Part shown: piece after piece, positions 1 through 64,000 of the stretch
How positions within the stretch are numbered: the first letter of the stretch is position 1
Layout: each line of letters starts with the position of its first letter
Origin: a bacterium
GTDB lineage: Bacteria; SAR324; NAC60-12
Assembly: GCA_965205865.1 (NCBI GenBank)
Contig: CBDBHR010000024.1
Location: 1 to 64,000, forward strand
Direction: 5' to 3'
Length of the DNA stretch: 64,000 bases
The notes under the pieces: model-generated
What the model was told of the DNA's origin: nothing
Databases searched by the model: none
The model's input: only the letters and a program-made list of their open reading frames with translations
Position numbers and translations under genes: made by a program

Positions 1-61
1 CTTGTAAAATACTTGCAAATCGATTATACAATATTTTATTCCAGGGACGGAAAGGAAATAA

Positions 62-90
62 TGAGACCCTTCGCTTTGCTCAGGATGACA
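62..90 (-). repeat. REP-like palindrome (TGTCATCCTGAGC..AGCGAAGG type)
   Basis: Reverse complement reads TGTCATCCTGAGCAAAGCGAAGGGTCTC. A homologous copy lies at ~35674-35715, in the same position relative to an SBP promoter. Confidence 0.6.
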
Positions 91-131
91 TGAAAGTCTG
101 AAATTAACCCGTTTCAAGTATAAAAAAGATA

Positions 132-161
132 GTGACAATAAGGTAGCTATGAGAGTAAACT
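132..161 (+). promoter_or_regulatory. Putative sigma70 promoter of SBP1
   Basis: GTGACA-18nt-TAAACT. Positionally homologous to the near-consensus promoters at 35604-35632 and 41939-41967. Confidence 0.55.
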
Positions 162-167
162 CAAAAA

Positions 168-272
168 CCCAGTTCCCAGTTCCCAGTTCCCAGTTCCCAG
201 TTCCCAGTTCCCAGTTCCCAGTTCCCAGTAATAAGTTCCAAGCAACAAGTCACAAGTCCCCAATCCCAAGTT
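168..272 (+). repeat. Heptamer tandem array (CCCAGTT x8 plus ~7 degenerate units)
   Basis: Directly visible 7-nt periodicity. Confidence 0.95.
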
Positions 273-394
273 CTACCCCCTTATATTATCTCGACATCAG
301 GGAGAGATCCTTAAGATCCCTTGATTCCCGTTCCGGGAACGGAACGGCAATGGAGAATTTGGAAAATCATCGGCGCCTGAGTGCGTCGGTTTAT

Positions 395-434
395 GGTTCA
401 TTGCCCAATCCTGGAGCCAATGAATCGTTTTTTT
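395..434 (+). terminator. Terminator-like hairpin within the SBP1 leader
   Basis: GGTTCATTG...CAATGAATC stem followed by GTTTTTTT. Conserved in the other two leader copies. Confidence 0.55.
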
Positions 435-1065
435 GATCACTTGAAAATGAAGGAGACCCAATGTGTAGAGAAATCGTCGACAACGTGCTTTCGGGAGTGA
501 AAGCAGGTTGAAGCAATCCTTAATTTTGAACATGCAATCGAAAGGAAAAAGATGTTTAATCAAAAAGGCAGCTCAAAATTGAGCGCAACCCTGCTGGCTC
601 TCATCATGGGAGCAAGCGTCTTCATGGCTGGCCAGGTCTGGGCAGCCAAGTATGTGACGGACCCTACCACCGGCAAGGTGGTAACCGCACCTGAGTATGG
701 CGGGACATTAACTTTCGTCTGGAAAGAAGAGCCAGTGGGTCCTGACGTCGTGGTCTCTGGTACGTGGGCGGGTGCCTACGTCGATGGCGTTTTAGAGAAG
801 CTGGCCATGGGGGACTGGGCAACGCCCAGGGACAAATGGGACTTCAAATTTCTCAACGTTCCAGCTAACACGATAGGGGCGCTGGCGGAAAGCTGGTCGC
901 AGCCCGACCCCCTGACGTATATCGTCAAAGTCCGCCAGGGCGTTCACTGGCATAACAAAGTATCGATGTCCGGTCGGGAGCTGACTGCCCAAGATATCGA
1001 GTACAATTATCACCGTGTATTGGGTCTGGGCAGCGGTTTCACCGAACGTAGCGAATTTGCTTCTA

Positions 1066-2245
1066 GTGTATTGCCTGTTTAATACATTGTATTATTGGTT
1101 ATTTGGTAGACAGGTTTGAGTTTGTCGATAATTTCTTCGGCAGTTTTAGTCCAGACATAGGGTTTTGGGTTTCGATTGTGTGTCTCGATGTAACTATGGA
1201 TGGCTTCGGTCAACTCGAGCACGCTTTTGAAGGCGCCTCGTCGAATCCGTTCTGCAGTGATCTTGCCAAAAAAGCGTTCCACCATGTTCAGCCATGAGGA
1301 GGAAGTAGGAATGAAATGCGGGTGAAATCGCGGGTGTTTTTTGAGCCATTCTTTCACCTTAAGATGTTTGTGGGTGGCGTAATTGTCCAGGATCAAGTGT
1401 ACCTGCAGTTGCTTCGAGGTAGTCTTGTCAATAAGACGCAGGAAGCGCAGATACTCTTGGTGTCGGTGCCGTTTTTCACAGCGAGCGAGCACTTTCCCTG
1501 TCTGCGTATTCAAAGCAGTAAACAGACAGCAGGTGCCATGACGGATATAATCATGAGTTCTGGTGCCATTGCGCCCTGGTTTCAGTGGCAGACCTGGCTG
1601 GGTGCGATCGAGTGCCTGGATTTGTGATTTCTCATCGACGCTCAAGACCAGCGCTTTCTCAGGAGGATTCATGTACAAACCGATGACATCTTTCAGTTTC
1701 GCAGTGAAATGCTTATCATGCGACAACTTAAATGTTTTTTCCAGATGAGGCTTGAGGCGATGGGCTTTCCATACTTTACCGACGGTTGTCTTGCCTACGC
1801 CAACTGCCTTGGCCATCGATCGCGTGCTCCAATGGGTACGGTCCTCAGGCTTCTCTTCAATGGTTTTCTTCACAATCTCCTCGATTTTATCCGCTCCATA
1901 AATGCGTGTCCTGCCAGGCCGCGGATCATCATTGAGACCTGTTATTCCTTTTTCAACAAAGCGCCGTCGCCACTTTCCAACGGCATTACCGCTGGTTCCA
2001 AGCGTTTTGGCAATTTCTTGATTCTTAAGGCCATCAGCAGCCAACAGGATGATGTGCGCACGACGAGTGTCTCTCATCGCTCCGGTATGACGGCGTGCGG
2101 TTTTGCTCAATTCATCCTGTTCTTCCCGGGTCAGTTTTATACTTGGTGCTTTTCTCATGCTGTCTCCATTTATGCAAAAAAAAAAGACAGCTCGTAGTAT
2201 AGCAAACTAAGGAATTATTTACACATTAATAAAAGAGCGACACAC
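1066..2245 (-). mobile_element. IS630-family element, copy 1
   Basis: Imperfect terminal IRs (GTGTATTGC / GTGTGTCGC). TA duplicated at 1064-1065 and 2246-2247, within a CTAG target. Confidence 0.95.
1079..2158 (-). CDS. IS630-family transposase
   Basis: N-terminal HTH, DEK...QALDR, LDNYATHK and SSWLNMVERFF DDE motifs. Confidence 0.95.
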   Translation of the reverse strand: MRKAPSIKLTREEQDELSKTARRHTGAMRDTRRAHIILLAADGLKNQEIAKTLGTSGNAVGKWRRRFVEKGITGLNDDPRPGRTRIYGADKIEEIVKKTIEEKPEDRTHWSTRSMAKAVGVGKTTVGKVWKAHRLKPHLEKTFKLSHDKHFTAKLKDVIGLYMNPPEKALVLSVDEKSQIQALDRTQPGLPLKPGRNGTRTHDYIRHGTCCLFTALNTQTGKVLARCEKRHRHQEYLRFLRLIDKTTSKQLQVHLILDNYATHKHLKVKEWLKKHPRFHPHFIPTSSSWLNMVERFFGKITAERIRRGAFKSVLELTEAIHSYIETHNRNPKPYVWTKTAEEIIDKLKPVYQITNNTMY

Positions 2246-3514
2246 TAGCTTCCAAGGTATGCAATTTGAATCGATAACAGCCACCGACAAATGGAAGGTG
2301 GTTTTTAAGCTGAAGGAGCTAAACCTCGGTGCGCTGGCTGCTATCCTCGACGGCAACCTCGCTCGGATATACCCCCCCGAGGTCATCAAGGAACACGGGG
2401 ACGTGACGGACTGGAGGAACCTGGTCGGCACCGGACCCCTGATGCTGACGGATTGGACCAAGGGCAGCTCTGTCACCTGGGAGAAGAATCCGGACTACTG
2501 GCGCTACGACGAAAAATATCCGCGGAACCGCCTGCCCTATATTGACCGGTTAAGGGCCCTGATTATGCCGGAACCGGCAACCTATCTGGCGGCACTGCGC
2601 ACGGGTAAGGTGGATTACATCGGTCCGATCGGCGAAACTCAAATTAGGTCTCTCGACCAGATAGAGAGCCTCCAGCGGACCAACCCCGAACTCGTGATAT
2701 ATTCGTTCACCACTTACTCGACTAATAGTTTTGGTCCAAACGTTCAGTTGCCGCCCTTTGACGACATCCGGGTGCGCAAGGCCATGCAGATGGCACTAAA
2801 CCTCGAGGAAATCAACAACGCATACTATAAGGGTTATGCCGATATAGTACCTCAGGGGATAGTAAACCGGTCTATGACAGAGGTTGTCACTCAATTTGAA
2901 GAGTGGCCCGCAGATGTCAAGAAGGTCTTTGACTACGACCCGGCAGGTGCCTAAGCGTTGCTGGATGAGGCTAGATATCCTCGCGGCACCGACGGCATTC
3001 GATTCAAGACCGATTTGATGCACCTCGAGCGGTACGATTTGAACTATGCCCAATTAGCCGTTTCATACTGGAAAAAGATTGGCATTGAGGTCGAGATTGA
3101 GGTACAGCCAGCAGCTGCCTTTGGCCCTAGAAGAAAGGAGGGGAATTTCGAAATGATTAGTGCGGAAGCGGCCGGGATTTGGTTCCCATTGCCAATGACC
3201 GCTCGCTATACGACGGGCATAACTTGGAACAGCTCCAATGTCAACGACCCGGTTTATGAAGCCATGTTTGCAGCCGGCCATGCCGCTACTACCCTCGAGG
3301 AGCAGAACAGGATAGCTGGAGAGTTGAATCAGTATGCGATCAAGAAGTTCTGGTTGATATGGGGTGGTGCGGCCCCACAGTATTTTGCGGTCCAGCCGTG
3401 GATCATAGGTTTTAACGGTGAAACGATGTTGGGAGCCGGTCAACGTAACGCCGTCTTCACACGCCTCTGGATTGACCAGGATCTGAAGAAAGCAATGGGT
3501 CATTAGGGTTTCCC

Positions 3515-4474
3515 ATGAGAGCCTATATCATCAGGCGGTTATTGCTGATCTTCCCCACCCTGTTTATCCTGAGCATCCTGGTCTTTCTCTCGGTGCGCTT
3601 CATCCCCGGTGATGTCATCGACGTATTGCAAGGGAGGTTGCAATACTCAGAATCGGGGGTGCTTGACCGGGAGGCGCTTGAACGTATGCTGGGATTGGAC
3701 GTGCCTGCCTACGTGCAGTATGCACGCTGGATCGGTGATATTCTCCTTCACGGCTCTCTAGGCGAGTCCCTGCTTACCAGTTACACGGTAGAGGAGGCGA
3801 TATTTGATAGACTGCCGGTCACCCTTGAGTTGGGTGTCCTGGCAATCGTCATCGGACTCGTGATCGCACTGCCCGTGGGTATCTACTCGGCGATTCGCCA
3901 GGATACCGCCGCCGACTACCTGGGGCGCTCCCTCGCCATCATCGGCTTGGCCACGCCGAACTTCTGGCTGGGCGTAATGGTGATGATCTACCCGGCCATC
4001 TGGTGGCGTTGGTCGCCCCCGCTGGAATTGGTTCCTTTCACAAAAGACCCGCTGGGGAATCTCTGGGGGTTCCTGATCCCCAGCCTGATTCTGGGGACGG
4101 CCTCGGCGGCAGCGACCATGCGGATGACGCGCACCATGATGCTGGAGGTGCTCCGGCAGGACTATATCCGCACCGCCTGGTCCAAGGGGCTCAAGGAGCG
4201 AGTCGTGATTATCAGACACACCATCAAAAATGCCCTCATCCCGGTGGTGACCCTGATCGGCTTGCAGTTGCCGATCCTGGTGGGAGGCGCGGTGATTATG
4301 GAGAACATCTTCAACCTGCCAGGACTCGGGCGTCTCTTGGTGAATGCCCTCAATGAGAGAGACTACCCGATGGTCTCCGGGGTCAACCTCTTTTTCGCCA
4401 CCGGGGTGGTGCTGCTCAATCTCCTCATCGACCTGATTTATCCCTATTTGGACCCGAGAGTCAGGTATGAATAA
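3515..4474 (+). CDS. Peptide ABC transporter permease (DppB/OppB-like)
   Basis: MRAYIIRRLL, PGD and EVLRQDYIRTAWSKGL (EAA) motifs; ends LDPRVRY. Confidence 0.95.
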   Translation: MRAYIIRRLLLIFPTLFILSILVFLSVRFIPGDVIDVLQGRLQYSESGVLDREALERMLGLDVPAYVQYARWIGDILLHGSLGESLLTSYTVEEAIFDRLPVTLELGVLAIVIGLVIALPVGIYSAIRQDTAADYLGRSLAIIGLATPNFWLGVMVMIYPAIWWRWSPPLELVPFTKDPLGNLWGFLIPSLILGTASAAATMRMTRTMMLEVLRQDYIRTAWSKGLKERVVIIRHTIKNALIPVVTLIGLQLPILVGGAVIMENIFNLPGLGRLLVNALNERDYPMVSGVNLFFATGVVLLNLLIDLIYPYLDPRVRYE

Positions 4475-4475
4475 T

Positions 4476-4593
4476 CACTGGCGCTCTGGCCAGGGCTTTG
4501 CCTGACGATTGTCGTCTACAGTCTCAACATGTTCGGCGATGCCATGCGGGATCTGCTTGATCCCAGGCTACGGGGCGGTCAGGGCAGTTATGG
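4476..4593 (+). pseudogene. 3' remnant of a DppC-like permease
   Basis: Translates LALWPGLCLTIVVYSLNMFGDAMRDLLDPRLRGGQGSYG, matching the C-terminal region of the 6371-7321 protein. Confidence 0.85.
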
Positions 4594-4645
4594 AAAACAC
4601 TCCGTCTTCACGATTTCTATCCTGATCTTTTGTTCCTTCAAGAGT

Positions 4646-4768
4646 GCCCAACGTCAAGCTCACCTGCGCCCACCTAATGAGGAGTGAGACAAAAGAAGTG
4701 ATCATGATCCCCTTACAAAACGTTGAAAAAAGCGTAGGGTGGGCGTCTGGTGCAGCGTCTGGTTGTGC
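4646..4768 (-). other. Integron attC recombination site
   Basis: On the minus strand: R'' GCACAAC, arm GCTGCACCAGACGCCCACC, arm GGTGGGCGCAGGTGAGC, R' GTTGGGC. Two unpaired extra bases. Lies just after a stop codon. Confidence 0.8.
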
Positions 4769-4774
4769 TGGAGT

Positions 4775-4995
4775 TTAGGTGGTTTCCTCACCAGCCAATT
4801 TTAAAATTCTATGACGGATATCCATAGATAGCCACATGCCTGCTGCTATCATCTGGTCAATCAAGGGCGCTATTTTCTCTATTAAACCTTGGTTTTTAGC
4901 TTCAAGGAGAATTTTAAGAGTGCCCCATACTTCCAGACCTGCGGCTTGGGCAATACGTCTAGCAAGACCATCATCCAAAATGACGATCCGTTCTG
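4775..4995 (-). pseudogene. 3' part of a DUF3368/PIN-like gene (cassette), truncated at IS630
   Basis: VILDDGLARRIA...GLEVWGTLKILLEAK..GLI motif. Confidence 0.75.
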
Positions 4996-6170
4996 GTCGC
5001 TCTTTTATTAATGTGTAAAAAAATCCTTGGTTTGCTATACTACGAGCTGTCCTTTTTTTTGCATATATGGAGACAGCATGAGAAAAGCACCAAGTATAAA
5101 ACTGACCCGGGAAGAACGGGATGAATTGGGCAAAACCGCACGCCGTCATACCGGAGCGATGCGAGACACTCGTCGTGCGCGCATCATCCTGTTGGCTGCT
5201 GATGGCCTTAAGAATCAAGAAATTGCCAAAACGCTTGGAACCAGCGGTAATGCCGTTGGAAAGTGGCGACGGCGCTTTGTTGAAAAAGGAATAACAGGTC
5301 TCAATGATGATCCGCGGCCTGGCAGGACACGCATTTATGGAGCGGATAAAATCGAGGAGATTGTGAAGAAAACCATTGAAGAGAAGCCTGAGGACCGTAC
5401 CCATTGGAGCACGCGATCGATGGCCAAGGCAGTTGGCGTAGGCAAGACAACCGTCGGTAAAGTATGGAAGGCCCATCGCCTCAAGCCTCATCTGGAAAAA
5501 ACATTTAAGTTGTCGCATGATAAGCATTTCACTGCGAAACTGAAAGATGTCATCGGTTTGTACATGAATCCTCCTGAGAAAGCGCTGGTCTTGAGCGTCG
5601 ATGAGAAATCACAAATCCAGGCACTCGATCGCACCCAGCCAGGTCTGCCACTGAAACCAGGGCGCAATGGCACCAGAACTCATGATTATATCCGTCATGG
5701 CACCTGCTGTCTGTTTACTGCTTTGAATACGCAGACAGGGGAAGTGCTCGCTCGCTGTGAAAAACGGCACCGACACCAAGAGTATCTGCGCTTCCTGCGT
5801 CTTATTGACAAGACTACCTCGAAGCAACTGCAGGTACACTTGATCCTGGACAATTACGCCACCCACAAACATCTTAAGGTGAAAGAATGGCTCAAAAAAC
5901 ACCCGCGATTTCACCCGCATTTCATTCCTACTTCCTCCTCATGGCTGAACATGGTGGAACGCTTTTTTGGCAAGATCACTGCAGAACGGATTCGACGAGG
6001 CGCCTTCAAAAGCGTGCTCGAGTTGACCGAAGCCATCCATAGTTACATCGAGACACACAATCGCAACCCAAAACCCTATGTCTGGACTAAAACTGCCGAA
6101 GAAATTATCAACAAACTCAAACCTGTCTACCAAATGACCAATAATACAATGTATTAAACAGGCAATACAC
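4996..6170 (+). mobile_element. IS630-family element, copy 2 (left tip missing)
   Basis: Near-identical to copy 1. Right end intact (..CAATACAC|TAG). Left end starts GTCGC and lacks the terminal GTGT and TA. Confidence 0.92.
5078..6157 (+). CDS. IS630-family transposase
   Basis: Intact ORF, only a few substitutions relative to copy 1. Confidence 0.95.
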   Translation: MRKAPSIKLTREERDELGKTARRHTGAMRDTRRARIILLAADGLKNQEIAKTLGTSGNAVGKWRRRFVEKGITGLNDDPRPGRTRIYGADKIEEIVKKTIEEKPEDRTHWSTRSMAKAVGVGKTTVGKVWKAHRLKPHLEKTFKLSHDKHFTAKLKDVIGLYMNPPEKALVLSVDEKSQIQALDRTQPGLPLKPGRNGTRTHDYIRHGTCCLFTALNTQTGEVLARCEKRHRHQEYLRFLRLIDKTTSKQLQVHLILDNYATHKHLKVKEWLKKHPRFHPHFIPTSSSWLNMVERFFGKITAERIRRGAFKSVLELTEAIHSYIETHNRNPKPYVWTKTAEEIINKLKPVYQMTNNTMY

Positions 6171-6204
6171 TAGGAGTCCCCAGGCAGAGCCGGAGGTTTA
6201 TTCC

Positions 6205-6359
6205 AATCAATTAAATAAGTTAGAGTAGGGATACGCAAAATTAGGGGACACGTAACAGCTGCTGGACACCAGTATAGTTAGCATGCACGGCGGTGTACAT
6301 GTCCCCCAATTTTGCTTACATCATCAGAATAATCACAGGTTTTTAATTTCTATTCCTAA
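6205..6359 (+). repeat. Degenerate copy of MITE family B (GGGGACA..TGTCCCC core)
   Basis: Aligns with 16352-16502. Confidence 0.7.
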
Positions 6360-6370
6360 GGGAGCTATTT

Positions 6371-7321
6371 ATGAGTGAAGTGATACAATCCCAGACGAAA
6401 TCGCAGCCTTTTCGGGACTTCATGCGCCGCTTGCTCAAGGAGCAGCCGATTGGTGCGGTGAGCATGGTGTTCATGGTGCTGTTCTGCCTGGTCGCCCTCT
6501 TTGCCGATGCGCTGGCGCCGTATCACTACCTGGACATGACGATGATGGACCGGTTGAAAGGCCCCTCGAGCGACTACCTGCTCGGTACCGACCACATCGG
6601 CCGCGATGTGCTGACCCGACTGCTGTACGGCGCAAAAGTGTCGATTGGCGTGGGCTTTGCCGCCACCACCTTGAGCGTGCTGGTCTCCGTGCTCATTGGC
6701 GGAGTGGCCGGATTTTTGGGAGGCAAATTCGACCTGACGGTGCAGCGCTTTGTCGATGCCTGGATGTCCTTTCCCGGTCTGCTCCTGCTGCTGATGATCA
6801 TGACCATCGTGGAACAGGGCATTCTGCAGATCATCGTGGTGCTCGGGGTGACCTCCGGCATTGCCAACTCGCGGGTGATCCGCAGCGCTGTGATCGCAAT
6901 CAAGGAGAACGTCTACTTTGAGGCCGCCCGCGCCATCGGCGCTGCCCCTCTGCAAATCATGCTGCGGCATGTGCTGCCCAACATCATGGCCCCGATCATC
7001 GTCATCTTCTCGATCACCATCGGCGGGGTGATCATCGCCGAGGCCTCGCTCAGCTTTCTCGGCTTCGGGCTGCCCCCCGAGGTGCCAAGCTGGGGATCGA
7101 TGCTCAGCCGGGAGGGTCGTCAATACATGGAGATGGCGCCGCGGCTGGCGATGTGGCCGGGGATCTTCCTGACCATCGTGGTCTACAGCCTCAATATGTT
7201 CGGCGATGCCATGCGCGACCTGTTCGATTCCCGCCTGCGCGGAGGTCAGGGAAGTTATGGCGCTACCCTGAAACGCAAAAGAAGCTTCCTCGCCAGACTG
7301 ATCAATCCCTTCAATCAGTAG
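6371..7321 (+). CDS. Peptide ABC transporter permease (DppC/OppC-like)
   Basis: LLGTDHIGRD, EAARAIGA, HVLPN and PSWGSML motifs. Confidence 0.95.
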   Translation: MSEVIQSQTKSQPFRDFMRRLLKEQPIGAVSMVFMVLFCLVALFADALAPYHYLDMTMMDRLKGPSSDYLLGTDHIGRDVLTRLLYGAKVSIGVGFAATTLSVLVSVLIGGVAGFLGGKFDLTVQRFVDAWMSFPGLLLLLMIMTIVEQGILQIIVVLGVTSGIANSRVIRSAVIAIKENVYFEAARAIGAAPLQIMLRHVLPNIMAPIIVIFSITIGGVIIAEASLSFLGFGLPPEVPSWGSMLSREGRQYMEMAPRLAMWPGIFLTIVVYSLNMFGDAMRDLFDSRLRGGQGSYGATLKRKRSFLARLINPFNQ

Positions 7322-7366
7322 GGAACCCTGCTAAAAAAGGGGACAGATTTGAATGGCGCTAAGATA

Positions 7367-7532
7367 ACTTGAGTTCGAGATAAGAATTTAGTAAATTCAA
7401 TATGTCATGGAATCTTCATACCTTAGAGAAACCTTGTCATTCCTGCTCCCCGCTTTCGCGGGGACAAGTTTCGCGAGGATGACAGATACACTAGGATACT
7501 CATATTATTGAATATTTATGTCAAACTCAGGT
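7367..7532. mobile_element. MITE family A with internal TGTCATTCC..GGATGACA palindrome
   Basis: TIRs ACTTGAGTTCGAGATAA / TTATGTCAAACTCAGGT, flanking direct repeat TAAGATA. Homologous to 57918-58149. Confidence 0.8.
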
Positions 7533-7639
7533 TAAGATAAGAAATAATTGTAATGATTACAAATGTCAGAGAGTCCCATTTCCTTACACGAAGCGCTTCA
7601 CTGGTGGATTGCGGGCGTGCGCACTATTTCGGTGAGTTT

Positions 7640-7765
7640 CATGTGTCGCAATGGTATACAAGCGCTTTGAGGAACCCTGCCGCCGTCAGCAACCCTCGGG
7701 TTGAAACCATGATTGGCGCCCTTCGAACTACGAATGACCTCGAGGAATACCAGAGGCGGTTCCGA
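7640..7765 (+). pseudogene. Fragment resembling an SBP C-terminal region
   Basis: WYTSALRNPAAVSNPRVETMI..LRTTNDLEEYQR resembles the paralog segment WN..QDP.YDAM..AA..ATTLEEQ. Confidence 0.45.
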
Positions 7766-7881
7766 ACATCAAAAATCCTTCGTAAATTTCTCTTTACACA
7801 CCTATTTCCCGATGCTATCATCCTGTGAAATTTTTGATTTTTCTATATGGATAACCGCTCTATCTTGAAAGGACAAGCATC

Positions 7882-8532
7882 ATGCTGAGATTCGTCGAGG
7901 AAATCATCCTGCTCCTGCTCCGTGATGAGGACGGGAGATTCGTACGTGTTCCCAGTTGGTCGCTGGACTATGCTATCGCCGGCGGCGCGCTCATGGACTT
8001 GGCGATGGAAAATCGCATCGACACCGATCCGGAGAATCTGTTCCTGGTCGATGCAACTCCAGTTGGGGACAGCCTCCTTGATCCGATTCTTGCTGAGATA
8101 GAAGCGGGAGAGAAACGCGACGCCCGTTTCTGGGTGGAACATACGGCGGAGCATGCTTACTCGATGCGTGAGGAAGCCCTCTCCCGGCTGGTTGAGCGCG
8201 GAATCTTGGAACGCCAGGAAGACCGTTTTCTATGGGTGTTCCGGTCCAGGCGTTACCCGGCTGTCGACGGAAAGGCCGAACGCGAGGTCAAGCTGCGCAT
8301 CATGGCAGTGCTTTTCAGCGACGAAATCCCGCACCCGCGCGACGTCGTGATTATTTGCTTGGCTGACGCCTGTGGCATCTTCAAGCAACTGTTATCCAGG
8401 CAGGAACTGAACAGGGCGACCGACCGCATCGAGCAGGTGCGCAAGCTGGATCTGATTGGTCGGGCAATGTCGCAGGCAATCCACGACATCGAGGTATCGG
8501 TTGCCGCTTCAGTTCATCCGCATATGTACTAA
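7882..8532 (+). CDS. GPP34/GOLPH3-family protein
   Basis: EEIILLLL, AGGALMDLAMENRI, L..LVERGIL and FLWVFRSRRYP motifs. Confidence 0.8.
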   Translation: MLRFVEEIILLLLRDEDGRFVRVPSWSLDYAIAGGALMDLAMENRIDTDPENLFLVDATPVGDSLLDPILAEIEAGEKRDARFWVEHTAEHAYSMREEALSRLVERGILERQEDRFLWVFRSRRYPAVDGKAEREVKLRIMAVLFSDEIPHPRDVVIICLADACGIFKQLLSRQELNRATDRIEQVRKLDLIGRAMSQAIHDIEVSVAASVHPHMY

Positions 8533-8652
8533 CTTCGGGAGGTGCAGGAAGCGCATCTGCGAGCTTAAGGTACACAACGCTTGCGGCTCGGTCGCCCTTT
8601 GTCCGCAATCAAAAATACAAGGTTTGGACAAAATTTAAAAAAGGAGGTTTCG

Positions 8653-8847
8653 ATGAAAAAGGTCAAATTTAATTTTACTCTAGACGTTGATGTGGCGAGT
8701 TATGTTCAAGACATCGCCGTCGGGGAACGCAGCAAAACTGTAAATGCCATCTTGAAAGCGTTTATTGACAAGGAAAAAACGGAAGGATCAAAGCAGCCTG
8801 AAAAAAATATTAAATCCCGGAAAAAAAAGGGCTCTAAAAAAAGTTAA
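8653..8847 (+). CDS. Small basic protein, possibly ribbon-helix-helix
   Basis: Strong SD (AAGGAGG). Alternating N-terminal strand KFNFTLD, then RSKTVNAILK. Confidence 0.55.
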   Translation: MKKVKFNFTLDVDVASYVQDIAVGERSKTVNAILKAFIDKEKTEGSKQPEKNIKSRKKKGSKKS

Positions 8848-8879
8848 AGAAAAAAGGCGAAGTGGCGCAGGTAGAAGCC

Positions 8880-9446
8880 TGAAGACCGCGTACTCACTGT
8901 TTCGTTCAATACGTGTGAGCCGGTCTTCAAAGAATATCAGCGCGATGCTGGCACATGTTTCCGCATAGGCAAGGTCGTTGGGAAGGTGGTAATCGAATGA
9001 AAATCGTTCACCCAAATGCGCGCTGCCGACCCCGGCATGGAGATACATCCTGCGATTGACAATATTACGCCACAGGCTCATGCGCGCATTCAGCATTGCG
9101 GAATCATTTCGAAATTGAGCCTGATTTGTCATCGCAACGTACAAATAAAGGGCTTGCGCGAGATGCCCTTTTGCCGTCATCTGTTTGACCGGTCTTGTAT
9201 GAGCTTGGTTCTAGGATTGGTCCTTTTTTTGAAACCCGGACATGGAGATGCATCCTGCGATTGACAATATTACTCTGACAGGCTCATGCGCGCATTCAGC
9301 ATTGCGGAATCATTTCGAAATTGAGCCTGATTTGTCATCGCAACGTACAAATAAAGGGCTTGCGCGAGATGCCCTTTTGCCGAGATCTGTTTGACCGGTC
9401 TTGTCGAAGCTTGGTTCTAGGATTGGTCCTTTTTTTGAAACCCGGA
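8880..9446 (-). pseudogene. GH127 (beta-L-arabinofuranosidase-like) fragment with internal tandem duplication
   Basis: RRMYLHAGVGS..GERFSFDYHLPND.AYAETCASIA motif; no intact gene. Confidence 0.75.
9036..9446. repeat. ~205-bp direct tandem duplication (9036-9240 / 9241-9446)
   Basis: Two near-identical units. Confidence 0.9.
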
Positions 9447-9725
9447 CAAATGCCATGCTACAAAATCTGCTGATTTCATGGGAAAGAGCGAAAAAATCAT
9501 TGTTTCTCAATCTGTGCCAGGCAGTTGAGATTCCATTTCGAAGTAGTTAGGATTTCGTCCTCGTTCACCAACAAAGTAGTATGCGAGATAAAAATTTTGT
9601 TTTCAGGCAAATTCATAAGTCTTCATTAGGATGGCTATTGATGCCCCTGGTATCGATATATCAAATCATTGGCTTAACATACGCTTTGGAGGAGGCAAAA
9701 GCCTTGCCTCTCAAATCGTGAGGAA

Positions 9726-10565
9726 GTGAGAGTGAAAGTGTGGATGACCATTTCGTATTTTGCCGGAGGTATTGCCATATTGGTCCTTATTCTGTATATC
9801 TTTCAGCGTCACCTCATTTATCATCCGCGCTCTTATGACTTCACCTATGACTTACAAGACTTTGAAAATGTCGTTGAATTGGATTACCGGATTGCAGAAG
9901 GAAATCAGGTTTCATTTTACTTGCCTCCACGAAAAAAAAACCATTCTCTTCCAGAGGAACTTTGGCTGGTCTTTGGAGGCAATGCAGCACTGGCATTGGA
10001 TTTTTATGATTTTGTATATCATTATCCTAACCAAGCGGCCGGGATTTTGCTGGTCGAATATCCTGGTTACGGAAAAAGTGAGGGGAAAGCCTCTCCTGCG
10101 TCAATTTTAGTTTCGACGGAGGCTGCAATGGACCGTCTGGCACGACATTTGTCAGTACAACGTGGACTACTGGACGAGAATCTACATATTTTAGGACACT
10201 CTCTGGGGAGTGGCGCAGGGTTGCAATTTGCAGTACGACATCCAGTGCAAAAAATATTGCTGGTCTCCCCTTTCACCAGTCTGCAGGAGATGGCATGCCG
10301 CACGGTTGGAAAACCTTTGTGCTATTTGCTACGCCATCATTTCGACAATATGGCCCGCCTGTCAGAACTCGAGACACGCGTTCCCTTGCCCAAAGTCCAT
10401 ATCATTCACGGTGCTGGAGACCAAGTAATCCCTGTTGCAATGGGACAAATGCTGGCAAAAAAATTCTCTTCCATGATCACGTATTTGGAAATTCCTCATG
10501 CAGATCATAATTCGATCTTTTCATTGGCAGATGAGCAGATTTACCAGGCCATGAGTGGTTCTTAG
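9726..10565 (+). CDS. Alpha/beta hydrolase with N-terminal membrane anchor
   Basis: EYPGYGKS, GHSLG, IHGAGD and HN motifs. Confidence 0.88.
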   Translation: MRVKVWMTISYFAGGIAILVLILYIFQRHLIYHPRSYDFTYDLQDFENVVELDYRIAEGNQVSFYLPPRKKNHSLPEELWLVFGGNAALALDFYDFVYHYPNQAAGILLVEYPGYGKSEGKASPASILVSTEAAMDRLARHLSVQRGLLDENLHILGHSLGSGAGLQFAVRHPVQKILLVSPFTSLQEMACRTVGKPLCYLLRHHFDNMARLSELETRVPLPKVHIIHGAGDQVIPVAMGQMLAKKFSSMITYLEIPHADHNSIFSLADEQIYQAMSGS

Positions 10566-10721
10566 CAACGTCAGGAGAGGAGAGCGTAAAAAAAAATGAG
10601 AAAAAGTATTGATTTAATAGAAATAAATATATTAAAACGTGTAAAAACAACTGAAGAATTCCAAATTCTCACTTACAGGAAGTAAAACCTTCTCTGTTCT
10701 TTCATTTTTGGAGCGTCCGTC

Positions 10722-11009
10722 ATGAACAAATCCCAATTGATTGAAGCATTAGCAAAAAAATCCGAACGACATGCGCGGATAAAAGATCGAGCTGTCAACC
10801 TCTTTTTCGATAGTATTAAAAACGCGCTGGCAGAAAACGACAAAGTGGAAATTAGAGGATTTGGCTCTTTTTTCGTCAAGAGCTATGGAGGATACAAAGG
10901 ACGCAACCCCAAAACAGGAGAAAAAGTGGATGTTTGCGGAAAAAAACTTCCTGTCTTCCGCACCGGCAAGGATTTGAAAGAACGAGTAAAAAATACTAAA
11001 AAAAATTAA
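10722..11009 (+). CDS. Integration host factor beta / HU-family protein
   Basis: MNKSQLI, VEIRGFGSF and GRNPKTGE motifs. Confidence 0.9.
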   Translation: MNKSQLIEALAKKSERHARIKDRAVNLFFDSIKNALAENDKVEIRGFGSFFVKSYGGYKGRNPKTGEKVDVCGKKLPVFRTGKDLKERVKNTKKN

Positions 11010-11136
11010 TCCTCCTCTCACCAAGCCGCTTTTTTCGTCGCGGATTTGATCACGACAGGCATGTGGGCCATCTGAAAGCTTAGCTTGTCAGGTAGTTCAT
11101 GGAAAGCAACTCTGTTCCTCTTCTTCTGAGTTTGTC

Positions 11137-11598
11137 ATGAAATTGGGAGTGCTGGTCTATATTGAAAAATCCGGCAAAATCCTCATGATTCATCGTCAAA
11201 AAAAAGACGAACACGAGGGCTTATGGTTGGCACCCGGGGGGAAAATGGAAAAAAACGAAGCACCTGTTGAAACGGCCATTCGGGAAGTCCGGGAAGAAAC
11301 GGGGCTGACCCTTCAATCGTTGGAGTTTAAAGGAGTCCTCAGCTTTGTGGACGAGGGAGATTCCCCCTTTGGAGATGAGTGGCAGGTATTTGTGTTTTAT
11401 ACGATCCATTTCAGCGGAGCCTTGCGGACGGAATGCGCCGAAGGCGAACTGGCATGGATCTCCGGGGAACAACTGATCGATCTGCCTATGTGGGAAGGAG
11501 ACCGGTTGTTCACGCCAAGAATTTTTGAAAAAGGGTGCTTTCTTGCAAAATTCCACTACAGAAAAGAAATGTTGATTGAAGCCAAATTCTGGGAATAA
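11137..11598 (+). CDS. Nudix hydrolase (8-oxo-dGTPase-like)
   Basis: Nudix box GGKME..E....AIREVREETG; LPMWEGD. Confidence 0.9.
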   Translation: MKLGVLVYIEKSGKILMIHRQKKDEHEGLWLAPGGKMEKNEAPVETAIREVREETGLTLQSLEFKGVLSFVDEGDSPFGDEWQVFVFYTIHFSGALRTECAEGELAWISGEQLIDLPMWEGDRLFTPRIFEKGCFLAKFHYRKEMLIEAKFWE

Positions 11599-11756
11599 GG
11601 AACAAACCTTAAATAACCTGTAATTCTTCCAATGGTGTGAGCAAAATTGGGGGACATGTACACCGCTGCGCATCCCAACTCTACTGTTTTATACCTGCTG
11701 TTACGTGTCCCCTAATTTTGCGTATCCATACTTCTAACTTATTTAAATTTCATTCC
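11599..11756 (-). mobile_element. MITE family B
   Basis: TIRs GGAACAAACCTTAAATAA / TTATTTAAATTTCATTCC, TAA duplicated on both sides. Confidence 0.8.
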
Positions 11757-11775
11757 TAAAGGTCCTGAAACGACA

Positions 11776-13077
11776 CTACCCGGTCTTGAGAAGGCGTTCT
11801 GTGAGAGGACGGATGAGATCCTGCATGCGTGCGTCATCCGGAAAATGCCAAGCTGTACCGAGGATGATATCCAATGGAAAAACAGGCACCCCGCTTTCAT
11901 CTACAAAACGCCCCGCGCTCAGTCCATTCGTTCCCACTCTCCGCACCGTTTCCTGATCCAAAAACCCGGTACGCGACCATTTTTCCTGGAATCGAGACAT
12001 ATATTCAATCTGTTCAAAACTCCCCAGGCATTTGAAACCATTCAAAAAACTCAGAATTGTGAAAGTGAGAAAGGTACCCGGACACAGCCTCTTGGTTTTT
12101 AAGGCCTCAATCAGAGCTTCGGGGGTCAGCGCAAACTGGTGCCGACGACTTTCCAAACAATTGGTCCGGATCTTCACAGAAGTACACTTTTCCTTATTTT
12201 TTTCCCAATAAGATGCCGTAAAGAAAGAAATTTCCGGGCCAAATTCCTGCAAGACACGAGTTCGGAAGGGTGCTTCAAAAAAGAGTCGAAAAATGGGATG
12301 CTCTGTTTGTAAGAGAGCGAACTGCAAATAGGTGGTAATCACCTCATTGAGGTCCAAATAGACCATTCGAGATTGTTTCAGTAAATGCTGACTGAGGTTC
12401 CGGCAACACTGAAGCGCCCATCGACTGAACGATGCGCCTGCTTGAACGGGAGGAAACAAAGAAGACAACGTTGGGGATAATTGTGGCAGCAGTTGCTCCA
12501 TCTTTTCCGGGACTGCCGCCTGATAAACCAATGCCTCCCGCAAAATGCCCGGAAGGAGAGAAATGCGACGTTCACAGTCCGCAGAAGAGATAGTGTCTCG
12601 CAGACGGTCATTTTCGGCACAAGCCAAATCACGGAAAAAAGAAGAACCGGCAGGAAGCAGTTGCTCCAGGGAATGACGGTTGCTGTAATTCAAGCATCCC
12701 GACCAGGCTATATTGGAAAAAGGAACGCCTGAAAAAGCGGCGATGGCATAATAGCATCCGGGTGGGATCCCCAAACTTGCCAACCAATGGATGGCAAAAA
12801 AGGAAGGGCCTTCCGTGGCAGTGACATGGGTGGCGGTTTGCAGGATTCGTGTTTGTTCAAGTCCTCTTGTAATCTCTTCCCGCCGGACTGGCGGATAATC
12901 CATACGTTGCAGCTCACAATCAAAGGCATGGAGCAATACCGGCTCCAAGGAACAGGGAACCTGATATTGATTGAGCCAGGCAGAATATTCTTTGACCGGC
13001 ATCGATCCGCGGGTTTCCAGAATCGTGGCCAGCTGAATCCGTCCCATTTTCCGCAAAGATTCGAAAACTCCAGTCAT
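11776..13077 (-). CDS. Hypothetical protein (433 aa)
   Basis: Long ORF divergent from hisD; no family recognised. Confidence 0.75.
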   Translation of the reverse strand: MTGVFESLRKMGRIQLATILETRGSMPVKEYSAWLNQYQVPCSLEPVLLHAFDCELQRMDYPPVRREEITRGLEQTRILQTATHVTATEGPSFFAIHWLASLGIPPGCYYAIAAFSGVPFSNIAWSGCLNYSNRHSLEQLLPAGSSFFRDLACAENDRLRDTISSADCERRISLLPGILREALVYQAAVPEKMEQLLPQLSPTLSSLFPPVQAGASFSRWALQCCRNLSQHLLKQSRMVYLDLNEVITTYLQFALLQTEHPIFRLFFEAPFRTRVLQEFGPEISFFTASYWEKNKEKCTSVKIRTNCLESRRHQFALTPEALIEALKTKRLCPGTFLTFTILSFLNGFKCLGSFEQIEYMSRFQEKWSRTGFLDQETVRRVGTNGLSAGRFVDESGVPVFPLDIILGTAWHFPDDARMQDLIRPLTERLLKTG

Positions 13078-13159
13078 TCGTATGTTTCTTGACTTCTCCC
13101 GGACAATCTTTTACGGTGAGAATGATTTATGACAGATTCTCACTACGGCAAGTACCGAT

Positions 13160-14443
13160 ATGATCGAGGTGAACATTTTCAAAAGTTACGCAGGCTACCT
13201 GGCCCATCTCCAAAGCCTCAGGTCTGCCGATGTTTCAGGGGCCGTCCGTCAAATAATAAAAAAAGTCCGGCAAAACGGAGATGCGGCCCTGCGAGTCTAT
13301 ACTGAAAAATTCGATTACGCTTCTCTCGAAGAATTTCGCATTCCGGAAGAGCAACTGCAACAAGCTTTGACATATCTGGATCCCAAACTCAAACAAATTC
13401 TTCTCGATGCGGGAGAAAACATTCGTCACTTCCATCAACGACAAAAAATCGAAACCCAGTTGGAATTTTGTGACGATGGCACCGTGCTTGGCTGGAAAGT
13501 GACGCCAATCGATGCGGTTGGAATCTACGTCCCGGGAGGAGATGCTGTTCTTTTCTCCACCCTGTTGATGAATGTCATTCCGGCGCAGATCGCGCAAGTG
13601 CCACGTATTGCCGTGGTCTCTCCTCCTCAAATAAACGGTATGCCATCCCCCTTGATGATGGCAACTGCCGCCTTGATCGGGGTGAATGAATTTTATGCGG
13701 TGGGGGGGGCTCAAGCCATCGCAGCCCTTGCATATGGCACGGAGAGCATTCCCCGTGTTCACAAAATCACGGGCCCCGGCAACAGGTACGTGGCAGAGGC
13801 TAAAAGACAAGTCTATGGGACGGTGGGCATCGAATCCATTGCGGGGCCCAGTGATATTCTGATTCTGTGTGACCAGGCGCAGGTTTCCATCGAGTATTTG
13901 GCGCGGGATATGTTGTCGCAGGCAGAACATGCTCCCGATGCCCGCGCCTTGCTCATCACTACTTCCTCGAAGCAGGCAGCCGCCGTTGCCAAACGGCTGC
14001 AAGAATTGTTTCCAACGTTAGCGCGGCGTGAAATCATCGAGGCTTCCTTCCAAGAGATTTCCGCCATCATTGTCGTGGAAAACGCCGGTGCAGGATTTGC
14101 GGCTGTCAATGAAATCGCCCCTGAACATTTAGAAATTTTAACAGACGATCCTTTCCGCGATTTACACAAAGTGCGCAATGCGGGAGCTATTTTCCTGGGT
14201 CCGGATACCCCGGAGCCTGTTGGAGATTATTTTGCCGGTCCTAATCACACGCTGCCCACGATGGGAGGCGCCAAGTTTTCTTCACCTTTGGGAGTGCAGG
14301 ATTTTCTAAAAACCAGCTCCGTGCTTCATTACTCGAGGGCACGCCTGAAAAAGGAAGGTCCCTCCATCATCGGATTTGCCGAAGCAGAAGAACTGCATGC
14401 CCATGCCGCGGCCGTACAAGCGCGTCTGGATACTGAGGACTAG
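13160..14443 (+). CDS. hisD: Histidinol dehydrogenase
   Basis: GIYVPGG, GGAQAIAALAYGT, SQAEH, APEHLE and GPNHTLPT motifs. Confidence 0.96.
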   Translation: MIEVNIFKSYAGYLAHLQSLRSADVSGAVRQIIKKVRQNGDAALRVYTEKFDYASLEEFRIPEEQLQQALTYLDPKLKQILLDAGENIRHFHQRQKIETQLEFCDDGTVLGWKVTPIDAVGIYVPGGDAVLFSTLLMNVIPAQIAQVPRIAVVSPPQINGMPSPLMMATAALIGVNEFYAVGGAQAIAALAYGTESIPRVHKITGPGNRYVAEAKRQVYGTVGIESIAGPSDILILCDQAQVSIEYLARDMLSQAEHAPDARALLITTSSKQAAAVAKRLQELFPTLARREIIEASFQEISAIIVVENAGAGFAAVNEIAPEHLEILTDDPFRDLHKVRNAGAIFLGPDTPEPVGDYFAGPNHTLPTMGGAKFSSPLGVQDFLKTSSVLHYSRARLKKEGPSIIGFAEAEELHAHAAAVQARLDTED

Positions 14444-14455
14444 TCGCGCCCATCC

Positions 14456-15292
14456 ATGGTTTATCTTCCTCACAGAGCCTTCACGATGCCAACTGTCCAG
14501 GGAATGCTCCGAAAAATGAACACCGAATATACTCCTCAATCCTGCCAGGTGGGCTACACCCTCAACCTGGATGGCGATGGAGTCTTGCTCCTCAATCCCC
14601 TGGTGGGTGAGGAGATGCAACTGGAGTATACTGGAAAGATCCACTGCGTGGCCTGTGGTCGGTCTGTTGTGAAAACATTCAACAGTGGATATTGCTACCC
14701 TTGTTTTAAGGGATTAGCAGAATGCGATATCTGCATCGTGCGACCAGAAAAATGCCATTTCCATTTGGGTACCTGCCGAGATCCGGTATGGGGGGAAAAC
14801 CACTGCTTTCAGACCCATACGTTATATTTGGCACGAAGCGGCAGCATCAAAATTGGCATCACCCGCACAGTACAGCAACTCCACCGCTGGATGGATCAGG
14901 GTGCCAGTGAAGCGCGGGAAATCGGGTTCTTTGAAAATCGCTACCAAGTGGGATTGGCGGAGGCCGACATTTCCCGCAATATGAAGGATAAGACCAATTG
15001 GCAGAAAATGCTGAAAAATGTAACAACTACGGAATCCTTTGAATATTATTTTCAGCAAATCCTGAGTTGGTTGCCAAAAGAACTGCGCCCATCCCTGGTC
15101 CATCATGGGAAATCCTATTCGTTTTCCTACCCGGTGCTGGCCTATCCGCAAAAAGTGAAATCCAAAAAACTGGACGAATTCCCTTCTTTCAAGAGCAAAT
15201 TGATGGGAATCAAAGGACAATATTTGATCTTTGAGGGACATGTATTCAATCTGCGTTCTCACGGAGGCTATCTGATTCGATTGTCTTATTGA
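14456..15292 (+). CDS. DUF2797-family Cys-rich protein
   Basis: CxxCG...GYCYPC...[26 protein letters not shown] and RWMDQGA motifs. Confidence 0.8.
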
Positions 15293-15366
15293 CCGCAGTC
15301 CTCTTTTTGTTTAAAAATGCGCATTTAATCCAGACAAACGCCAACTTTCATTTGGGGAAAAACACT

Positions 15367-16293
15367 ATGAGTTCAGGAACAGAGATACAATTGCGTCAAC
15401 TAACAGATCAAACCCGTATTGGTTGGATTGGTACCGGTGTAATGGGCCTATCCATGTGCGGACAGGTCATGAAAGCTGGATATGCCACCACGGTTTACAA
15501 CCGCACGCTTTCCAAGGCCCAACCTTTGGTGGACCAGGGAGCCCGGAGTGCCGATTCTCCACGGGCGGTTGCCAGGCAATCGGACATTATTTTCAGTATC
15601 GTCGGTTTTCCGAAGGACGTGCAGGAAGTCTACTTGGGAGAGAATGGCATCCTGGCATGCGCCAAGCCTGGAAGCATCCTTGTGGACATGACGACGACAG
15701 CGCCAAGTTTGGCTCAGGAGATTGACCGGGTAGCCTGCGCAAAAGGAATCGCTACCGTGGATGCTCCGGTTTCAGGGGGAGATGTGGGAGCACGCAATGC
15801 GGCGCTCTCTATCATGGTGGGAGGCAGTAAAACCGCTGTGGAAGTCGTCATGCCTTTGTTTGAAATGATGGGCAAGCAAATTGTCCATCAGGGACCCGCC
15901 GGGGCCGGACAACACGCCAAGATGTGTAACCAGATCACGATTTCAGGAACGATGATTGGAGTTTGCGAATGCTTGCTTTATGGTCACAAAGCGGGACTGG
16001 ACTTGGAAGTGATGCTCCAGTCCATCAGCGGTGGGGCGGCAGCTTGCTGGACCCTGGACAACCTGGCGCCTCGCGTGCTCAAGCGCAATTTCGACCCGGG
16101 TTTCTTTGTAGAACACTTCATCAAGGATATGAGCCTGGCGCTTGCTGAAGCAAAACAGATGGGCATTGCCCTACCAGGGTTGGCATTGGCGCACCAACTC
16201 TATCTGGCGGTTCAGGCGCAGGGGCATGGTAAAAAAGGCACCCATGCCTTGATGCTGGCTTTGGAGCAAATCTCCAATGTTGACTATTCCTGA
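15367..16293 (+). CDS. NAD(P)-dependent beta-hydroxyacid dehydrogenase (tartronate semialdehyde reductase-like)
   Basis: [22 protein letters not shown] and KDM motifs. Confidence 0.9.
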
Positions 16294-16351
16294 ACAACCT
16301 TTCATTCAATTCATTTTATTGATTGGACATTTTGCCGGTTTAAAAAGTTTA

Positions 16352-16502
16352 GGAATGAAATTTAAATAAGTTAGAAGTATGGATACGCAAAATTAGGGGA
16401 CAGGTAACAGCAGGAAAACAGTAGAGTTGGGATGCCGCTGTACATGTCCCCCAATTTTGCTCACACCATTGGAAGAATTACAGGTTATTTAAGGTTTGTT
16501 CC
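16352..16502 (+). mobile_element. MITE family B
   Basis: Near-identical inverted copy of 11599-11756; TTA duplicated. Confidence 0.8.
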
Positions 16503-16565
16503 TTAGCATCGTCATTGGTAGGAGAGTTCAACTACTTTGAGGGCGAGTTGCGGACCATGCCGTTT

Positions 16566-17468
16566 TCATGCGTTTCGTTTCCCATGCCATACGCGCGGGC
16601 GAGATTGCAAATCTCTGGCAATCCGCAAAACTTTCCAAGCATCAGGCAGCAGGGCTTCCAATGCCGGGACTTGATCGTAACCTATCTCCAGAAGCATTTG
16701 TCCTTCCGGCTTGAGATAATTCTTGCAATCACCAAAAAAAAACCGGTAAAAATCCAAGCCATCTTCCCCTCCGTCTAACGCTTGACGGGGTTCGTGAAGG
16801 GCAATTTCTTTTTGCAGTCCGGGGATGCGCGCGGTGGGAATATAGGGAGGATTGCTCACGATAAAATCAAAGATCGCCGAATCGGCGAGCATGCTGAAAC
16901 GATCGCCTTGCACCAGATGAATTCGGTTGTTACGTGGTGTGATCAAATGTGAATGGCATTTGATATTTTTTGCTGCAATTGGCATAGCGCCGTTGCTGAT
17001 ATCTACCGTGACAATGCATAAATGCTTCAGACTGCTGCACAAAGCCAGCGGAATGGCAGCCGTCCCTGTTCCCATTTCCAATATCCAACAAGGCTGTTCT
17101 TCATACAGGGTCTGCCATGCTTCCACAGCGACACAAAGTTGTTCCACTAAAGTTTCCGTATCAGGACGAGGAATGAGGACCCCCTCTTCCACAAGCAGGG
17201 TCAGCGTCCAAAAATCTTTTTCTCCCAGCAAATAGGCAAGAGGGATTCCTTGGACACGCTTTTTCACCAATGCATGATATTTTTTTTGTTCTTCAGGCAG
17301 GAGCGGTTTGTCGTAATCGAGATACAACTCAATCCGGCTGCACTGGCAAACGAATGCCAGGAGCAATTCCGCGTCAAGGCGGGGAGAAGCAAACTGATGC
17401 TCCTTGAAGTAACGGCATGTCCTCTCTAAGGTGGCGCATACCGCGTTAAAATTTTTAAGGGCAGTCAT
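16566..17468 (-). CDS. prmC: Release factor glutamine methyltransferase
   Basis: LIPRPDTE, EMGTGT, SNPPYI and ALDGGEDGLDFY motifs. Confidence 0.95.
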   Translation of the reverse strand: MTALKNFNAVCATLERTCRYFKEHQFASPRLDAELLLAFVCQCSRIELYLDYDKPLLPEEQKKYHALVKKRVQGIPLAYLLGEKDFWTLTLLVEEGVLIPRPDTETLVEQLCVAVEAWQTLYEEQPCWILEMGTGTAAIPLALCSSLKHLCIVTVDISNGAMPIAAKNIKCHSHLITPRNNRIHLVQGDRFSMLADSAIFDFIVSNPPYIPTARIPGLQKEIALHEPRQALDGGEDGLDFYRFFFGDCKNYLKPEGQMLLEIGYDQVPALEALLPDAWKVLRIARDLQSRPRVWHGKRNA

Positions 17469-17549
17469 ATCAGCAAGACAGGCCTTGAATTCCGGATAGA
17501 CACCGCTTTCACCCCAATTGTTTTGCCGGATTACTACTAACCATGGGTT

Positions 17550-19406
17550 TTACATGCGTTCAGGTGGTCTGATACCCAATAAAAACATGCCTTCTTTCAA
17601 CGCCTCCGCCACGCAATGAAAGAGCAGTAACCTCGCTTCCTGCAGGGCAAGCGATTCGGCATGGATGACCGAACAAGTCGTATAAGTTCGGCTAAACGCC
17701 TTTGCCAGGTCAAACAACATGCGTGCTACCATAGAAGGTCGGAATTGTTCTCCGGCCGCCCATACTGTTTCATTGAAGTCAAAAAGCAGACGGACCAGTT
17801 CCTGTTCGCTGGGATGAGCGAGTAAATTAAAATCGACGTCGCCAGATACGCTAGGGCCGGGAGGTTGATCAGGGTGATCTGCTTGCTCGAGCTTGCGGGC
17901 AATACTGCGAATGCGAACATAGGCATAAATCAGATAAGTGCCGGTATCTCCTTCTGACGCTAACCAATCTTCCATGGCAAAAACAATCGCTTTGTTTGCA
18001 TCCTGATTGAGCATCCCATATTTAATGGCGGCAACACCCACCCGCCGCGTGGTTTCCTCAATCTCCACGTCCTGCCACTCTCCTCGGAATTTATCCAAAT
18101 AATTTTCCTGAATATAAGAACTCATTTTTTGTTGAAGCAGAGAGAACAAAATAATGTTGCCAGTGCGTGAACTCATCTTTCCGGAGGGCAAGCTCACCAT
18201 CCCATAAGGAAGGTGAAAACACTGTTTTGCTTGCTCATATCCCATGCGCTTCAGGGTTTCAAAAACTTGCTTGAAATGCAAGGTTTGTTCGGACCCCACC
18301 ACATAAATGGAACGTTCAATTTGGAATTCATCAAATTTCCTTTTTGCTAATGCCAAATCCTTGGTGGCATACAAAGTATTGCCATCCGACTTCAATAAGA
18401 GGAAAAATCCCAGATCCACCCTTTCCAAATCAATCCCAATGGCGCCTTTCGATCGTTCGAATGTCCCTCTTTGCAACTCCTGATACACAATTTGCTTGCC
18501 AGCTTCATCGACTTGGGATTCATAGAATATCTGGTCGAATGCCACATCGAGCCACTGGTAAATTCGCTCGAAATCGTGCAAGGACCATTGCCGGGTTTCT
18601 TGCCAGGTCTTGGAAATCTCCAGTTCTTTTGCTTCCAGGCGTTTCAGGATCAGACCTACTTCCTCCATGTAGTTTTTCCGTTCTTCCGCAGTCGCTTCTG
18701 CCAGCTTCCGCACTGCCTTCATATAGAGTAGGCCCAGCCATTCTCCCCGTAAATTCTGCGGAACAGGTTCTTGGTTGTAGTTCAAGTAATACCAGAGACA
18801 TTTGGCAATGTGTGCCCCTGAGTCTCCGATGTAATTGGCAGCCACGACTTGATAACCATTATAACGAAATATGCGACACAGACTATCGCCCAATGCGACG
18901 TTGCGCATATGGCCCACATGAAAACCCTTATGCGTGTTCGGTTGAGAAAATTCGATCATGACGCGCGATTGCAATCCGGATTGTAAGATACGCCGTTCGT
19001 TTCTCTTAAAATATTCGCCGCTGACCATTCGAGGCAAGGTGAGGGAGGCCATCAAAGGCAGAGAGACACGGAAATTGACGTAAGGACCAAGCGCATGAAC
19101 TGCTGTCACCGCTTCGCATTCCGACAAGTGGGATTGCAAGGTGGAAACGAGAATTTCCGCGATCAGAGGAGGAGCTTTACGAAAAGAACGGGCAAGTGTG
19201 AAACAGGGGAAAGCATAATCTCCCATTTCCTGCCTGGGGGGACGTTCAATCAGCTTTTCCAATTCTTTTGCTGAATCATCGACTTGCTCGGCATTGAACT
19301 CCCGGAGGGAATTGGCCATGAGTCGACTGATGGCTACTTTAAAAATATTCATAGGCAAGATGTTTTCCCTGTCTATCTCCACGAAAACCGGACAAGAACC
19401 GTTCAA
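17550..19406 (-). CDS. argS: Arginine--tRNA ligase (start may be 19352)
   Basis: EFSQPNTHKGFHVGH, KMSSRTG and C-terminal PERM motifs. Confidence 0.96.
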   Translation of the reverse strand: MNGSCPVFVEIDRENILPMNIFKVAISRLMANSLREFNAEQVDDSAKELEKLIERPPRQEMGDYAFPCFTLARSFRKAPPLIAEILVSTLQSHLSECEAVTAVHALGPYVNFRVSLPLMASLTLPRMVSGEYFKRNERRILQSGLQSRVMIEFSQPNTHKGFHVGHMRNVALGDSLCRIFRYNGYQVVAANYIGDSGAHIAKCLWYYLNYNQEPVPQNLRGEWLGLLYMKAVRKLAEATAEERKNYMEEVGLILKRLEAKELEISKTWQETRQWSLHDFERIYQWLDVAFDQIFYESQVDEAGKQIVYQELQRGTFERSKGAIGIDLERVDLGFFLLLKSDGNTLYATKDLALAKRKFDEFQIERSIYVVGSEQTLHFKQVFETLKRMGYEQAKQCFHLPYGMVSLPSGKMSSRTGNIILFSLLQQKMSSYIQENYLDKFRGEWQDVEIEETTRRVGVAAIKYGMLNQDANKAIVFAMEDWLASEGDTGTYLIYAYVRIRSIARKLEQADHPDQPPGPSVSGDVDFNLLAHPSEQELVRLLFDFNETVWAAGEQFRPSMVARMLFDLAKAFSRTYTTCSVIHAESLALQEARLLLFHCVAEALKEGMFLLGIRPPERM

Positions 19407-20449
19407 TCCAGGGCAATCGAAGAAAGCAGGTTCATCTGACTGAGTATTTTTCCACTTCCCGTGGCAACGGAGGTCAGGGGGTCTTCAGCGTGGCTAACAG
19501 GCAATCCGGTCCGTTCTCTCAACAATACATTCATGCCCAGCAAAAGAGAACCCCCTCCTGCCAGGATGATACCTTTGTCGACAATGTCCGATGCCAATTC
19601 GGGAGGTGTTTTTTCCAGCGCATTGCGCACCGTATTTACAATGGCTTCACATACATCGGACAAGGCGTCATGAATTTCTTCATCGGTGAGGGGCAATGTT
19701 TTAGGAATCCCTGTCACTAAATCCCGACCTTTCACTTCAATGGTCCGTTTTTCTTCCAGAGGGAAAGCGGATCCTACCTTGATTTTGATTTCTTCTGCAG
19801 TTCGTTCGCCAATGAGCATGTTATATTTCTGCTTCACATATTGTACGATGGTTTCATCCATTTTATTTCCTCCCACTCGGGTGGAGTCACTATAAACAAT
19901 ACCTGCCAGGGAAATCACTGCCACTTCCGTGGTCCCGCCACCAATGTCTACAATCATATTTCCACTGGCTTCCGTAATCGGTAGTCCCGCGCCAATGGCA
20001 GCCGCCATCGGTTCTTCAATCAAAAATACATCTTTGGCGCCAGCAGATTTAGCCGATTCTCGTACGGCTCGTTTTTCCACTTGAGTGATACCCGAAGGAA
20101 CCGCCACAATGATTCGTGGTCTCAGACGAAAAAAATTTTTCTTGCGCTTCTGTACTTGGCGGATGAAATAACGCAGCATTTCTTCGACAATTTCGAAATC
20201 AGAAATAACCCCATCTTTCATGGGACGGATGGCGACAATACTCCCGGGCGTCCGTCCCAACATGATTTTTGCCTCTTCTCCCACCGCCAAGACTTTCGTC
20301 GAATTCCTCGCATCCCTTTTTATCGCTACTACCGAAGGTTCCCTGATGAGAATACCATGCCCCCGCATGAAAACCAACGTGTTGGCCGTTCCCAAATCAA
20401 TGGCCAAGTCCTCTGAAAAATGATTCATGAATGAACTGAAAATACCCAT
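19403..20449 (-). CDS. mreB: Rod shape-determining protein MreB
   Basis: IDLGTANT, EEPMAAAIGAG and DIGGGTTEVA motifs. Confidence 0.97.
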   Translation of the reverse strand: MGIFSSFMNHFSEDLAIDLGTANTLVFMRGHGILIREPSVVAIKRDARNSTKVLAVGEEAKIMLGRTPGSIVAIRPMKDGVISDFEIVEEMLRYFIRQVQKRKKNFFRLRPRIIVAVPSGITQVEKRAVRESAKSAGAKDVFLIEEPMAAAIGAGLPITEASGNMIVDIGGGTTEVAVISLAGIVYSDSTRVGGNKMDETIVQYVKQKYNMLIGERTAEEIKIKVGSAFPLEEKRTIEVKGRDLVTGIPKTLPLTDEEIHDALSDVCEAIVNTVRNALEKTPPELASDIVDKGIILAGGGSLLLGMNVLLRERTGLPVSHAEDPLTSVATGSGKILSQMNLLSSIALD

Positions 20450-20789
20450 AACTCCTCTTTAAAAAATAAGGCAAACGCATTTTGGAAAGGATTCATCACT
20501 TTATCGCTTCCTTGTTGACCGGATTTGATCCCTCCGTCCATTCTGGCGGTTGGAGACATTCCGATGAAATCCATATTCCGGCTTTTGAATATTTCTCGAG
20601 TTTCAAAAACACCAGCCAACACCATCATTGCTTACCATTCCCGGACTGTGATCAGTCCCTGGCATAGGTGGCAAAATCTGGAGAGGGCAGAAGGACAATC
20701 CTGCTGGATATGATTTGATGTAAAAAAGACACTGCCATGATTGGTATTCAGGGCGTCCGGCCTATGCCACTGAAAATAGAGTGCCCTTG

Positions 20790-21017
20790 CTATCTCTGTT
20801 TGCTCACCCGTTCTCGTTGAATGATGCGTCCACGGTTCAAATCATATGGAGATAGCTCCACTTTGACCGTATCCCCGGGCAGGACACGGATTTTGTACAT
20901 TTTCATTTTACCTGACAAATGTCCGATAACGACATGTTCATTTTCCAATTGAACACGAAATATTCCTTTTGAAGAATAAAGTACTATTCCATCAAACACC
21001 AATTTTTCTTCACTCAA
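20790..21017 (-). CDS. infA: Translation initiation factor IF-1 (probable TTG start)
   Basis: [37 protein letters not shown] motifs. Confidence 0.95.
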
Positions 21018-21549
21018 ACGACCCCTTTCTCTATAAATGACCAGAAAACTCTCACGCTCCCGCATCCACGGATAGTCTCATTTTTCAACTCTTGAACGCA
21101 GATACGGTAACAATTTGTTAAATTATAACGTAACGATATAACAGAAATTAATGGCAATAAAAAGTTTATGTATCACTAACCATGCAAGCATCACAAACGG
21201 GCGGTTATTAAAATCGAGGTAACCTTATCGGCAAACCACAGATTTCCGGCAGTGCCGTTTTGAAAGCTGATTACCCCTTCAAAGACGTGTCATTTCGATT
21301 CGGAGTACAACCTAACCCGGCCTAGCCGGAACCAAAAAGGGTTTTTTATAACACGTATGTAGGTCGAGATGGAACCTCGAGGCAATATTTCAGCCGGTAT
21401 AATTGCCTCCGGCGGGCAAGGGCTTAACCACCCCCCGCATCCCATATGGTAGGGCCGGGTGACGTCCCGGCCAAAAATGTTAAATAAGTCATGTTATGTG
21501 TATATTTTTTGCATTTGGCGGTTTCCATGAATACGCTTCCCCACAAGTG

Positions 21550-21923
21550 TGTCATTCCTGGCGAAGATCAGGAATCCAGGAGTCGCCATCATGAAAACCT
21601 ACGTTTATATCTTGGCAAGTAAAAGAAATGGCACTCTATATTTTGAGTGACAAATGATCTTCTTAAAAGAGTTTATGAACATAAAAAAAATCTCGTAGTA
21701 AGGATTTACCAGTAAATACCAAGTACATCAATTGGTATACTATGAGACGGCTTCAGAGGTAACAGCTGCTCTCCGGAGAGAAAAACAACTCAAGAAATGG
21801 AAACGAGCTTGGAAAATCGAACTCATTGAGAAAAATAATCCTCAATGGAAAGATTTATATGAAACGTTTTAGTCACCCTGGATCGCCAGCCCTGTGGATT
21901 CCTGGTCTTCGCCAGGAATGACA
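21550..21923. mobile_element. GIY-YIG gene unit flanked by 29-bp inverted palindromic repeats
   Basis: TGTCATTCCTGGCGAAGATCAGGAATCCA at 21550-21578 and its inverted copy (1 mismatch) at 21895-21923. Confidence 0.65.
21591..21872 (+). pseudogene. GIY-YIG nuclease (frameshifted)
   Basis: MKTYVYILASKRNGTLY..VTNDL.KRVYEHK..GFTSKY..LVYYE..REKQLKKWKRAWKIELIE..NPQWKDL, read across two frameshifts. Confidence 0.88.
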
Positions 21924-22297
21924 ACTCGATGAGACGCATAACTGAAAAAATCGTTCACGTAACCTTCATGTAAATTATTTTCACCTCGGAGGATGAAGAA
22001 AAATAACAAACCATATAGTTTCAGTAGATTAGATAGTTTTCTTCACGGTAACATCAGTTAAATAATTGCCGTTTTCAAACCAGGGGTTCCATTTTCAAAG
22101 GGATGTTGATGGATAAACCACCATTGATATTCCTCCGCTGATTCGGCATATCCATGCTTGATGGCATTCAATCGGATGTATTCCAATTGATAAGGGCCGT
22201 GCCGATTCTTACCTGAAAATATTTTTATTTGGATTACTATATGCTATTTAGGAGTTAAAATCTCCTTTTTTAGCATCATCAGGTACCTGATTGAACG

Positions 22298-23197
22298 GTG
22301 AACCCCCGGCGAGGTTTCGTGAAGCAATTTGTTAAATTAAAACCCCAATTTCTTCAATCCAAAGACCGCAGGCTTTCATTGAAGCATCCCCTTTTGGTAG
22401 GCGTCTTGAACGTGACCCCGGATTCCTTTTCGGATGGGGGGTTGTTTGTCGACCCGCAACAGGCGCTCCGGCATGCGCGTCAAATGATCGAGATGGGCGC
22501 TGATTGGATCGACATTGGAGGTGAATCTTCTGGTCCCGGCAGCAAAGCTCTAAGCGTGGAAGAAGAATTAAAGCGCACGCTCCCCATCATCGGGGCCATA
22601 CGGCAGGAAAGTGATATTTGGATTTCCGTGGACACTTATAAAGCGGAAACGGCACGTCAAGCCATCGCAGCCGGTGCGGATGTGATCAATGACGTCACCG
22701 CCCTCAGAGGTGATCCTGAAATGATCGAGATTTTGGCCGAAAGCCAAGTTCCAATAGTGCTCACTTACTCCAAAGATCCAAATGCCCGCACCAGCAAAAC
22801 CCGCACCTCTTATCAGAATGTCGTACAAACAATTGAAACATTTTTTCAAAACCGCTTAGGCTGGTTACAAAGTGAGGGAATCTCTCTGCAAAACATCATT
22901 CTCGACCCCGGTATGGGGTATTTCGTCAGTGGCCTTTCATGCTACAGTTTTGAAATCTTGAGACGTCTGTCGGAATTGGTCGCATGGGGCTTTCCTCTCA
23001 TGGTAGGTCCTTCGCGCAAATCCTTTTTGGCCGGGGTTTCTCCGGGAAAATTTTTAGAACCTCAGGCAAGAGAAATTCCATCCGCCGTTGCAACCAGTAT
23101 TGCAGTCTGGCAAGGCGCTTTGCTGCTCAGATTGCACGATGTTCGGCAGGGAAGATTGGTTTTAAATACGATGCGAGCGCTTCAAGAAAAGATTTGA
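22298..23197 (+). CDS. folP: Dihydropteroate synthase
   Basis: GVLNVTPDSFSDGG, IDIGGES, SRKSF and RLHDV motifs. Confidence 0.95.
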   Translation: MNPRRGFVKQFVKLKPQFLQSKDRRLSLKHPLLVGVLNVTPDSFSDGGLFVDPQQALRHARQMIEMGADWIDIGGESSGPGSKALSVEEELKRTLPIIGAIRQESDIWISVDTYKAETARQAIAAGADVINDVTALRGDPEMIEILAESQVPIVLTYSKDPNARTSKTRTSYQNVVQTIETFFQNRLGWLQSEGISLQNIILDPGMGYFVSGLSCYSFEILRRLSELVAWGFPLMVGPSRKSFLAGVSPGKFLEPQAREIPSAVATSIAVWQGALLLRLHDVRQGRLVLNTMRALQEKI

Positions 23198-23264
23198 ATC
23201 CATTCAATCGAATTTTAGATTGACAAATTCTTGGTTCATCATAGAATACAAGTTTACTTTTTGC

Positions 23265-23341
23265 GTCCCCATCGTCTAGTCGGCCTAGGACTCCGCCCTT
23301 TCACGGCGGCAACAGGGGTTCGAATCCCCTTGGGGATGCCA
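23265..23341 (+). tRNA. tRNA-Glu(TTC)
   Basis: Cloverleaf, anticodon loop CT-TTC-AC, GGTTCGAATCC, 3' CCA. Confidence 0.96.
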
Positions 23342-23382
23342 GAAGCAAACATTTCGATTTTTCCCACCAATCTGTTTGCCTT

Positions 23383-23458
23383 GGGGACGTAGCTCAGCTG
23401 GGAGAGCACGACGCTGGCAGCGTCGGGGTCAGGGGTTCGATCCCCCTCGTCTCCACCA
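23383..23458 (+). tRNA. tRNA-Ala(GGC)
   Basis: Cloverleaf, anticodon GGC, G3:U70 pair, 3' CCA. Confidence 0.96.
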
Positions 23459-23696
23459 TCCTTGCGCGGAATCCCTGGATGGCAACTTGGCCCGGCCTTT
23501 GCCCGTGACGCATATCCGGTCCCGGGTTCTTGATTTCGCCAGGATGACAAGGGGTACTTACTTGGATCTCACCAATTAAAAGCAACCGTGGCATAAAACA
23601 TAAGGAAGACCAATAAAAATCTTGAACTATTTCATTTCATGGGATAAAAGTTTGAGTTTGTGAATTTTCTGTTAAGGATGAAGAGGGAGAAGCTCC

Positions 23697-24122
23697 ATGT
23701 ACGCGATTATCAAATCAGGAGGCAAGCAATACCGGGTGGAGTCAGGCCAGGAGATTCAGGTCGATCTACTTTCAAGTGAACCCGGTTCGCCTTTTGAAAC
23801 GGATCAGGTGTTGTTGATGCATGATGGTTCCAAGTCCCATGTGGGCAGACCCACAGTAGAAGGAGCGGTGGTCAAAGGGACCGTGTTGGCTCACACGAAA
23901 GGCAAGAAAATCGTTGTCTTCAAAATGAAGCGTCGCAAAGGGTATCGCCGCACCCAGGGGCATCGACAGCAATACACGCGAATTAAAATCGATTCGATTC
24001 GATTCAAGTCTAACTCTGAAAGGGAATCATGGCCCATAAAAAAGCAGGTGGCAGTAGCCGCAATGGCAGAGACACAGCAGGAAAACGCCGAGGTGTCAAA
24101 CGATTTGGAGGTCAATTTGTAG
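23697..24122 (+). CDS. rplU: 50S ribosomal protein L21 (apparent C-terminal read-through; natural stop probably 24011-24013)
   Basis: [12 protein letters not shown] and [14 protein letters not shown] motifs. Confidence 0.93.
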
Positions 24123-24304
24123 TCGGTGGCACAATTATCGTGCGTCAGGTGGGATCAACCTTTCATGCAGGTAAAAATGTGGGGACGGGAAGAGATTACA
24201 CGTTGTTTGCTCTGACTGACGGTTTTGTCGAATTTGTGAAAAAGCGTTACAGACACGGCGCGTCGGAACGGAAATTCATCAACGTTATTCCTGCGCAGCA
24301 ATGA
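24029..24304 (+). CDS. rpmA: 50S ribosomal protein L27
   Basis: [15 protein letters not shown]. Confidence 0.97.
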
Positions 24305-25269
24305 CCGCCAAACGTGCACTTTCCGGCATCAAACCCACAGGAGATCCCCATTTGGGCAATTACCTGGGGATGATCAAACCCGCTCTCGAGCTGCAAGAAA
24401 GTTACGAAACCTTTTATTTCATTGCAGACTACCACGCCTTGACCACCGTGCAAAATCCCGAGGAGTTGCAGGAACGCCGCTACGAGTTGGTGGCCACTTT
24501 TTTTGCTTTGGGAATGGACATGGAAAATCACGCATTTTTCAAGCAGTCCGATATTCCCGAAGTGACGGAGTTGACTTGGATTCTTTCCTGTATCACCGCC
24601 AAGGGCATCTTGGAACGGGCGCACGCCTTCAAAGACGCCATGGCCAAAAACCAGGAAGTCAATCACGGATTGTTCAGTTATCCCGTGCTGATGGCATCTG
24701 ATATTTTAATTTATGATTCCCATTATGTTCCGGTCGGTCAGGACCAGCGGCAACATCTTGAAATAACGCGGGACATTGCGATCCGTTTCAACCACCTTTT
24801 TGGCGAGGCGCTGGTAGTTCCGGAAGCTTTGATTGAAGACCGGGTGGCTACTATTCCAGGTCTGGACGGGCAAAAAATGAGCAAATCCTACAATAACACG
24901 ATTCCATTGTTTGCTCCCGAAAAGGAACTTCGCAAGCTGATCATGAAAATCGTCACGGATTCCAAGACTGTGGAAGAAGCGAAAGATCCCGAAAGCGACA
25001 ACGTTTTCGCGCTATACGCCTTTTTTGCCAATGCGGAGCAGCGGCAAGCCCTGGCAGATCGTTACCGTGCCGGAAACATGGGTTATGGAGAAGCCAAGCA
25101 GCTCTGTTTTGAAACCGTCAACGCGCAACTCAAAGAATATCGCGAAAATTATTACGAGATTCGTGAAAATTTCCAAAAACTGGATGGGATCCTGGAAGCA
25201 GGACGTGACCGGGCCCGGCCGGTTGCACGTCAAGTCCTCAACCGGGTACGCAATCGGGTTGGCCTTTGA
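24301..25269 (+). CDS. trpS: Tryptophan--tRNA ligase
   Basis: [19 protein letters not shown] and KMSKS motifs. Confidence 0.96.
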
Positions 25270-25301
25270 CTCTCAGGGGTCCCCGCAACCATTCTCTCCT
25301 T

Positions 25302-26738
25302 ATGTCTTCTGACAAAACCCCCATCCCGGATGTGCTCGCGCAGCGTTACGCCAGTGTGGCCATGTGCGAAATATGGTCGGAATCCGGCCGTATTCTGCTG
25401 GAACGAGAATTTTGGATTGCGGTGATGAAGGCCCAGCAGGAATTGGGCGTCGCTATTCCCACGGAAGCCATTGCCGCGTATGAGCAGGTCAAGGAGCAGA
25501 TCGACCTGGCTCGCATCGAAAAGCGTGAACGGTTCCTGCGCCATGATGTGAAAGCCCGCATCGAGGAGTTCTGTCAGTTGGCAGGACACGAACACATCCA
25601 TAAAGGCATGACCAGCCGTGACCTCACCGACAACGTGGAACAATTGCAAATTGTTCGTTCCCTGCAACTGATTCGCGTTAAATATGTCGCCTCTCTGCAA
25701 GCGCTCGCTCGTTGGGCGGAACGCTATCAAAGTCTGATGCTGGTGGCGAGGACCCACTTTGTTCCGGCACAGCCAACCACCCTGGGCAAACGGATGGCCA
25801 TGTTTGGGCAAGAGATGCTGTTGGCCTTTGCCCGTCTGGAAACGCTCGTCGATTCTTATCCCATGCGTGGATTGCAAGGGGCTGTCGGTACTCGACTGGA
25901 CCAGTGGATTTTACTGGAGAACGACTCGGAAGCATTGCGGAAACTTGGCGTGAAAATTCGTCGGCATTTGGGTATTGCCCAAATGTTGAACGCCGTGGGA
26001 CAGATCTATCCGCGCAGTTTGGATTATGAAGTGGTCAGCACGCTCTACCAGCTCAGTTCCGGAATTGCGAGTTTGGCCAAAACTCTGCGTTTGATGGCAG
26101 GATTGGAGCTGGTGAGCGAAGGTTTTCTAGAAGGGCAGGTGGGTTCATCCGCCATGCCACACAAAATGAACATGCGTAGCTGTGAGCGCATCAACGGATT
26201 CCACCAAATCCTCAATGGTTACCTGAACATGTTGATGGGGCTCAGTGGAGATCAATGGAATGAAGGAGATGTCTCGGATTCAGTAACACGCCGGGTGGCC
26301 CTTCCGGGTGCCATGTACGCTATGGATGGGCAATTGGAAACGCTGCTCACCGTTCTTGCTGAAATGCAATTTTTTGAATCCGTCATCGATGAGGAATTGT
26401 CGCGGTATTTGCCGTTTTTAGCCACCACCACTTTACTCATGGAAGCCATCCGACGGGGCTGCGGTCGCGAAGAGGCCCATGACGCCATCAAAACCCATGC
26501 CCTTGCCGTAGCGGAGGCAATGCAGACCTCCCGGCAAACTCCCAATGATTTGCCGGAGCGCCTTGCGGCAGATCCTCGCATTCCTCTTTCTGTGGGAGAA
26601 ATAAAGGATATTCTACGAGATCCCGCACGTTTCGTCGCCTCTTCTGAAAGTCAAGCGCTACGATTTGTCAAGGAAGTCCGCCAGCTGTCAGCGCGTTATC
26701 CGGAAGCCTCCCGCTACAAACCAGCCCCATTGCTTTAA
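25302..26738 (+). CDS. purB: Adenylosuccinate lyase
   Basis: RHDVKA, HKGMTSRD and GSSAMPHKMN motifs. Confidence 0.94.
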   Translation: MSSDKTPIPDVLAQRYASVAMCEIWSESGRILLEREFWIAVMKAQQELGVAIPTEAIAAYEQVKEQIDLARIEKRERFLRHDVKARIEEFCQLAGHEHIHKGMTSRDLTDNVEQLQIVRSLQLIRVKYVASLQALARWAERYQSLMLVARTHFVPAQPTTLGKRMAMFGQEMLLAFARLETLVDSYPMRGLQGAVGTRLDQWILLENDSEALRKLGVKIRRHLGIAQMLNAVGQIYPRSLDYEVVSTLYQLSSGIASLAKTLRLMAGLELVSEGFLEGQVGSSAMPHKMNMRSCERINGFHQILNGYLNMLMGLSGDQWNEGDVSDSVTRRVALPGAMYAMDGQLETLLTVLAEMQFFESVIDEELSRYLPFLATTTLLMEAIRRGCGREEAHDAIKTHALAVAEAMQTSRQTPNDLPERLAADPRIPLSVGEIKDILRDPARFVASSESQALRFVKEVRQLSARYPEASRYKPAPLL

Positions 26739-26797
26739 CCGGAGAATGGCAGAGCCGGTGAACGGCCGAAAGAATCCCCCTCCCCTTGAGGGAGGGG

Positions 26798-27529
26798 CTA
26801 GGGGAGGGGTTCCCACCGGATCTGTGCCTTCAGATAGGCAATTTTCGGGTTGGATTTGTATTTCAACAACTTTTCAAACTCGGTTTCAATGTTTGCTGTT
26901 TGATAGGCGCTTCGCTGCAAATCCGTGGTTTGTTCGAGGAGTCGATATTGAGCAAGATTCGAAAGCATGGTTTGTACCGACTGGAAATATTCCTGATGGT
27001 CGGTTTTGAATAAAAACTCTCCACCCGGTCGCAGCAGCGTGGTCATTTTTTCAAGAAAATCCGCATTCAACAGCCGATGCTTGCGCTGTTTTCTTTTGGA
27101 CCAGGGATCCGGAAAGTTCACATGAATTTTTTCAATCGAATCAATACCAAAATAATCCACCAGATACTCACCTTGGTCCTTGAGCAGCAATATATTGGCG
27201 CACCGGGCTTTCTTGATTTTTTTTGCCGCCAGTACCAGCCTTTTGTAGCGCAGTTCAAAGCCAACAAAACGATGCTCGGGAAAACAGCGGCTCAGTTCCA
27301 GCAGATAACTTCCGGACCCACAACCGATCTCCACCTGTACCACGGCTGTAGACGCGCATTGGCGCATCCGGATTTCTTGAAATTGTTCGGGGGTCGGATG
27401 AGACAGGATGATGTCGGGGTAGTCATAGATCCGTCGTATGTAATCATTGTTACGGACTTTTCTTTCAAAGGTTTCTTTGGGCAAATCCCGGTTATCCGGC
27501 GGTCGATAGCGCATCCAGGACCTCGACAA
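26798..27529 (-). CDS. trmB: tRNA (guanine-N7)-methyltransferase
   Basis: EIGCGSG, NFPDPWSK, KTD and TEFE motifs. Confidence 0.93.
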   Translation of the reverse strand: MSRSWMRYRPPDNRDLPKETFERKVRNNDYIRRIYDYPDIILSHPTPEQFQEIRMRQCASTAVVQVEIGCGSGSYLLELSRCFPEHRFVGFELRYKRLVLAAKKIKKARCANILLLKDQGEYLVDYFGIDSIEKIHVNFPDPWSKRKQRKHRLLNADFLEKMTTLLRPGGEFLFKTDHQEYFQSVQTMLSNLAQYRLLEQTTDLQRSAYQTANIETEFEKLLKYKSNPKIAYLKAQIRWEPLP

Positions 27530-27538
27530 AAAAGCGGA

Positions 27539-30322
27539 TTAATGCGCCTCCAGCCAGTTGCTCCCGGTGCCGATTTCGGCGATCAAAGGGACCTCCAGGA
27601 TCAGGACGTTCTCCATCTCTTCCTTAATCAGTCGACATAAAACTTCCTTTTCCTCCCGCAAGGCATCAAAGACCAGTTCATCATGCACGCTGAGGATCAT
27701 TTTGGACTGCAACTGTTGCGCTTGAAGACGCCGGTTGATATTGATCATCGCCATTTTGATGATTTCGGCGGCACTTCCCTGGATCGGAGTATTGATGGCC
27801 GCCCCTTCCGCATTGTGTTTTACCAGACCAGTGCCATTGATATCGGGAAGATAACGCCTTCTCCCCATCAATGTGGAAGCATAGCCTTCCTTACGCGCGC
27901 GTTCCAAAAAAATTTCCTGCAACGCATGGATGGTGGCATACTTTTGAAAGTACTTTTCAATGAACTTCCGGGCTTCGATTTTAGAGGTCTGCGTCACAAT
28001 GGCGAGGCGATCCGCACCCATACGGTAAATCAAACCAAAGTTCACTTCCTTCGCTTTGGAGCGGCTTTCCCGGTTTACTTCCTGAACGGGTACGTTGTAA
28101 ATTGCCGATGCCGTCAATGCGTGGATATCCAAATTTTTACGATAGGCTTCCAGGAAGGTGGGATCTTTGGAATAATGCGCCACCACGCGCAATTCGATCT
28201 GGCTGTAATCTGCCGAAATCAGCACATGATCGGGACTCGAGGGAATGAACAATTTGCGAATCCGTCGCCCTTCTGGGCTGCGGATTGGGATGTTCTGCAA
28301 GTTGGGGTTGTCGGAAGCGAGCCGTCCCGTGGCGGCGACGGCCTGCCGGAAATTGGAATGTATCCGCAAACTGCTCGGATTGACGAATGAGGGGAGCTGG
28401 TCGATGTAGGTATTCTTCAATTTATTGAGCGTGCGGTATTGCAGAATGGACCAGGGAAGGGGAAACTTACTCATTTTCTCCAAAGTCTCTTCTCCGGTTG
28501 ACATCCCGTTGCCCAATTTAATTTTTTTTGGACGAATATTACACGCTTTGTGGAGCGCCAGTTTTTCATAAAGGACACTTTGCAACTCGACCACCGAGTT
28601 GATATTGAAGCGTTCCTTTGCCAATCGATAGATTTCTTCGCTCAATCCTTCCAGCTTTTTGCTGTAATCCTCTGAGATTTCCACTACATGATTCTGATCA
28701 AAACGCACTCCTGTCAATTCCATCCAAGCCAGCACGAAAACCAGTGGTATTTCAATTTTCTGAAAGGGCAGTATCATTTCTGTCTTTATCAGTTGTTCCT
28801 GGAGGAGGGCTTGGAGCTTAAATATAATTTCCGTATTCTCACAAAGAAAATCCTGGGTTTGCTCGTCTTTTACCTCCTGAGATTCAACGATCTCCATGGT
28901 AAGCTGCCGTGTTTGAGCAGATCCATCCCTGGCAAAGCGACGGGGTTGCTTCAATTTTTCCACTGCCAGATTCTCCAGGCTGTAGTCCCTTTTTGCTTCA
29001 ACCAGGTGCGCAGCAATCATGGTGTCGAAAATATTATCATGAACCCGAATGTCTCTTTGTACCAGGAATTGAATCGCCAGCTTCAAATCATGCCCCACCA
29101 GCAGCAGTGTCGAGTCTTCAAAAAGCGGTTTGAGAGAAGTGAGGATCATCTGCTGTTTGACATCCTCGTCGACAGCAGAGAGATCGGATTGAAAGGCGCC
29201 TGCTGAGAGGGGAAGATAATAAGCGATTCCGGCGTTGGTATAAAAGGCCATTGAGAGGATTTTATCCTGGATCGCATTTTTCCCACTGGTCATCATGTCA
29301 AACGCCAGAGTCTGCGCCTTTTCCAATTCCGTGAGCATCTTCTCTAAAGCAGGCAGTTTATCCACTCGCACATGACGCGCGGCAGCAATTGGCTGTCCAC
29401 TTGCTGCTGTCTCCCGGGAGATAGCCTGCGGTGGACGGCCGAAATTCGCGGCCTGCCCTTCTTCTGGTGCAAAGCGCTTCAAAAAGGACTTGAATTCCAA
29501 TTCTTCCAATATGGCATGAAATGCCGAACTTTCATGAAGTATGGAATGATTGAATGCGAGGGAATCGAAATCAATTTCCAGGGGAACATGGCGATCAATG
29601 GTTACCAGTTTTCTGGACATAAAAGCATCCTTTTTGCCGTAAATCAAGTTTTCTTTCAATTTATTCCCTCGCACTTCATCGAGGTTTTCATAGAGTTTGT
29701 CGATGCTGCCATATCGTTGAATCAACTTCACCGCCGTTTTCTCACCCACTCCTTTCACGCCGGGAATGTTGTCGGAAGTATCTCCCATCAGTCCCAAGAC
29801 TTCTATCACTTGTTCGGGAGTACAGCCGAATCGTTTGAAGACTTTGCCAACGTCTACAATTTCATTTTTTTGATTGAGCATCACAATCCGGTCGGTGATC
29901 AGTTGCATATAATCTTTATCTCCGGTGACCATCACGCCTTCGATGTTTTTTTCCAGACAAAGTCGCATCAACGTGCCAATGATGTCGTCTGCTTCGTATC
30001 CGGACAGTGACAGATAGGGAAGATCAAGGGCTTCGATGAGACGGGAAAGGAAAGGAAGCTGTGCCACCAAGTCATCCGGCATTTTTTCACGAGTTGCTTT
30101 GTAGGCCGTAAATTGCTGGTGACGGAAAGTGGGGTCTGGCAAATCGGTAGCCACTGCCAGGTAATCCAGGGTCTCGGTTTCGATGATTTTGATGATCTGC
30201 GCGAGAAAGCCGAAAAGACCGCTGGTATTGATTCCCTTTGAGTTGATCAAAGGATTGCGAATCATGGCAAAATAACTGCGATAGAGGATTGCCATGGAGT
30301 CGATTGCAACTAATTTGGCCAT
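27539..30322 (-). CDS. polA: DNA polymerase I
   Basis: 5'-3' exonuclease (YEADD, GDTSDNIPGV) and polymerase motifs (DYSQIELR, KEVNFG, VHDEL). Confidence 0.97.
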   Translation of the reverse strand: MAKLVAIDSMAILYRSYFAMIRNPLINSKGINTSGLFGFLAQIIKIIETETLDYLAVATDLPDPTFRHQQFTAYKATREKMPDDLVAQLPFLSRLIEALDLPYLSLSGYEADDIIGTLMRLCLEKNIEGVMVTGDKDYMQLITDRIVMLNQKNEIVDVGKVFKRFGCTPEQVIEVLGLMGDTSDNIPGVKGVGEKTAVKLIQRYGSIDKLYENLDEVRGNKLKENLIYGKKDAFMSRKLVTIDRHVPLEIDFDSLAFNHSILHESSAFHAILEELEFKSFLKRFAPEEGQAANFGRPPQAISRETAASGQPIAAARHVRVDKLPALEKMLTELEKAQTLAFDMMTSGKNAIQDKILSMAFYTNAGIAYYLPLSAGAFQSDLSAVDEDVKQQMILTSLKPLFEDSTLLLVGHDLKLAIQFLVQRDIRVHDNIFDTMIAAHLVEAKRDYSLENLAVEKLKQPRRFARDGSAQTRQLTMEIVESQEVKDEQTQDFLCENTEIIFKLQALLQEQLIKTEMILPFQKIEIPLVFVLAWMELTGVRFDQNHVVEISEDYSKKLEGLSEEIYRLAKERFNINSVVELQSVLYEKLALHKACNIRPKKIKLGNGMSTGEETLEKMSKFPLPWSILQYRTLNKLKNTYIDQLPSFVNPSSLRIHSNFRQAVAATGRLASDNPNLQNIPIRSPEGRRIRKLFIPSSPDHVLISADYSQIELRVVAHYSKDPTFLEAYRKNLDIHALTASAIYNVPVQEVNRESRSKAKEVNFGLIYRMGADRLAIVTQTSKIEARKFIEKYFQKYATIHALQEIFLERARKEGYASTLMGRRRYLPDINGTGLVKHNAEGAAINTPIQGSAAEIIKMAMININRRLQAQQLQSKMILSVHDELVFDALREEKEVLCRLIKEEMENVLILEVPLIAEIGTGSNWLEAH

Positions 30323-30361
30323 AATGGTTCGTCTCCGCTCACTATGTTGTAAAATCCGTGG

Positions 30362-30976
30362 TCAGGGATGAGAAGAATAATGCCGGGTTGTTTCGTGAAA
30401 CTGTCGGGGAGTACTAGTTCCGAATGTGATCAACACAACATGCGCTTGTTCGGTTCGAGGGATCTCCACTCGCAGGAGAAAGGGAGCATGAGTGTTTCCC
30501 GGAGATTCTGGAAGTTGCGGATAAATCTTAAAGTAATCCTCCATAGTAACCTGCGTCCCCGGAATTTCTACTCGATTGATATAACGTACTCCACATCGTT
30601 CTATCTTCTGGGGTATGGCAATCTCCTGGTATAATTTCAACGCATTGCATACTACCAATTCCCACTCTGCAAAATGATGATAAGGGCGTAACTGATTGAC
30701 CAGAAGAAGATTCTCCGCAATCCGTCTCATTCGGTCGCCTTGCTCAGAAACAAATTGAATCCATGATGGTTGCATTTGCGCGTTGGCTGAGGCCGTCCCT
30801 CGTTCCGGAGTGATTTGAGCTTGCTGGACCTCCCGTTGCTGTTTCTTGGGAAATTCTTTCTTGACTTTTTCATAGTAGATTCCAGGAATTGTATGGTCCC
30901 ATGTTGAATCGCGGAAATATATTTCACACAATGCTTCAACGACTAGTGGTTTTTGATAGTTTCTTTCCAAACTCAA
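30362..30976 (-). CDS. TIGR04255-like protein, possibly 3'-truncated
   Basis: PLVVEALCEI.F and I.R.GVRYINR motifs. Confidence 0.6.
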   Translation of the reverse strand: MSLERNYQKPLVVEALCEIYFRDSTWDHTIPGIYYEKVKKEFPKKQQREVQQAQITPERGTASANAQMQPSWIQFVSEQGDRMRRIAENLLLVNQLRPYHHFAEWELVVCNALKLYQEIAIPQKIERCGVRYINRVEIPGTQVTMEDYFKIYPQLPESPGNTHAPFLLRVEIPRTEQAHVVLITFGTSTPRQFHETTRHYSSHP

Positions 30977-31063
30977 AAGGTTCCACTCCTAATACAATTT
31001 TCCTTCATTCACCGATAACCGCAGGTCAATGAGCACCTAACTGTTGGGCTCCTATTTCTTAAA

Positions 31064-31301
31064 CCTACGTTGAGCGATTCATCATAAAAAAAGCTCTCAA
31101 CCCTTGAAAAAATTTGTTATATTTTAGTGGTTAACACAAAAAAAGCCACAAAATCTGACACAATCAACAAAAAACCTTTATGAAAAGATACAACAATTCA
31201 GGGTAAAAAGAAACAGAGAATTGATGCAAACCAGCCAACCGATAAACTCTTGACAAGTCGTGCCGGATCGGCCTTGTTTGCCCAATATCGGTAAAGCATT
31301 C
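31064..31301 (+). mobile_element. Truncated IS1380 (left end and transposase 5' remnant)
   Basis: CCTACGTTGAGCGATTC end; aligns with 52790-53028 reverse complement (LTSRAG..LFAQY). Confidence 0.8.
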
Positions 31302-31397
31302 AACCAGACGTCCCCTCACGATTTTGCCCTTGCCCATCGCTGGTAGTTAATGGTAAACCCTACTAGTAGTTCATTTATTTGAGCGAATTGGCCTAAA

Positions 31398-32757
31398 TAG
31401 TGCTTGGCCTAAAAATACTCAAATTGCTGATATTAAATGACAATTCTTCAATTTCACAGGATGAAGATTGGTTTGATGCAGTGTTCAGATGGCCAAAATC
31501 AGCAAAAAATGGGATTTTTGATGAGTTTCTCCAAAATCTTCGTTTCTTAAAAATAGGTGAATACCATTAAATATCATGTAAAGTCTTTCATTAATTATAT
31601 CAAGATGATAAACTGATATTTGTGACGCGAAGATTTGAAAAAACCGAGTGTGTGCCACCTCGCATGAGGGGTCAATCGTTGCAGTTACGGTATCTTCGGA
31701 CTGTTTCTTTCATTTTTCCTTAAATCTTCAAGATTTGAAATTTTATGCGCACCATACGTGACCCCCAGATGAAGTTCGGCGAAGTCGACGTTGCCGCCAT
31801 CGAGTTGGATCTAAAATCCCGTGATGACATCCCCCCTATCCTTCGCGGTTTGCAATACATATACGCCACGCCAGCATTACGCGCATCGGTATTCAAGGTT
31901 CTGGAACGAGTTATCCCCTCGCGAAGCGGTCCGGGCCTGAGCAACGAAGACAGGTATCGCAAAGCGGACCCCCGTCTTGGGCGTCCCGGGAAACCATCCC
32001 TCATCATGAAAAAATCTTTTCCATCTTCGAGCCCCACACCGAGTGGATCAGCAAGGGCAAGGCGGGAGTGCCGGTGGAACTCGGACTCAGGGTCAACATC
32101 ATCGAGGACCAGCATCAATTCATCCTTCACCATCAGGTGATGCGCAGGCAGACCGATGAGAAGGTGGCCGTGGAAATCGTCGAAGAAACCAAAAAACGCT
32201 TCCCCGAGCTTACGGTCGTGAGTTGGGACAAGGGCGCTCACAGCCCACAGAATCAGCGTGAACTCAAAGCACTGCCGGATCTTGTCGTGCTTCCCAAAAA
32301 AGGCAAGTTGAGCAAAGCAGACCGGCAGAGAGAAGATTCCCGGGAATTCAAACTCCTGCGCCGCCAACACTCTGCGGTCGAATCCGCCATCAACGCTCTG
32401 GATGCGCACGGACTCGACCGATGTCCGGATCATGGAATCAAGGGGTTCGAACGCTATGTCGCTCTGGCTGTGCTTGCAAAAAACATCCACCGTCTCGGCA
32501 CCGTCCTGCGTGAACAGCAAAAAGAACGGCAGCATCGTAAACGAGGACCCTACAAAAAAGCGGCCTGAACCCAAGAGTGACTCCCCATTCTGAAACAAGA
32601 GGGGAGAGGTGTGTCCAAAAATAGGGGGGTAACAAAAAATTAGGGATCCCAAAGAAAAATAGCTTCAATTCTCTAAAATATGGCTTGTTCAAAAACAGAT
32701 GTTCTCGCGGATTCTACACCTCTTATTAATAAAATTGTATTTTTCTGTCAGGCACTA
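31398..32757 (+). mobile_element. ISNCY/IS5-like element with internally deleted transposase (fragments 31745-~31990 and ~31990-32568)
   Basis: TIRs TAGTGCTTGGCCTAAAAATAC / GTATTTTTCTGTCAGGCACTA. N-terminal KSRDDIP..GRPG is joined directly to C-terminal SIFEPHTEWISKGK..DKG..HSAVESAINAL. Confidence 0.8.
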
Positions 32758-33335
32758 ACTAAAATGTTAAATGTTACTCTCGTTCCGTGACGGGACGCAG
32801 GCAGGACGAATTTTGGGAGGGGCGTGAATAGCGGGTGTCTATAAACAGGGTCTTGGGGTTCTTGAGAGGGAATGGTAGCACCGGATTCCATTCCAGGGAA
32901 AATCTTTGGCGTGGCGGCAGATTCCAGCACGAACCAGGTTTCGCTCCACCTATCTTGCCGCGGCGCTCAAGTGGGCAAGATCTCCTGGACAAGAGAAGAA
33001 ACGTTCAATTTCTGAAGTGAAAATTCAATGCTCGATAATGATTCACAACCATTATCAAATGAAGGAATCCATTGCAAATAATTGGTAACTGTCCCCGGAT
33101 TTACATGATCTGTTGGCGGTAACTGGAGGAAAAGTGGATTCCTCTGACCGCTGCCCGGCTCGAGGTGATCGATAATCAGGTCACTGCCATTCAGGATTAT
33201 ATTCATGTGGAATACCTGCTCGAAGATGCCGAAATTATCAGTCCCCCTCCTGCAGATTGATTCTTTTCATTGAGACAGGATACCATTCTCCCTCCTACGT
33301 ATTGATATCGTACCTACAATCGGATATTCAAAAAT

Positions 33336-33363
33336 CCTCCCACCCGCTGGGCCGGGAGGGAGG
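33336..33363 (-). terminator. Hairpin downstream of SBP2
   Basis: CCTCCC..GGGAGG stem; related hairpin after SBP4 (49369-49398). Confidence 0.5.
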
Positions 33364-33393
33364 AAAGAAGAGGGTCCATTGAGAAGAAGGGGT

Positions 33394-35178
33394 CTAAAAC
33401 CCCATTTCTTTCTTCAGCGCCTGGTCAATCCAGAGGCGGGCGAAGACGCCATTTAAGGCCATGTTGCCCATTTGCATTTCCCCGTTATACCCGATGAGCC
33501 ACGGTTGGTTCGCGTTAAACTGGGGCGCTCTCCCCGCCCAGATATACCAGTGGTTTTTGATAATGTACATATCGGCCTCGATAATCACCTTCTGCTGCTC
33601 CTCCAGGGTCGTCGCAGCATTGGCGGCTTCCACCATGGCGTCATACACCGGGTCTTGGGCATCCGTAAAGTTCAGATGAGGAGCCGCCGAGGTATTCCAG
33701 GCTAACTGCCCCAGAGGGTTCCACTCGTAGCCCGGAACCGCATCAATAATCCCATCATGAAGTTGTTTTCGTGTGTGATAAACGCCGTAAGTAGTGCCGT
33801 CGACCTCCTGAATCTCCACAGCAACGCCAATCTTACCCCAGTAGTTGGCCACTAATTCTCGAAAGGCTAAATCCCAGCGATTGAAATGGATCAAGACGGT
33901 CTTGAAGCGAATGCCGTCGGCGCCGCGCGGATACCCCGCCTCATCCAGGAGCTTCTCGGCCCCATCCGGGTCATAGGTATATTCTTGCTGAAGCGCTTCG
34001 GGCCACTCGTCAAAGGGGATGACATAGCCCTTTAAACCAATCCCATTCAACCCCATCGGTTTCCATTCGGCCCACCCCCTGAAGTAGGTCTCGTTAATGG
34101 TCTCCAGGTCCAGTGCTTTCTGCAATGCTATGCGTACCCTGAGATCGTCAAAGGGCGGCTTGCGCACGGCAGTCGCAAAAGAGGTTTCCGAGCGAAAGGC
34201 AAAGGGATGCAGCGCGATTTCGGGGTTGGTCTTCTTGAGGCTCTCTGCCTCGTCGATGGTAAATATTTGAGAGACGCCGAGGTGCCCGATGTAATCCAGC
34301 TTCCCCGAGCGCAGTGCCGCCATACGGGTGGGGTCTTCCGGCAAAATCAGGGCCCTCAACTCGTCAACGTAGGGCAAGCGGTTCTGCGGGTATTTTTCGT
34401 CGGTGCCCCAGTAGTCCGGATTCTTGACCCAGGTCATCGAGCTGCCCTCGACCCAGTCGGTCAGCATAAAGGGGCCGGTACCGACCAGGTTCCTCCAATC
34501 CTTCACATCGCCGTGTTGCCGGATGACCTCGGGGGGCTGGATAAAAACAATGGGATCGTCGAGGATCGTCAACAACGCACCGGGCTGTGGTTGCTCCAGC
34601 TTAAACACAACCGTATCTTTGTCGGTGGCGGTGATCGATTCGAATGGCAAAGCGTTGATAGCCGTAGCAAAGGTGCTCGGTTCGGTGAAGCCGCTACCCA
34701 TACCCGTGAGGCGGTGGAAGTTAAACACGATATCATCAGCTGTCAGCGCACGGCCGTTCATGGGTGCCTTGTCATGCCAGTGCACACCCTGGCGGATTTT
34801 GAAGACAATCGTGAGTGGGTCGGGCTGCTCCCAGCTTTCCGCCAGCTGCCCTCTGATGGCAAAGAGAGGCGTGAAGTTTGACTTAAAGTGGTGTTCGTTC
34901 CGATCGATTCCCCAGTTTCCGTCAGCTAACTTCTCGACAACGCCACTGTGGGCGGCGCCTGCCGGTGAACCAAACCAGGAGTCCGTATGCGGAGGCTCAC
35001 TCTTCTTGGCATAGGTCAAGGTGCCGCCATACGATGGCGCGACTACCACCTTACCGGTGCTGGGGTCGGTCACATACTTCTGAGCGGCAGCCGGACTGAC
35101 CCAAAATGCAGTCACCATCAGGATGAGGGTGAGCAGAATCGATTGAATTTTACTTATTTTATTTTTATTGATTGGCAT
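33394..35178 (-). CDS. Peptide/nickel ABC substrate-binding protein (SBP2); alternative in-frame start 35286
   Basis: Signal peptide, APSYGGTL, LAESW, GTGPF and RLWIDQ motifs. Confidence 0.95.
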   Translation of the reverse strand: MPINKNKISKIQSILLTLILMVTAFWVSPAAAQKYVTDPSTGKVVVAPSYGGTLTYAKKSEPPHTDSWFGSPAGAAHSGVVEKLADGNWGIDRNEHHFKSNFTPLFAIRGQLAESWEQPDPLTIVFKIRQGVHWHDKAPMNGRALTADDIVFNFHRLTGMGSGFTEPSTFATAINALPFESITATDKDTVVFKLEQPQPGALLTILDDPIVFIQPPEVIRQHGDVKDWRNLVGTGPFMLTDWVEGSSMTWVKNPDYWGTDEKYPQNRLPYVDELRALILPEDPTRMAALRSGKLDYIGHLGVSQIFTIDEAESLKKTNPEIALHPFAFRSETSFATAVRKPPFDDLRVRIALQKALDLETINETYFRGWAEWKPMGLNGIGLKGYVIPFDEWPEALQQEYTYDPDGAEKLLDEAGYPRGADGIRFKTVLIHFNRWDLAFRELVANYWGKIGVAVEIQEVDGTTYGVYHTRKQLHDGIIDAVPGYEWNPLGQLAWNTSAAPHLNFTDAQDPVYDAMVEAANAATTLEEQQKVIIEADMYIIKNHWYIWAGRAPQFNANQPWLIGYNGEMQMGNMALNGVFARLWIDQALKKEMGF

Positions 35179-35523
35179 AATTTTTCTCCTATTCAAATTA
35201 TTAAAAATAATAGTGAGGGCTGTTTTGAAACATGTTTTCACTCCCGAAAGCACGTTCTCGACGATGCTTCTGATTATTCGTTCCATTTTGACCTTTCATA
35301 TCAGGAGTTAAAAAAGCAATATTCCCCATGAATATTACCATATCAAAAAAACCGATCCATTGGCTCCAGCATGGGGCAATGCACCCTGACCTTTCAATTC
35401 TCTTGAGGAATTTCCATTGGCTGAAATGAACTGAGGGGTAATTTAAGGATCTCTCCCTGAAGACTTGAGCGCCGCTTCCGCGTACGGCCCCGTCGAGATA
35501 AGATAAGGGGGAACAACCCAATG

Positions 35524-35602
35524 AACTTGGGATTTGGGATTTAGGACTTGGGAACTGGGTGCTTGGAGCTTAGAACTTGGGGTGCCGGGTGCCGGGTGCC
35601 GG
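35524..35602 (-). repeat. Degenerate heptamer array (~11 units)
   Basis: 7-nt periodic CCCGGCA / CCAAGTT-like units on the minus strand. Confidence 0.85.
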
Positions 35603-35603
35603 A

Positions 35604-35632
35604 ATTGTACTATCATTTTAACCTCTTGTCAA
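35604..35632 (-). promoter_or_regulatory. sigma70 promoter of SBP2
   Basis: TTGACA-17nt-TACAAT. Confidence 0.75.
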
Positions 35633-35745
35633 GATATTTTTTATACTCAAAACAGGTTAATTTCAGACTTTCATGTCATCCTGACGATACGCCGAAGCGG
35701 CAAAGCGAAGGATCGCATTATTGCCATTCCGTTCCTGGAATAATA

Positions 35746-36090
35746 TTATATAATCGTTCTGCAAATGATGGTCAAGGTTTTTTTGAATAGGGCGACTCAT
35801 TCATTCATGAGTGTCTTCTGATGATCAACGAAAATACTTTTTCATTTTAAGATATAGAAGTCAACATTTTTGGCACTTTTCAATTCCCCGTTGACCGTTT
35901 CTAAAAATCCTCTGGTGAGGATATGAGGTTTTACATGACTTTCGGCTAAAAATATTAGCGAAATTGAAATAAAACCTTCAGCCAAAGGCGATTTCTTGAA
36001 AACTATCACAAAAGAAAACGAAAGACCAGCAGAAATTCTTAAAAACCTTCAGCCCAAGGCGTTTTCTTGAAAACTATCACAAAAGAACGA
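35746..36090. repeat. ~300-bp AT-rich block repeated at 42080-42385, with a local partial tandem duplication
   Basis: TATATAATCGTTCTGCAAATGATGGTCAAGG... aligns with the second copy. Confidence 0.88.
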
Positions 36091-36469
36091 TGATAGCAAA
36101 ATCCTGGTAGATTTCATGATCCCCTTCAGTATCCTCTTTATATAACAATATTCAGAGGAGGTCAATCAATTTTTTTGCTCCTCTTAACTCCTCAGTGGCG
36201 AGTGCTTGTCTCATCCTGGAGTTGATCCTCGCTGCTCTCTGTGTCAGTCCTTGAAAATACTGGGCAATCCTGCCCTTCTAGGAACGAAAAGCATGGGATT
36301 CAGAGCAGATCATTTCAAGGAGTAATGAGCACTCGGCAGGCGTTTCGATGCCCCGCTGAGATAACTGGGAAAACTCTTTCAGTTCTGCTATGCTTAAAAC
36401 TTTTCTTTTTTGGAAGAAGGCCAATATCTTTTTCTCGAGGGGTTTGTCGGTTCGGTTCATTTTGACCGG

Positions 36470-36630
36470 AGACTCCCCTGATCTTTCAAGGGATTGCGGG
36501 GAAATCTACCAAGATGTTGCCTTCAGAGAGCCAGTGGCGATAACGCTGATGACATCATTGATGATTTTCCGAATTGGAAGGCAGAGGATATTGAGGCTTG
36601 TCTCGCCGATACCGCCTCCCTGGCAGAAGA
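36470..36630 (+). pseudogene. DUF433-like antitoxin fragment
   Basis: IFKGLR / ASGDNADDIIDDFPNWKAEDIEACLA, read across a frameshift. Confidence 0.55.
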
Positions 36631-36793
36631 ACCAATCATTCCAATGGATTTAGAAGCGCAGGAAGGTACGCTATGGTGAAAAACGGGAGAACTCTGCGTA
36701 CGATAGAAATTGAATAAAAGGAACTCATACAATCAACAAAACTGCATGATCGATTCGTTCAATATCAAAACGAGCATAGTATGATGAAGAAAT

Positions 36794-37087
36794 ATGAAAT
36801 ATCAAATTGAAATCAAACCTGGGGCACAGCAAGATCTGAGTTATTATAGCTCGTATATCCAGAAAATTATTGTAAAAGCGATTGAAAAGCATTTACAATA
36901 TGATGCCAATATTCAGACAAAGAAAAGAAAGGAGTTTCGAGAGAACCCAATAGCAGCTTGGGAATTACGAATAGGAGAATATCGTGTGTTCTATGAAATT
37001 GAGGGAAGTAATAAAGTCAATGTACTGGCTATCGGACATAAAGAAAATCATGTTTTGTTTATACGAAATGAGGAGGTGAAGTTATGA
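36794..37087 (+). CDS. RelE/ParE-family toxin
   Basis: MKYQIEI..A..DL, WELRIGEYRVFYEI..V.VLAIGHK motifs. Confidence 0.85.
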   Translation: MKYQIEIKPGAQQDLSYYSSYIQKIIVKAIEKHLQYDANIQTKKRKEFRENPIAAWELRIGEYRVFYEIEGSNKVNVLAIGHKENHVLFIRNEEVKL

Positions 37088-37332
37088 AAACCATTGATCT
37101 AACAAAAGAAAAACATTCCATTGAAAAAATATTAAGTATGGCTAAATTAGACACTGTTCTGATTCAAGGAACTGATGGAGTCCAGTATATTTTGGAAGAG
37201 GCTGATGAATTTGAAAAAGAAGTTGCTACTTTAGGGAACAGTGAAAAATTCATGGCTTTTTTACAAAAGAGATCAAAAGAAAAGGGAGAGATATCCTTAG
37301 CGGATATGAAAAAAAATCTAGGTGTTTCATAA
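37084..37332 (+). CDS. Putative antitoxin
   Basis: Small ORF overlapping the toxin stop (ATGA); C-terminal ISLADMKKNLG. Confidence 0.7.
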   Translation: MKTIDLTKEKHSIEKILSMAKLDTVLIQGTDGVQYILEEADEFEKEVATLGNSEKFMAFLQKRSKEKGEISLADMKKNLGVS

Positions 37333-37348
37333 TTTTTAAACAACTTCT

Positions 37349-37545
37349 GGGACCCTTCAAAAATAGTAAAAAGTAGTTTACAGTTTGCCGCCTTTGTTGT
37401 CATTCCTGCGCAAGCAGGAATCCACCGGGCTGGCGTTCCAGTGGTAGTCACGAAGATGGATCCCCCTACGCGGGCCACCACATTCACGACGGTACGCCGA
37501 AGCGGGATGACAGAGGAACTGTAAACTGGAAAATGAAAGGTGCCC
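37349..37545. mobile_element. MITE family C with internal TGTCATTCC..GGATGACA palindromes
   Basis: TIRs GGGACCCTTCA / TGAAAGGTGCCC, inner IR AGTTTACAGTT / AACTGTAAACT, flanking direct repeat AACTTCT. Confidence 0.7.
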
Positions 37546-37681
37546 AACTTCTAAAATAAAATTTCTAAAAAATGGATCAACCTGACTTCTTACCCGCACT
37601 TTTTCAATCGAAGCTAATCAAAAGGTTCAAAGTTCATTGCGTTATTCAAAATTTAGTGGAACGGGTAAGAAACAGGTTAAG

Positions 37682-38575
37682 CTACTCGCGCTCGCCAGTC
37701 AGGGTCGGCAGGACGTTCGCCAGAGTGATGCCGAAGTCGTGTTCCTGGACGTGTTGTAAAACCGGGAAATTCAACTTGTTCTGGCCTGCGAGACTTTTCA
37801 TCCGGTGAGGTGTGGGACTGCCGGCCACCCGATGCCAGTCGATCGGCGTCTCCGGATCGCAGGTGCGCAGCGAAACCGCGAGGCGCCGATCGTCGGTCGT
37901 CTGCGTCGCGTGTATGGTGTTGAGGCTCAGCAGCAGCAGGTCGCCGACCCCCACCTCCGGAGTCTCCATGACATCCTCGATTTCGAGGTTCTCCTCGTGC
38001 CAGAGGACCCCACTCCAGTCGGAAAAGTACAAGGTGCCCCCATCACGAAGCGCGAACAGTCTACTCGCGCCCGAGCGCTGACAGAGGTTGAACACTCGCG
38101 GCGACTTCTCGCGAAGCCGATCCCAGGGAATCACGCGCAGTCCTGCCTCGGTGGGGGAAGGCTTGACCAACGGAATCCAGTAATTGAGATGAGTCCGATT
38201 GTACTCGGTCAGGTAGAAGTGATCGTGATCCTGATGCCAGCGATTATTGGCTACCGGCGTCTGGAGATAGAGGATTTGATAGAGCGCGGCCTTGGCTCCG
38301 GTGACTCTCTGAGCAAATTCTTCCATCCGCGGACCTATTCTTTGGAAGGTCTCTCGTCGTCCCATTGCGTTAGCACGCAGCGCTCCCGTTTGACCGGTAA
38401 CCGGCTTGTCGCCAAGGTGCTTCGCCGCATGCTTGGTTTTCGTTAGTGGGGCATAGTCTGGGCTGGCATCGAATTCTGCCACGAGGAAGTCGATCTCATC
38501 ACGGCTCAGAAATTCCGGGATAACGCAGAAGCCCCGTTTCTCGAGCGAGGAGGCTATCGTCTTGAAATTGGTCAT
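37682..38575 (-). CDS. PhyH-family Fe(II)/2-oxoglutarate dioxygenase
   Basis: GFCVIPEFLS, WHQD, NYWIPL, GDLLL...IH and RLAVSLR motifs. Confidence 0.85.
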   Translation of the reverse strand: MTNFKTIASSLEKRGFCVIPEFLSRDEIDFLVAEFDASPDYAPLTKTKHAAKHLGDKPVTGQTGALRANAMGRRETFQRIGPRMEEFAQRVTGAKAALYQILYLQTPVANNRWHQDHDHFYLTEYNRTHLNYWIPLVKPSPTEAGLRVIPWDRLREKSPRVFNLCQRSGASRLFALRDGGTLYFSDWSGVLWHEENLEIEDVMETPEVGVGDLLLLSLNTIHATQTTDDRRLAVSLRTCDPETPIDWHRVAGSPTPHRMKSLAGQNKLNFPVLQHVQEHDFGITLANVLPTLTGERE

Positions 38576-38734
38576 GAGTATACCTTTCTAAAAGATTCGG
38601 TTTTTTGTGCTAAAGACACAATGAAGATGGTTGCTGACGTAGGAATGGGGCATGAAACCTCATTGTTGTGTCGTCCCTCCGGGACTACTTCTTACATACG
38701 AATCTCAAACCTATATTTACCGGAAGCATAACGG

Positions 38735-39691
38735 TTATTCATACCTCACCCGTGGGTCCAAATAGGGATAAATCAGGTCGATGAGGAGATTGAGCCCCAC
38801 CACGCCGGTGGCGAAAAACAGGTTGACGCCAGAGATCAGCGGGTAGTCCCGGTCGGTGAGAGCATTCACCATGAGACGTCCGAGCCCCGGCAGGTTGAAG
38901 ATGTTCTCCATGATCACCGCGCCCCCGATCAGGATTGGCAACTGTAAGCCGATCAGGGAGACCACCGGGATGAGGGCATTTTTGATGGTGTGCCGGATCA
39001 CCACGATCCGCTCCTTGAGCCCCTTGGACCAGGCGGTGCGGATATAGTCCTGCCTTAAGACCTCCAGCATCATCGTGCGTGTCAGCCGCATGGTGGCCGC
39101 CGCCATCGCCGTCCCCTGAATCAGGCTGGGAATGATGAGGATGCCGAGATTCCCCAGCGGATCTTCGGAGAAAGGAATCCACTCCATCGGAGGCGACCAG
39201 CCCCACCAGATGGACGGGTAGAGCATCACCATAATGGCCAGCCAGAAGTTCGGTGTGGCCAGGCCGATGACGGCGAGGGAGCGCCCTGCGTAGTCGGCAG
39301 CGGTATCCTGACGAATCGCCGAGTAGATACCGACCGGCAGCGCGATCAGCAGCCCGATGACGATGGCCAGTAACCCCAGCTCAAGGGTGATGGGCAATCG
39401 ACGTAATATCTTCTCCTCTACCGCATCCCTGCTGCCAACCATGGAGTGGCCCAGGTTGCCGTGCAGGAGAATCCCTCCCAACCAACGTCCATACTGCGCA
39501 TAGGCAGGCACGTCCAATCCCAGCATACGCTCCAGAGCCTCACGGTCTACGTCAACCAGGAATTCCGACTTACCCAACATGGCGTCTATGACATCGCCCG
39601 GGATAAAGCGCACCGAAAAAAAGACGATGAGGCTCAAGATGAACAGGGTGGGGATGATCAGCAATAAGCGCCTGATGAGATAGGCTCTCAT
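38735..39691 (-). CDS. Peptide ABC transporter permease (DppB-like)
   Basis: Close paralog of 3515-4474. Confidence 0.95.
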   Translation of the reverse strand: MRAYLIRRLLLIIPTLFILSLIVFFSVRFIPGDVIDAMLGKSEFLVDVDREALERMLGLDVPAYAQYGRWLGGILLHGNLGHSMVGSRDAVEEKILRRLPITLELGLLAIVIGLLIALPVGIYSAIRQDTAADYAGRSLAVIGLATPNFWLAIMVMLYPSIWWGWSPPMEWIPFSEDPLGNLGILIIPSLIQGTAMAAATMRLTRTMMLEVLRQDYIRTAWSKGLKERIVVIRHTIKNALIPVVSLIGLQLPILIGGAVIMENIFNLPGLGRLMVNALTDRDYPLISGVNLFFATGVVGLNLLIDLIYPYLDPRVRYE

Positions 39692-39700
39692 GGAAAACCC

Positions 39701-41467
39701 CTAATGCCCCATCTCTTTCTTCAGGTCCTGGTCAATCCAGAGGCGCGAGAGGATGAGACTATCCTCATTGGGTCCGAGATCGAATTCACCGTTGTAGCCT
39801 TTGATCCACGGATGGAGCGCCCACCACTGTGGACCTTTGGGACCCCATATCTGCCAATGATTCTCGATCGTGTACATATCTGCCTCTGCAATCAGCCTCT
39901 GCTGCTCCTCAAAGGTGGTCGCGGCCAGGGCGGCGTCAACCTTGGCGTCCAACTCAGGCCACTGATGTAAGGGGCGGTTCCACTGGGCGTCCGAGCGATA
40001 CCAGGTTACCGTCATGGAAGGGTTATAAGTGGTGCCCGCAATGCTGCCCATGATGCCTTCATAATCACGCGCGAATAGATCCTCGTGATATTTGGCCCAA
40101 TCCGTAATTTCATCAATCTCAAGCTCGACGCCAATCTCAGCCCAGTAGGCGGCAGCGATTTCTGAATAGCCTCCTTTCAAGCCCCCGAGGACCCTCATGC
40201 GGGTCTTGAAGCCATTGGGATAGCCCGCTTCCGCCAGCAGCTGCTTCGCCCCTTCCGGGTCGTACCGATAGCCCTTCTTGACCTCTTCGGGCCACTCTTC
40301 AAAGGGGATGTAATACCCTTTCACGCCGATCATCCCCTGGGGGGTCGGATCGGCCTCACCCTTAAAGTACGTAGCCGCAATGGTCTCCAGGTCCAGGGCC
40401 ATCTGCAGGGCCTTGCGCACGCGGAGGTCGTCAAAGGGCGGCTTGCGCACGTTTGCAGCAAAGGCATTACCCGACCGAAACCACTGCTTGTACAACACGA
40501 TGTCGGGGTTGGTCTCCCGGAGGCTATCTGCCGTGTCGATAGAAGTGATCGCACCCCCTGAAGGGCCTCTGAGATCAATCTTGCCTGAGCGCAGTGCCGA
40601 CATACGAGTGGCTTCCTCCGGAATCATCAAATATTTTAACTCGTCAATATAGGGCAAACGGTTCTGCGGGTACTTTTCGTCATGACCCCAGTAGTCCGGA
40701 TTTCGGGTCCGGGTTTCTGAGCTGCCCTCGACCACATCAGTCAGCAGAAAGGGCCCGGTGCCAGACAGGTTCCTCCAGTCCTTTGAGTCCCCATATTGCT
40801 TGATGACCTCCGGCGGCATGATGTATGTGAAGAGGTCGAGGGTGATGATGTGAAACGCGGAGAGGAAGGGCTTCTTGAGCTTCATGACAACCGTCGCATC
40901 GTCGGTGGCCGTGATCGACTCGAAGGGGATGCCATTGAGGAGGGCAGCGCCACCAAAGGAAGTCGGTCCGGCGTCGGTGAAGTCGCCCAGACCCAGCATA
41001 CGGTGAAAGGTAAACTCGACATCCTGCGCCGTCAGGAGACGGCCGTTCATCGGGGGCTTTTTGTGCCAGCGAACGCCTTGACGGATGTGGAAGATATAGG
41101 TTTTGTTGTCGGGCATTTCCCAACTTTCCGCCAGTCTCCCTGTGATGACAGACAGGGGGAACGGGTGTCCCGATTTCAAGTCCCATTCGTCTCTGGATAC
41201 TCCCCAGTTGCCGATAGCCAGCTTCTCCAAAATGCCCGTGAGTTGAGGGTCTGTCCAGTTGTAAAAGGGGTCCCAATTCCAATATTGACCTCCGGTAGCG
41301 AAGGTCAGTGTCCCGCCATATCGAGGAGCTTCCACCATTTCACTAGTGGTGGGGTCTTTGACCATCTCGGCAGCCATCGCTGCCGAACTGACCCCGAGAG
41401 CGGCCACCATCAGGGTGAGGGACAGCAGGATGGCACTGAAGGTTGATTTGCTTTTTTGATGATCCAT
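39701..41467 (-). CDS. Peptide/nickel ABC substrate-binding protein (SBP3); alternative in-frame start 41566
   Basis: Same motif set as the other SBPs. Confidence 0.95.
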   Translation of the reverse strand: MDHQKSKSTFSAILLSLTLMVAALGVSSAAMAAEMVKDPTTSEMVEAPRYGGTLTFATGGQYWNWDPFYNWTDPQLTGILEKLAIGNWGVSRDEWDLKSGHPFPLSVITGRLAESWEMPDNKTYIFHIRQGVRWHKKPPMNGRLLTAQDVEFTFHRMLGLGDFTDAGPTSFGGAALLNGIPFESITATDDATVVMKLKKPFLSAFHIITLDLFTYIMPPEVIKQYGDSKDWRNLSGTGPFLLTDVVEGSSETRTRNPDYWGHDEKYPQNRLPYIDELKYLMIPEEATRMSALRSGKIDLRGPSGGAITSIDTADSLRETNPDIVLYKQWFRSGNAFAANVRKPPFDDLRVRKALQMALDLETIAATYFKGEADPTPQGMIGVKGYYIPFEEWPEEVKKGYRYDPEGAKQLLAEAGYPNGFKTRMRVLGGLKGGYSEIAAAYWAEIGVELEIDEITDWAKYHEDLFARDYEGIMGSIAGTTYNPSMTVTWYRSDAQWNRPLHQWPELDAKVDAALAATTFEEQQRLIAEADMYTIENHWQIWGPKGPQWWALHPWIKGYNGEFDLGPNEDSLILSRLWIDQDLKKEMGH

Positions 41468-41755
41468 TTTTTTCCTTTCTGCTTTTTGATTAAAAACAAG
41501 ATTTAGGATTGATTTAAAACCTGCTTTCTCTCCCGAAAGCACGTTGTCGAGGATTTCTCTACCCATTGGGTCTCCTTCATTTTGGAGTGATCAAAAAACC
41601 GATTCATTGGCTCCAGGATTGGGCAATGAACCCTGACTTTTCAATTCTTTTGAGGATTTTCCATTTGCTGAAATGAACTTTGGTGTACTTTAAGGATCTC
41701 TCCCTGAAGACTTGAGTGTCCCCGTCGAGATGAGATAAGGGGGGACAGCCCAATG

Positions 41756-41932
41756 AACTTGGGATCTGGAAACTGGGAACTGGAAGCTTGTGAATTGGAA
41801 GCTTGTGAATTGGGGCTTGAAACTTGTTGCTTTGAGCTTGGGGCTTTGGCCTTGGAATTTGGGGCTTGGAACGAGGAACTGAGAGCTGGGTGCTTGTGAC
41901 TTAATACTGGGAACTGGGAACTGGGAACTGGG
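41756..41932 (-). repeat. Degenerate heptamer array (~25 units)
   Basis: CCCAGTT x3 then degenerate 7-mers on the minus strand. Confidence 0.9.
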
Positions 41933-41938
41933 TGTTTG

Positions 41939-41967
41939 ATCTTACTCTCATTTCAACCATTTGTCAA
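41939..41967 (-). promoter_or_regulatory. sigma70 promoter of SBP3
   Basis: TTGACA-17nt-TAAGAT. Confidence 0.75.
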
Positions 41968-42079
41968 TATTTTTTTATACTTGAAACGGGTTAATTTTAA
42001 AATCTGTGAAAATCTGTGCAATCTGCGGATAATCTGTTACATCATTGTATGTGTAAAAACTTTTGTTCATGTACTTAAT

Positions 42080-42385
42080 TTATATAATCGTTCTGCAAAT
42101 GATGGTCAAGGTTTTTTTGAATAGGCCGACTCATTCATTCAGGAGTGTATTCTGATGATCAACAAAAATACCTTTTCATATTGAAATACAGAAGTCAACA
42201 TTTTTGTTTGGCACTGTTCAATTCCCCGTTGACAGTTTCTAAAAATCCTCTGGTGATGATATGATGTTTCACATGACTTTCGGCTAAATAAATATGAGCG
42301 AAATTGAAATAAAACCTGCAGCCAAAGATGATTTCTCAAGAACTATCACAAAAGAAAACAAAAGACCAGCAGAAATGCTTTAACC
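42080..42385. repeat. Second copy of the AT-rich upstream block
   Basis: Aligns with 35746-36045. Confidence 0.88.
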
Positions 42386-42650
42386 CTCTTTGAGGCCTCA
42401 GAGGGGGTGAAGGCCTCTTTTGATCGTTGGCTCTCTTGTGAAAAACATGATGCCCTGAGGAAGGCCGCGACTTGTTTTCCTTCCCCCTCACAAGCCTGAA
42501 CTTTGCGATTGGCACCGCAGAAAAACTCGACAGAATAGACAAATTTTCTCAAAATCAACGATTCTCTCCAAAAAGGCATTCCCTCACCCAATTGAGATCA
42601 GTGCCTTACCAAGGAAGAAAAAGCAGCCGATGAGGAAACAATTTCCACTA

Positions 42651-43819
42651 GTGTGTCGCTCTTTTATTAATGTGTAAAAAAATCCTTGGTTTGCTATACT
42701 ACGAGCTGTCCTTTTTTTTGCATATATGGAGACAGCATGAGAAAAGCACCAAGTATAAAACTGACCCGGGAAGAACGGGATGAATTGGGCAAAACCGCAC
42801 GCCGTCATACCGGAGCGATGCGAGACACTCGTCGTGCGCGCATCATCCTGTTGGCTGCTGATGGCCTTAAGAATCAAGAAATTGCCAAAACGCTTGGAAC
42901 CAGCGGTAATGCCGTTGGAAAGTGGCGACGGCGCTTTGTTGAAAAAGGAATAACAGGTCTCAATGATGATCCGCGGCCTGGCAGGACACGCATTTATGGA
43001 GCGGATAAAATCGAGGAGATTGTGAAGAAAACCATTGAAGAGAAGCCTGAGGACCGTACCCATTGGAGCACGCGATCGATGGCCAAGGCAGTTGGCGTAG
43101 GCAAGACAACCGTCGGTAAAGTATGGAAGGCCCATCGCCTCAAGCCTCATCTGGAAAAAACATTTAAGTTGTCGCATGATAAGCATTTCACTGCGAAACT
43201 GAAAGATGTCATCGGTTTGTACATGAATCCTCCTGAGAAAGCGCTGGTCTTGAGCGTCGATGAGAAATCACAAATCCAGGCACTCGATCGCACCCAGCCA
43301 GGTCTGCCACTGAAACCAGGGCGCAATGGCACCAGAACTCATGATTATATCCGTCATGGCACCTGCTGTCTGTTTCTGCTTTGAATACGCAACAGGGATG
43401 CTCGCTCGCTGTGAAAAACGGCACCGACACCAAGAGTATCTGCGCTTCCTGCGTCTTATTCAAGACTACCTCGAAGCAACTGCAGGTAACTTGATCCTGG
43501 ACAATTACGCCACCCACAAACATCTTAAGGTGAAAGAATGGCTCAAAAAAACCCGCGATTTCACCCGCATTTCATTCCTACTTCCTCCTCATGGCTGAAC
43601 ATGGTGGAACGCTTTTTTGGCAAGATCACTGCAGAACGGATTCGACGAGGCGCCTTCAAAAGCGTGCTCGATTGACCGAAGCCATCCATAGTTACATCGA
43701 GACACACAATCGCAACCCAAAACCCTATGTCTGGACTAAAACTGCCGAAGAAATTATCAACAAACTCAAACCTGTCTACCAAATGACCAATAATACAATG
43801 TATTAAACAGGCAATACAC
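42651..43819 (+). mobile_element. IS630-family element, copy 3 (transposase 42737-43806, frameshifted)
   Basis: Both ends intact, TA duplicated (42649-42650, 43820-43821), CTAG target. Multiple 1-2 nt deletions at ~43370-43675. Confidence 0.93.
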
Positions 43820-43997
43820 TAGGGAAACCCTCTTTGCTTTCCTGGAGCACCTGAGGGAGGAGGTCAAATCCTCCGTGAGGCGCCTTCCTCCCGTGACTAT
43901 TTTGAAAAGAGAACCCTTTGATCAAGATTGAAAATCGTTCTTCTTTTGTCGGGTGATGGCTCACTTTTCAGGAGCGATTGAGTTGAGATTGAAGCTG

Positions 43998-44520
43998 TTA
44001 AAGCAGGCGCTGTAGCTCTTCTTTCCTTTTTCGAATCAACTCTTCTTGAGGAGTCATCTCTTGTTTGAGAAAGTTATGAGTCATGTGGATTTGACCAATC
44101 AGTTTTCCTTTTTCCAGACCTTCTTCTCGACCTTCTTCCAAACCTTGTGATTTTCCGATTTGGATCAGTTCTTTTCCGGCGACGGTTTCCTCCAATGGGG
44201 TCAATTTAAGCATGTTTTCTATCTCCTTTATCGTCAATTGAGAAAACTTCTCTACAATAGCTTAGTACTCTGTCAACGTTATGAAATCAGGGGACACGTA
44301 ACAAAAAAGTACATGTCCCCCAATTTTCAACCCGACAATAGTTGAGTGACAGGGTAATAGGTTAACAACTCGATCAAATGTCTTTTCTCAGAATCCCCTG
44401 AATCGAACCTCTCCAGCGTGTTTTTCCATTGAGGTATTTTTTCTTCCAATTCTTCTCGACTCTCCAGGACAAAAGGTTCCAAAACCATCAGCGCTTGTGA
44501 GGTTGGGTCCTGTGCTTTTC
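43998..44520 (-). pseudogene. C-terminal remnant of a DUF2887/Rpn-like protein, interrupted by a GGGGACA..TGTCCCC hairpin at ~44285-44327
   Basis: TIKEIENML.LTPLEETVAGKELI..G.EEG.EEG.EKG; upstream frame VLEPFVLESREELEEKIPQW. Confidence 0.55.
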
Positions 44521-44573
44521 ATGAAGTTTTGTGGCAGACTGTCAGTTCATCTCTACTACATTGGTCATGATCA

Positions 44574-44602
44574 GGTGGACGCAAGTGACCTTGACGTTGG
44601 CT
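44574..44602 (+). other. 3' half (L'/R') of an attC site at the start of the Uma2 cassette
   Basis: GGTGGACGCAAGTGACCTTGACGTTGGCT closely matches the L'-R' arm of the 4646-4768 attC (GGTGGGCGCAGGTGAGCTTGACGTTGGGC). Confidence 0.75.
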
Positions 44603-44734
44603 GGCGAATGGGATGCTGACCATTGTAATCAGCATAAACAAAATGGAATTTTCAAATATTGAACAAAGATTGGGAATCTGGTACAATATCTGGTACAACA
44701 AAAGAAAAATTTAAAAACTCTAAAAAGAGGTCTT

Positions 44735-45211
44735 ATGAATTGGAAAGAGGTATGCGCAGATCCTAATTTAAGCGATTTACCGTACAAAATTGAACTCAAT
44801 GAAAGAGGACAAATTCTTATGAGTCCAGCTAGGCTTTTACATTCACTCTATCAAGCAAAAATTATTAAATTGCTAATAAAATTGATTGATCATGGTGAAG
44901 TCATCCCAGAGTTTGCTATCGCCACAGAGAAAGGGACAAAAGTACCTGATGTTGTCTGGTGCTCAGAAGAATTACTCAATCAGGTGAAGTATGATCCTGA
45001 AAGTTCAATAGCCCCTGAGTTATGTATTGAGGTTCTCTCACCTACGAACACAGACAATGAAATCGATGAAAAAAGAAATCTCTATTTCAGTTTAGGGGCT
45101 AAGGAAGTCTGGATATGTGATGAAAAAGGAGAAGTGCAATTTTACAATAAGGCTGGAAAAATAAAAAACTCAAATATGTGTCCTCCTTTCCCTGATTTAG
45201 TTAAAGTCTAG
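44735..45211 (+). CDS. Uma2-family (PDDEXK) endonuclease; integron cassette gene
   Basis: ELNERGQILMSP...HS, VPDV, APELCIEVLSP and YF..GAKEVW motifs. Confidence 0.9.
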   Translation: MNWKEVCADPNLSDLPYKIELNERGQILMSPARLLHSLYQAKIIKLLIKLIDHGEVIPEFAIATEKGTKVPDVVWCSEELLNQVKYDPESSIAPELCIEVLSPTNTDNEIDEKRNLYFSLGAKEVWICDEKGEVQFYNKAGKIKNSNMCPPFPDLVKV

Positions 45212-45218
45212 CCCCCTC

Positions 45219-46040
45219 AGCCAATCGGGATAGGAAGGGGTTTTTCTCCCGTCCCTCCCACACCACCCCGCATACGGGTCCGTACGGGGCGATTCCCAAA
45301 GAGTGTCGGGCCGTAGCCGGACCAGATTTGCAACCACAAACCTGTACGTTTATTCGTCCCACAACGCACCTATTTTAATCATCTCCACCGGTCGGCTTCA
45401 TCAATGTACAGAGCATATGGGATAGAGCGTTCTCTTGGGTTCGGGCCTTCACTCTCCAGGAGCTACTATGCCCTCGGCTGACTTCTGACCGCCTTCGTTG
45501 CCGATTACTCGACACCGCGCTACCTGAGACAAACGAGAAGAAGGAGAGTGATGCGCAAGAGAGGAATTAACCGCTCCTGGCTCTTCTAGTCTTCATCTCA
45601 CTATCTCCGACCGCATCACGATCAGATCTCCCCGGGTAAGAGCATGAACTTTCCCTACACAATCGCAGCATTTACCATCCTCCTTAATCCGAGTGGACAT
45701 CGCAATGTCGTGCTTGCTCGCCCCGAAGTTCAGCCTTATATGCTGTTTCTGTCCGTCGACTCGTAGGTTTGCGCTTAGGCTTCCTCCGCACGGCTCGTCA
45801 CCTCCCCGCACTTGCCCTCGGCTAGTACTTTTTAAAGTTGTAATCATAAGCTGACTAGTATACTTTTCGGATAATGTACAGGGGACTCACACCCCATAAG
45901 TTCATGCCCATGCCGGGCACACACAAGCCGCATGCAGCAGACGTCCACTACTCACTTTGACTCCGTGGATTGAGTAAAGTTTTACCGTCATCGTCGCAAT
46001 GTTTTATGGGTGGACGCTGCTGATGACTTAATTGTTAAAT
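45219..46040 (+). other. attC site of the Uma2 cassette, split by a group II intron (45219-45223 + 45923-46040)
   Basis: Intron removal gives R'' AGCCAAC, arms CATGCAGCAGACGTCCAC / GTGGACGCTGCTGATG with two unpaired bases, and R' GTTAAAT. Confidence 0.85.
45224..45922 (-). ncRNA. Group IIC-attC intron, ORF-less
   Basis: 5' end GTGTGCCCGGCATGGGC. IIC-type domain V GAATCGCCCCGTACGGACCCGTATGCGGGGTGGTGTGGGAGG. Domain VI ends CCCGAT. Inserted at TTGT|T on the attC bottom strand. Confidence 0.88.
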
Positions 46041-46097
46041 GCTCTGTTCACAGACAAAATTTCTTATTTATTCCCCTCTAATCCAGTAATATTATTT

Positions 46098-46126
46098 TTG
46101 ACAAAATGCACACGATGTATTACTAT
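46098..46126 (+). promoter_or_regulatory. sigma70 promoter of the TA cassette
   Basis: TTGACA-17nt-TACTAT, 6 nt before the ATG. Confidence 0.7.
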
Positions 46127-46132
46127 TAGGTT

Positions 46133-46414
46133 ATGAAAGATTTTGAATGGAACAAAGAGAAAAATGAATGGCTAAAGGAACAGCGGGACATTTCTTTTGA
46201 AGAGATTGTTTACTTTATTGAGAATGGAAGTTTGCTTGATAGTTATGAGCATCCCAATAAAAAGAAATATCCGAGACAATCAATATTTGTTGTTCAAACA
46301 GATTCTTATATTTATTTAGTTCCTTACGTTGAAGAAGATGCCTATTATTTTCTGAAGACAATCATTCCCAACAGTGAAGCAAAAAAGAAATATATGGAGG
46401 AGAACAATGAGTAA
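46133..46414 (+). CDS. BrnT-like toxin
   Basis: FEWNKEKNEWLK..R.ISFEE, HPN...YP.Q and FLKTIIP motifs. Confidence 0.85.
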   Translation: MKDFEWNKEKNEWLKEQRDISFEEIVYFIENGSLLDSYEHPNKKKYPRQSIFVVQTDSYIYLVPYVEEDAYYFLKTIIPNSEAKKKYMEENNE

Positions 46415-46676
46415 AAAAAATTACAAGTTCGATGCCCAAGAGCAAGCAATTCTTGATTCTTTCAATCGTGGAGAATGGGTATCAAAAGGCGAAAACCTGG
46501 ATAAATACAAAGAGGTGGCAAAGAAAACCTTCGCAAAAACGCATCGGATCAATTTTCGCGTGAGTGAAAAAGATTTTAGAGGAATTCAAGTTAAAGCTAG
46601 AGAGGAAGGAATCCCCTACCAAACCTTAGTATCCAGCGTGGTTCACAAGTATTTAACAGGTCAATTGAAACAATAG
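46407..46676 (+). CDS. Cognate antitoxin (CopG/BrnA-like)
   Basis: RINFRVSEKD...IQVKAREEGIPYQTLVSSVVHKY. Confidence 0.85.
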   Translation: MSKKNYKFDAQEQAILDSFNRGEWVSKGENLDKYKEVAKKTFAKTHRINFRVSEKDFRGIQVKAREEGIPYQTLVSSVVHKYLTGQLKQ

Positions 46677-46684
46677 ATTGACGC

Positions 46685-47945
46685 CATAGGTGTTCGGGAT
46701 TTTAGATCTCATGCAGCCTTTTTAAGCTCTAGGGTTTGATCGATAGGGCTTTTCGAGGTTGTTTGCCTGAGAGTTTCGAGTTCCTCGGTCAAGATTCGTT
46801 TCAGTCGCATTAACGAAGTTTCTCTGTGTTTGTAATTGGGGTCGTAGATCACATCGGCAAAAAGAAGAATTTTCCAGAGTAAGTTCTCGAATGCCTGTGG
46901 AGCAGGCTCTAGAAAAAACGGACAAAATCTTCGGCTAATAAGGCCGCGATTTTTGCGATCCGTTGAAAGGAAATCGCCAATTTCTTTTCTGGCTTGAGTT
47001 GAGCTTGTCCGATATGCAGAATTGAAGAGGAGGCGAGATGCCCGGCCAGAGAAGCCAAGAGCAGGTTTTGAATAATATAAGGATTGTTCGAGGTCATGCG
47101 CTCGGCATTCAAGGAGGATTTGTTCGATTTAAAAATCAGTTCCACTTGCCACCTCAAACGATACAGGGGGTAGAGGAGGGCAGCGGGAACCTTTAAATTG
47201 GTTAAGTAAAAGTGGTTGTGGCGTTGGCTCTTATTCCAGAAACCGATCGCCCGACAGCTCAACAGTTGCTCTTGATGGAGTTTCTCGATACGAACCTCAA
47301 TGAGGTCTTGACGCTTTTTACGAAAAGGAATGCTCATCAAGTCCTTACCGATCCGTTCCAGAGGGTAAAGCTCGTCGAATCGACTAACTGAATGCTGCTC
47401 ACGCCCAACTCTTTGAGCAGCTGCGAGCCATAACCGGCTCTTTGGCACAGGTGGCTCATCAAGTGCGAAACCGTCTCCAGCAGCAAGGTGTTCAGTCGTT
47501 TGCGCGAGAGGCGTTCCCAGAAGGCACTGCGGCTGATGTCATCTCCTAAATGCTTTTTCATCAGGCGCCGCAAGCTTTCCAGCGACGGGAGTTTGGTATC
47601 GAGTTGAAAACAGAACATCAAGTTGACGACAAAATCGTAGGGACTGATTTCAGTCCGCTTGTCCTGAGAGGGAAGAATGCGTTGAAGCACTTGTTTCATA
47701 GTGCTAAGAATGTTAATTTCTTTCATGGTGGTCTCCTGCTGATCGGGAGTGGAAACTCCCTTGGTTTTGGTATTTCAGCAAGGATACCGTCTTCAATGTC
47801 AATAGGCTATTGAAATGATGATGCGAAAAACTCCGAATACCTCTGATTCCGGAATGTAATTAACCAGTTAGGAAACTGACAGAATATTGCTACCAAATCT
47901 TTGTATATAACTGAAATTATTGAATTTAAATCCAGAACACCTATG
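46685..47945 (-). mobile_element. IS4-family element with internally deleted transposase (fragments 47337-47726 and 46909-~47360)
   Basis: TIRs CATAGGTGTTCGGGATTT / AAATCCAGAACACCTATG; VDST, YLTNL and YRLRWQVELIFK motifs. Confidence 0.85.
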
Positions 47946-48235
47946 AGGTTGGAAGTTTATCATTTTTATGTTGGCTCACTGGAATTCCCTCAAAACCGGT
48001 GATCACAGACGTTATACATTGAGACCTGGACTAGAATGTGGGGAAGGTGAACAGACTGGAGAATGAGGATGAGTGAAGCGCAAAAGATTGATCTCATCAC
48101 GCATTAAGCGTCCTGGAAGGATGGCATAGGACTTGACATCTTTCAGGGGAGGTGATAGAGATAGAGTGCATTCTTGAGGAGCATCCTAGTGGTTTAAAAC
48201 AGTGCGATAAGAAGGACCTGATAGCAAATCTCAGC

Positions 48236-49258
48236 ATGGAAAAAGAGGGATGGATCGATGGTATGCCTCGTGATGAGCGGGGATTCTGGCACCCTGACAG
48301 AGGGACAGGCCCCCCCTAGTCCTTTGTTTGCCTGGCCACCCAAGCCCCTCGCGGCTTTCAAATACCTGTTTCGTTTCCCGGGTTACCTGTATCCGTGGCA
48401 AATCCTCTATTTTGGCCTCGCCACGGTCACGTGGCTCTACTTCCTGCCCGCCTTATCCCGCTGTGTCACCTTCCAACCAAGCTGGATCCTGGAGATGTTT
48501 GTCCGCAACCTCGTGCTGCTGGTCCTCATCTTTGGTGCCTGGCACTACTGGCTTTGGTCGCGAAAGTCCCAGGGGCTCCAGTACAAATACAACGCCGAGT
48601 GGCTGGAGACGGGAAAGCGGAAGTTCCTCTGGGGAGACCAGCTGCGCGACAACATCTTCTGGTGTTGTGTCAGCGCGGTTCCGATCTGGACGGCGTATGA
48701 AGTGCTGATGATGTGGGCCTACGCCAACGAGATGCTGCCCTACATCGATCCGCGAGAAGAGCCGGTCTACTTTATCGTGCTGCTTGTCTGTATACCTATC
48801 ATTCGACTCTTCCACTTCTACTGGGTCCATCGTCTCTTGCACTGGCCCCCCCCCTCTTCAAAAGGATACACTACATCCATCACAAAAACATCAACCCCGG
48901 GCCCTGGTCCACTCTTGCCGCGCATCCGATTGAGCACATTATTCTCTTCAGCAGTGTGCTGATTCACTGGATCGTGCCCTCGCATCCCATCCACGTGCTG
49001 ATGAACATGCATCACAACACCATCAACGCGCATCATGGGCATCTCGGCTTCCAGAAGCTGGTCCTCAAGGGAAACCTCCAGGTTGGCGGTGCCAGCAGTT
49101 ATTTTCATCATCTGCATCACCGTTACTTCGAGTGCAATTACGGAGAAACCGTCGTGCCGTTGGATCATTGGTTCGGGACCTATCACAATGGCTCTCCCGA
49201 GGCCCACGAAGCGATCCTGAAGAAGCAAGCCCAGAAAAACATGAGGCATAGTGCCTAG
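48236..49258 (+). CDS. Sterol desaturase / fatty-acid hydroxylase family protein with two poly-C frameshifts
   Basis: His boxes HRLLH, HYIHH and FHHLHH. Frame breaks at C7 (48310-48316) and C9 (48846-48854). Confidence 0.85.
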
Positions 49259-49424
49259 AATGCAGGAATCGACTGAAACGGATGTTTGACTAGGGGCTCC
49301 TTTTGTCCGCTTACCAGATTTACGTTTCCTCTATTCTCCAGCGGGTCTTCCGTTTCCGGCAAAAAATTCCCTCCCACCCACTTGGGGCAGGAGGGAGGAA
49401 CAGGGGCGAGTTTCGAAGGAATGC

Positions 49425-51206
49425 CTAGAAGCCCATTTCTTTCTTCAGCTCCTGGTCAATCCAGAGTCGGGAGAACACCACGGTGCGGTCACTGTCGCCA
49501 ATATCGCTTTCCCCGTTGTAGCCTTTGACCCAGGGCTGGTGGGCGTGAAATTGGGGAACCCTCCCGCCCCAGAGGATCCAGTGGTTTTTTGTGGCATACA
49601 TGTCTGCCTCTCTAACCAGTCGCTGGTGCTCCTCAAGGGTGGTGGCGTTTTGCGCCGCTGCCCACAAACGGTCCATCTCGGGGTCCTGGGCACCGGTGGG
49701 GTTCCATCCGCTGGTCGAGACAAACTGGAGCAGCGCGGAGGGGTGATTTTCGTAGCCTGAGATATAGCTGATCAGACCGTCGTATTCGTGCTCACGAACA
49801 CGCGCGGCCCAATTGGCCCCATCCGTATTGATCATCTTGACCTCCACGCCAATTCTACCGAAGAACTCGATTGCCAATTCGAAGTAGCTATGATCCCAAA
49901 CCGAGATCGGCTCAAGCGTGGTCGAGAAGCGAATGCCGTCCGAGCCGCGCGGATAACCGGCCTCATCCAGGAGTTTTTCAGCCCCTGCCGGGTCATATCG
50001 ATAGAACTGCTTGATCTCCTCCGGCCACTGCTCGAAGGGCGTGACATAGCCGACCATAGCGGGCCCGAGGAATCCCTGGGGTGTGATGTCCGCCCAGCCC
50101 TGCCAGTAGGTTTTGTTGATCGTCTCCAGGTCGAGTGCCATCTGCAGCGCATGACGAACCCGGATGTTGTTCATCGGTGTCTTTCTCTGGTTCAGACCGA
50201 ACGACGTCTCCGAGCGGTACGAGTAGGGTGACAGCACGATGTCGGGGTTGGTCCGCTTGAGGCTCTCTGACTGGTCGATGTTGCTGATCTGCGAGTTGCC
50301 TAATATGGCGTTGACCTCGATGCGACCCGAGCGCAGCGCCGCCAGTCTGGTCGCCGGTTCCAGCAAGACCAGAGCCCGCAACTTGTCTATATACGGTAAG
50401 CGGTTCTGCGGATACTTTTCATCGAAGCCCCAGTAGTCGGGATTCTTTTCCCAGCTGATGGAACTGCCTTCGACCCAGTCAGTCAGCATCATGGGGCCGG
50501 TGCCAACCAGGTTGCGCCAGTCCTGCACGTTGCCATGCGCCTCGATGACCTCGGGCGGATAGACATAGTTGAGGCTGGCGACAAGAATCGTCTTGAGGGC
50601 ATCGAAGTTTAGCTTACCCAGTCGAAAGACGACGGTCGATCCTTCGGCTGTTACCGATTTGAAGTCAACATCTTTGATCGACGAGTGGTTCGCGGCTCCT
50701 GCAGTCATCTCGGTAAAACCGCTACCAAGGCCCAGCTGACGTTGAAAGTTGTATTCGACATCCTTGGGGGTCAAGGCCCTTCCGTTCATCGGGGTCTTGT
50801 TATGCCAGTGCACCCCCTGGCGGATGTGGAAGATATAGGTCAGCGGGTCGGGGATCTCCCAGCTTTCAGCCAGTTGGCCTCTGATAATCTCCGCGGGGAT
50901 GTACGTCGTTCTGAAGTTGAACACGTCACGGTCGACTGCCCAGTCCCCGATGCCAAGCTTCTCAACAACGCCGGAGGCGGCTAACGGCGCGGATCCTCGG
51001 TCCGCAGTGTCGGGGGTTTCCGGTTCAACGGTCAGCGCATAGGTGAGCGTCCCGCCGTACTCAGGTGCTGTCACCATCTTGCCGGTGCTGGGATCTTTGA
51101 CCATCTTTTTCTCAGCCGCAACGGCCGGGCCCATCCAAAAGGCAAACGCACCCAGGATGAAGGCCAGCAGCAGGGCTTGGATTGTTCTGGTTTTGCTTTT
51201 TTCCAT
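49425..51206 (-). CDS. Peptide/nickel ABC substrate-binding protein (SBP4)
   Basis: Same motif set as the other SBPs. Confidence 0.95.
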   Translation of the reverse strand: MEKSKTRTIQALLLAFILGAFAFWMGPAVAAEKKMVKDPSTGKMVTAPEYGGTLTYALTVEPETPDTADRGSAPLAASGVVEKLGIGDWAVDRDVFNFRTTYIPAEIIRGQLAESWEIPDPLTYIFHIRQGVHWHNKTPMNGRALTPKDVEYNFQRQLGLGSGFTEMTAGAANHSSIKDVDFKSVTAEGSTVVFRLGKLNFDALKTILVASLNYVYPPEVIEAHGNVQDWRNLVGTGPMMLTDWVEGSSISWEKNPDYWGFDEKYPQNRLPYIDKLRALVLLEPATRLAALRSGRIEVNAILGNSQISNIDQSESLKRTNPDIVLSPYSYRSETSFGLNQRKTPMNNIRVRHALQMALDLETINKTYWQGWADITPQGFLGPAMVGYVTPFEQWPEEIKQFYRYDPAGAEKLLDEAGYPRGSDGIRFSTTLEPISVWDHSYFELAIEFFGRIGVEVKMINTDGANWAARVREHEYDGLISYISGYENHPSALLQFVSTSGWNPTGAQDPEMDRLWAAAQNATTLEEHQRLVREADMYATKNHWILWGGRVPQFHAHQPWVKGYNGESDIGDSDRTVVFSRLWIDQELKKEMGF

Positions 51207-51276
51207 GATTCCTCCGCTTTCGTTTAGATTTTGGTTTTGATTCATTCGACGTCTCATGATTTCTCCTTTATCAATA

Positions 51277-53028
51277 CCCAAATTGAGCGATTCTAAAAAA
51301 GGATCAGATTTTCAAGATGATTTTTTTGCCTGAGAAAGGCAATCATTCTGAAATCAGATTTTGATCATCAAATCCATGGATGTTTGAGTGAGAATGAGCA
51401 TCAAAATGCTGTTTTCAGATGTGGAAGGTCTTCATTTCTCATGTTTTGGACGCACTTATCCCCTTAAACTTTAATGTTTTTGTTTTTTAATTGAAGCGAA
51501 ACCCGTTGATCAGATTGGCGCCAATGCGTGCTGGCAGGTGGCAAATAGTTGGTCCAATTGCAAGCGCTCAAAGGTCTTTTTTGGTATTTTCAAGATCAGT
51601 TTTCCGGCATGACGAAGCAGTTTGCCTGCCGTATCAAGAAACTGGCGCCGGAAGGTATCAGCATACATCGTTACCGCAATCACTGGCTTGCTGACATCTT
51701 CTTTGAAGGATTCGAAGAGGTTATTGCCAAGCAGCATCAGATAGTACCATGCGGTATTGGAAATGAAGTCCTTGAAGGGAAGTTGTTGATGACCAAAGTT
51801 TTTCAGCGCCCGGTTGGCCAGTTCATCCTTTCCCCGTCCGTGGTACGAGCCAAGGATGCTATGAGCATCGATGCGCTTTTCTTCAGCGGCTTGGCTGAGT
51901 TGGCCATCAATGGCCTCTCCCATACCAAGGTTCGTAATGATCACGCCATCATGATCCAAACCCGGCAAAGAGAGTTGGCTATCGTGTTCAATCAAGCGGC
52001 TGTAGATCGTGCGACGAGCCTTCTTCCATGTCCCCTGCTGGCTCTTAAACTCGGTGTACTGCCAGATCTCCTTCTTGCCCGATGAAGTGAAGGTCTGCCA
52101 GTCAGTGGCTTCTTCCGCAGCATTCCTCACATTGGCATAGGACTTTCCTCCGCTTCAGCTAACCGATGTTCAGTCGTTCACAGGTTTCAAAGATTTTTTC
52201 GTCAAAAAAACCGGTGTCCATGCGCACCATGATTGGTACATCATCTCGGTATTGGCGGCGAATCCTTTTCACGATATGAACCAGCATATTCTGAACAGTT
52301 TTCCCGTGATTCGAATGTTTGCTACCTCCGCGAAAAACTGCGTCAACCATATAACGACCCCAATTCATCTGCAGGGGATGAAATCCTTTGACCATCTTGT
52401 AAGTCGGCTGGACACCATGGCGTTTCAGGGCATCATCATTATCAAGTACCATCGAATCCAGACCCAACACAATCACCGTTGGACAAGTCTTCTTCAGTCT
52501 CCAGATAAACAGTATCTGCAGCAGATGACGAAACAGGTAGACTCGTACAAAAGAGAACTTTCCAAAAAATCTTTTCACGGCATGCGAGGAGGCAAGGTCT
52601 TGCTCACTGCATGACAGCAAGGCGGCATAACCCTCGCCCCTTTTGAGGTGATCGAACCAACTGAGATGACGGCTGCTGCCGTCCATGAAAAAACAGAGGA
52701 TCTGCGCAAAAAAATCAGAGACAGCAATTCCTTTTTTATTTTTACGCATCGAACCAAACAACCTTTCGATGATCGGCATCAGCCGAATGCTTTGCAGATA
52801 CTGGGCAAACAAGGCCAATCCGGCACGACTTGTCAAGTGTTCATCGGTTGGCTGAATGGCATCAATTATCTGTTTCTTTTTATCCTGAACTGTTATATTT
52901 TTTCCCATAAAGCTCTCTACCTGTTGGGTTGTGTTAGATTTTGTGAATTTTTTTATTTTAACCACTGAAATATAACACATTTTTCCCAAGGTTGGGAGCT
53001 TTTTTTATTACGAATCGCTCAACTTAGG
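51277..53028 (-). mobile_element. IS1380-family element; transposase (51510-52908) broken near 52159
   Basis: TIRs CCCAAATTGAGCGATTC / GAATCGCTCAACTTAGG, CAATA duplicated; LTSRAGL, VRMDTGF and YHGRG.DE motifs. Confidence 0.9.
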
Positions 53029-53409
53029 CAATAGTGAATTGGTTTTGATTCATTTTCGTAACTATTCAGGTCTCTGAAAAACCCGTTTAGTTAAATATCA
53101 TTAAAAAAGATTCCCGGGGAGGATCGATCGTTTTCACGTCCTCTCACGATATTGTTCAATCGATCGGGAACCCTTTCCTTCACTAAAACAACTTAACGAT
53201 GGCATGATCCTAGAACAACAACAACCCAATGTCAACTCCCCAAGGCAAAATAAATGCGGGATTCGCAAAAAAAAATCAATAAATCAACGAGGGAGGCGAT
53301 TGATTGTTATTGAAAATGTTGGAAGGCAAAGGACTGGGATTTTTCATTGACTCACGATTCAGTTGCCTTGAACTGTGTGATTTCGGGACCCCATACCTTT
53401 CAATATTAA

Positions 53410-54335
53410 GAACTTATCCTTTAATAACTTGAAAATTGGTATTTCCTGCATTATTTTTGTCATCATGTTCAACCATAAACGCATGGAGGCTATATGGCAA
53501 AAGTACAGTCGTGGGAAGTATCTGATTCATTTTGGGCCAGAGTGGAGCCACTGATACCAAAACCCAAACGTGACCCGAACAAGACCTACAAGCGCAAACC
53601 CGGTGGTGGTAGAAAGCCAATGCCTGCGCGCCAAATTTTCGAGGGAATTGTATATGTTTTGCGCACCGGTTGTCAATGGAGAGCCCTTCCCAAGGAAAAA
53701 TATGGGAGTCCTAGTGCCATCCATGCTCATTTCATGCGTTGGAATGAAGCGGGTTTCTTTTTGTCGCTTTGGCAAGCCGGACTTGCCGAATATGATGAGA
53801 TGGAAGGGATCTCCTGGAAATGGCAAAGCATAGACGGCACGACTGTCAAAGCCCCACTGGCTCAGGAAACCGTTGGTCGAAACCCGACTGACAGGGGAAA
53901 AAAAAGGGAGCAAGCGTCATTTGCTGGTTGACGGCCGTGGTGTCCCGCTGTCCCTCGTCGTAACCGGGGCGAACCGGCATGATGTGACACAGTTGGAATT
54001 GGTCTTGGAGGAAATCGTCATTGCGCGGCCTGAGGGCATTGAACAACATCTGTGCGCAGACAAAGGCTACTACGGTGAGCCAGCATCACAGATAATTCGA
54101 TCCAATGACTATGTGCCACATGTGAAAAAACGGGGTGAAGAGATTCAAGAAAAAAAAGCAAATCCCCAATACAGACCCAGAAGATGGGTCGTCGAGGTGA
54201 GCCATTCATGGTTCAACAGGTTTCGCAAGATAATGGTCCGATTCGAAAAATATAATCAAACTTATCTCGCACTGCTTCAATTGGCTGCAGCTATCATAAC
54301 TTACAGGAAAGTTAATGTTATTTAAGGATAAATTC
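53410..54335 (+). mobile_element. IS5-family element
   Basis: TIRs GAACTTATCCTTTAATAAC / GTTATTTAAGGATAAATTC, TAA duplicated. Confidence 0.88.
53494..54325 (+). CDS. IS5-family transposase in two frames (53494-53931, 53873-54325), probable programmed frameshift at A8 53898-53905
   Basis: YVLRTGCQWRALP, SIDG, KRHLLVDG.G.PL, ADKGY and RWVVE motifs. Confidence 0.88.
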
Positions 54336-54705
54336 TAAATGTCGCTGCGATGCTCTCCGGCTTTGGGCAGGAGTTCGCAGTACGGGAGGGGTGGGTGGCT
54401 TCAAGATAAATTTCGGAGCGCCTTCTGCGCATGATTCGTGTTTCTTTGGGCGTAGGGAGAGATAATGAGTTGATGAATAATTCGGAAATATAATCGCAAT
54501 TTGGCGTTTTCTGACGTTTCCAGCGTCGTTTGTTGCCATGCCGTCTCATCTGCATGTTATCTACGATTGCTTTCAATTTATTAAGCATGTAAAATCACAC
54601 GTTTTGTTAAATACGAATCAAGACTATGGTCCATAAAATGAGGGGACTGCGCCCTTATCAGTCTTTCCCTATTTTGCTCATATTGGAGGTGATTTGAAGC
54701 GGGAA

Positions 54706-55197
54706 ATGGAATTTGAAGAGATCGATTGGGAAAGTTGGCAAGCCAAAGAACGGGCGACTTTGCTGTTTATCATTTTGGAGGATCAAATCTTGATGATTCA
54801 TAAAAAGGTTGGCTTGGGAGCCGGGAAAATCAATGGTCCCGGAGGGCGTCTGGAGCCAGGGGAAACTCCTCTCGAGGCAGCAATAAGGGAAGTGCGGGAA
54901 GAGATTTGCGTGACTCCGTCAGGAGTGACGAAAATGGGAGAGTTGCGCTTTCAGTTCATTGATGGGTACTCGATCCATGGCTATGTATTCAAAGCCAATG
55001 GTTATATAGGGGATCCCCAGGAAACGGAAGAAGCCATCCCTATGTGGTTTTCGGTAAACGCGCTTCCTTATGAGAAAATGTGGGCCGATGATCGGCTTTG
55101 GATGCCATTGTTGCTGGAAGGAAAATTTTTCGATGCCCGCTTTTTGTTTGAAAAGGAGAAAATGCTGGGACATCGGGTGAGGGTGATTCCTTGCTGA
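54706..55197 (+). CDS. Nudix hydrolase (MTH1-like)
   Basis: NGPGGRLEPGE...AAIREVREE and MWADD motifs. Confidence 0.9.
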   Translation: MEFEEIDWESWQAKERATLLFIILEDQILMIHKKVGLGAGKINGPGGRLEPGETPLEAAIREVREEICVTPSGVTKMGELRFQFIDGYSIHGYVFKANGYIGDPQETEEAIPMWFSVNALPYEKMWADDRLWMPLLLEGKFFDARFLFEKEKMLGHRVRVIPC

Positions 55198-55352
55198 ATA
55201 TTTTTTTGTCTCATTCAAATATTCAAATCATTTGTTGTAATAATCTGGAAATAACGCTATCTCGGTTACATCCATATAAACACAGGAAAGGAGATTGCTA
55301 TTTTTACCATTGTTGAAAAGCTTCTTTTTCCCTTTTTACATAAGAGACTGTT

Positions 55353-56796
55353 ATGAATTCACTACCAGAGGGTCTGATCATTGTCAGCAAACGTGATTGT
55401 CCGACCTGCGCCTTGATTGAACCTGTTTATCACCAATTGGCCTCGGGCAAGACGCCACTGACAATTTTCACCCAGGACGACCCCGCATTTCCTTCCGGAA
55501 TGGATTGCGTGGTGGCAGATACCAGTTTGGAACATTCTTATCGACTGAAAATCGAGACGGTTCCCACGCTGATTCGGGTGGACAATGGTCGTGAGAGGGA
55601 ACGACTGGTAGGGTGGCGCAAGGAGGAATGGCAGGTCTTCACCGGGATTGCCTCGTTGGGGGAAAGTCTGCCGGATTATCGTCCGGGGTGCGGATCCATG
55701 AGTGTGGAACCTGGCATTGCAGATGAGCTTGCATTGCGATTCGGGGATACCGAGATGAATGCCCGCAGGATTCGGGTTTCAGCCATGGAAGATGAAATGG
55801 AGGCATGCTTTGACCGGGGTTGGTCCGATGGTTTGCCTGTTGTGCCTCCCACAGAAATTCGCGTATATCGCATGTTGCAAGGAACCAAGCGGGCGCCCGA
55901 TAAGGTGGTGGGAGTCATACCTCCCAACCAGATCCCTTGCACCGTGGAGAAAGTGGCTATCAATGCGGTTTTGGCAGGATGCAAACCGGAATACATGCCT
56001 GTCGTCCTCAGCGCAGTGGAGGCGGCATGCATGGAAGAATTCTGTATGCACGGGTTGTTGTGCACCACGTACTTTTCCGGTCCCATTGTGATTGTGAGCG
56101 GACCCATTGCCAAAGCAATTGGCATGAATTCGGGAATCAATGCATTGGGACAGGGGAACCGTGCCAATGCGACCATTGGAAGGGCGCTTCAATTGATCAT
56201 TCGCAATGTGGGGGGGGGGGGGACGACCCGGAAAAATAGACCGGGCCGCTTTGGGCAATCCTGGGAAATACACTTTTTGTTTTGCCGAAAATCTGGAAGG
56301 GAGTTCTTGGGATTCTCTCTCCAAAGAACGAGGATTTGAATCAGAGGCATCTACAGTCACGCTTTTTGCGGGCGACGGTACGCAAGGTGTGGCGGATCAG
56401 CTCTCCCGCGAGCCGGAATCGTTAATCCTTTCTCTGGCCCATTCGCTGCGAACTGTTGTGAACTATAAATTGGCTATGTCGGGGGATGCATTTTTGATCA
56501 TCTCACCGGAACACAGCCGGGTATTTGAACTAGCGGGATGGTCCAAGGCAAATGTAAAAGAATCAATCAATCAATTGCTCCGGCTTCCTGGCAGCGAAAT
56601 GATTCGGGGAGCCGGAGGCAATTCAGAGGGAATGCCTGAGCGCTTCGCAGACCAGGTTATTCCTAAATTCAGGCCAGGGGGCTTGAATATCGTGCGCGCC
56701 GGAGGCAAGGCAGGCTTGTTTTCCGCCATCATTGCCGGCTGGGTAGCCAGCGGGCCTACCGGCAGTATACCAGTAACCAAGGAGATTATAATATGA
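55353..56796 (+). CDS. Thioredoxin-domain protein associated with the UGSC gene; frameshift at a G13 tract
   Basis: N-terminal CPTC, GWSDGLPVVPPT, AINAVLAGC and RANATIGRAL motifs; continues GGRPG..NPGKY in the next frame. Confidence 0.8.
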
Positions 56797-57326
56797 AAGA
56801 AAAACGAATATTCCTCGATCCCACATCGGAGCATTCGCCAGCCAAACGGGATCGCATTGCTCGACCCGCGTCTCTGGAAGGCTTAACAGTGGGACTGCTG
56901 GACATTTCCAAAGCGAAAGGGAATGTCTTTTTGGATCAAGTTCAATCAGAGTTGAGTAAACGCGGACTGATGGTCAGACGGTATCAAAAACCCACTTTTG
57001 CCCGAATTGCGCCCACTGCGATCAAGCAGTCGATCACGACAGAATGTGACGTGGTGGTGGAAGCGCTGGCCGATTGAGGCTCCTGCGCATCGTGCAGTGT
57101 GCACGATATCATCGACTTGGAAAAGCGGGGTATTCCGGGAGTCTTCGTCGCTTCGACTGAATTCGAGGAGGCTGCTGCCAGTCAGGCTTCGGCATTGGGA
57201 TACGATCCGGCTCTGGTTTTAGTACCGCACCCCATTCAGGATCGGACTGACGAGGAGCTTCGGGTGATTGCGAATAATGCCATCGAACCAATTCTGGCAT
57301 CAATCAGTGCCGAAGCGACCCATTAA
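56793..57326 (+). CDS. UGSC-family selenoprotein (Sec at TGA 57075-57077)
   Basis: Reads ..EALAD-TGA-GSCASCSVHD..LEKRGIP in one frame, with a hairpin 11 nt after the TGA. Confidence 0.88.
57089..57107 (+). promoter_or_regulatory. Candidate bacterial SECIS hairpin
   Basis: ATCGTGCA-GTG-TGCACGAT, perfect 8-bp stem with G in the apical loop. Confidence 0.7.
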
Positions 57327-57340
57327 ATAGAGGAGAATTA

Positions 57341-57811
57341 ATGTCTTTAGAAAATGCTTTGCAAGACATGAGGAGCAAAATAGGAACAGAAACTCGCGTC
57401 AGTGATTGGGTGGAAGTCACACAGGAACGTATCAATCAATTTGCCGAAGCCACCGGAGACCATCAATGGATCCATGTGGACGTGGAGCGTGCCCAAAAAG
57501 AGTCGCCTTTCGGAACGACGATCGCCCATGGCTTTTTCACGCTTTCTCTGCTTCCTTATCTGGCAGGCTTGGGGGGCAAAGTAGGCGCGGAATATGGTGT
57601 GAAGATGGGCGTTAATTATGGCTGCAACCGACTACGATTTCCCCACCCGGTTCCCGTGGGGTGCCGATTGCGTTTGAGGACGGTACTGAAGAGTATCGAA
57701 GCCGTCGAAGGTCAGAACGCCCTGCACTTGATCAATGAAAATACGTTTGAAATCGAAGGAATCGACAAACCGGCCTGTGTGGTCGAATCCGTTTCCCGCA
57801 TGTATTTCTAG
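57341..57811 (+). CDS. MaoC-family dehydratase
   Basis: FAEATGDHQWIHVD..A...PFGTTIAHG. Confidence 0.92.
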   Translation: MSLENALQDMRSKIGTETRVSDWVEVTQERINQFAEATGDHQWIHVDVERAQKESPFGTTIAHGFFTLSLLPYLAGLGGKVGAEYGVKMGVNYGCNRLRFPHPVPVGCRLRLRTVLKSIEAVEGQNALHLINENTFEIEGIDKPACVVESVSRMYF

Positions 57812-57917
57812 ACGGAACAATCGAAAATTCCCTTCTTGGGAAGAGTGGGGGTGGCATGTATTGCCGTGCGCCTCGCATTTGACGCTACCCCTCCAAGAAG
57901 GAGAATTTCACTACATA

Positions 57918-58149
57918 ACCCGAGTTCGAGATAAGAATTTAATAAATTCAATATGTTATAGAATCTTCATATCTTAGAGAAACCTTGTCATTCCTGCGAG
58001 ATCCCTGCGTACGCAGGGAAGGAATCAAGAGGTATGCAGCCAGACTGAAATCCGGATCCCCGCTCCCCGCTTTCGCGAGGACAAGTTTCGCGAGGATGAC
58101 ATATAAACTAGGATACTCATATTATTAATTTCTTATCTCGAACTCGGGT
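57918..58149. mobile_element. MITE family A
   Basis: TIRs ACCCGAGTTCGAGATAAGAA / TTCTTATCTCGAACTCGGGT, TACATA direct repeat, internal TGTCATTCC..GGATGACA. Confidence 0.85.
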
Positions 58150-58192
58150 TACATAAGGCGAGTAGGGAGTTTTCGATAAGATTCTATTGGTG

Positions 58193-60043
58193 TTAGAAAT
58201 GAATCTCCAGAGCTTCGAAGGATTGCAATTGAACCGGTTTGGTCAATGCTTCAAAAGTAGGCAATACAACTTTGATGTAAAACCGGACCGTTTTGATTTT
58301 GCTGTCATAAAACCTGGCTTGCGCGTTGTCTTGTAAAAATTCTGAAACATTGGTCTCCCGCACTTGTTTTTCCTGTTTGAGAACTTCGAATTTCTCTGAG
58401 GCAATCAGGGCTTGTTCCAACAAAAAGAATCCCGCTGTGACCGCAGAAAAATGCATCATGAATGGAGTTGCGAAGAGGGCCGGCCCTTCTATTCCTTTCG
58501 GTCCGAGAAGGGATTGAAGGGTCATGGCGGTTTCGGCAATTTTCTCTGCGGATTTGGCCCATTGCCGCACAACTGTTCCCAGCACAGGGTGTTCTCGATG
58601 GGATTGCGCCAATTGATGGAATTCGCCCAATTGGCTGGTGAACAATTCACCATTACGAATGATCATTTTACGTCCGAGTAAGTCCAGAGCCTGGATGCCG
58701 GTTGTGCCTTCATAAATGGCTGTAATCCGCAAATCACGGTAGAGTTGTTCCAGCGGGAAATCTTTGGTGTATCCCACGCCACCCAGGATTTGAATACCCG
58801 TACGGACGATATCCAAGCCCACCTCGGTGCTCCAGGCTTTGCACATGGGAGTGAGCAATTGCACCCGGTCATCAGCAGCTTTTCTCTCTGTTTTCTCTTC
58901 TGCGGCAACAGTAATATCCAAAAACTTGCCAGTGGCATAAAGCAAGGCTCGGATGGCTTCGACCCGGGCTTTCATGTGCATTAGGTTGAGACGTACGTCC
59001 GGGTGTTCGATGATCGCCACCCGAGTAGCATCGGCATCTCCCATTTTGCTGATATGGGCTCCCTGAACACGTTGTTTCGCATAAGCCAGAGCATTTTGGT
59101 AAGCCGCGCTGGCCACTGCCAGGGCAGAGGTTCCTACCCCCAGACGGGCGCCGTTCATCATCTGAAACATCTGTGCCATACCTTGTTGTTCCGCGCCAAG
59201 TAAATAACCGTAGCACTGGTCATCTTCCCCAAAATTCAATACGGCCGTAGCGCTACAATGGATCCCCATTTTCTCTTCCAGGTTTGCCAGCGTCACATCG
59301 TTATTTTCTGCCACGCTTCCATCGTCATCGAGGCGAAAGGCAGGAACCACGAACAGACTCAGTCCCTTAGTGCCGGGAGGCGCTCCCTTGGTGCGTGCCA
59401 GAACCGTATGGATCACGTTGGTACCCAAGTCATTGTCCCCTGATGAAATCCAGCATTTTGTCCCTTTGATCTTGTATCTACCATCTCCCGTGGGTTCAGC
59501 GCTGGTATCGCCAGCTCCCACGTCGGAACCGGCATGAGGTTCGCTGAGGCACATCGTGCCCGTAAATTCGCCACTAAACATTCTGGCAACGTATTGTTCT
59601 TTAAGCGATTCCTTACCAAATGACTCAATCAATTCGGCAGCGCCTTCGGTCAGGGCAAAATACATGGTCAATCCCATATTGCCTCCCGCTAATCCTTCAT
59701 TAATAGCCATTTGCACGAGACGGGGAGCGCCCTGTCCCCCATATTGAGCACTGGTGGATAGAGAAGCCCATCCTAATTCGTAAGCTTGGCGGTAGGGTTT
59801 ATGGAGACAAGCGGGGACAATGGCGCGGCCATTGACCATTTTGCAGCCTTGCCGGTCTGATTCGGCACGGGTAGGATTGATGATCTCGACCGCAAATTTA
59901 TGCCCTTCTTCCAATAAGAGGTTGATCGTATCCTGATCGAAGTCGGCATAACGGGGGAAGCGACTCAATTCAGCCAGATTGAGCCATTCATCGAGGACAA
60001 ATCGAATGTCTTGGGAATCGATGATTAAATCGGTGCTGCTCAT
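58193..60043 (-). CDS. Acyl-CoA dehydrogenase
   Basis: TMCLSEPHAGSD, IKGTKCWIS, EEKMGIH and IYEGTTGIQALD motifs. Confidence 0.95.
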   Translation of the reverse strand: MSSTDLIIDSQDIRFVLDEWLNLAELSRFPRYADFDQDTINLLLEEGHKFAVEIINPTRAESDRQGCKMVNGRAIVPACLHKPYRQAYELGWASLSTSAQYGGQGAPRLVQMAINEGLAGGNMGLTMYFALTEGAAELIESFGKESLKEQYVARMFSGEFTGTMCLSEPHAGSDVGAGDTSAEPTGDGRYKIKGTKCWISSGDNDLGTNVIHTVLARTKGAPPGTKGLSLFVVPAFRLDDDGSVAENNDVTLANLEEKMGIHCSATAVLNFGEDDQCYGYLLGAEQQGMAQMFQMMNGARLGVGTSALAVASAAYQNALAYAKQRVQGAHISKMGDADATRVAIIEHPDVRLNLMHMKARVEAIRALLYATGKFLDITVAAEEKTERKAADDRVQLLTPMCKAWSTEVGLDIVRTGIQILGGVGYTKDFPLEQLYRDLRITAIYEGTTGIQALDLLGRKMIIRNGELFTSQLGEFHQLAQSHREHPVLGTVVRQWAKSAEKIAETAMTLQSLLGPKGIEGPALFATPFMMHFSAVTAGFFLLEQALIASEKFEVLKQEKQVRETNVSEFLQDNAQARFYDSKIKTVRFYIKVVLPTFEALTKPVQLQSFEALEIHF

Positions 60044-60220
60044 TAGTTTCTCCTTGTTCTGCAGTTGCGTCTCTGTCATCATCATACAATGGATTTATGC
60101 AAGATTCAGTTTAAAATGAATCGACCGCTTCGACGATTTTTCCAATCTGCCGGAAATAAGACTTTCGGAAATGGAGTTGCTCCGGTCTTTTCCCCTTGGG
60201 TGTGATATTTCTGTTTTAAT

Positions 60221-61126
60221 TTGAAAATGCCCGCATCTTTTTTTTTCACTTTATGTCTTTTACTGATTTCCTTACCGTTCAACGAAGTGTTGGCAGCGGA
60301 TACGAAGGCATCGAAATCCACGATTCAATGTCCGAAATCCCCCTCACCGCGTCCGTCTTTGAGTTATAAAGAGACGTATCGAAAGATGCCCTTTCAGGTG
60401 GGAGAAAGAGCCGTTTATGAGATTTGGTTCATCGGTGGTCTGGCGGGCCATATCCTGATGGAGGTCAAAAAGCCGTTCAAGCGCAATGGTGTCTGGCATA
60501 GACATTTTTTTACTGAGTTGAAATCGGATAAATCCTATGAGAGTCTGTTTCGAGTCCATGATGAGATGACATCTATTTCAGATCCATTGGATTTCCGAAG
60601 CGTCTATTTTTTTTTCAAACAAGATGAACGGAGTTTGTTTTCTGAGCGAATTCGCCAAGAAAAACATTTGGAATTCGATCACGAACGCTGCCGTGCGCAG
60701 GAAATCATTTTAAAACAGAAAGAAACAAAGAAGCAGGAATTCAATCTGCAATACGGAGCTAAAGACAGTCTGGGAATGATTTATTTTCTACGCACCCTCC
60801 ACTATGAAATAGGTAAGCAGGAGCGTGCTCTGGTTTATTCTTCCACAAAGAACTGGTGGTTGGAAGCCACTCCAGTGGCAAAAGAAACGATTGCAGTCTC
60901 TGCAGGAAAGTTCAAGACCATCAAAATAAAATTGCTGACTTACTTTGGCAAGGAACTCGAGCAGCAGGGGGATGCGTATATCTGGATTGCCGAAACTCGA
61001 AACCGCCCCGTGGTGAAGATCCTGGGAAAGCTCGTCATTGGTAGTATCTTGTTCGAATTGGTGGAGTATGAAGCGGGCAAAAATCCGGAAATGAGCGACT
61101 CTGAAGAAGTGACTGATGAAGGATAG
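60221..61126 (+). CDS. Exported DUF3108-like protein
   Basis: Signal peptide; GE..VY, E.I.V.AGKF.T and IWI....R..VKI motifs. Confidence 0.65.
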   Translation: MKMPASFFFTLCLLLISLPFNEVLAADTKASKSTIQCPKSPSPRPSLSYKETYRKMPFQVGERAVYEIWFIGGLAGHILMEVKKPFKRNGVWHRHFFTELKSDKSYESLFRVHDEMTSISDPLDFRSVYFFFKQDERSLFSERIRQEKHLEFDHERCRAQEIILKQKETKKQEFNLQYGAKDSLGMIYFLRTLHYEIGKQERALVYSSTKNWWLEATPVAKETIAVSAGKFKTIKIKLLTYFGKELEQQGDAYIWIAETRNRPVVKILGKLVIGSILFELVEYEAGKNPEMSDSEEVTDEG

Positions 61127-61127
61127 C

Positions 61128-64000
61128 TCAATTGAGAAAACGGGTTTTCAAGATTTCTTCGAACTCTGAATTTTTCAGGCGCTCAAAGTCTGTTTCGGTC
61201 ACATAAAAATAATCGTTGACGTGTGCTCCGGTCGTAGTAATCAGGGTTTGTTGAATAGAAACACCAACTTGGTCAAAGGTCTCAGACAACTTATAAAAAA
61301 GAAGTGGCGCATCCTGAGTTGTGATTTTCACCACCCGGTAATCCCGATTTTGCCGGGTAAACGTACCCTGCTGTTGAACAACCTCATAGCCTTTGTTATC
61401 ACTTTCCATGAAATCCAAACGCAACTTTGACTGAAACGATATTGGGGTCAGGGGTTCATTGTGAAGATCCGGTAAAGTTCCCATGGTGATATTCTCTTCC
61501 AGGGTTTTGGCAAACACCATATCCTGGGTGATGCCGTTGGCTTCGAAGTAGTAACAATAGGCCACGCGTCCGTCTTCAAACAAGATCTTGTTCATTTTTG
61601 CCATACGAATATTGATATTTTGAATGCTCATCCCATAAGCGACACGATGGAGGATTTTAGGCTGATCATGGACAAAAATCAGGGTACCGATTACTTTACC
61701 ACGGGGAGTGACCACGGTGCTGAAGATGGAACGTTTTTCAAAATCGGCGAACTCCAGAAGTTTTTGTCGTAACCTATCGGGAGATTGACTCAACAAATAA
61801 CGATTGGGAAAGGTATTGAAGAACCAGTTGAGGGTGGGTTGAATATCCGCTGTCAGTTTGAGCAACGTGTCCCTGCTAACATATTGGTTGATACTTTGAG
61901 TCAATTTTTCCGTATACTGTTCGACGCCTTCCCCGTCCAGACTTCCCATCTTTAAATACCTCCAATAATTCTCCAAATCTCCTTTCACAGTCCGCAATCG
62001 TTCGTACTCTCTGGAGTTACTGGAAGATAGCGGTTCCCACAGGGTTTTGGCCAGACCTTCATTGAGGCTTCGATGAATCAACAGGTTGATTCGGGTCGAG
62101 GATTCCAGGGATTGTTTTTGATTGTCCAAATAAATATTGATCAATTCAATAGGATTTTTCATGTCCGTGGACATGCGGATTTCGATATAGGCATGGTAAG
62201 CTTCGTCAAAAAAAGTGCGCAGGTTTTTTGTATCATTAGCAGTGGTTTCACTAACGGCGCTGTAATCGGATATGTTGATGAGAAAGAGGAGGATCATGCG
62301 GATCAAGTCACGGTCCGCAATTTCAAATGAGCGTTGAAGGGCTTGATCGAAATAGGTGGAAGTCTTGCTCAATTCGCCAAAAGTCATGTGATGAAAAATC
62401 AAAAGACTGACAAGGTTGAACAACTCTTCGTCTTCATAGCCAAGACGCTCCAGGGCCTGCACGGCAATACTGGTGCCGGAATTCTGGTGTTTGGTTCTGG
62501 GATCGATTTTTCCAATATCGTGAAACAATACGCCCCACTTGAGGGCAAGCAGATGTTCGGGTCGGAGGAAATGATACAATTCCGTGTAGTTTTTCTTCAG
62601 ATACTCGAGCTCTTTGTGCGAGTTTTCCAATGCCCGCAGGGTATGGTCGCAGACAGTGTATTGATGATAACTCAGGTTGCGTAACAAAAAACGTATTTGA
62701 TTGCATTCCGGAATAAAACGTCCAATGAGAGTGTCGGTATCCCTGCTCGTGCTGGAAGGATCATCAATTTCGAACATCGTGCGTAAAGCTTGAGCGGCAT
62801 GCGGAGAGAGCATGATTTCAGAAAAGCGATTCCGTACTTCAGAACGATTGGCCTCAATGACTTCCGGCGTAATCGTGTGTACGACATTGGCCATCTCATC
62901 TTTGAGTTCGCTGGAAAGGGAGTAACCCGAGTTGCCGATATAGATAAAAAGATCCAACAGCATGGCCGGGTTATTGAAAATGAGGGAAAGCGGGATTTGA
63001 GGAAGCCCCTCGATCGCACGGATTTCAATTATTCGCTGTTTCCTCAAATTGATGGTGGCTTGAAAATTGGAAAAAGTGCGGACGATAGTGCGGTCCAGCA
63101 AACGATTGAGGATTAACTCAGACAATTCCTGTACATTAAACACGATGCGCAGGCGGAAACGGTCGAATTCATCAAAATTCTTAAAACGATTTTTCTTGAG
63201 CAAATACAGTTTTTCCAGATTGTCGGAAATAACGTTGCTCTGCCAATCCTCCAGCTTAATCCCTGCACTCTTAGCTTCCTCATCGTAATAAAATTCCTTG
63301 CTTGCTCCAACAAAATTACGCAAATCATACAACAACTCCAAAGCCTGGGACAATTCCAGCGTCTGCCGTGGGGAAAGGATACGTTTTTCAATGAGGAGGG
63401 CCAGCAATTCAGCAGTCTGGCTCGGAAAGACAGCTAAAGTGGCCGCAGCGATCCACAATGGTACTTGCAGAGTTCGCAACCCTCCAAACTCTTCCTTGAG
63501 GTCCATTTTATTCAATTCAGGCCGTCTGGCGGATTGGTAAGTATGAAGCTTGCTGAGAACGTAGGACTCATAAGGCAAGATTTCAAAAAAACACTGTTTC
63601 AGGCGTACCATCAACCCGTCACTACCCAACAGTTTCCGGCTTTCCAAGATGGAAGGAATCGTGTGGAGCATTTCTGCTTGGGTAAAGCGTGACAGGTCTT
63701 CATCGATTTCAAAATACTGGTGGGCTGTTTCAATTCCAGTCTGATTGAGTAGATGTTCGAGGCGGATGATGAACTGCTTGAGTAATTCAAATTCTCCTGC
63801 ATTGAGCCGTTGCGGGTTCAAACAGTATCCGATGTCACGGTCCGATGAAAAACTGAGTTCTCCCCGGCCATACCCTCCCCGGGCAAAAATAACCGTGCAT
63901 TCCAGAATGTGTCGCGGGTCCAGCCGCCAATCCTGAAGAAGGGTCAGCTGTTCTTGCAGTTGGGCGATTCTTTGACGATAATTTTCGATCTCTCTCTCCA
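61128..64000 (-). CDS. glnD: GlnD-like PII uridylyltransferase/uridylyl-removing enzyme (5' end outside the window)
   Basis: ARGGYGRGELSFSSDRD nucleotidyltransferase motif upstream of the listed ORF start; DLKEEFGGLR, YHQYTV.DH and FHDIGK (HD) motifs; C-terminal ACT-like D.FYV. Confidence 0.75.
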   Translation of the reverse strand, partial: EREIENYRQRIAQLQEQLTLLQDWRLDPRHILECTVIFARGGYGRGELSFSSDRDIGYCLNPQRLNAGEFELLKQFIIRLEHLLNQTGIETAHQYFEIDEDLSRFTQAEMLHTIPSILESRKLLGSDGLMVRLKQCFFEILPYESYVLSKLHTYQSARRPELNKMDLKEEFGGLRTLQVPLWIAAATLAVFPSQTAELLALLIEKRILSPRQTLELSQALELLYDLRNFVGASKEFYYDEEAKSAGIKLEDWQSNVISDNLEKLYLLKKNRFKNFDEFDRFRLRIVFNVQELSELILNRLLDRTIVRTFSNFQATINLRKQRIIEIRAIEGLPQIPLSLIFNNPAMLLDLFIYIGNSGYSLSSELKDEMANVVHTITPEVIEANRSEVRNRFSEIMLSPHAAQALRTMFEIDDPSSTSRDTDTLIGRFIPECNQIRFLLRNLSYHQYTVCDHTLRALENSHKELEYLKKNYTELYHFLRPEHLLALKWGVLFHDIGKIDPRTKHQNSGTSIAVQALERLGYEDEELFNLVSLLIFHHMTFGELSKTSTYFDQALQRSFEIADRDLIRMILLFLINISDYSAVSETTANDTKNLRTFFDEAYHAYIEIRMSTDMKNPIELINIYLDNQKQSLESSTRINLLIHRSLNEGLAKTLWEPLSSSNSREYERLRTVKGDLENYWRYLKMGSLDGEGVEQYTEKLTQSINQYVSRDTLLKLTADIQPTLNWFFNTFPNRYLLSQSPDRLRQKLLEFADFEKRSIFSTVVTPRGKVIGTLIFVHDQPKILHRVAYGMSIQNINIRMAKMNKILFEDGRVAYCYYFEANGITQDMVFAKTLEENITMGTLPDLHNEPLTPISFQSKLRLDFMESDNKGYEVVQQQGTFTRQNRDYRVVKITTQDAPLLFYKLSETFDQVGVSIQQTLITTTGAHVNDYFYVTETDFERLKNSEFEEILKTRFLN

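Follow-up and report, generated by a model that had tools for sequence, protein, structure and literature searches.

The stretch of DNA analysed here, a 64,000-nt window on a contig of a SAR324 bacterium, contains a group II intron without a reverse transcriptase (RT) gene. The intron is 699 nt long, occupies the minus strand and is antisense to the genes on either side (Table 1). On its 3'-exon side, a gene of the Uma2 family ends 12 nt before the 3' end of the intron. On its 5'-exon side is a BrnT/BrnA-like toxin-antitoxin pair with a promoter-like site at 46098-46126 that matches at 10 of 12 positions. In what follows, a vertical bar marks the point of insertion, and the intron is called the mini-intron.

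Table 1. Features of the mini-intron and its surroundings, in window positions
Feature	Position	Strand	Basis
Uma2-family gene (putative restriction endonuclease fold)	44735..45211	+	Pfam PF05685, E 4.6e-17
3' exon start: T at 45223 (IBS3) and rest of R''-like box (minus strand GT|TGGCT)	45219..45223	-	
ORF-less group IIC intron, 699 nt	45224..45922	-	Rfam matches; ends identical in 8/8 family copies
Domain VI with bulged A at 45231 (candidate branch point)	45226..45260	-	Folds, 10-sequence consensus
Domain V, 32 nt	45262..45293	-	RF00029 alignment; consensus fold of 10 sequences
Domain IV remnant, site of RT ORF loss	45294..45432	-	Fold and alignment with full-length copies; limits approximate
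Domain II/III region, in the part diverged from the RT-encoding family	45444..45519	-	Rfam group-II-D1D4-1 and alignment
Domain I core	45641..45807	-	Rfam group-II-D1D4-3
Candidate EBS1, ACAA, intron nt 82-85	45838..45841	-	Complementary to 5'-exon TTGT; assignment inferred
5' exon, long imperfect hairpin; TTGT (IBS1) at 45923-45926	45923..46040	-	DNA folds
BrnT/BrnA-like toxin-antitoxin pair, 5'-exon side	46133..46676	+	Weak Pfam matches under curated cut-offs

The intron begins with GTGTG at 45922 and finishes with CCCGAT at 45224. Two Rfam models match above their gathering scores: group-II-D1D4-3 at 109.8 bits (gathering score 32, E 1.4e-21, full model 1-170) and group-II-D1D4-1 at 53.7 bits (gathering score 35). 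The model for domains V and VI, Intron_gpII (RF00029), matches 45224-45294 on the same strand at 38.4 bits (E = 1.2e-5 in a 1.4-kb search). Its gathering score is 40, so this match falls 1.6 bits short and is missing from a gathering-level Rfam scan. Domain V has CGC at the position of the catalytic triad, a 2-nt bulge and a 4-bp upper helix. It is fully paired in the mini-intron, and compensatory pairs occur across 10 related introns, with one covarying pair being CG in four, AU in three and GC in three of them. In the minimum free energy (MFE) fold, domains V and VI form separate hairpins (z = -2.6 against 20 shuffles). A private G-to-C change on the intron strand of the window copy (plus-strand base 45251) turns a G-U pair of domain VI into C-U and weakens that pair. 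The other two 699-nt copies have G at this place on the intron strand, and contigs from public sequencing runs show the family letter there, although these derive partly from other copies.

Within intron nt 1-300, ACAA occurs once, at the candidate EBS1, and three relatives (L060, L062 and L065) carry ACAA at the homologous place. The domain IV stump measures roughly 130 nt; it holds GGAG and an ATG, and behind these a frame of 10 codons that runs from intron nt 537 (window 45386). Open frames on the intron strand reach 97 codons at most, and an 84-aa ORF that starts with ATG at 45593-45847 on the minus strand has no Pfam match. The element combines GUGUG...GAU ends, D1D4 matches, a covarying domain V and a bulged A, as group II introns do. 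Its ribozyme appears complete (domains I and II-III, the domain IV stump, and domains V and VI). An earlier sequence-only reading of the locus had described a 699-nt element with splice boundaries at these positions, a IIC-type domain V and a domain VI, and no RT ORF. Its coordinates prove exact, all eight family copies sharing their first and last letters; domains V and VI are confirmed by the Intron_gpII match, the fold and the compensatory pairs; and the intron strand has no frame long enough for an RT.

The mini-intron is one of several related introns in this genome. Three 699-nt copies exist, each between flanks unrelated to the others (contigs C24, C23 and C10; 100, 99.7 and 99.4% identity), as does a 512-nt deletion derivative. 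Three further relatives, of 1950-1953 nt, encode an RT. All eight family copies are flanked as TTGT|intron|T; their flanks are otherwise unrelated, except for two copies that share a hairpin described below. The first 300 nt of the RT-encoding relatives are 99% identical to the mini-intron (297/300). From nt 301 to nt 631, a part that includes the domain IV stump, identity between the mini-intron and this family drops to about 47%. By alignment, the mini-intron is therefore a mosaic, with nt 1-300 from the RT-encoding family, the remainder from a diverged lineage and an abrupt transition at nt 300. The lineage that supplied the 3' part has no RT-encoding member in the assembly. Copies on C23, C10 and C28 have this mosaic too, and each half of a decayed C3 copy shows about 95% identity. 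The mosaic is thus older than the near-identical trio, and the decayed C3 copy speaks against the window copy as founder of the mosaic family.

Since the mini-intron has no RT, class membership was tested on the RT of the 1953-nt relatives. This ORF of 454 aa is intact, identical in two copies and 97.8% identical in the third. Its domains are RVT_1 and GIIM only, without an endonuclease domain, and it has a YADD motif and scores 338 bits on TIGR04416 (cut-off 300). Among RTs of solved structure, the best matches are GsI-IIC RT (405.8 bits) and the Eubacterium rectale IIC RT (298 bits), as against 110 bits for LtrA (IIA) and 101 bits for the IIB maturase of 6me0. By these sequence affinities, the RT of the full-length relatives is class C, and the IIC class previously proposed for the element holds. 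The Uma2 neighbour had suggested an ORF-less intron of cyanobacterial IIB type; this candidate was rejected on the class C affinity of the RT.

The plasmid RTs closest to the 454-aa protein (44-49% identity) come from introns that lie in class 1 integron arrays, run antisense to the cassettes there and share the junctions AATTGT|...CCCGAT|T. In a careful RT tree of 42 rows, an 11-row clade (ultrafast bootstrap 99, SH-aLRT 95) unites the RT of this genome with two integron-borne RTs and relatives from gammaproteobacterial metagenome-assembled genomes, while Clostridium-named representatives fall outside it. A quick tree of 72 rows is concordant (13-row clade, SH-aLRT 98). Named reference introns such as S.ma.I2 and B.h.I1 are absent from these trees; genomic context serves as the anchor of the attC group, and Clostridium names alone as that of the outside groups. 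The nearest relatives (63% identity) lie at hairpins with clean RYYYAAC and GTTRRRY boxes, and the TTGT/T insertion motif is present at 6 of 8 related loci. Passages of PMC7923331 give the same TTGT/T consensus for the IIC-attC lineage and place the insertion at R'' on the bottom strand of attC, with terminators still used as well. The lineage is defined, and members outside integrons are listed (Table 3), in parts of PMC3001079. Membership of the intron in the lineage that holds the integron-borne attC introns is therefore supported by the RT phylogeny of its relatives together with the target motif, in agreement with the lineage named in the sequence-only reading. A simple consensus scan of the plus strand inside 45224-45922 found no outward promoter (Pout); at the homologous place there is a TTGCCC hexamer with poor spacing to any -10 element. 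According to the same parts of PMC3001079, two lineage members also have no predicted Pout.

We consider it likely that the element is a non-autonomous, ORF-less class IIC intron of a sub-lineage with RT-encoding members in integron attC sites, an RT being supplied in trans. That three copies, none below 99.4% identity, occupy different TTGT|T sites in a genome with intact RT-encoding relatives supports trans mobilization, and as far as sequence comparison goes the mini-intron is very probably non-autonomous and moved in this way. Mobilization in trans had been suggested earlier as a possibility; the search for further 699-nt copies and for RT-encoding relatives found both, and the element is not a single-copy remnant.

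In the proposed mechanism, the 454-aa RT of the relatives would act in trans, aiding the splicing of the mini-intron RNA and binding that RNA. The RNA would then reverse-splice into single-stranded DNA at TTGT|T, at the 3' base of a DNA hairpin, and the RT would copy it into DNA. The ACAA loop of domain I could pair with the TTGT of the 5' exon. Class C introns choose targets through a 4-nt IBS1, a 1-nt IBS3 and a stem-loop instead of IBS2. The targets seen here fit this pattern in that the eight copies share only TTGT|T and have hairpins upstream. Such action in trans would have given rise to the three near-identical copies and to the 512-nt deletion derivative. In the window, the target would have been an attC-like hairpin just downstream of the Uma2-family gene, with the intron entering antisense to it. 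Domain IV is the part of an intron that usually binds the RT. Recognition of the mini-intron by the RT of its relatives is therefore an assumption of this scheme, because the diverged region includes that stump. Bacterial ORF-less introns nearly always accompany related introns whose protein may act in trans, according to passages of PMC4424553.

Part of the locus is present in 20 of the 24 public runs listed (12 studies). In four of them (two of unknown kind and two of RNA), contigs break at the intron ends, and none of these contigs joins 45223 to 45923. Word shares of 0.63-0.71 in public runs might have indicated intron-free alleles; this was rejected, since the contig breaks explain them.

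The 5' exon folds into a long hairpin that reads, on the minus strand, ATTTAAC...CAGCAGCGTCCAC...GTGGACG[T]CTGCTG...GGCTTGT. AACAA and TTGTT pair at its base, the spacers are unpaired, the stem is long, and a single T is bulged on the R''-L'' arm (3' arm) of the bottom strand. Joined across the intron, 45923-46040 and 45219-45223 make a 123-nt site (top strand AGCCAAC ... GTTAAAT). We compared it with attC sites by the presence of R'' and R' boxes that pair, L boxes, extrahelical bottom-strand bases and a length of about 57-141 nt. Its R' box GTTAAAT fits GTTRRRY perfectly, and its R'' box AGCCAAC has one mismatch to RYYYAAC. On contig C26, a second copy (95.6% identical) serves as 5' exon to an intron of full length.

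The hairpin might then be a genuine integron attC and form a cassette with the Uma2 gene, belonging to a chromosomal integron that has decayed or is missing from the assembly (a solitary attC or a CALIN); by separating the gene from its attC, the intron would keep an integrase from excising the cassette. We find this possible but rather doubtful. The 123-nt architecture, with its boxes, paired base and bulged bottom-strand T, speaks for it, as do integron integrases above the curated cut-off in 6 of the 41 genomes searched, all of the same family, and an integrase remnant of 122 bits, with a stop codon, in a genome of the same genus. In 72,928 nt of integron regions from relatives, the hairpin matches best to an attC of the G005 array, along its R''-L'' arm and with orientation conserved (21/24 positions, E 0.14). 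In MFE folds, GT|T pairs with an upstream AAC at 4 of the 8 family target sites, compared with 160 of 1500 random TTGTT sites; the other four fold without this attC-like pairing. A weak attC-like candidate of the same polarity at 44402-44508 would frame an 833-nt cassette. However, homology of the Uma2 unit with the same-genus genome G001 begins about 130 nt past that candidate and stops inside R'' rather than continuing through the attC, as would be expected of a shared cassette. The hairpin ranks among the 16 best of 2066 candidates in a crude genome-wide attC scan, but the scan was custom-made, gives many false positives (most candidates are in coding DNA) and is too unspecific to call arrays. 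Also against a genuine attC, the assembly, which is 92% complete, has no integron integrase (best TIGR02249 score 43 bits, cut-off 265), there is no neighbouring array, no attC-like hairpin follows the next gene pair, the hairpin is limited to two copies in the genome and none in the 40 relatives searched, and the C26 copy has no good R' box. A metagenome scan with a 24-nt hairpin pattern gave 0 matches. An attC reading of the hairpin is nonetheless plausible, though unproven, given its attC-like architecture and a bacterial family in which integrons are common. The sequence-only reading had placed the intron at TTGT|T in an attC, antisense to a cassette whose excision it would block. The TTGT|T motif, the attC-like hairpin and the antisense orientation to the Uma2 and BrnT/BrnA-like genes stand. 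A working attC and the status as a cassette do not follow from an assembly with no integrase or array and two copies of the hairpin, and a block to excision is unsupported for these reasons and because no attC-like site follows.

Comparison with G001 raises another explanation for the locus. Its Uma2 homologue is 84% identical, and the 3' end of that gene reads CCTCAGCCAACAA, uninterrupted across the insertion point. Homology with the window runs through the gene to CCTCAGCCA|ACAA and ends there, which is the insertion point, and no attC-like hairpin lies downstream of the G001 homologue. A full-length intron at the attC-like hairpin might have recombined with a mini-lineage intron at the end of Uma2, joining the hairpin to the gene. 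This would correspond to the intermediate proposed for cassette genesis by IIC-attC introns, a model summarised in passages of PMC7923331. The abrupt fall in identity after nt 300, the end of the G001 homology and the presence of a full-length intron beside the one other copy of the hairpin are consistent with such an event. We nevertheless judge it unlikely, because the mosaic also on C23, C10, C28 and, decayed, on C3 predates the trio, the first 300 nt in the window lack the private variants of the C26 copy, and the two hairpins differ at 5 of 114 positions, more than the 5' parts of the introns do. Moreover, only about 117 nt of 5' flank are shared, where a simple crossover would bring along the entire flank, and homology at the level of genes often stops near the gene end anyway. 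That the window preserves a natural intermediate of integron-cassette genesis, in which a crossover-made mosaic intron now links Uma2 to the hairpin, seems slightly less likely still; if true, this would be the first case of a gene being joined to an attC by an intron to be caught in a genome. Directly beside the C26 intron, neither flank is homologous to G001. On C28, a further occurrence of CTCAGCCAACAA was discarded as a chance match within coding sequence, and a metagenome scan with a 19-nt Uma2-end pattern gave one match in unrelated context, as expected by chance for a collection of this size. As a further alternative to a retroelement moved in trans, the copy could be a relic that no longer moves, or a ribozyme of HYER type, domesticated and protein-free. 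HYERs, as cited in part of PMC11754743, are ORF-less class IIC introns that hydrolyse single-stranded DNA, and their size is similar to that of the mini-intron. The private domain VI change and a domain IV stump unlike that of the RT-encoding family would also fit this alternative. We regard it as improbable, given near-identical copies at different TTGT|T sites and a deletion derivative that point to recent retromobility, RT-encoding relatives with a 99%-identical 5' part, and no defence or other functional context seen around the intron. In contrast to HYERs, the window intron has RT-encoding relatives and a pattern of copies typical of retromobility, so domestication need not be invoked.

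Mobility in trans thus remains our preferred explanation of the mini-intron. The present effect of the insertion is probably small, since no integron integrase is detectable: a 699-nt spacer and structured antisense element between two small plus-strand genes.

Among known systems, TeI3-type introns are reportedly ORF-less, multi-copy, near-identical derivatives found alongside RT-encoding relatives in one cyanobacterial genome, and are said to be chloroplast-like (IIB) with long EBS-IBS pairings. The mini-intron resembles them in its several near-identical copies beside RT-encoding relatives and in having mosaic and deletion derivatives; it differs in being class C, with a 4-nt IBS1 and hairpin recognition. 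Movement of these Thermosynechococcus elongatus introns by the RT of a relative is cited in parts of PMC4424553 and PMC8919778. Similarity to the IIC-attC introns is more extensive. These include S.ma.I2, E.c.I7 and Kl.pn.I1, and genome-borne examples in Geobacter sulfurreducens and Nitrosomonas europaea (parts of PMC3001079 and PMC7923331). Shared with them are a class C ribozyme, relatives whose RT has no endonuclease domain and belongs to the clade of integron-borne RTs, the junctions TTGT | GT(G/A)(T/C)GCCC...CCCGAT | T, and a bulged, imperfect hairpin whose 3' base takes the insertion, in antisense orientation to the adjacent genes. Unlike them, the window copy has no RT gene and no Pout by the simple consensus scan, its relatives' RT is no closer than 44-49% identity to integron-borne members, and the assembly has neither an integron integrase nor a cassette array. 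Class C introns that target terminators (B.h.I1, GsI-IIC) likewise combine an endonuclease-free RT with a short IBS1 and IBS3 and an upstream stem-loop target, and the four family target sites without attC-like GT|T-AAC pairing in the MFE fold are a further likeness to them. In contrast to these, the RT of the relatives groups with the integron-borne clade and not with Clostridium-named groups, and the target motif is the one reported for the attC lineage in passages of PMC7923331. In the literature searched (ORF-less group II introns and integrons), we found no ORF-less introns of the attC lineage.

Both the IIC-attC lineage and ORF-less IIC introns (HYERs) have been described, and to specialists the finding is an ordinary one. 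What is new, on the sequence comparisons made here, is the mosaic structure of the mini-intron and the homology with a sister genome that ends at the insertion point. Compact ORF-less IIC ribozymes that appear to be active may be of practical interest as tools of HYER type. For the class C introns, the mini-intron would be a natural example of a parasite of a parasite, an RT-less ribozyme that has recently multiplied and that retains the target rule of the attC lineage, TTGT|T at the base of a bulged hairpin. It also shows that the attC lineage persists in a genome with no detectable integron integrase, and that its members exchange parts, nt 1-300 having been homogenised with those of the RT-encoding family.

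The minus-strand element at 45224-45922 is a 699-nt group II intron, as the sequence-only reading had proposed. Two Rfam D1D4 models match it (see the table), and its RNA has the expected ends, starting with GUGUG at 45922 and finishing with ...CCUAUCCCGAU at 45224. In the domain V check suggested in that reading, the Intron_gpII model (domains V and VI) matched end to end at 45224-45294 in a local Rfam scan (E 1.2e-5), but with 38.4 bits, and therefore below the gathering cut-off of 40. Also as proposed, this mini-intron contains no reverse transcriptase (RT) gene: no open frame on the intron strand exceeds 97 codons, and an 84-aa ORF has no Pfam match. The minimum free energy fold has domains V and VI as separate hairpins and a long-range closing helix; its energy is -253.7 kcal/mol, and 20 shuffled sequences average -237.5.

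The ribozyme looks intact, judged from its sequence. The domain V helix is fully paired, and among 10 related introns its pairs exhibit compensatory changes (CG 4, AU 3, GC 3; CG 4, UA 5, UG 1; GC 3, UA 3, AU 3, GU 1; AU 8, GC 2). One pair in domain VI carries a change private to the window copy (G-U to C-U); both remaining 699-nt copies keep the family letter. The candidate EBS1 for TTGT is the sole ACAA within the first 300 nt, and three relatives have ACAA at the equivalent place. In the domain IV stump a GGAG-ATG survives with a frame of 10 codons, which probably represents the beginning of the lost ORF.

Features of the intron and its surroundings in the window
Feature	Position	Strand	Remarks
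group-II-D1D4-3 match	45641-45807	-	109.8 bits, cut-off 32; gathering-level Rfam scan of whole window
group-II-D1D4-1 match	45444-45519	-	53.7 bits, cut-off 35; same scan
Domain V	45262-45293	-	32-nt hairpin, CGC in triad position
Bulged A of domain VI	45231	-	
Candidate EBS1	45838-45841	-	intron nt 82-85
84-aa ORF	45593-45847	-	
Upstream candidate attC	44402-44508		
attC-like hairpin	37575-37682	+	108 nt, 20 outer pairs (crude scan); after ParE-like toxin gene pair 36794-37332
attC-like hairpin	4646-4768	-	123 nt, 20 outer pairs; stem with bulged T after GCG, like the target hairpin
SBP_bac_5 genes (n=3)	33394-35286; 39701-41566; 49425-51281		
DDE transposase fragments (DDE_Tnp_1, DDE_3)	46909-47726; 43326-43598	-; +	flank the intron's small-gene island
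Small-gene island	41600-49400		holds the intron; between two SBP_bac_5 genes

The intron family was assembled by within-genome BLAST and flank extraction from the source assembly (4.74 Mb, 30 contigs, 92% complete). That reading held that a single copy with disrupted domains I-III would be a dead remnant; we found three 699-nt copies at least 99.4% identical, on contigs C24 (the window, 100%), C23 (99.7%) and C10 (99.4%). An RT is encoded by three copies (C15, 1953 nt; C25, 1953 nt; C26, 1950 nt). At C28:366703-367415, a 713-nt copy of the RT-encoding type has lost its ORF independently and is distinct from the 699-nt mosaic type; it lies 3.2 kb away from C28:370646, where a mini-type derivative shortened by deletion to 512 nt is located. 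C3 bears fragments and a decayed copy. All eight complete copies have identical terminal letters and TTGT/.../T flanks, which bears out the proposed insertion at TTGT/T; their flanks are otherwise unrelated, except that the C24 and C26 copies both lie at the hairpin described below. Moreover, the 84% identical Uma2 homologue of the same-genus genome G001 ends in CCTCAGCCAACAA, uninterrupted across the window's insertion point, so that the 3' splice boundary and TTGT are independently fixed. The decayed copy (C3:81200-84000) has a 36-nt deletion, a MITE-like 237-nt insert with terminal inverted repeats AACCTGAGTTCGA...TCGAACTCAGGTT and a flanking TTAAAATA duplication, and an insert of about 1.76 kb near intron nt 67-81. 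Genome-wide, 38 domain V matches have E <= 0.001 (10 above the Rfam cut-off) and represent several unrelated intron families; a 96-nt match of about 31 bits recurs at more than 12 sites.

The mini-intron is a mosaic. Its nt 1-300 match the RT-encoding family at 297 of 300 positions, after which identity falls abruptly to about 47% (nt 301-490), with 62 of 70 positions identical at the 3' end. The diverged part still matches D1D4-1 and holds its own compensated domain V, and thus stems from a separate, though related, intron lineage; within-genome BLAST found no RT-encoding member of that lineage in the assembly. On either side of the break, identity between the mini-intron and the decayed C3 copy is about 95%, so the mosaic is older than the near-identical trio. 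Intron DNA matches occur in 8 of 41 genomes, including the source genome, with 22 matches in G008, and related genomes also hold ORF-less and tandem copies. Head-to-tail tandems (L059:45-402 and, on G008 contigs C152 and C177, L081:68-805 and L074:5-402) leave a gap of 0-1 nt after the upstream ...CCCGAT. At the L059 locus the EBS1 place has TATC instead of the expected ACAA. Pairing between TATC and the GAT that ends the upstream intron is conceivable and would imply that the element has switched to intron ends as targets.

The long copies carry a 454-aa ORF that has RVT_1 and GIIM domains only and passes the NCBIfam group II RT/maturase equivalog (338 bits, cut-off 300). Among solved structures, its sequence is closest to class C enzymes: GsI-IIC RT (405.8 bits), 7uim RT (298), 5hhj (243) and 5hhl (237), the last three of which we take to be class C, versus 110 bits for LtrA and 101 for the 6me0 maturase. 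The best matches in a plasmid collection (44-49% identity) are introns that run antisense to the cassettes of the class 1 integron arrays in which they lie: in a Pseudomonas putida plasmid one separates aadA1 from fosE/VIM-2 cassettes, and in a Klebsiella plasmid another adjoins blaIMP-4. Their junctions are the same, AATTGT/GTACGCCC...CCCGAT/T.

A quick tree of 72 rows comprised our RT, two integron-borne RTs, three relatives from genome contigs, four members of the 62-66% identity group, two outgroup RTs from the source genome and 60 representatives (the first 60 of 400-560 aa among P0123-P0270); the second P. putida copy, the C26 RT and a truncated L065 ORF were left out. Our RT and both integron-borne RTs fall in a 13-row clade (SH-aLRT 98), and in a careful tree of 42 of these rows, picked to retain every major group, in the corresponding 11-row clade (ultrafast bootstrap 99, SH-aLRT 95). 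Of 10 representatives looked up, two that lie outside the clade bear Clostridium names. Since the trees hold no named reference introns, genomic context serves to anchor lineage membership. The nearest relatives on named genome contigs are 86% identical ("Deltaproteobacteria bacterium TL4") and 63% identical (several copies in uncultured Gammaproteobacteria), the latter at clean-box hairpins such as GCCCAAC...TTGT/TGGAC and GCCCAAC...TTGT/TAGGT. TTGT precedes the intron in 6 of 8 related loci, and T is the first 3'-exon letter in all 10 complete 3' junctions compared.

The IIC-attC lineage is described in excerpted text of PMC3001079 as a monophyletic IIC subset that inserts into the bottom strand of attC, in the orientation opposite to that of the cassettes, with some members outside integron arrays. 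The lineage has TTGT/T at R'' as its consensus site and is still able to use terminators (PMC7923331, in part). That consensus also holds in the mini-intron family, whose RT relatives cluster with integron-borne RTs. Published work already covers this lineage as well as ORF-less IIC introns, and ORF-less bacterial introns alongside RT-encoding relatives are a known pattern (portions of PMC4424553). A limited literature search on ORF-less group II introns and integrons returned no account of ORF-less attC-lineage introns.

A repeated element of about 800 nt at 41600-42383 (also L055:3400-4430), upstream of an SBP_bac_5 gene, has short tandem repeats (GGGAACTGGGAACTG...) at about 41750-41930. 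Dozens of 72-92% identical copies occur in G001, many near its intI remnant, and the element is probably a common leader of many paralogous peptide-transporter operons. The 4.3-Mb G001 genome has about 40 OppC-type permease paralogues (79-88% identical DNA), an unusual peptide ABC transporter expansion.

With the intron removed, the bottom (minus) strand of the target reads ATTTAAC AATTAAGTCAT CAGCAGCGTCCAC ... GTGGACG[T]CTGCTG CATGCGGCTT GT/TGGCT, a 123-nt imperfect hairpin in which AACAA pairs with TTGTT at the base, the spacers are unpaired and a single T bulges from the 3' arm. On the top strand (AGCCAAC ... GTTAAAT), R' fits the consensus perfectly and R'' has one mismatch; the intron splits the bottom-strand R'' between GT and T. 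We regard it as possible, though doubtful, that this hairpin is a true attC, perhaps orphaned, with a cassette. The architecture fits, and a crude genome-wide scan that yielded 2066 candidates places the hairpin in its top 16. Compared with 72,928 nt covering integron regions of relatives, the hairpin matches best, and in the same orientation, to the R''-L'' arm of one attC in the array of the related genome G005 (E 0.14). Integron integrases exceed the cut-off in 6 of the 41 genomes searched, all in the same family, and G001 has a broken integrase remnant. GT/T is paired with an upstream AAC at 4 of 8 target sites versus 160 of 1500 random TTGTT sites, although two of the four are homologous, leaving 3 of 7 independent sites. 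However, the assembly itself has no integron integrase (best 43 bits, cut-off 265), and the hairpin is absent from the 40 relatives searched and has just two copies in this genome, on C24 and in the 5' exon of the full-length C26 intron (95.6% identical over 114 nt). The BrnT/BrnA-like gene pair is not followed by any attC-like hairpin, the sole upstream candidate is weak, and the Uma2 homology block common with G001 has limits that are not cassette-like. Of the attC site claimed from sequence, then, the attC-like hairpin, the split R''-like box and an orientation antisense to both neighbouring genes stand, but integrase and neighbouring array are lacking, and we call the site attC-like only. 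As for the accompanying idea of blocked cassette excision, this assembly offers nothing on which such a block could act.

Another, rather improbable, explanation is that hairpin and gene were brought together when a full-length intron at the former recombined by crossover with a mini-intron at the end of Uma2; an intermediate of cassette genesis like this is summarised in PMC7923331 (seen in part). The mosaic structure, the second hairpin copy and the end of homology with G001 at the insertion point hint at it, but the mosaic is old and widespread, the window copy lacks C26-specific variants and the shared flank is short. We give similarly little credence to a relic or a HYER-type ribozyme, HYERs being ORF-less class IIC introns in the work that the consulted part of PMC11754743 cites.

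The reading that we favor is mobilization in trans. Established here are the ribozyme anatomy, ORF absence, copy pattern, the common TTGT/T junction and the fact that relatives encode an intact class C RT. Going by what is established for class C introns, the RT of the relatives would work in trans, with both maturase and reverse transcriptase roles, and the RNA would reverse-splice into single-stranded DNA at the hairpin base via 4-nt EBS1-IBS1 and 1-nt EBS3-IBS3 pairings. Replication would supply priming, because the RT has no endonuclease domain (PMC4424553, in the part consulted). At the sequence level, the 99% identical 5' part suggests ongoing exchange with the RT-encoding family, and selection to remain recognisable by the family RT is an attractive but unproven reason for it.
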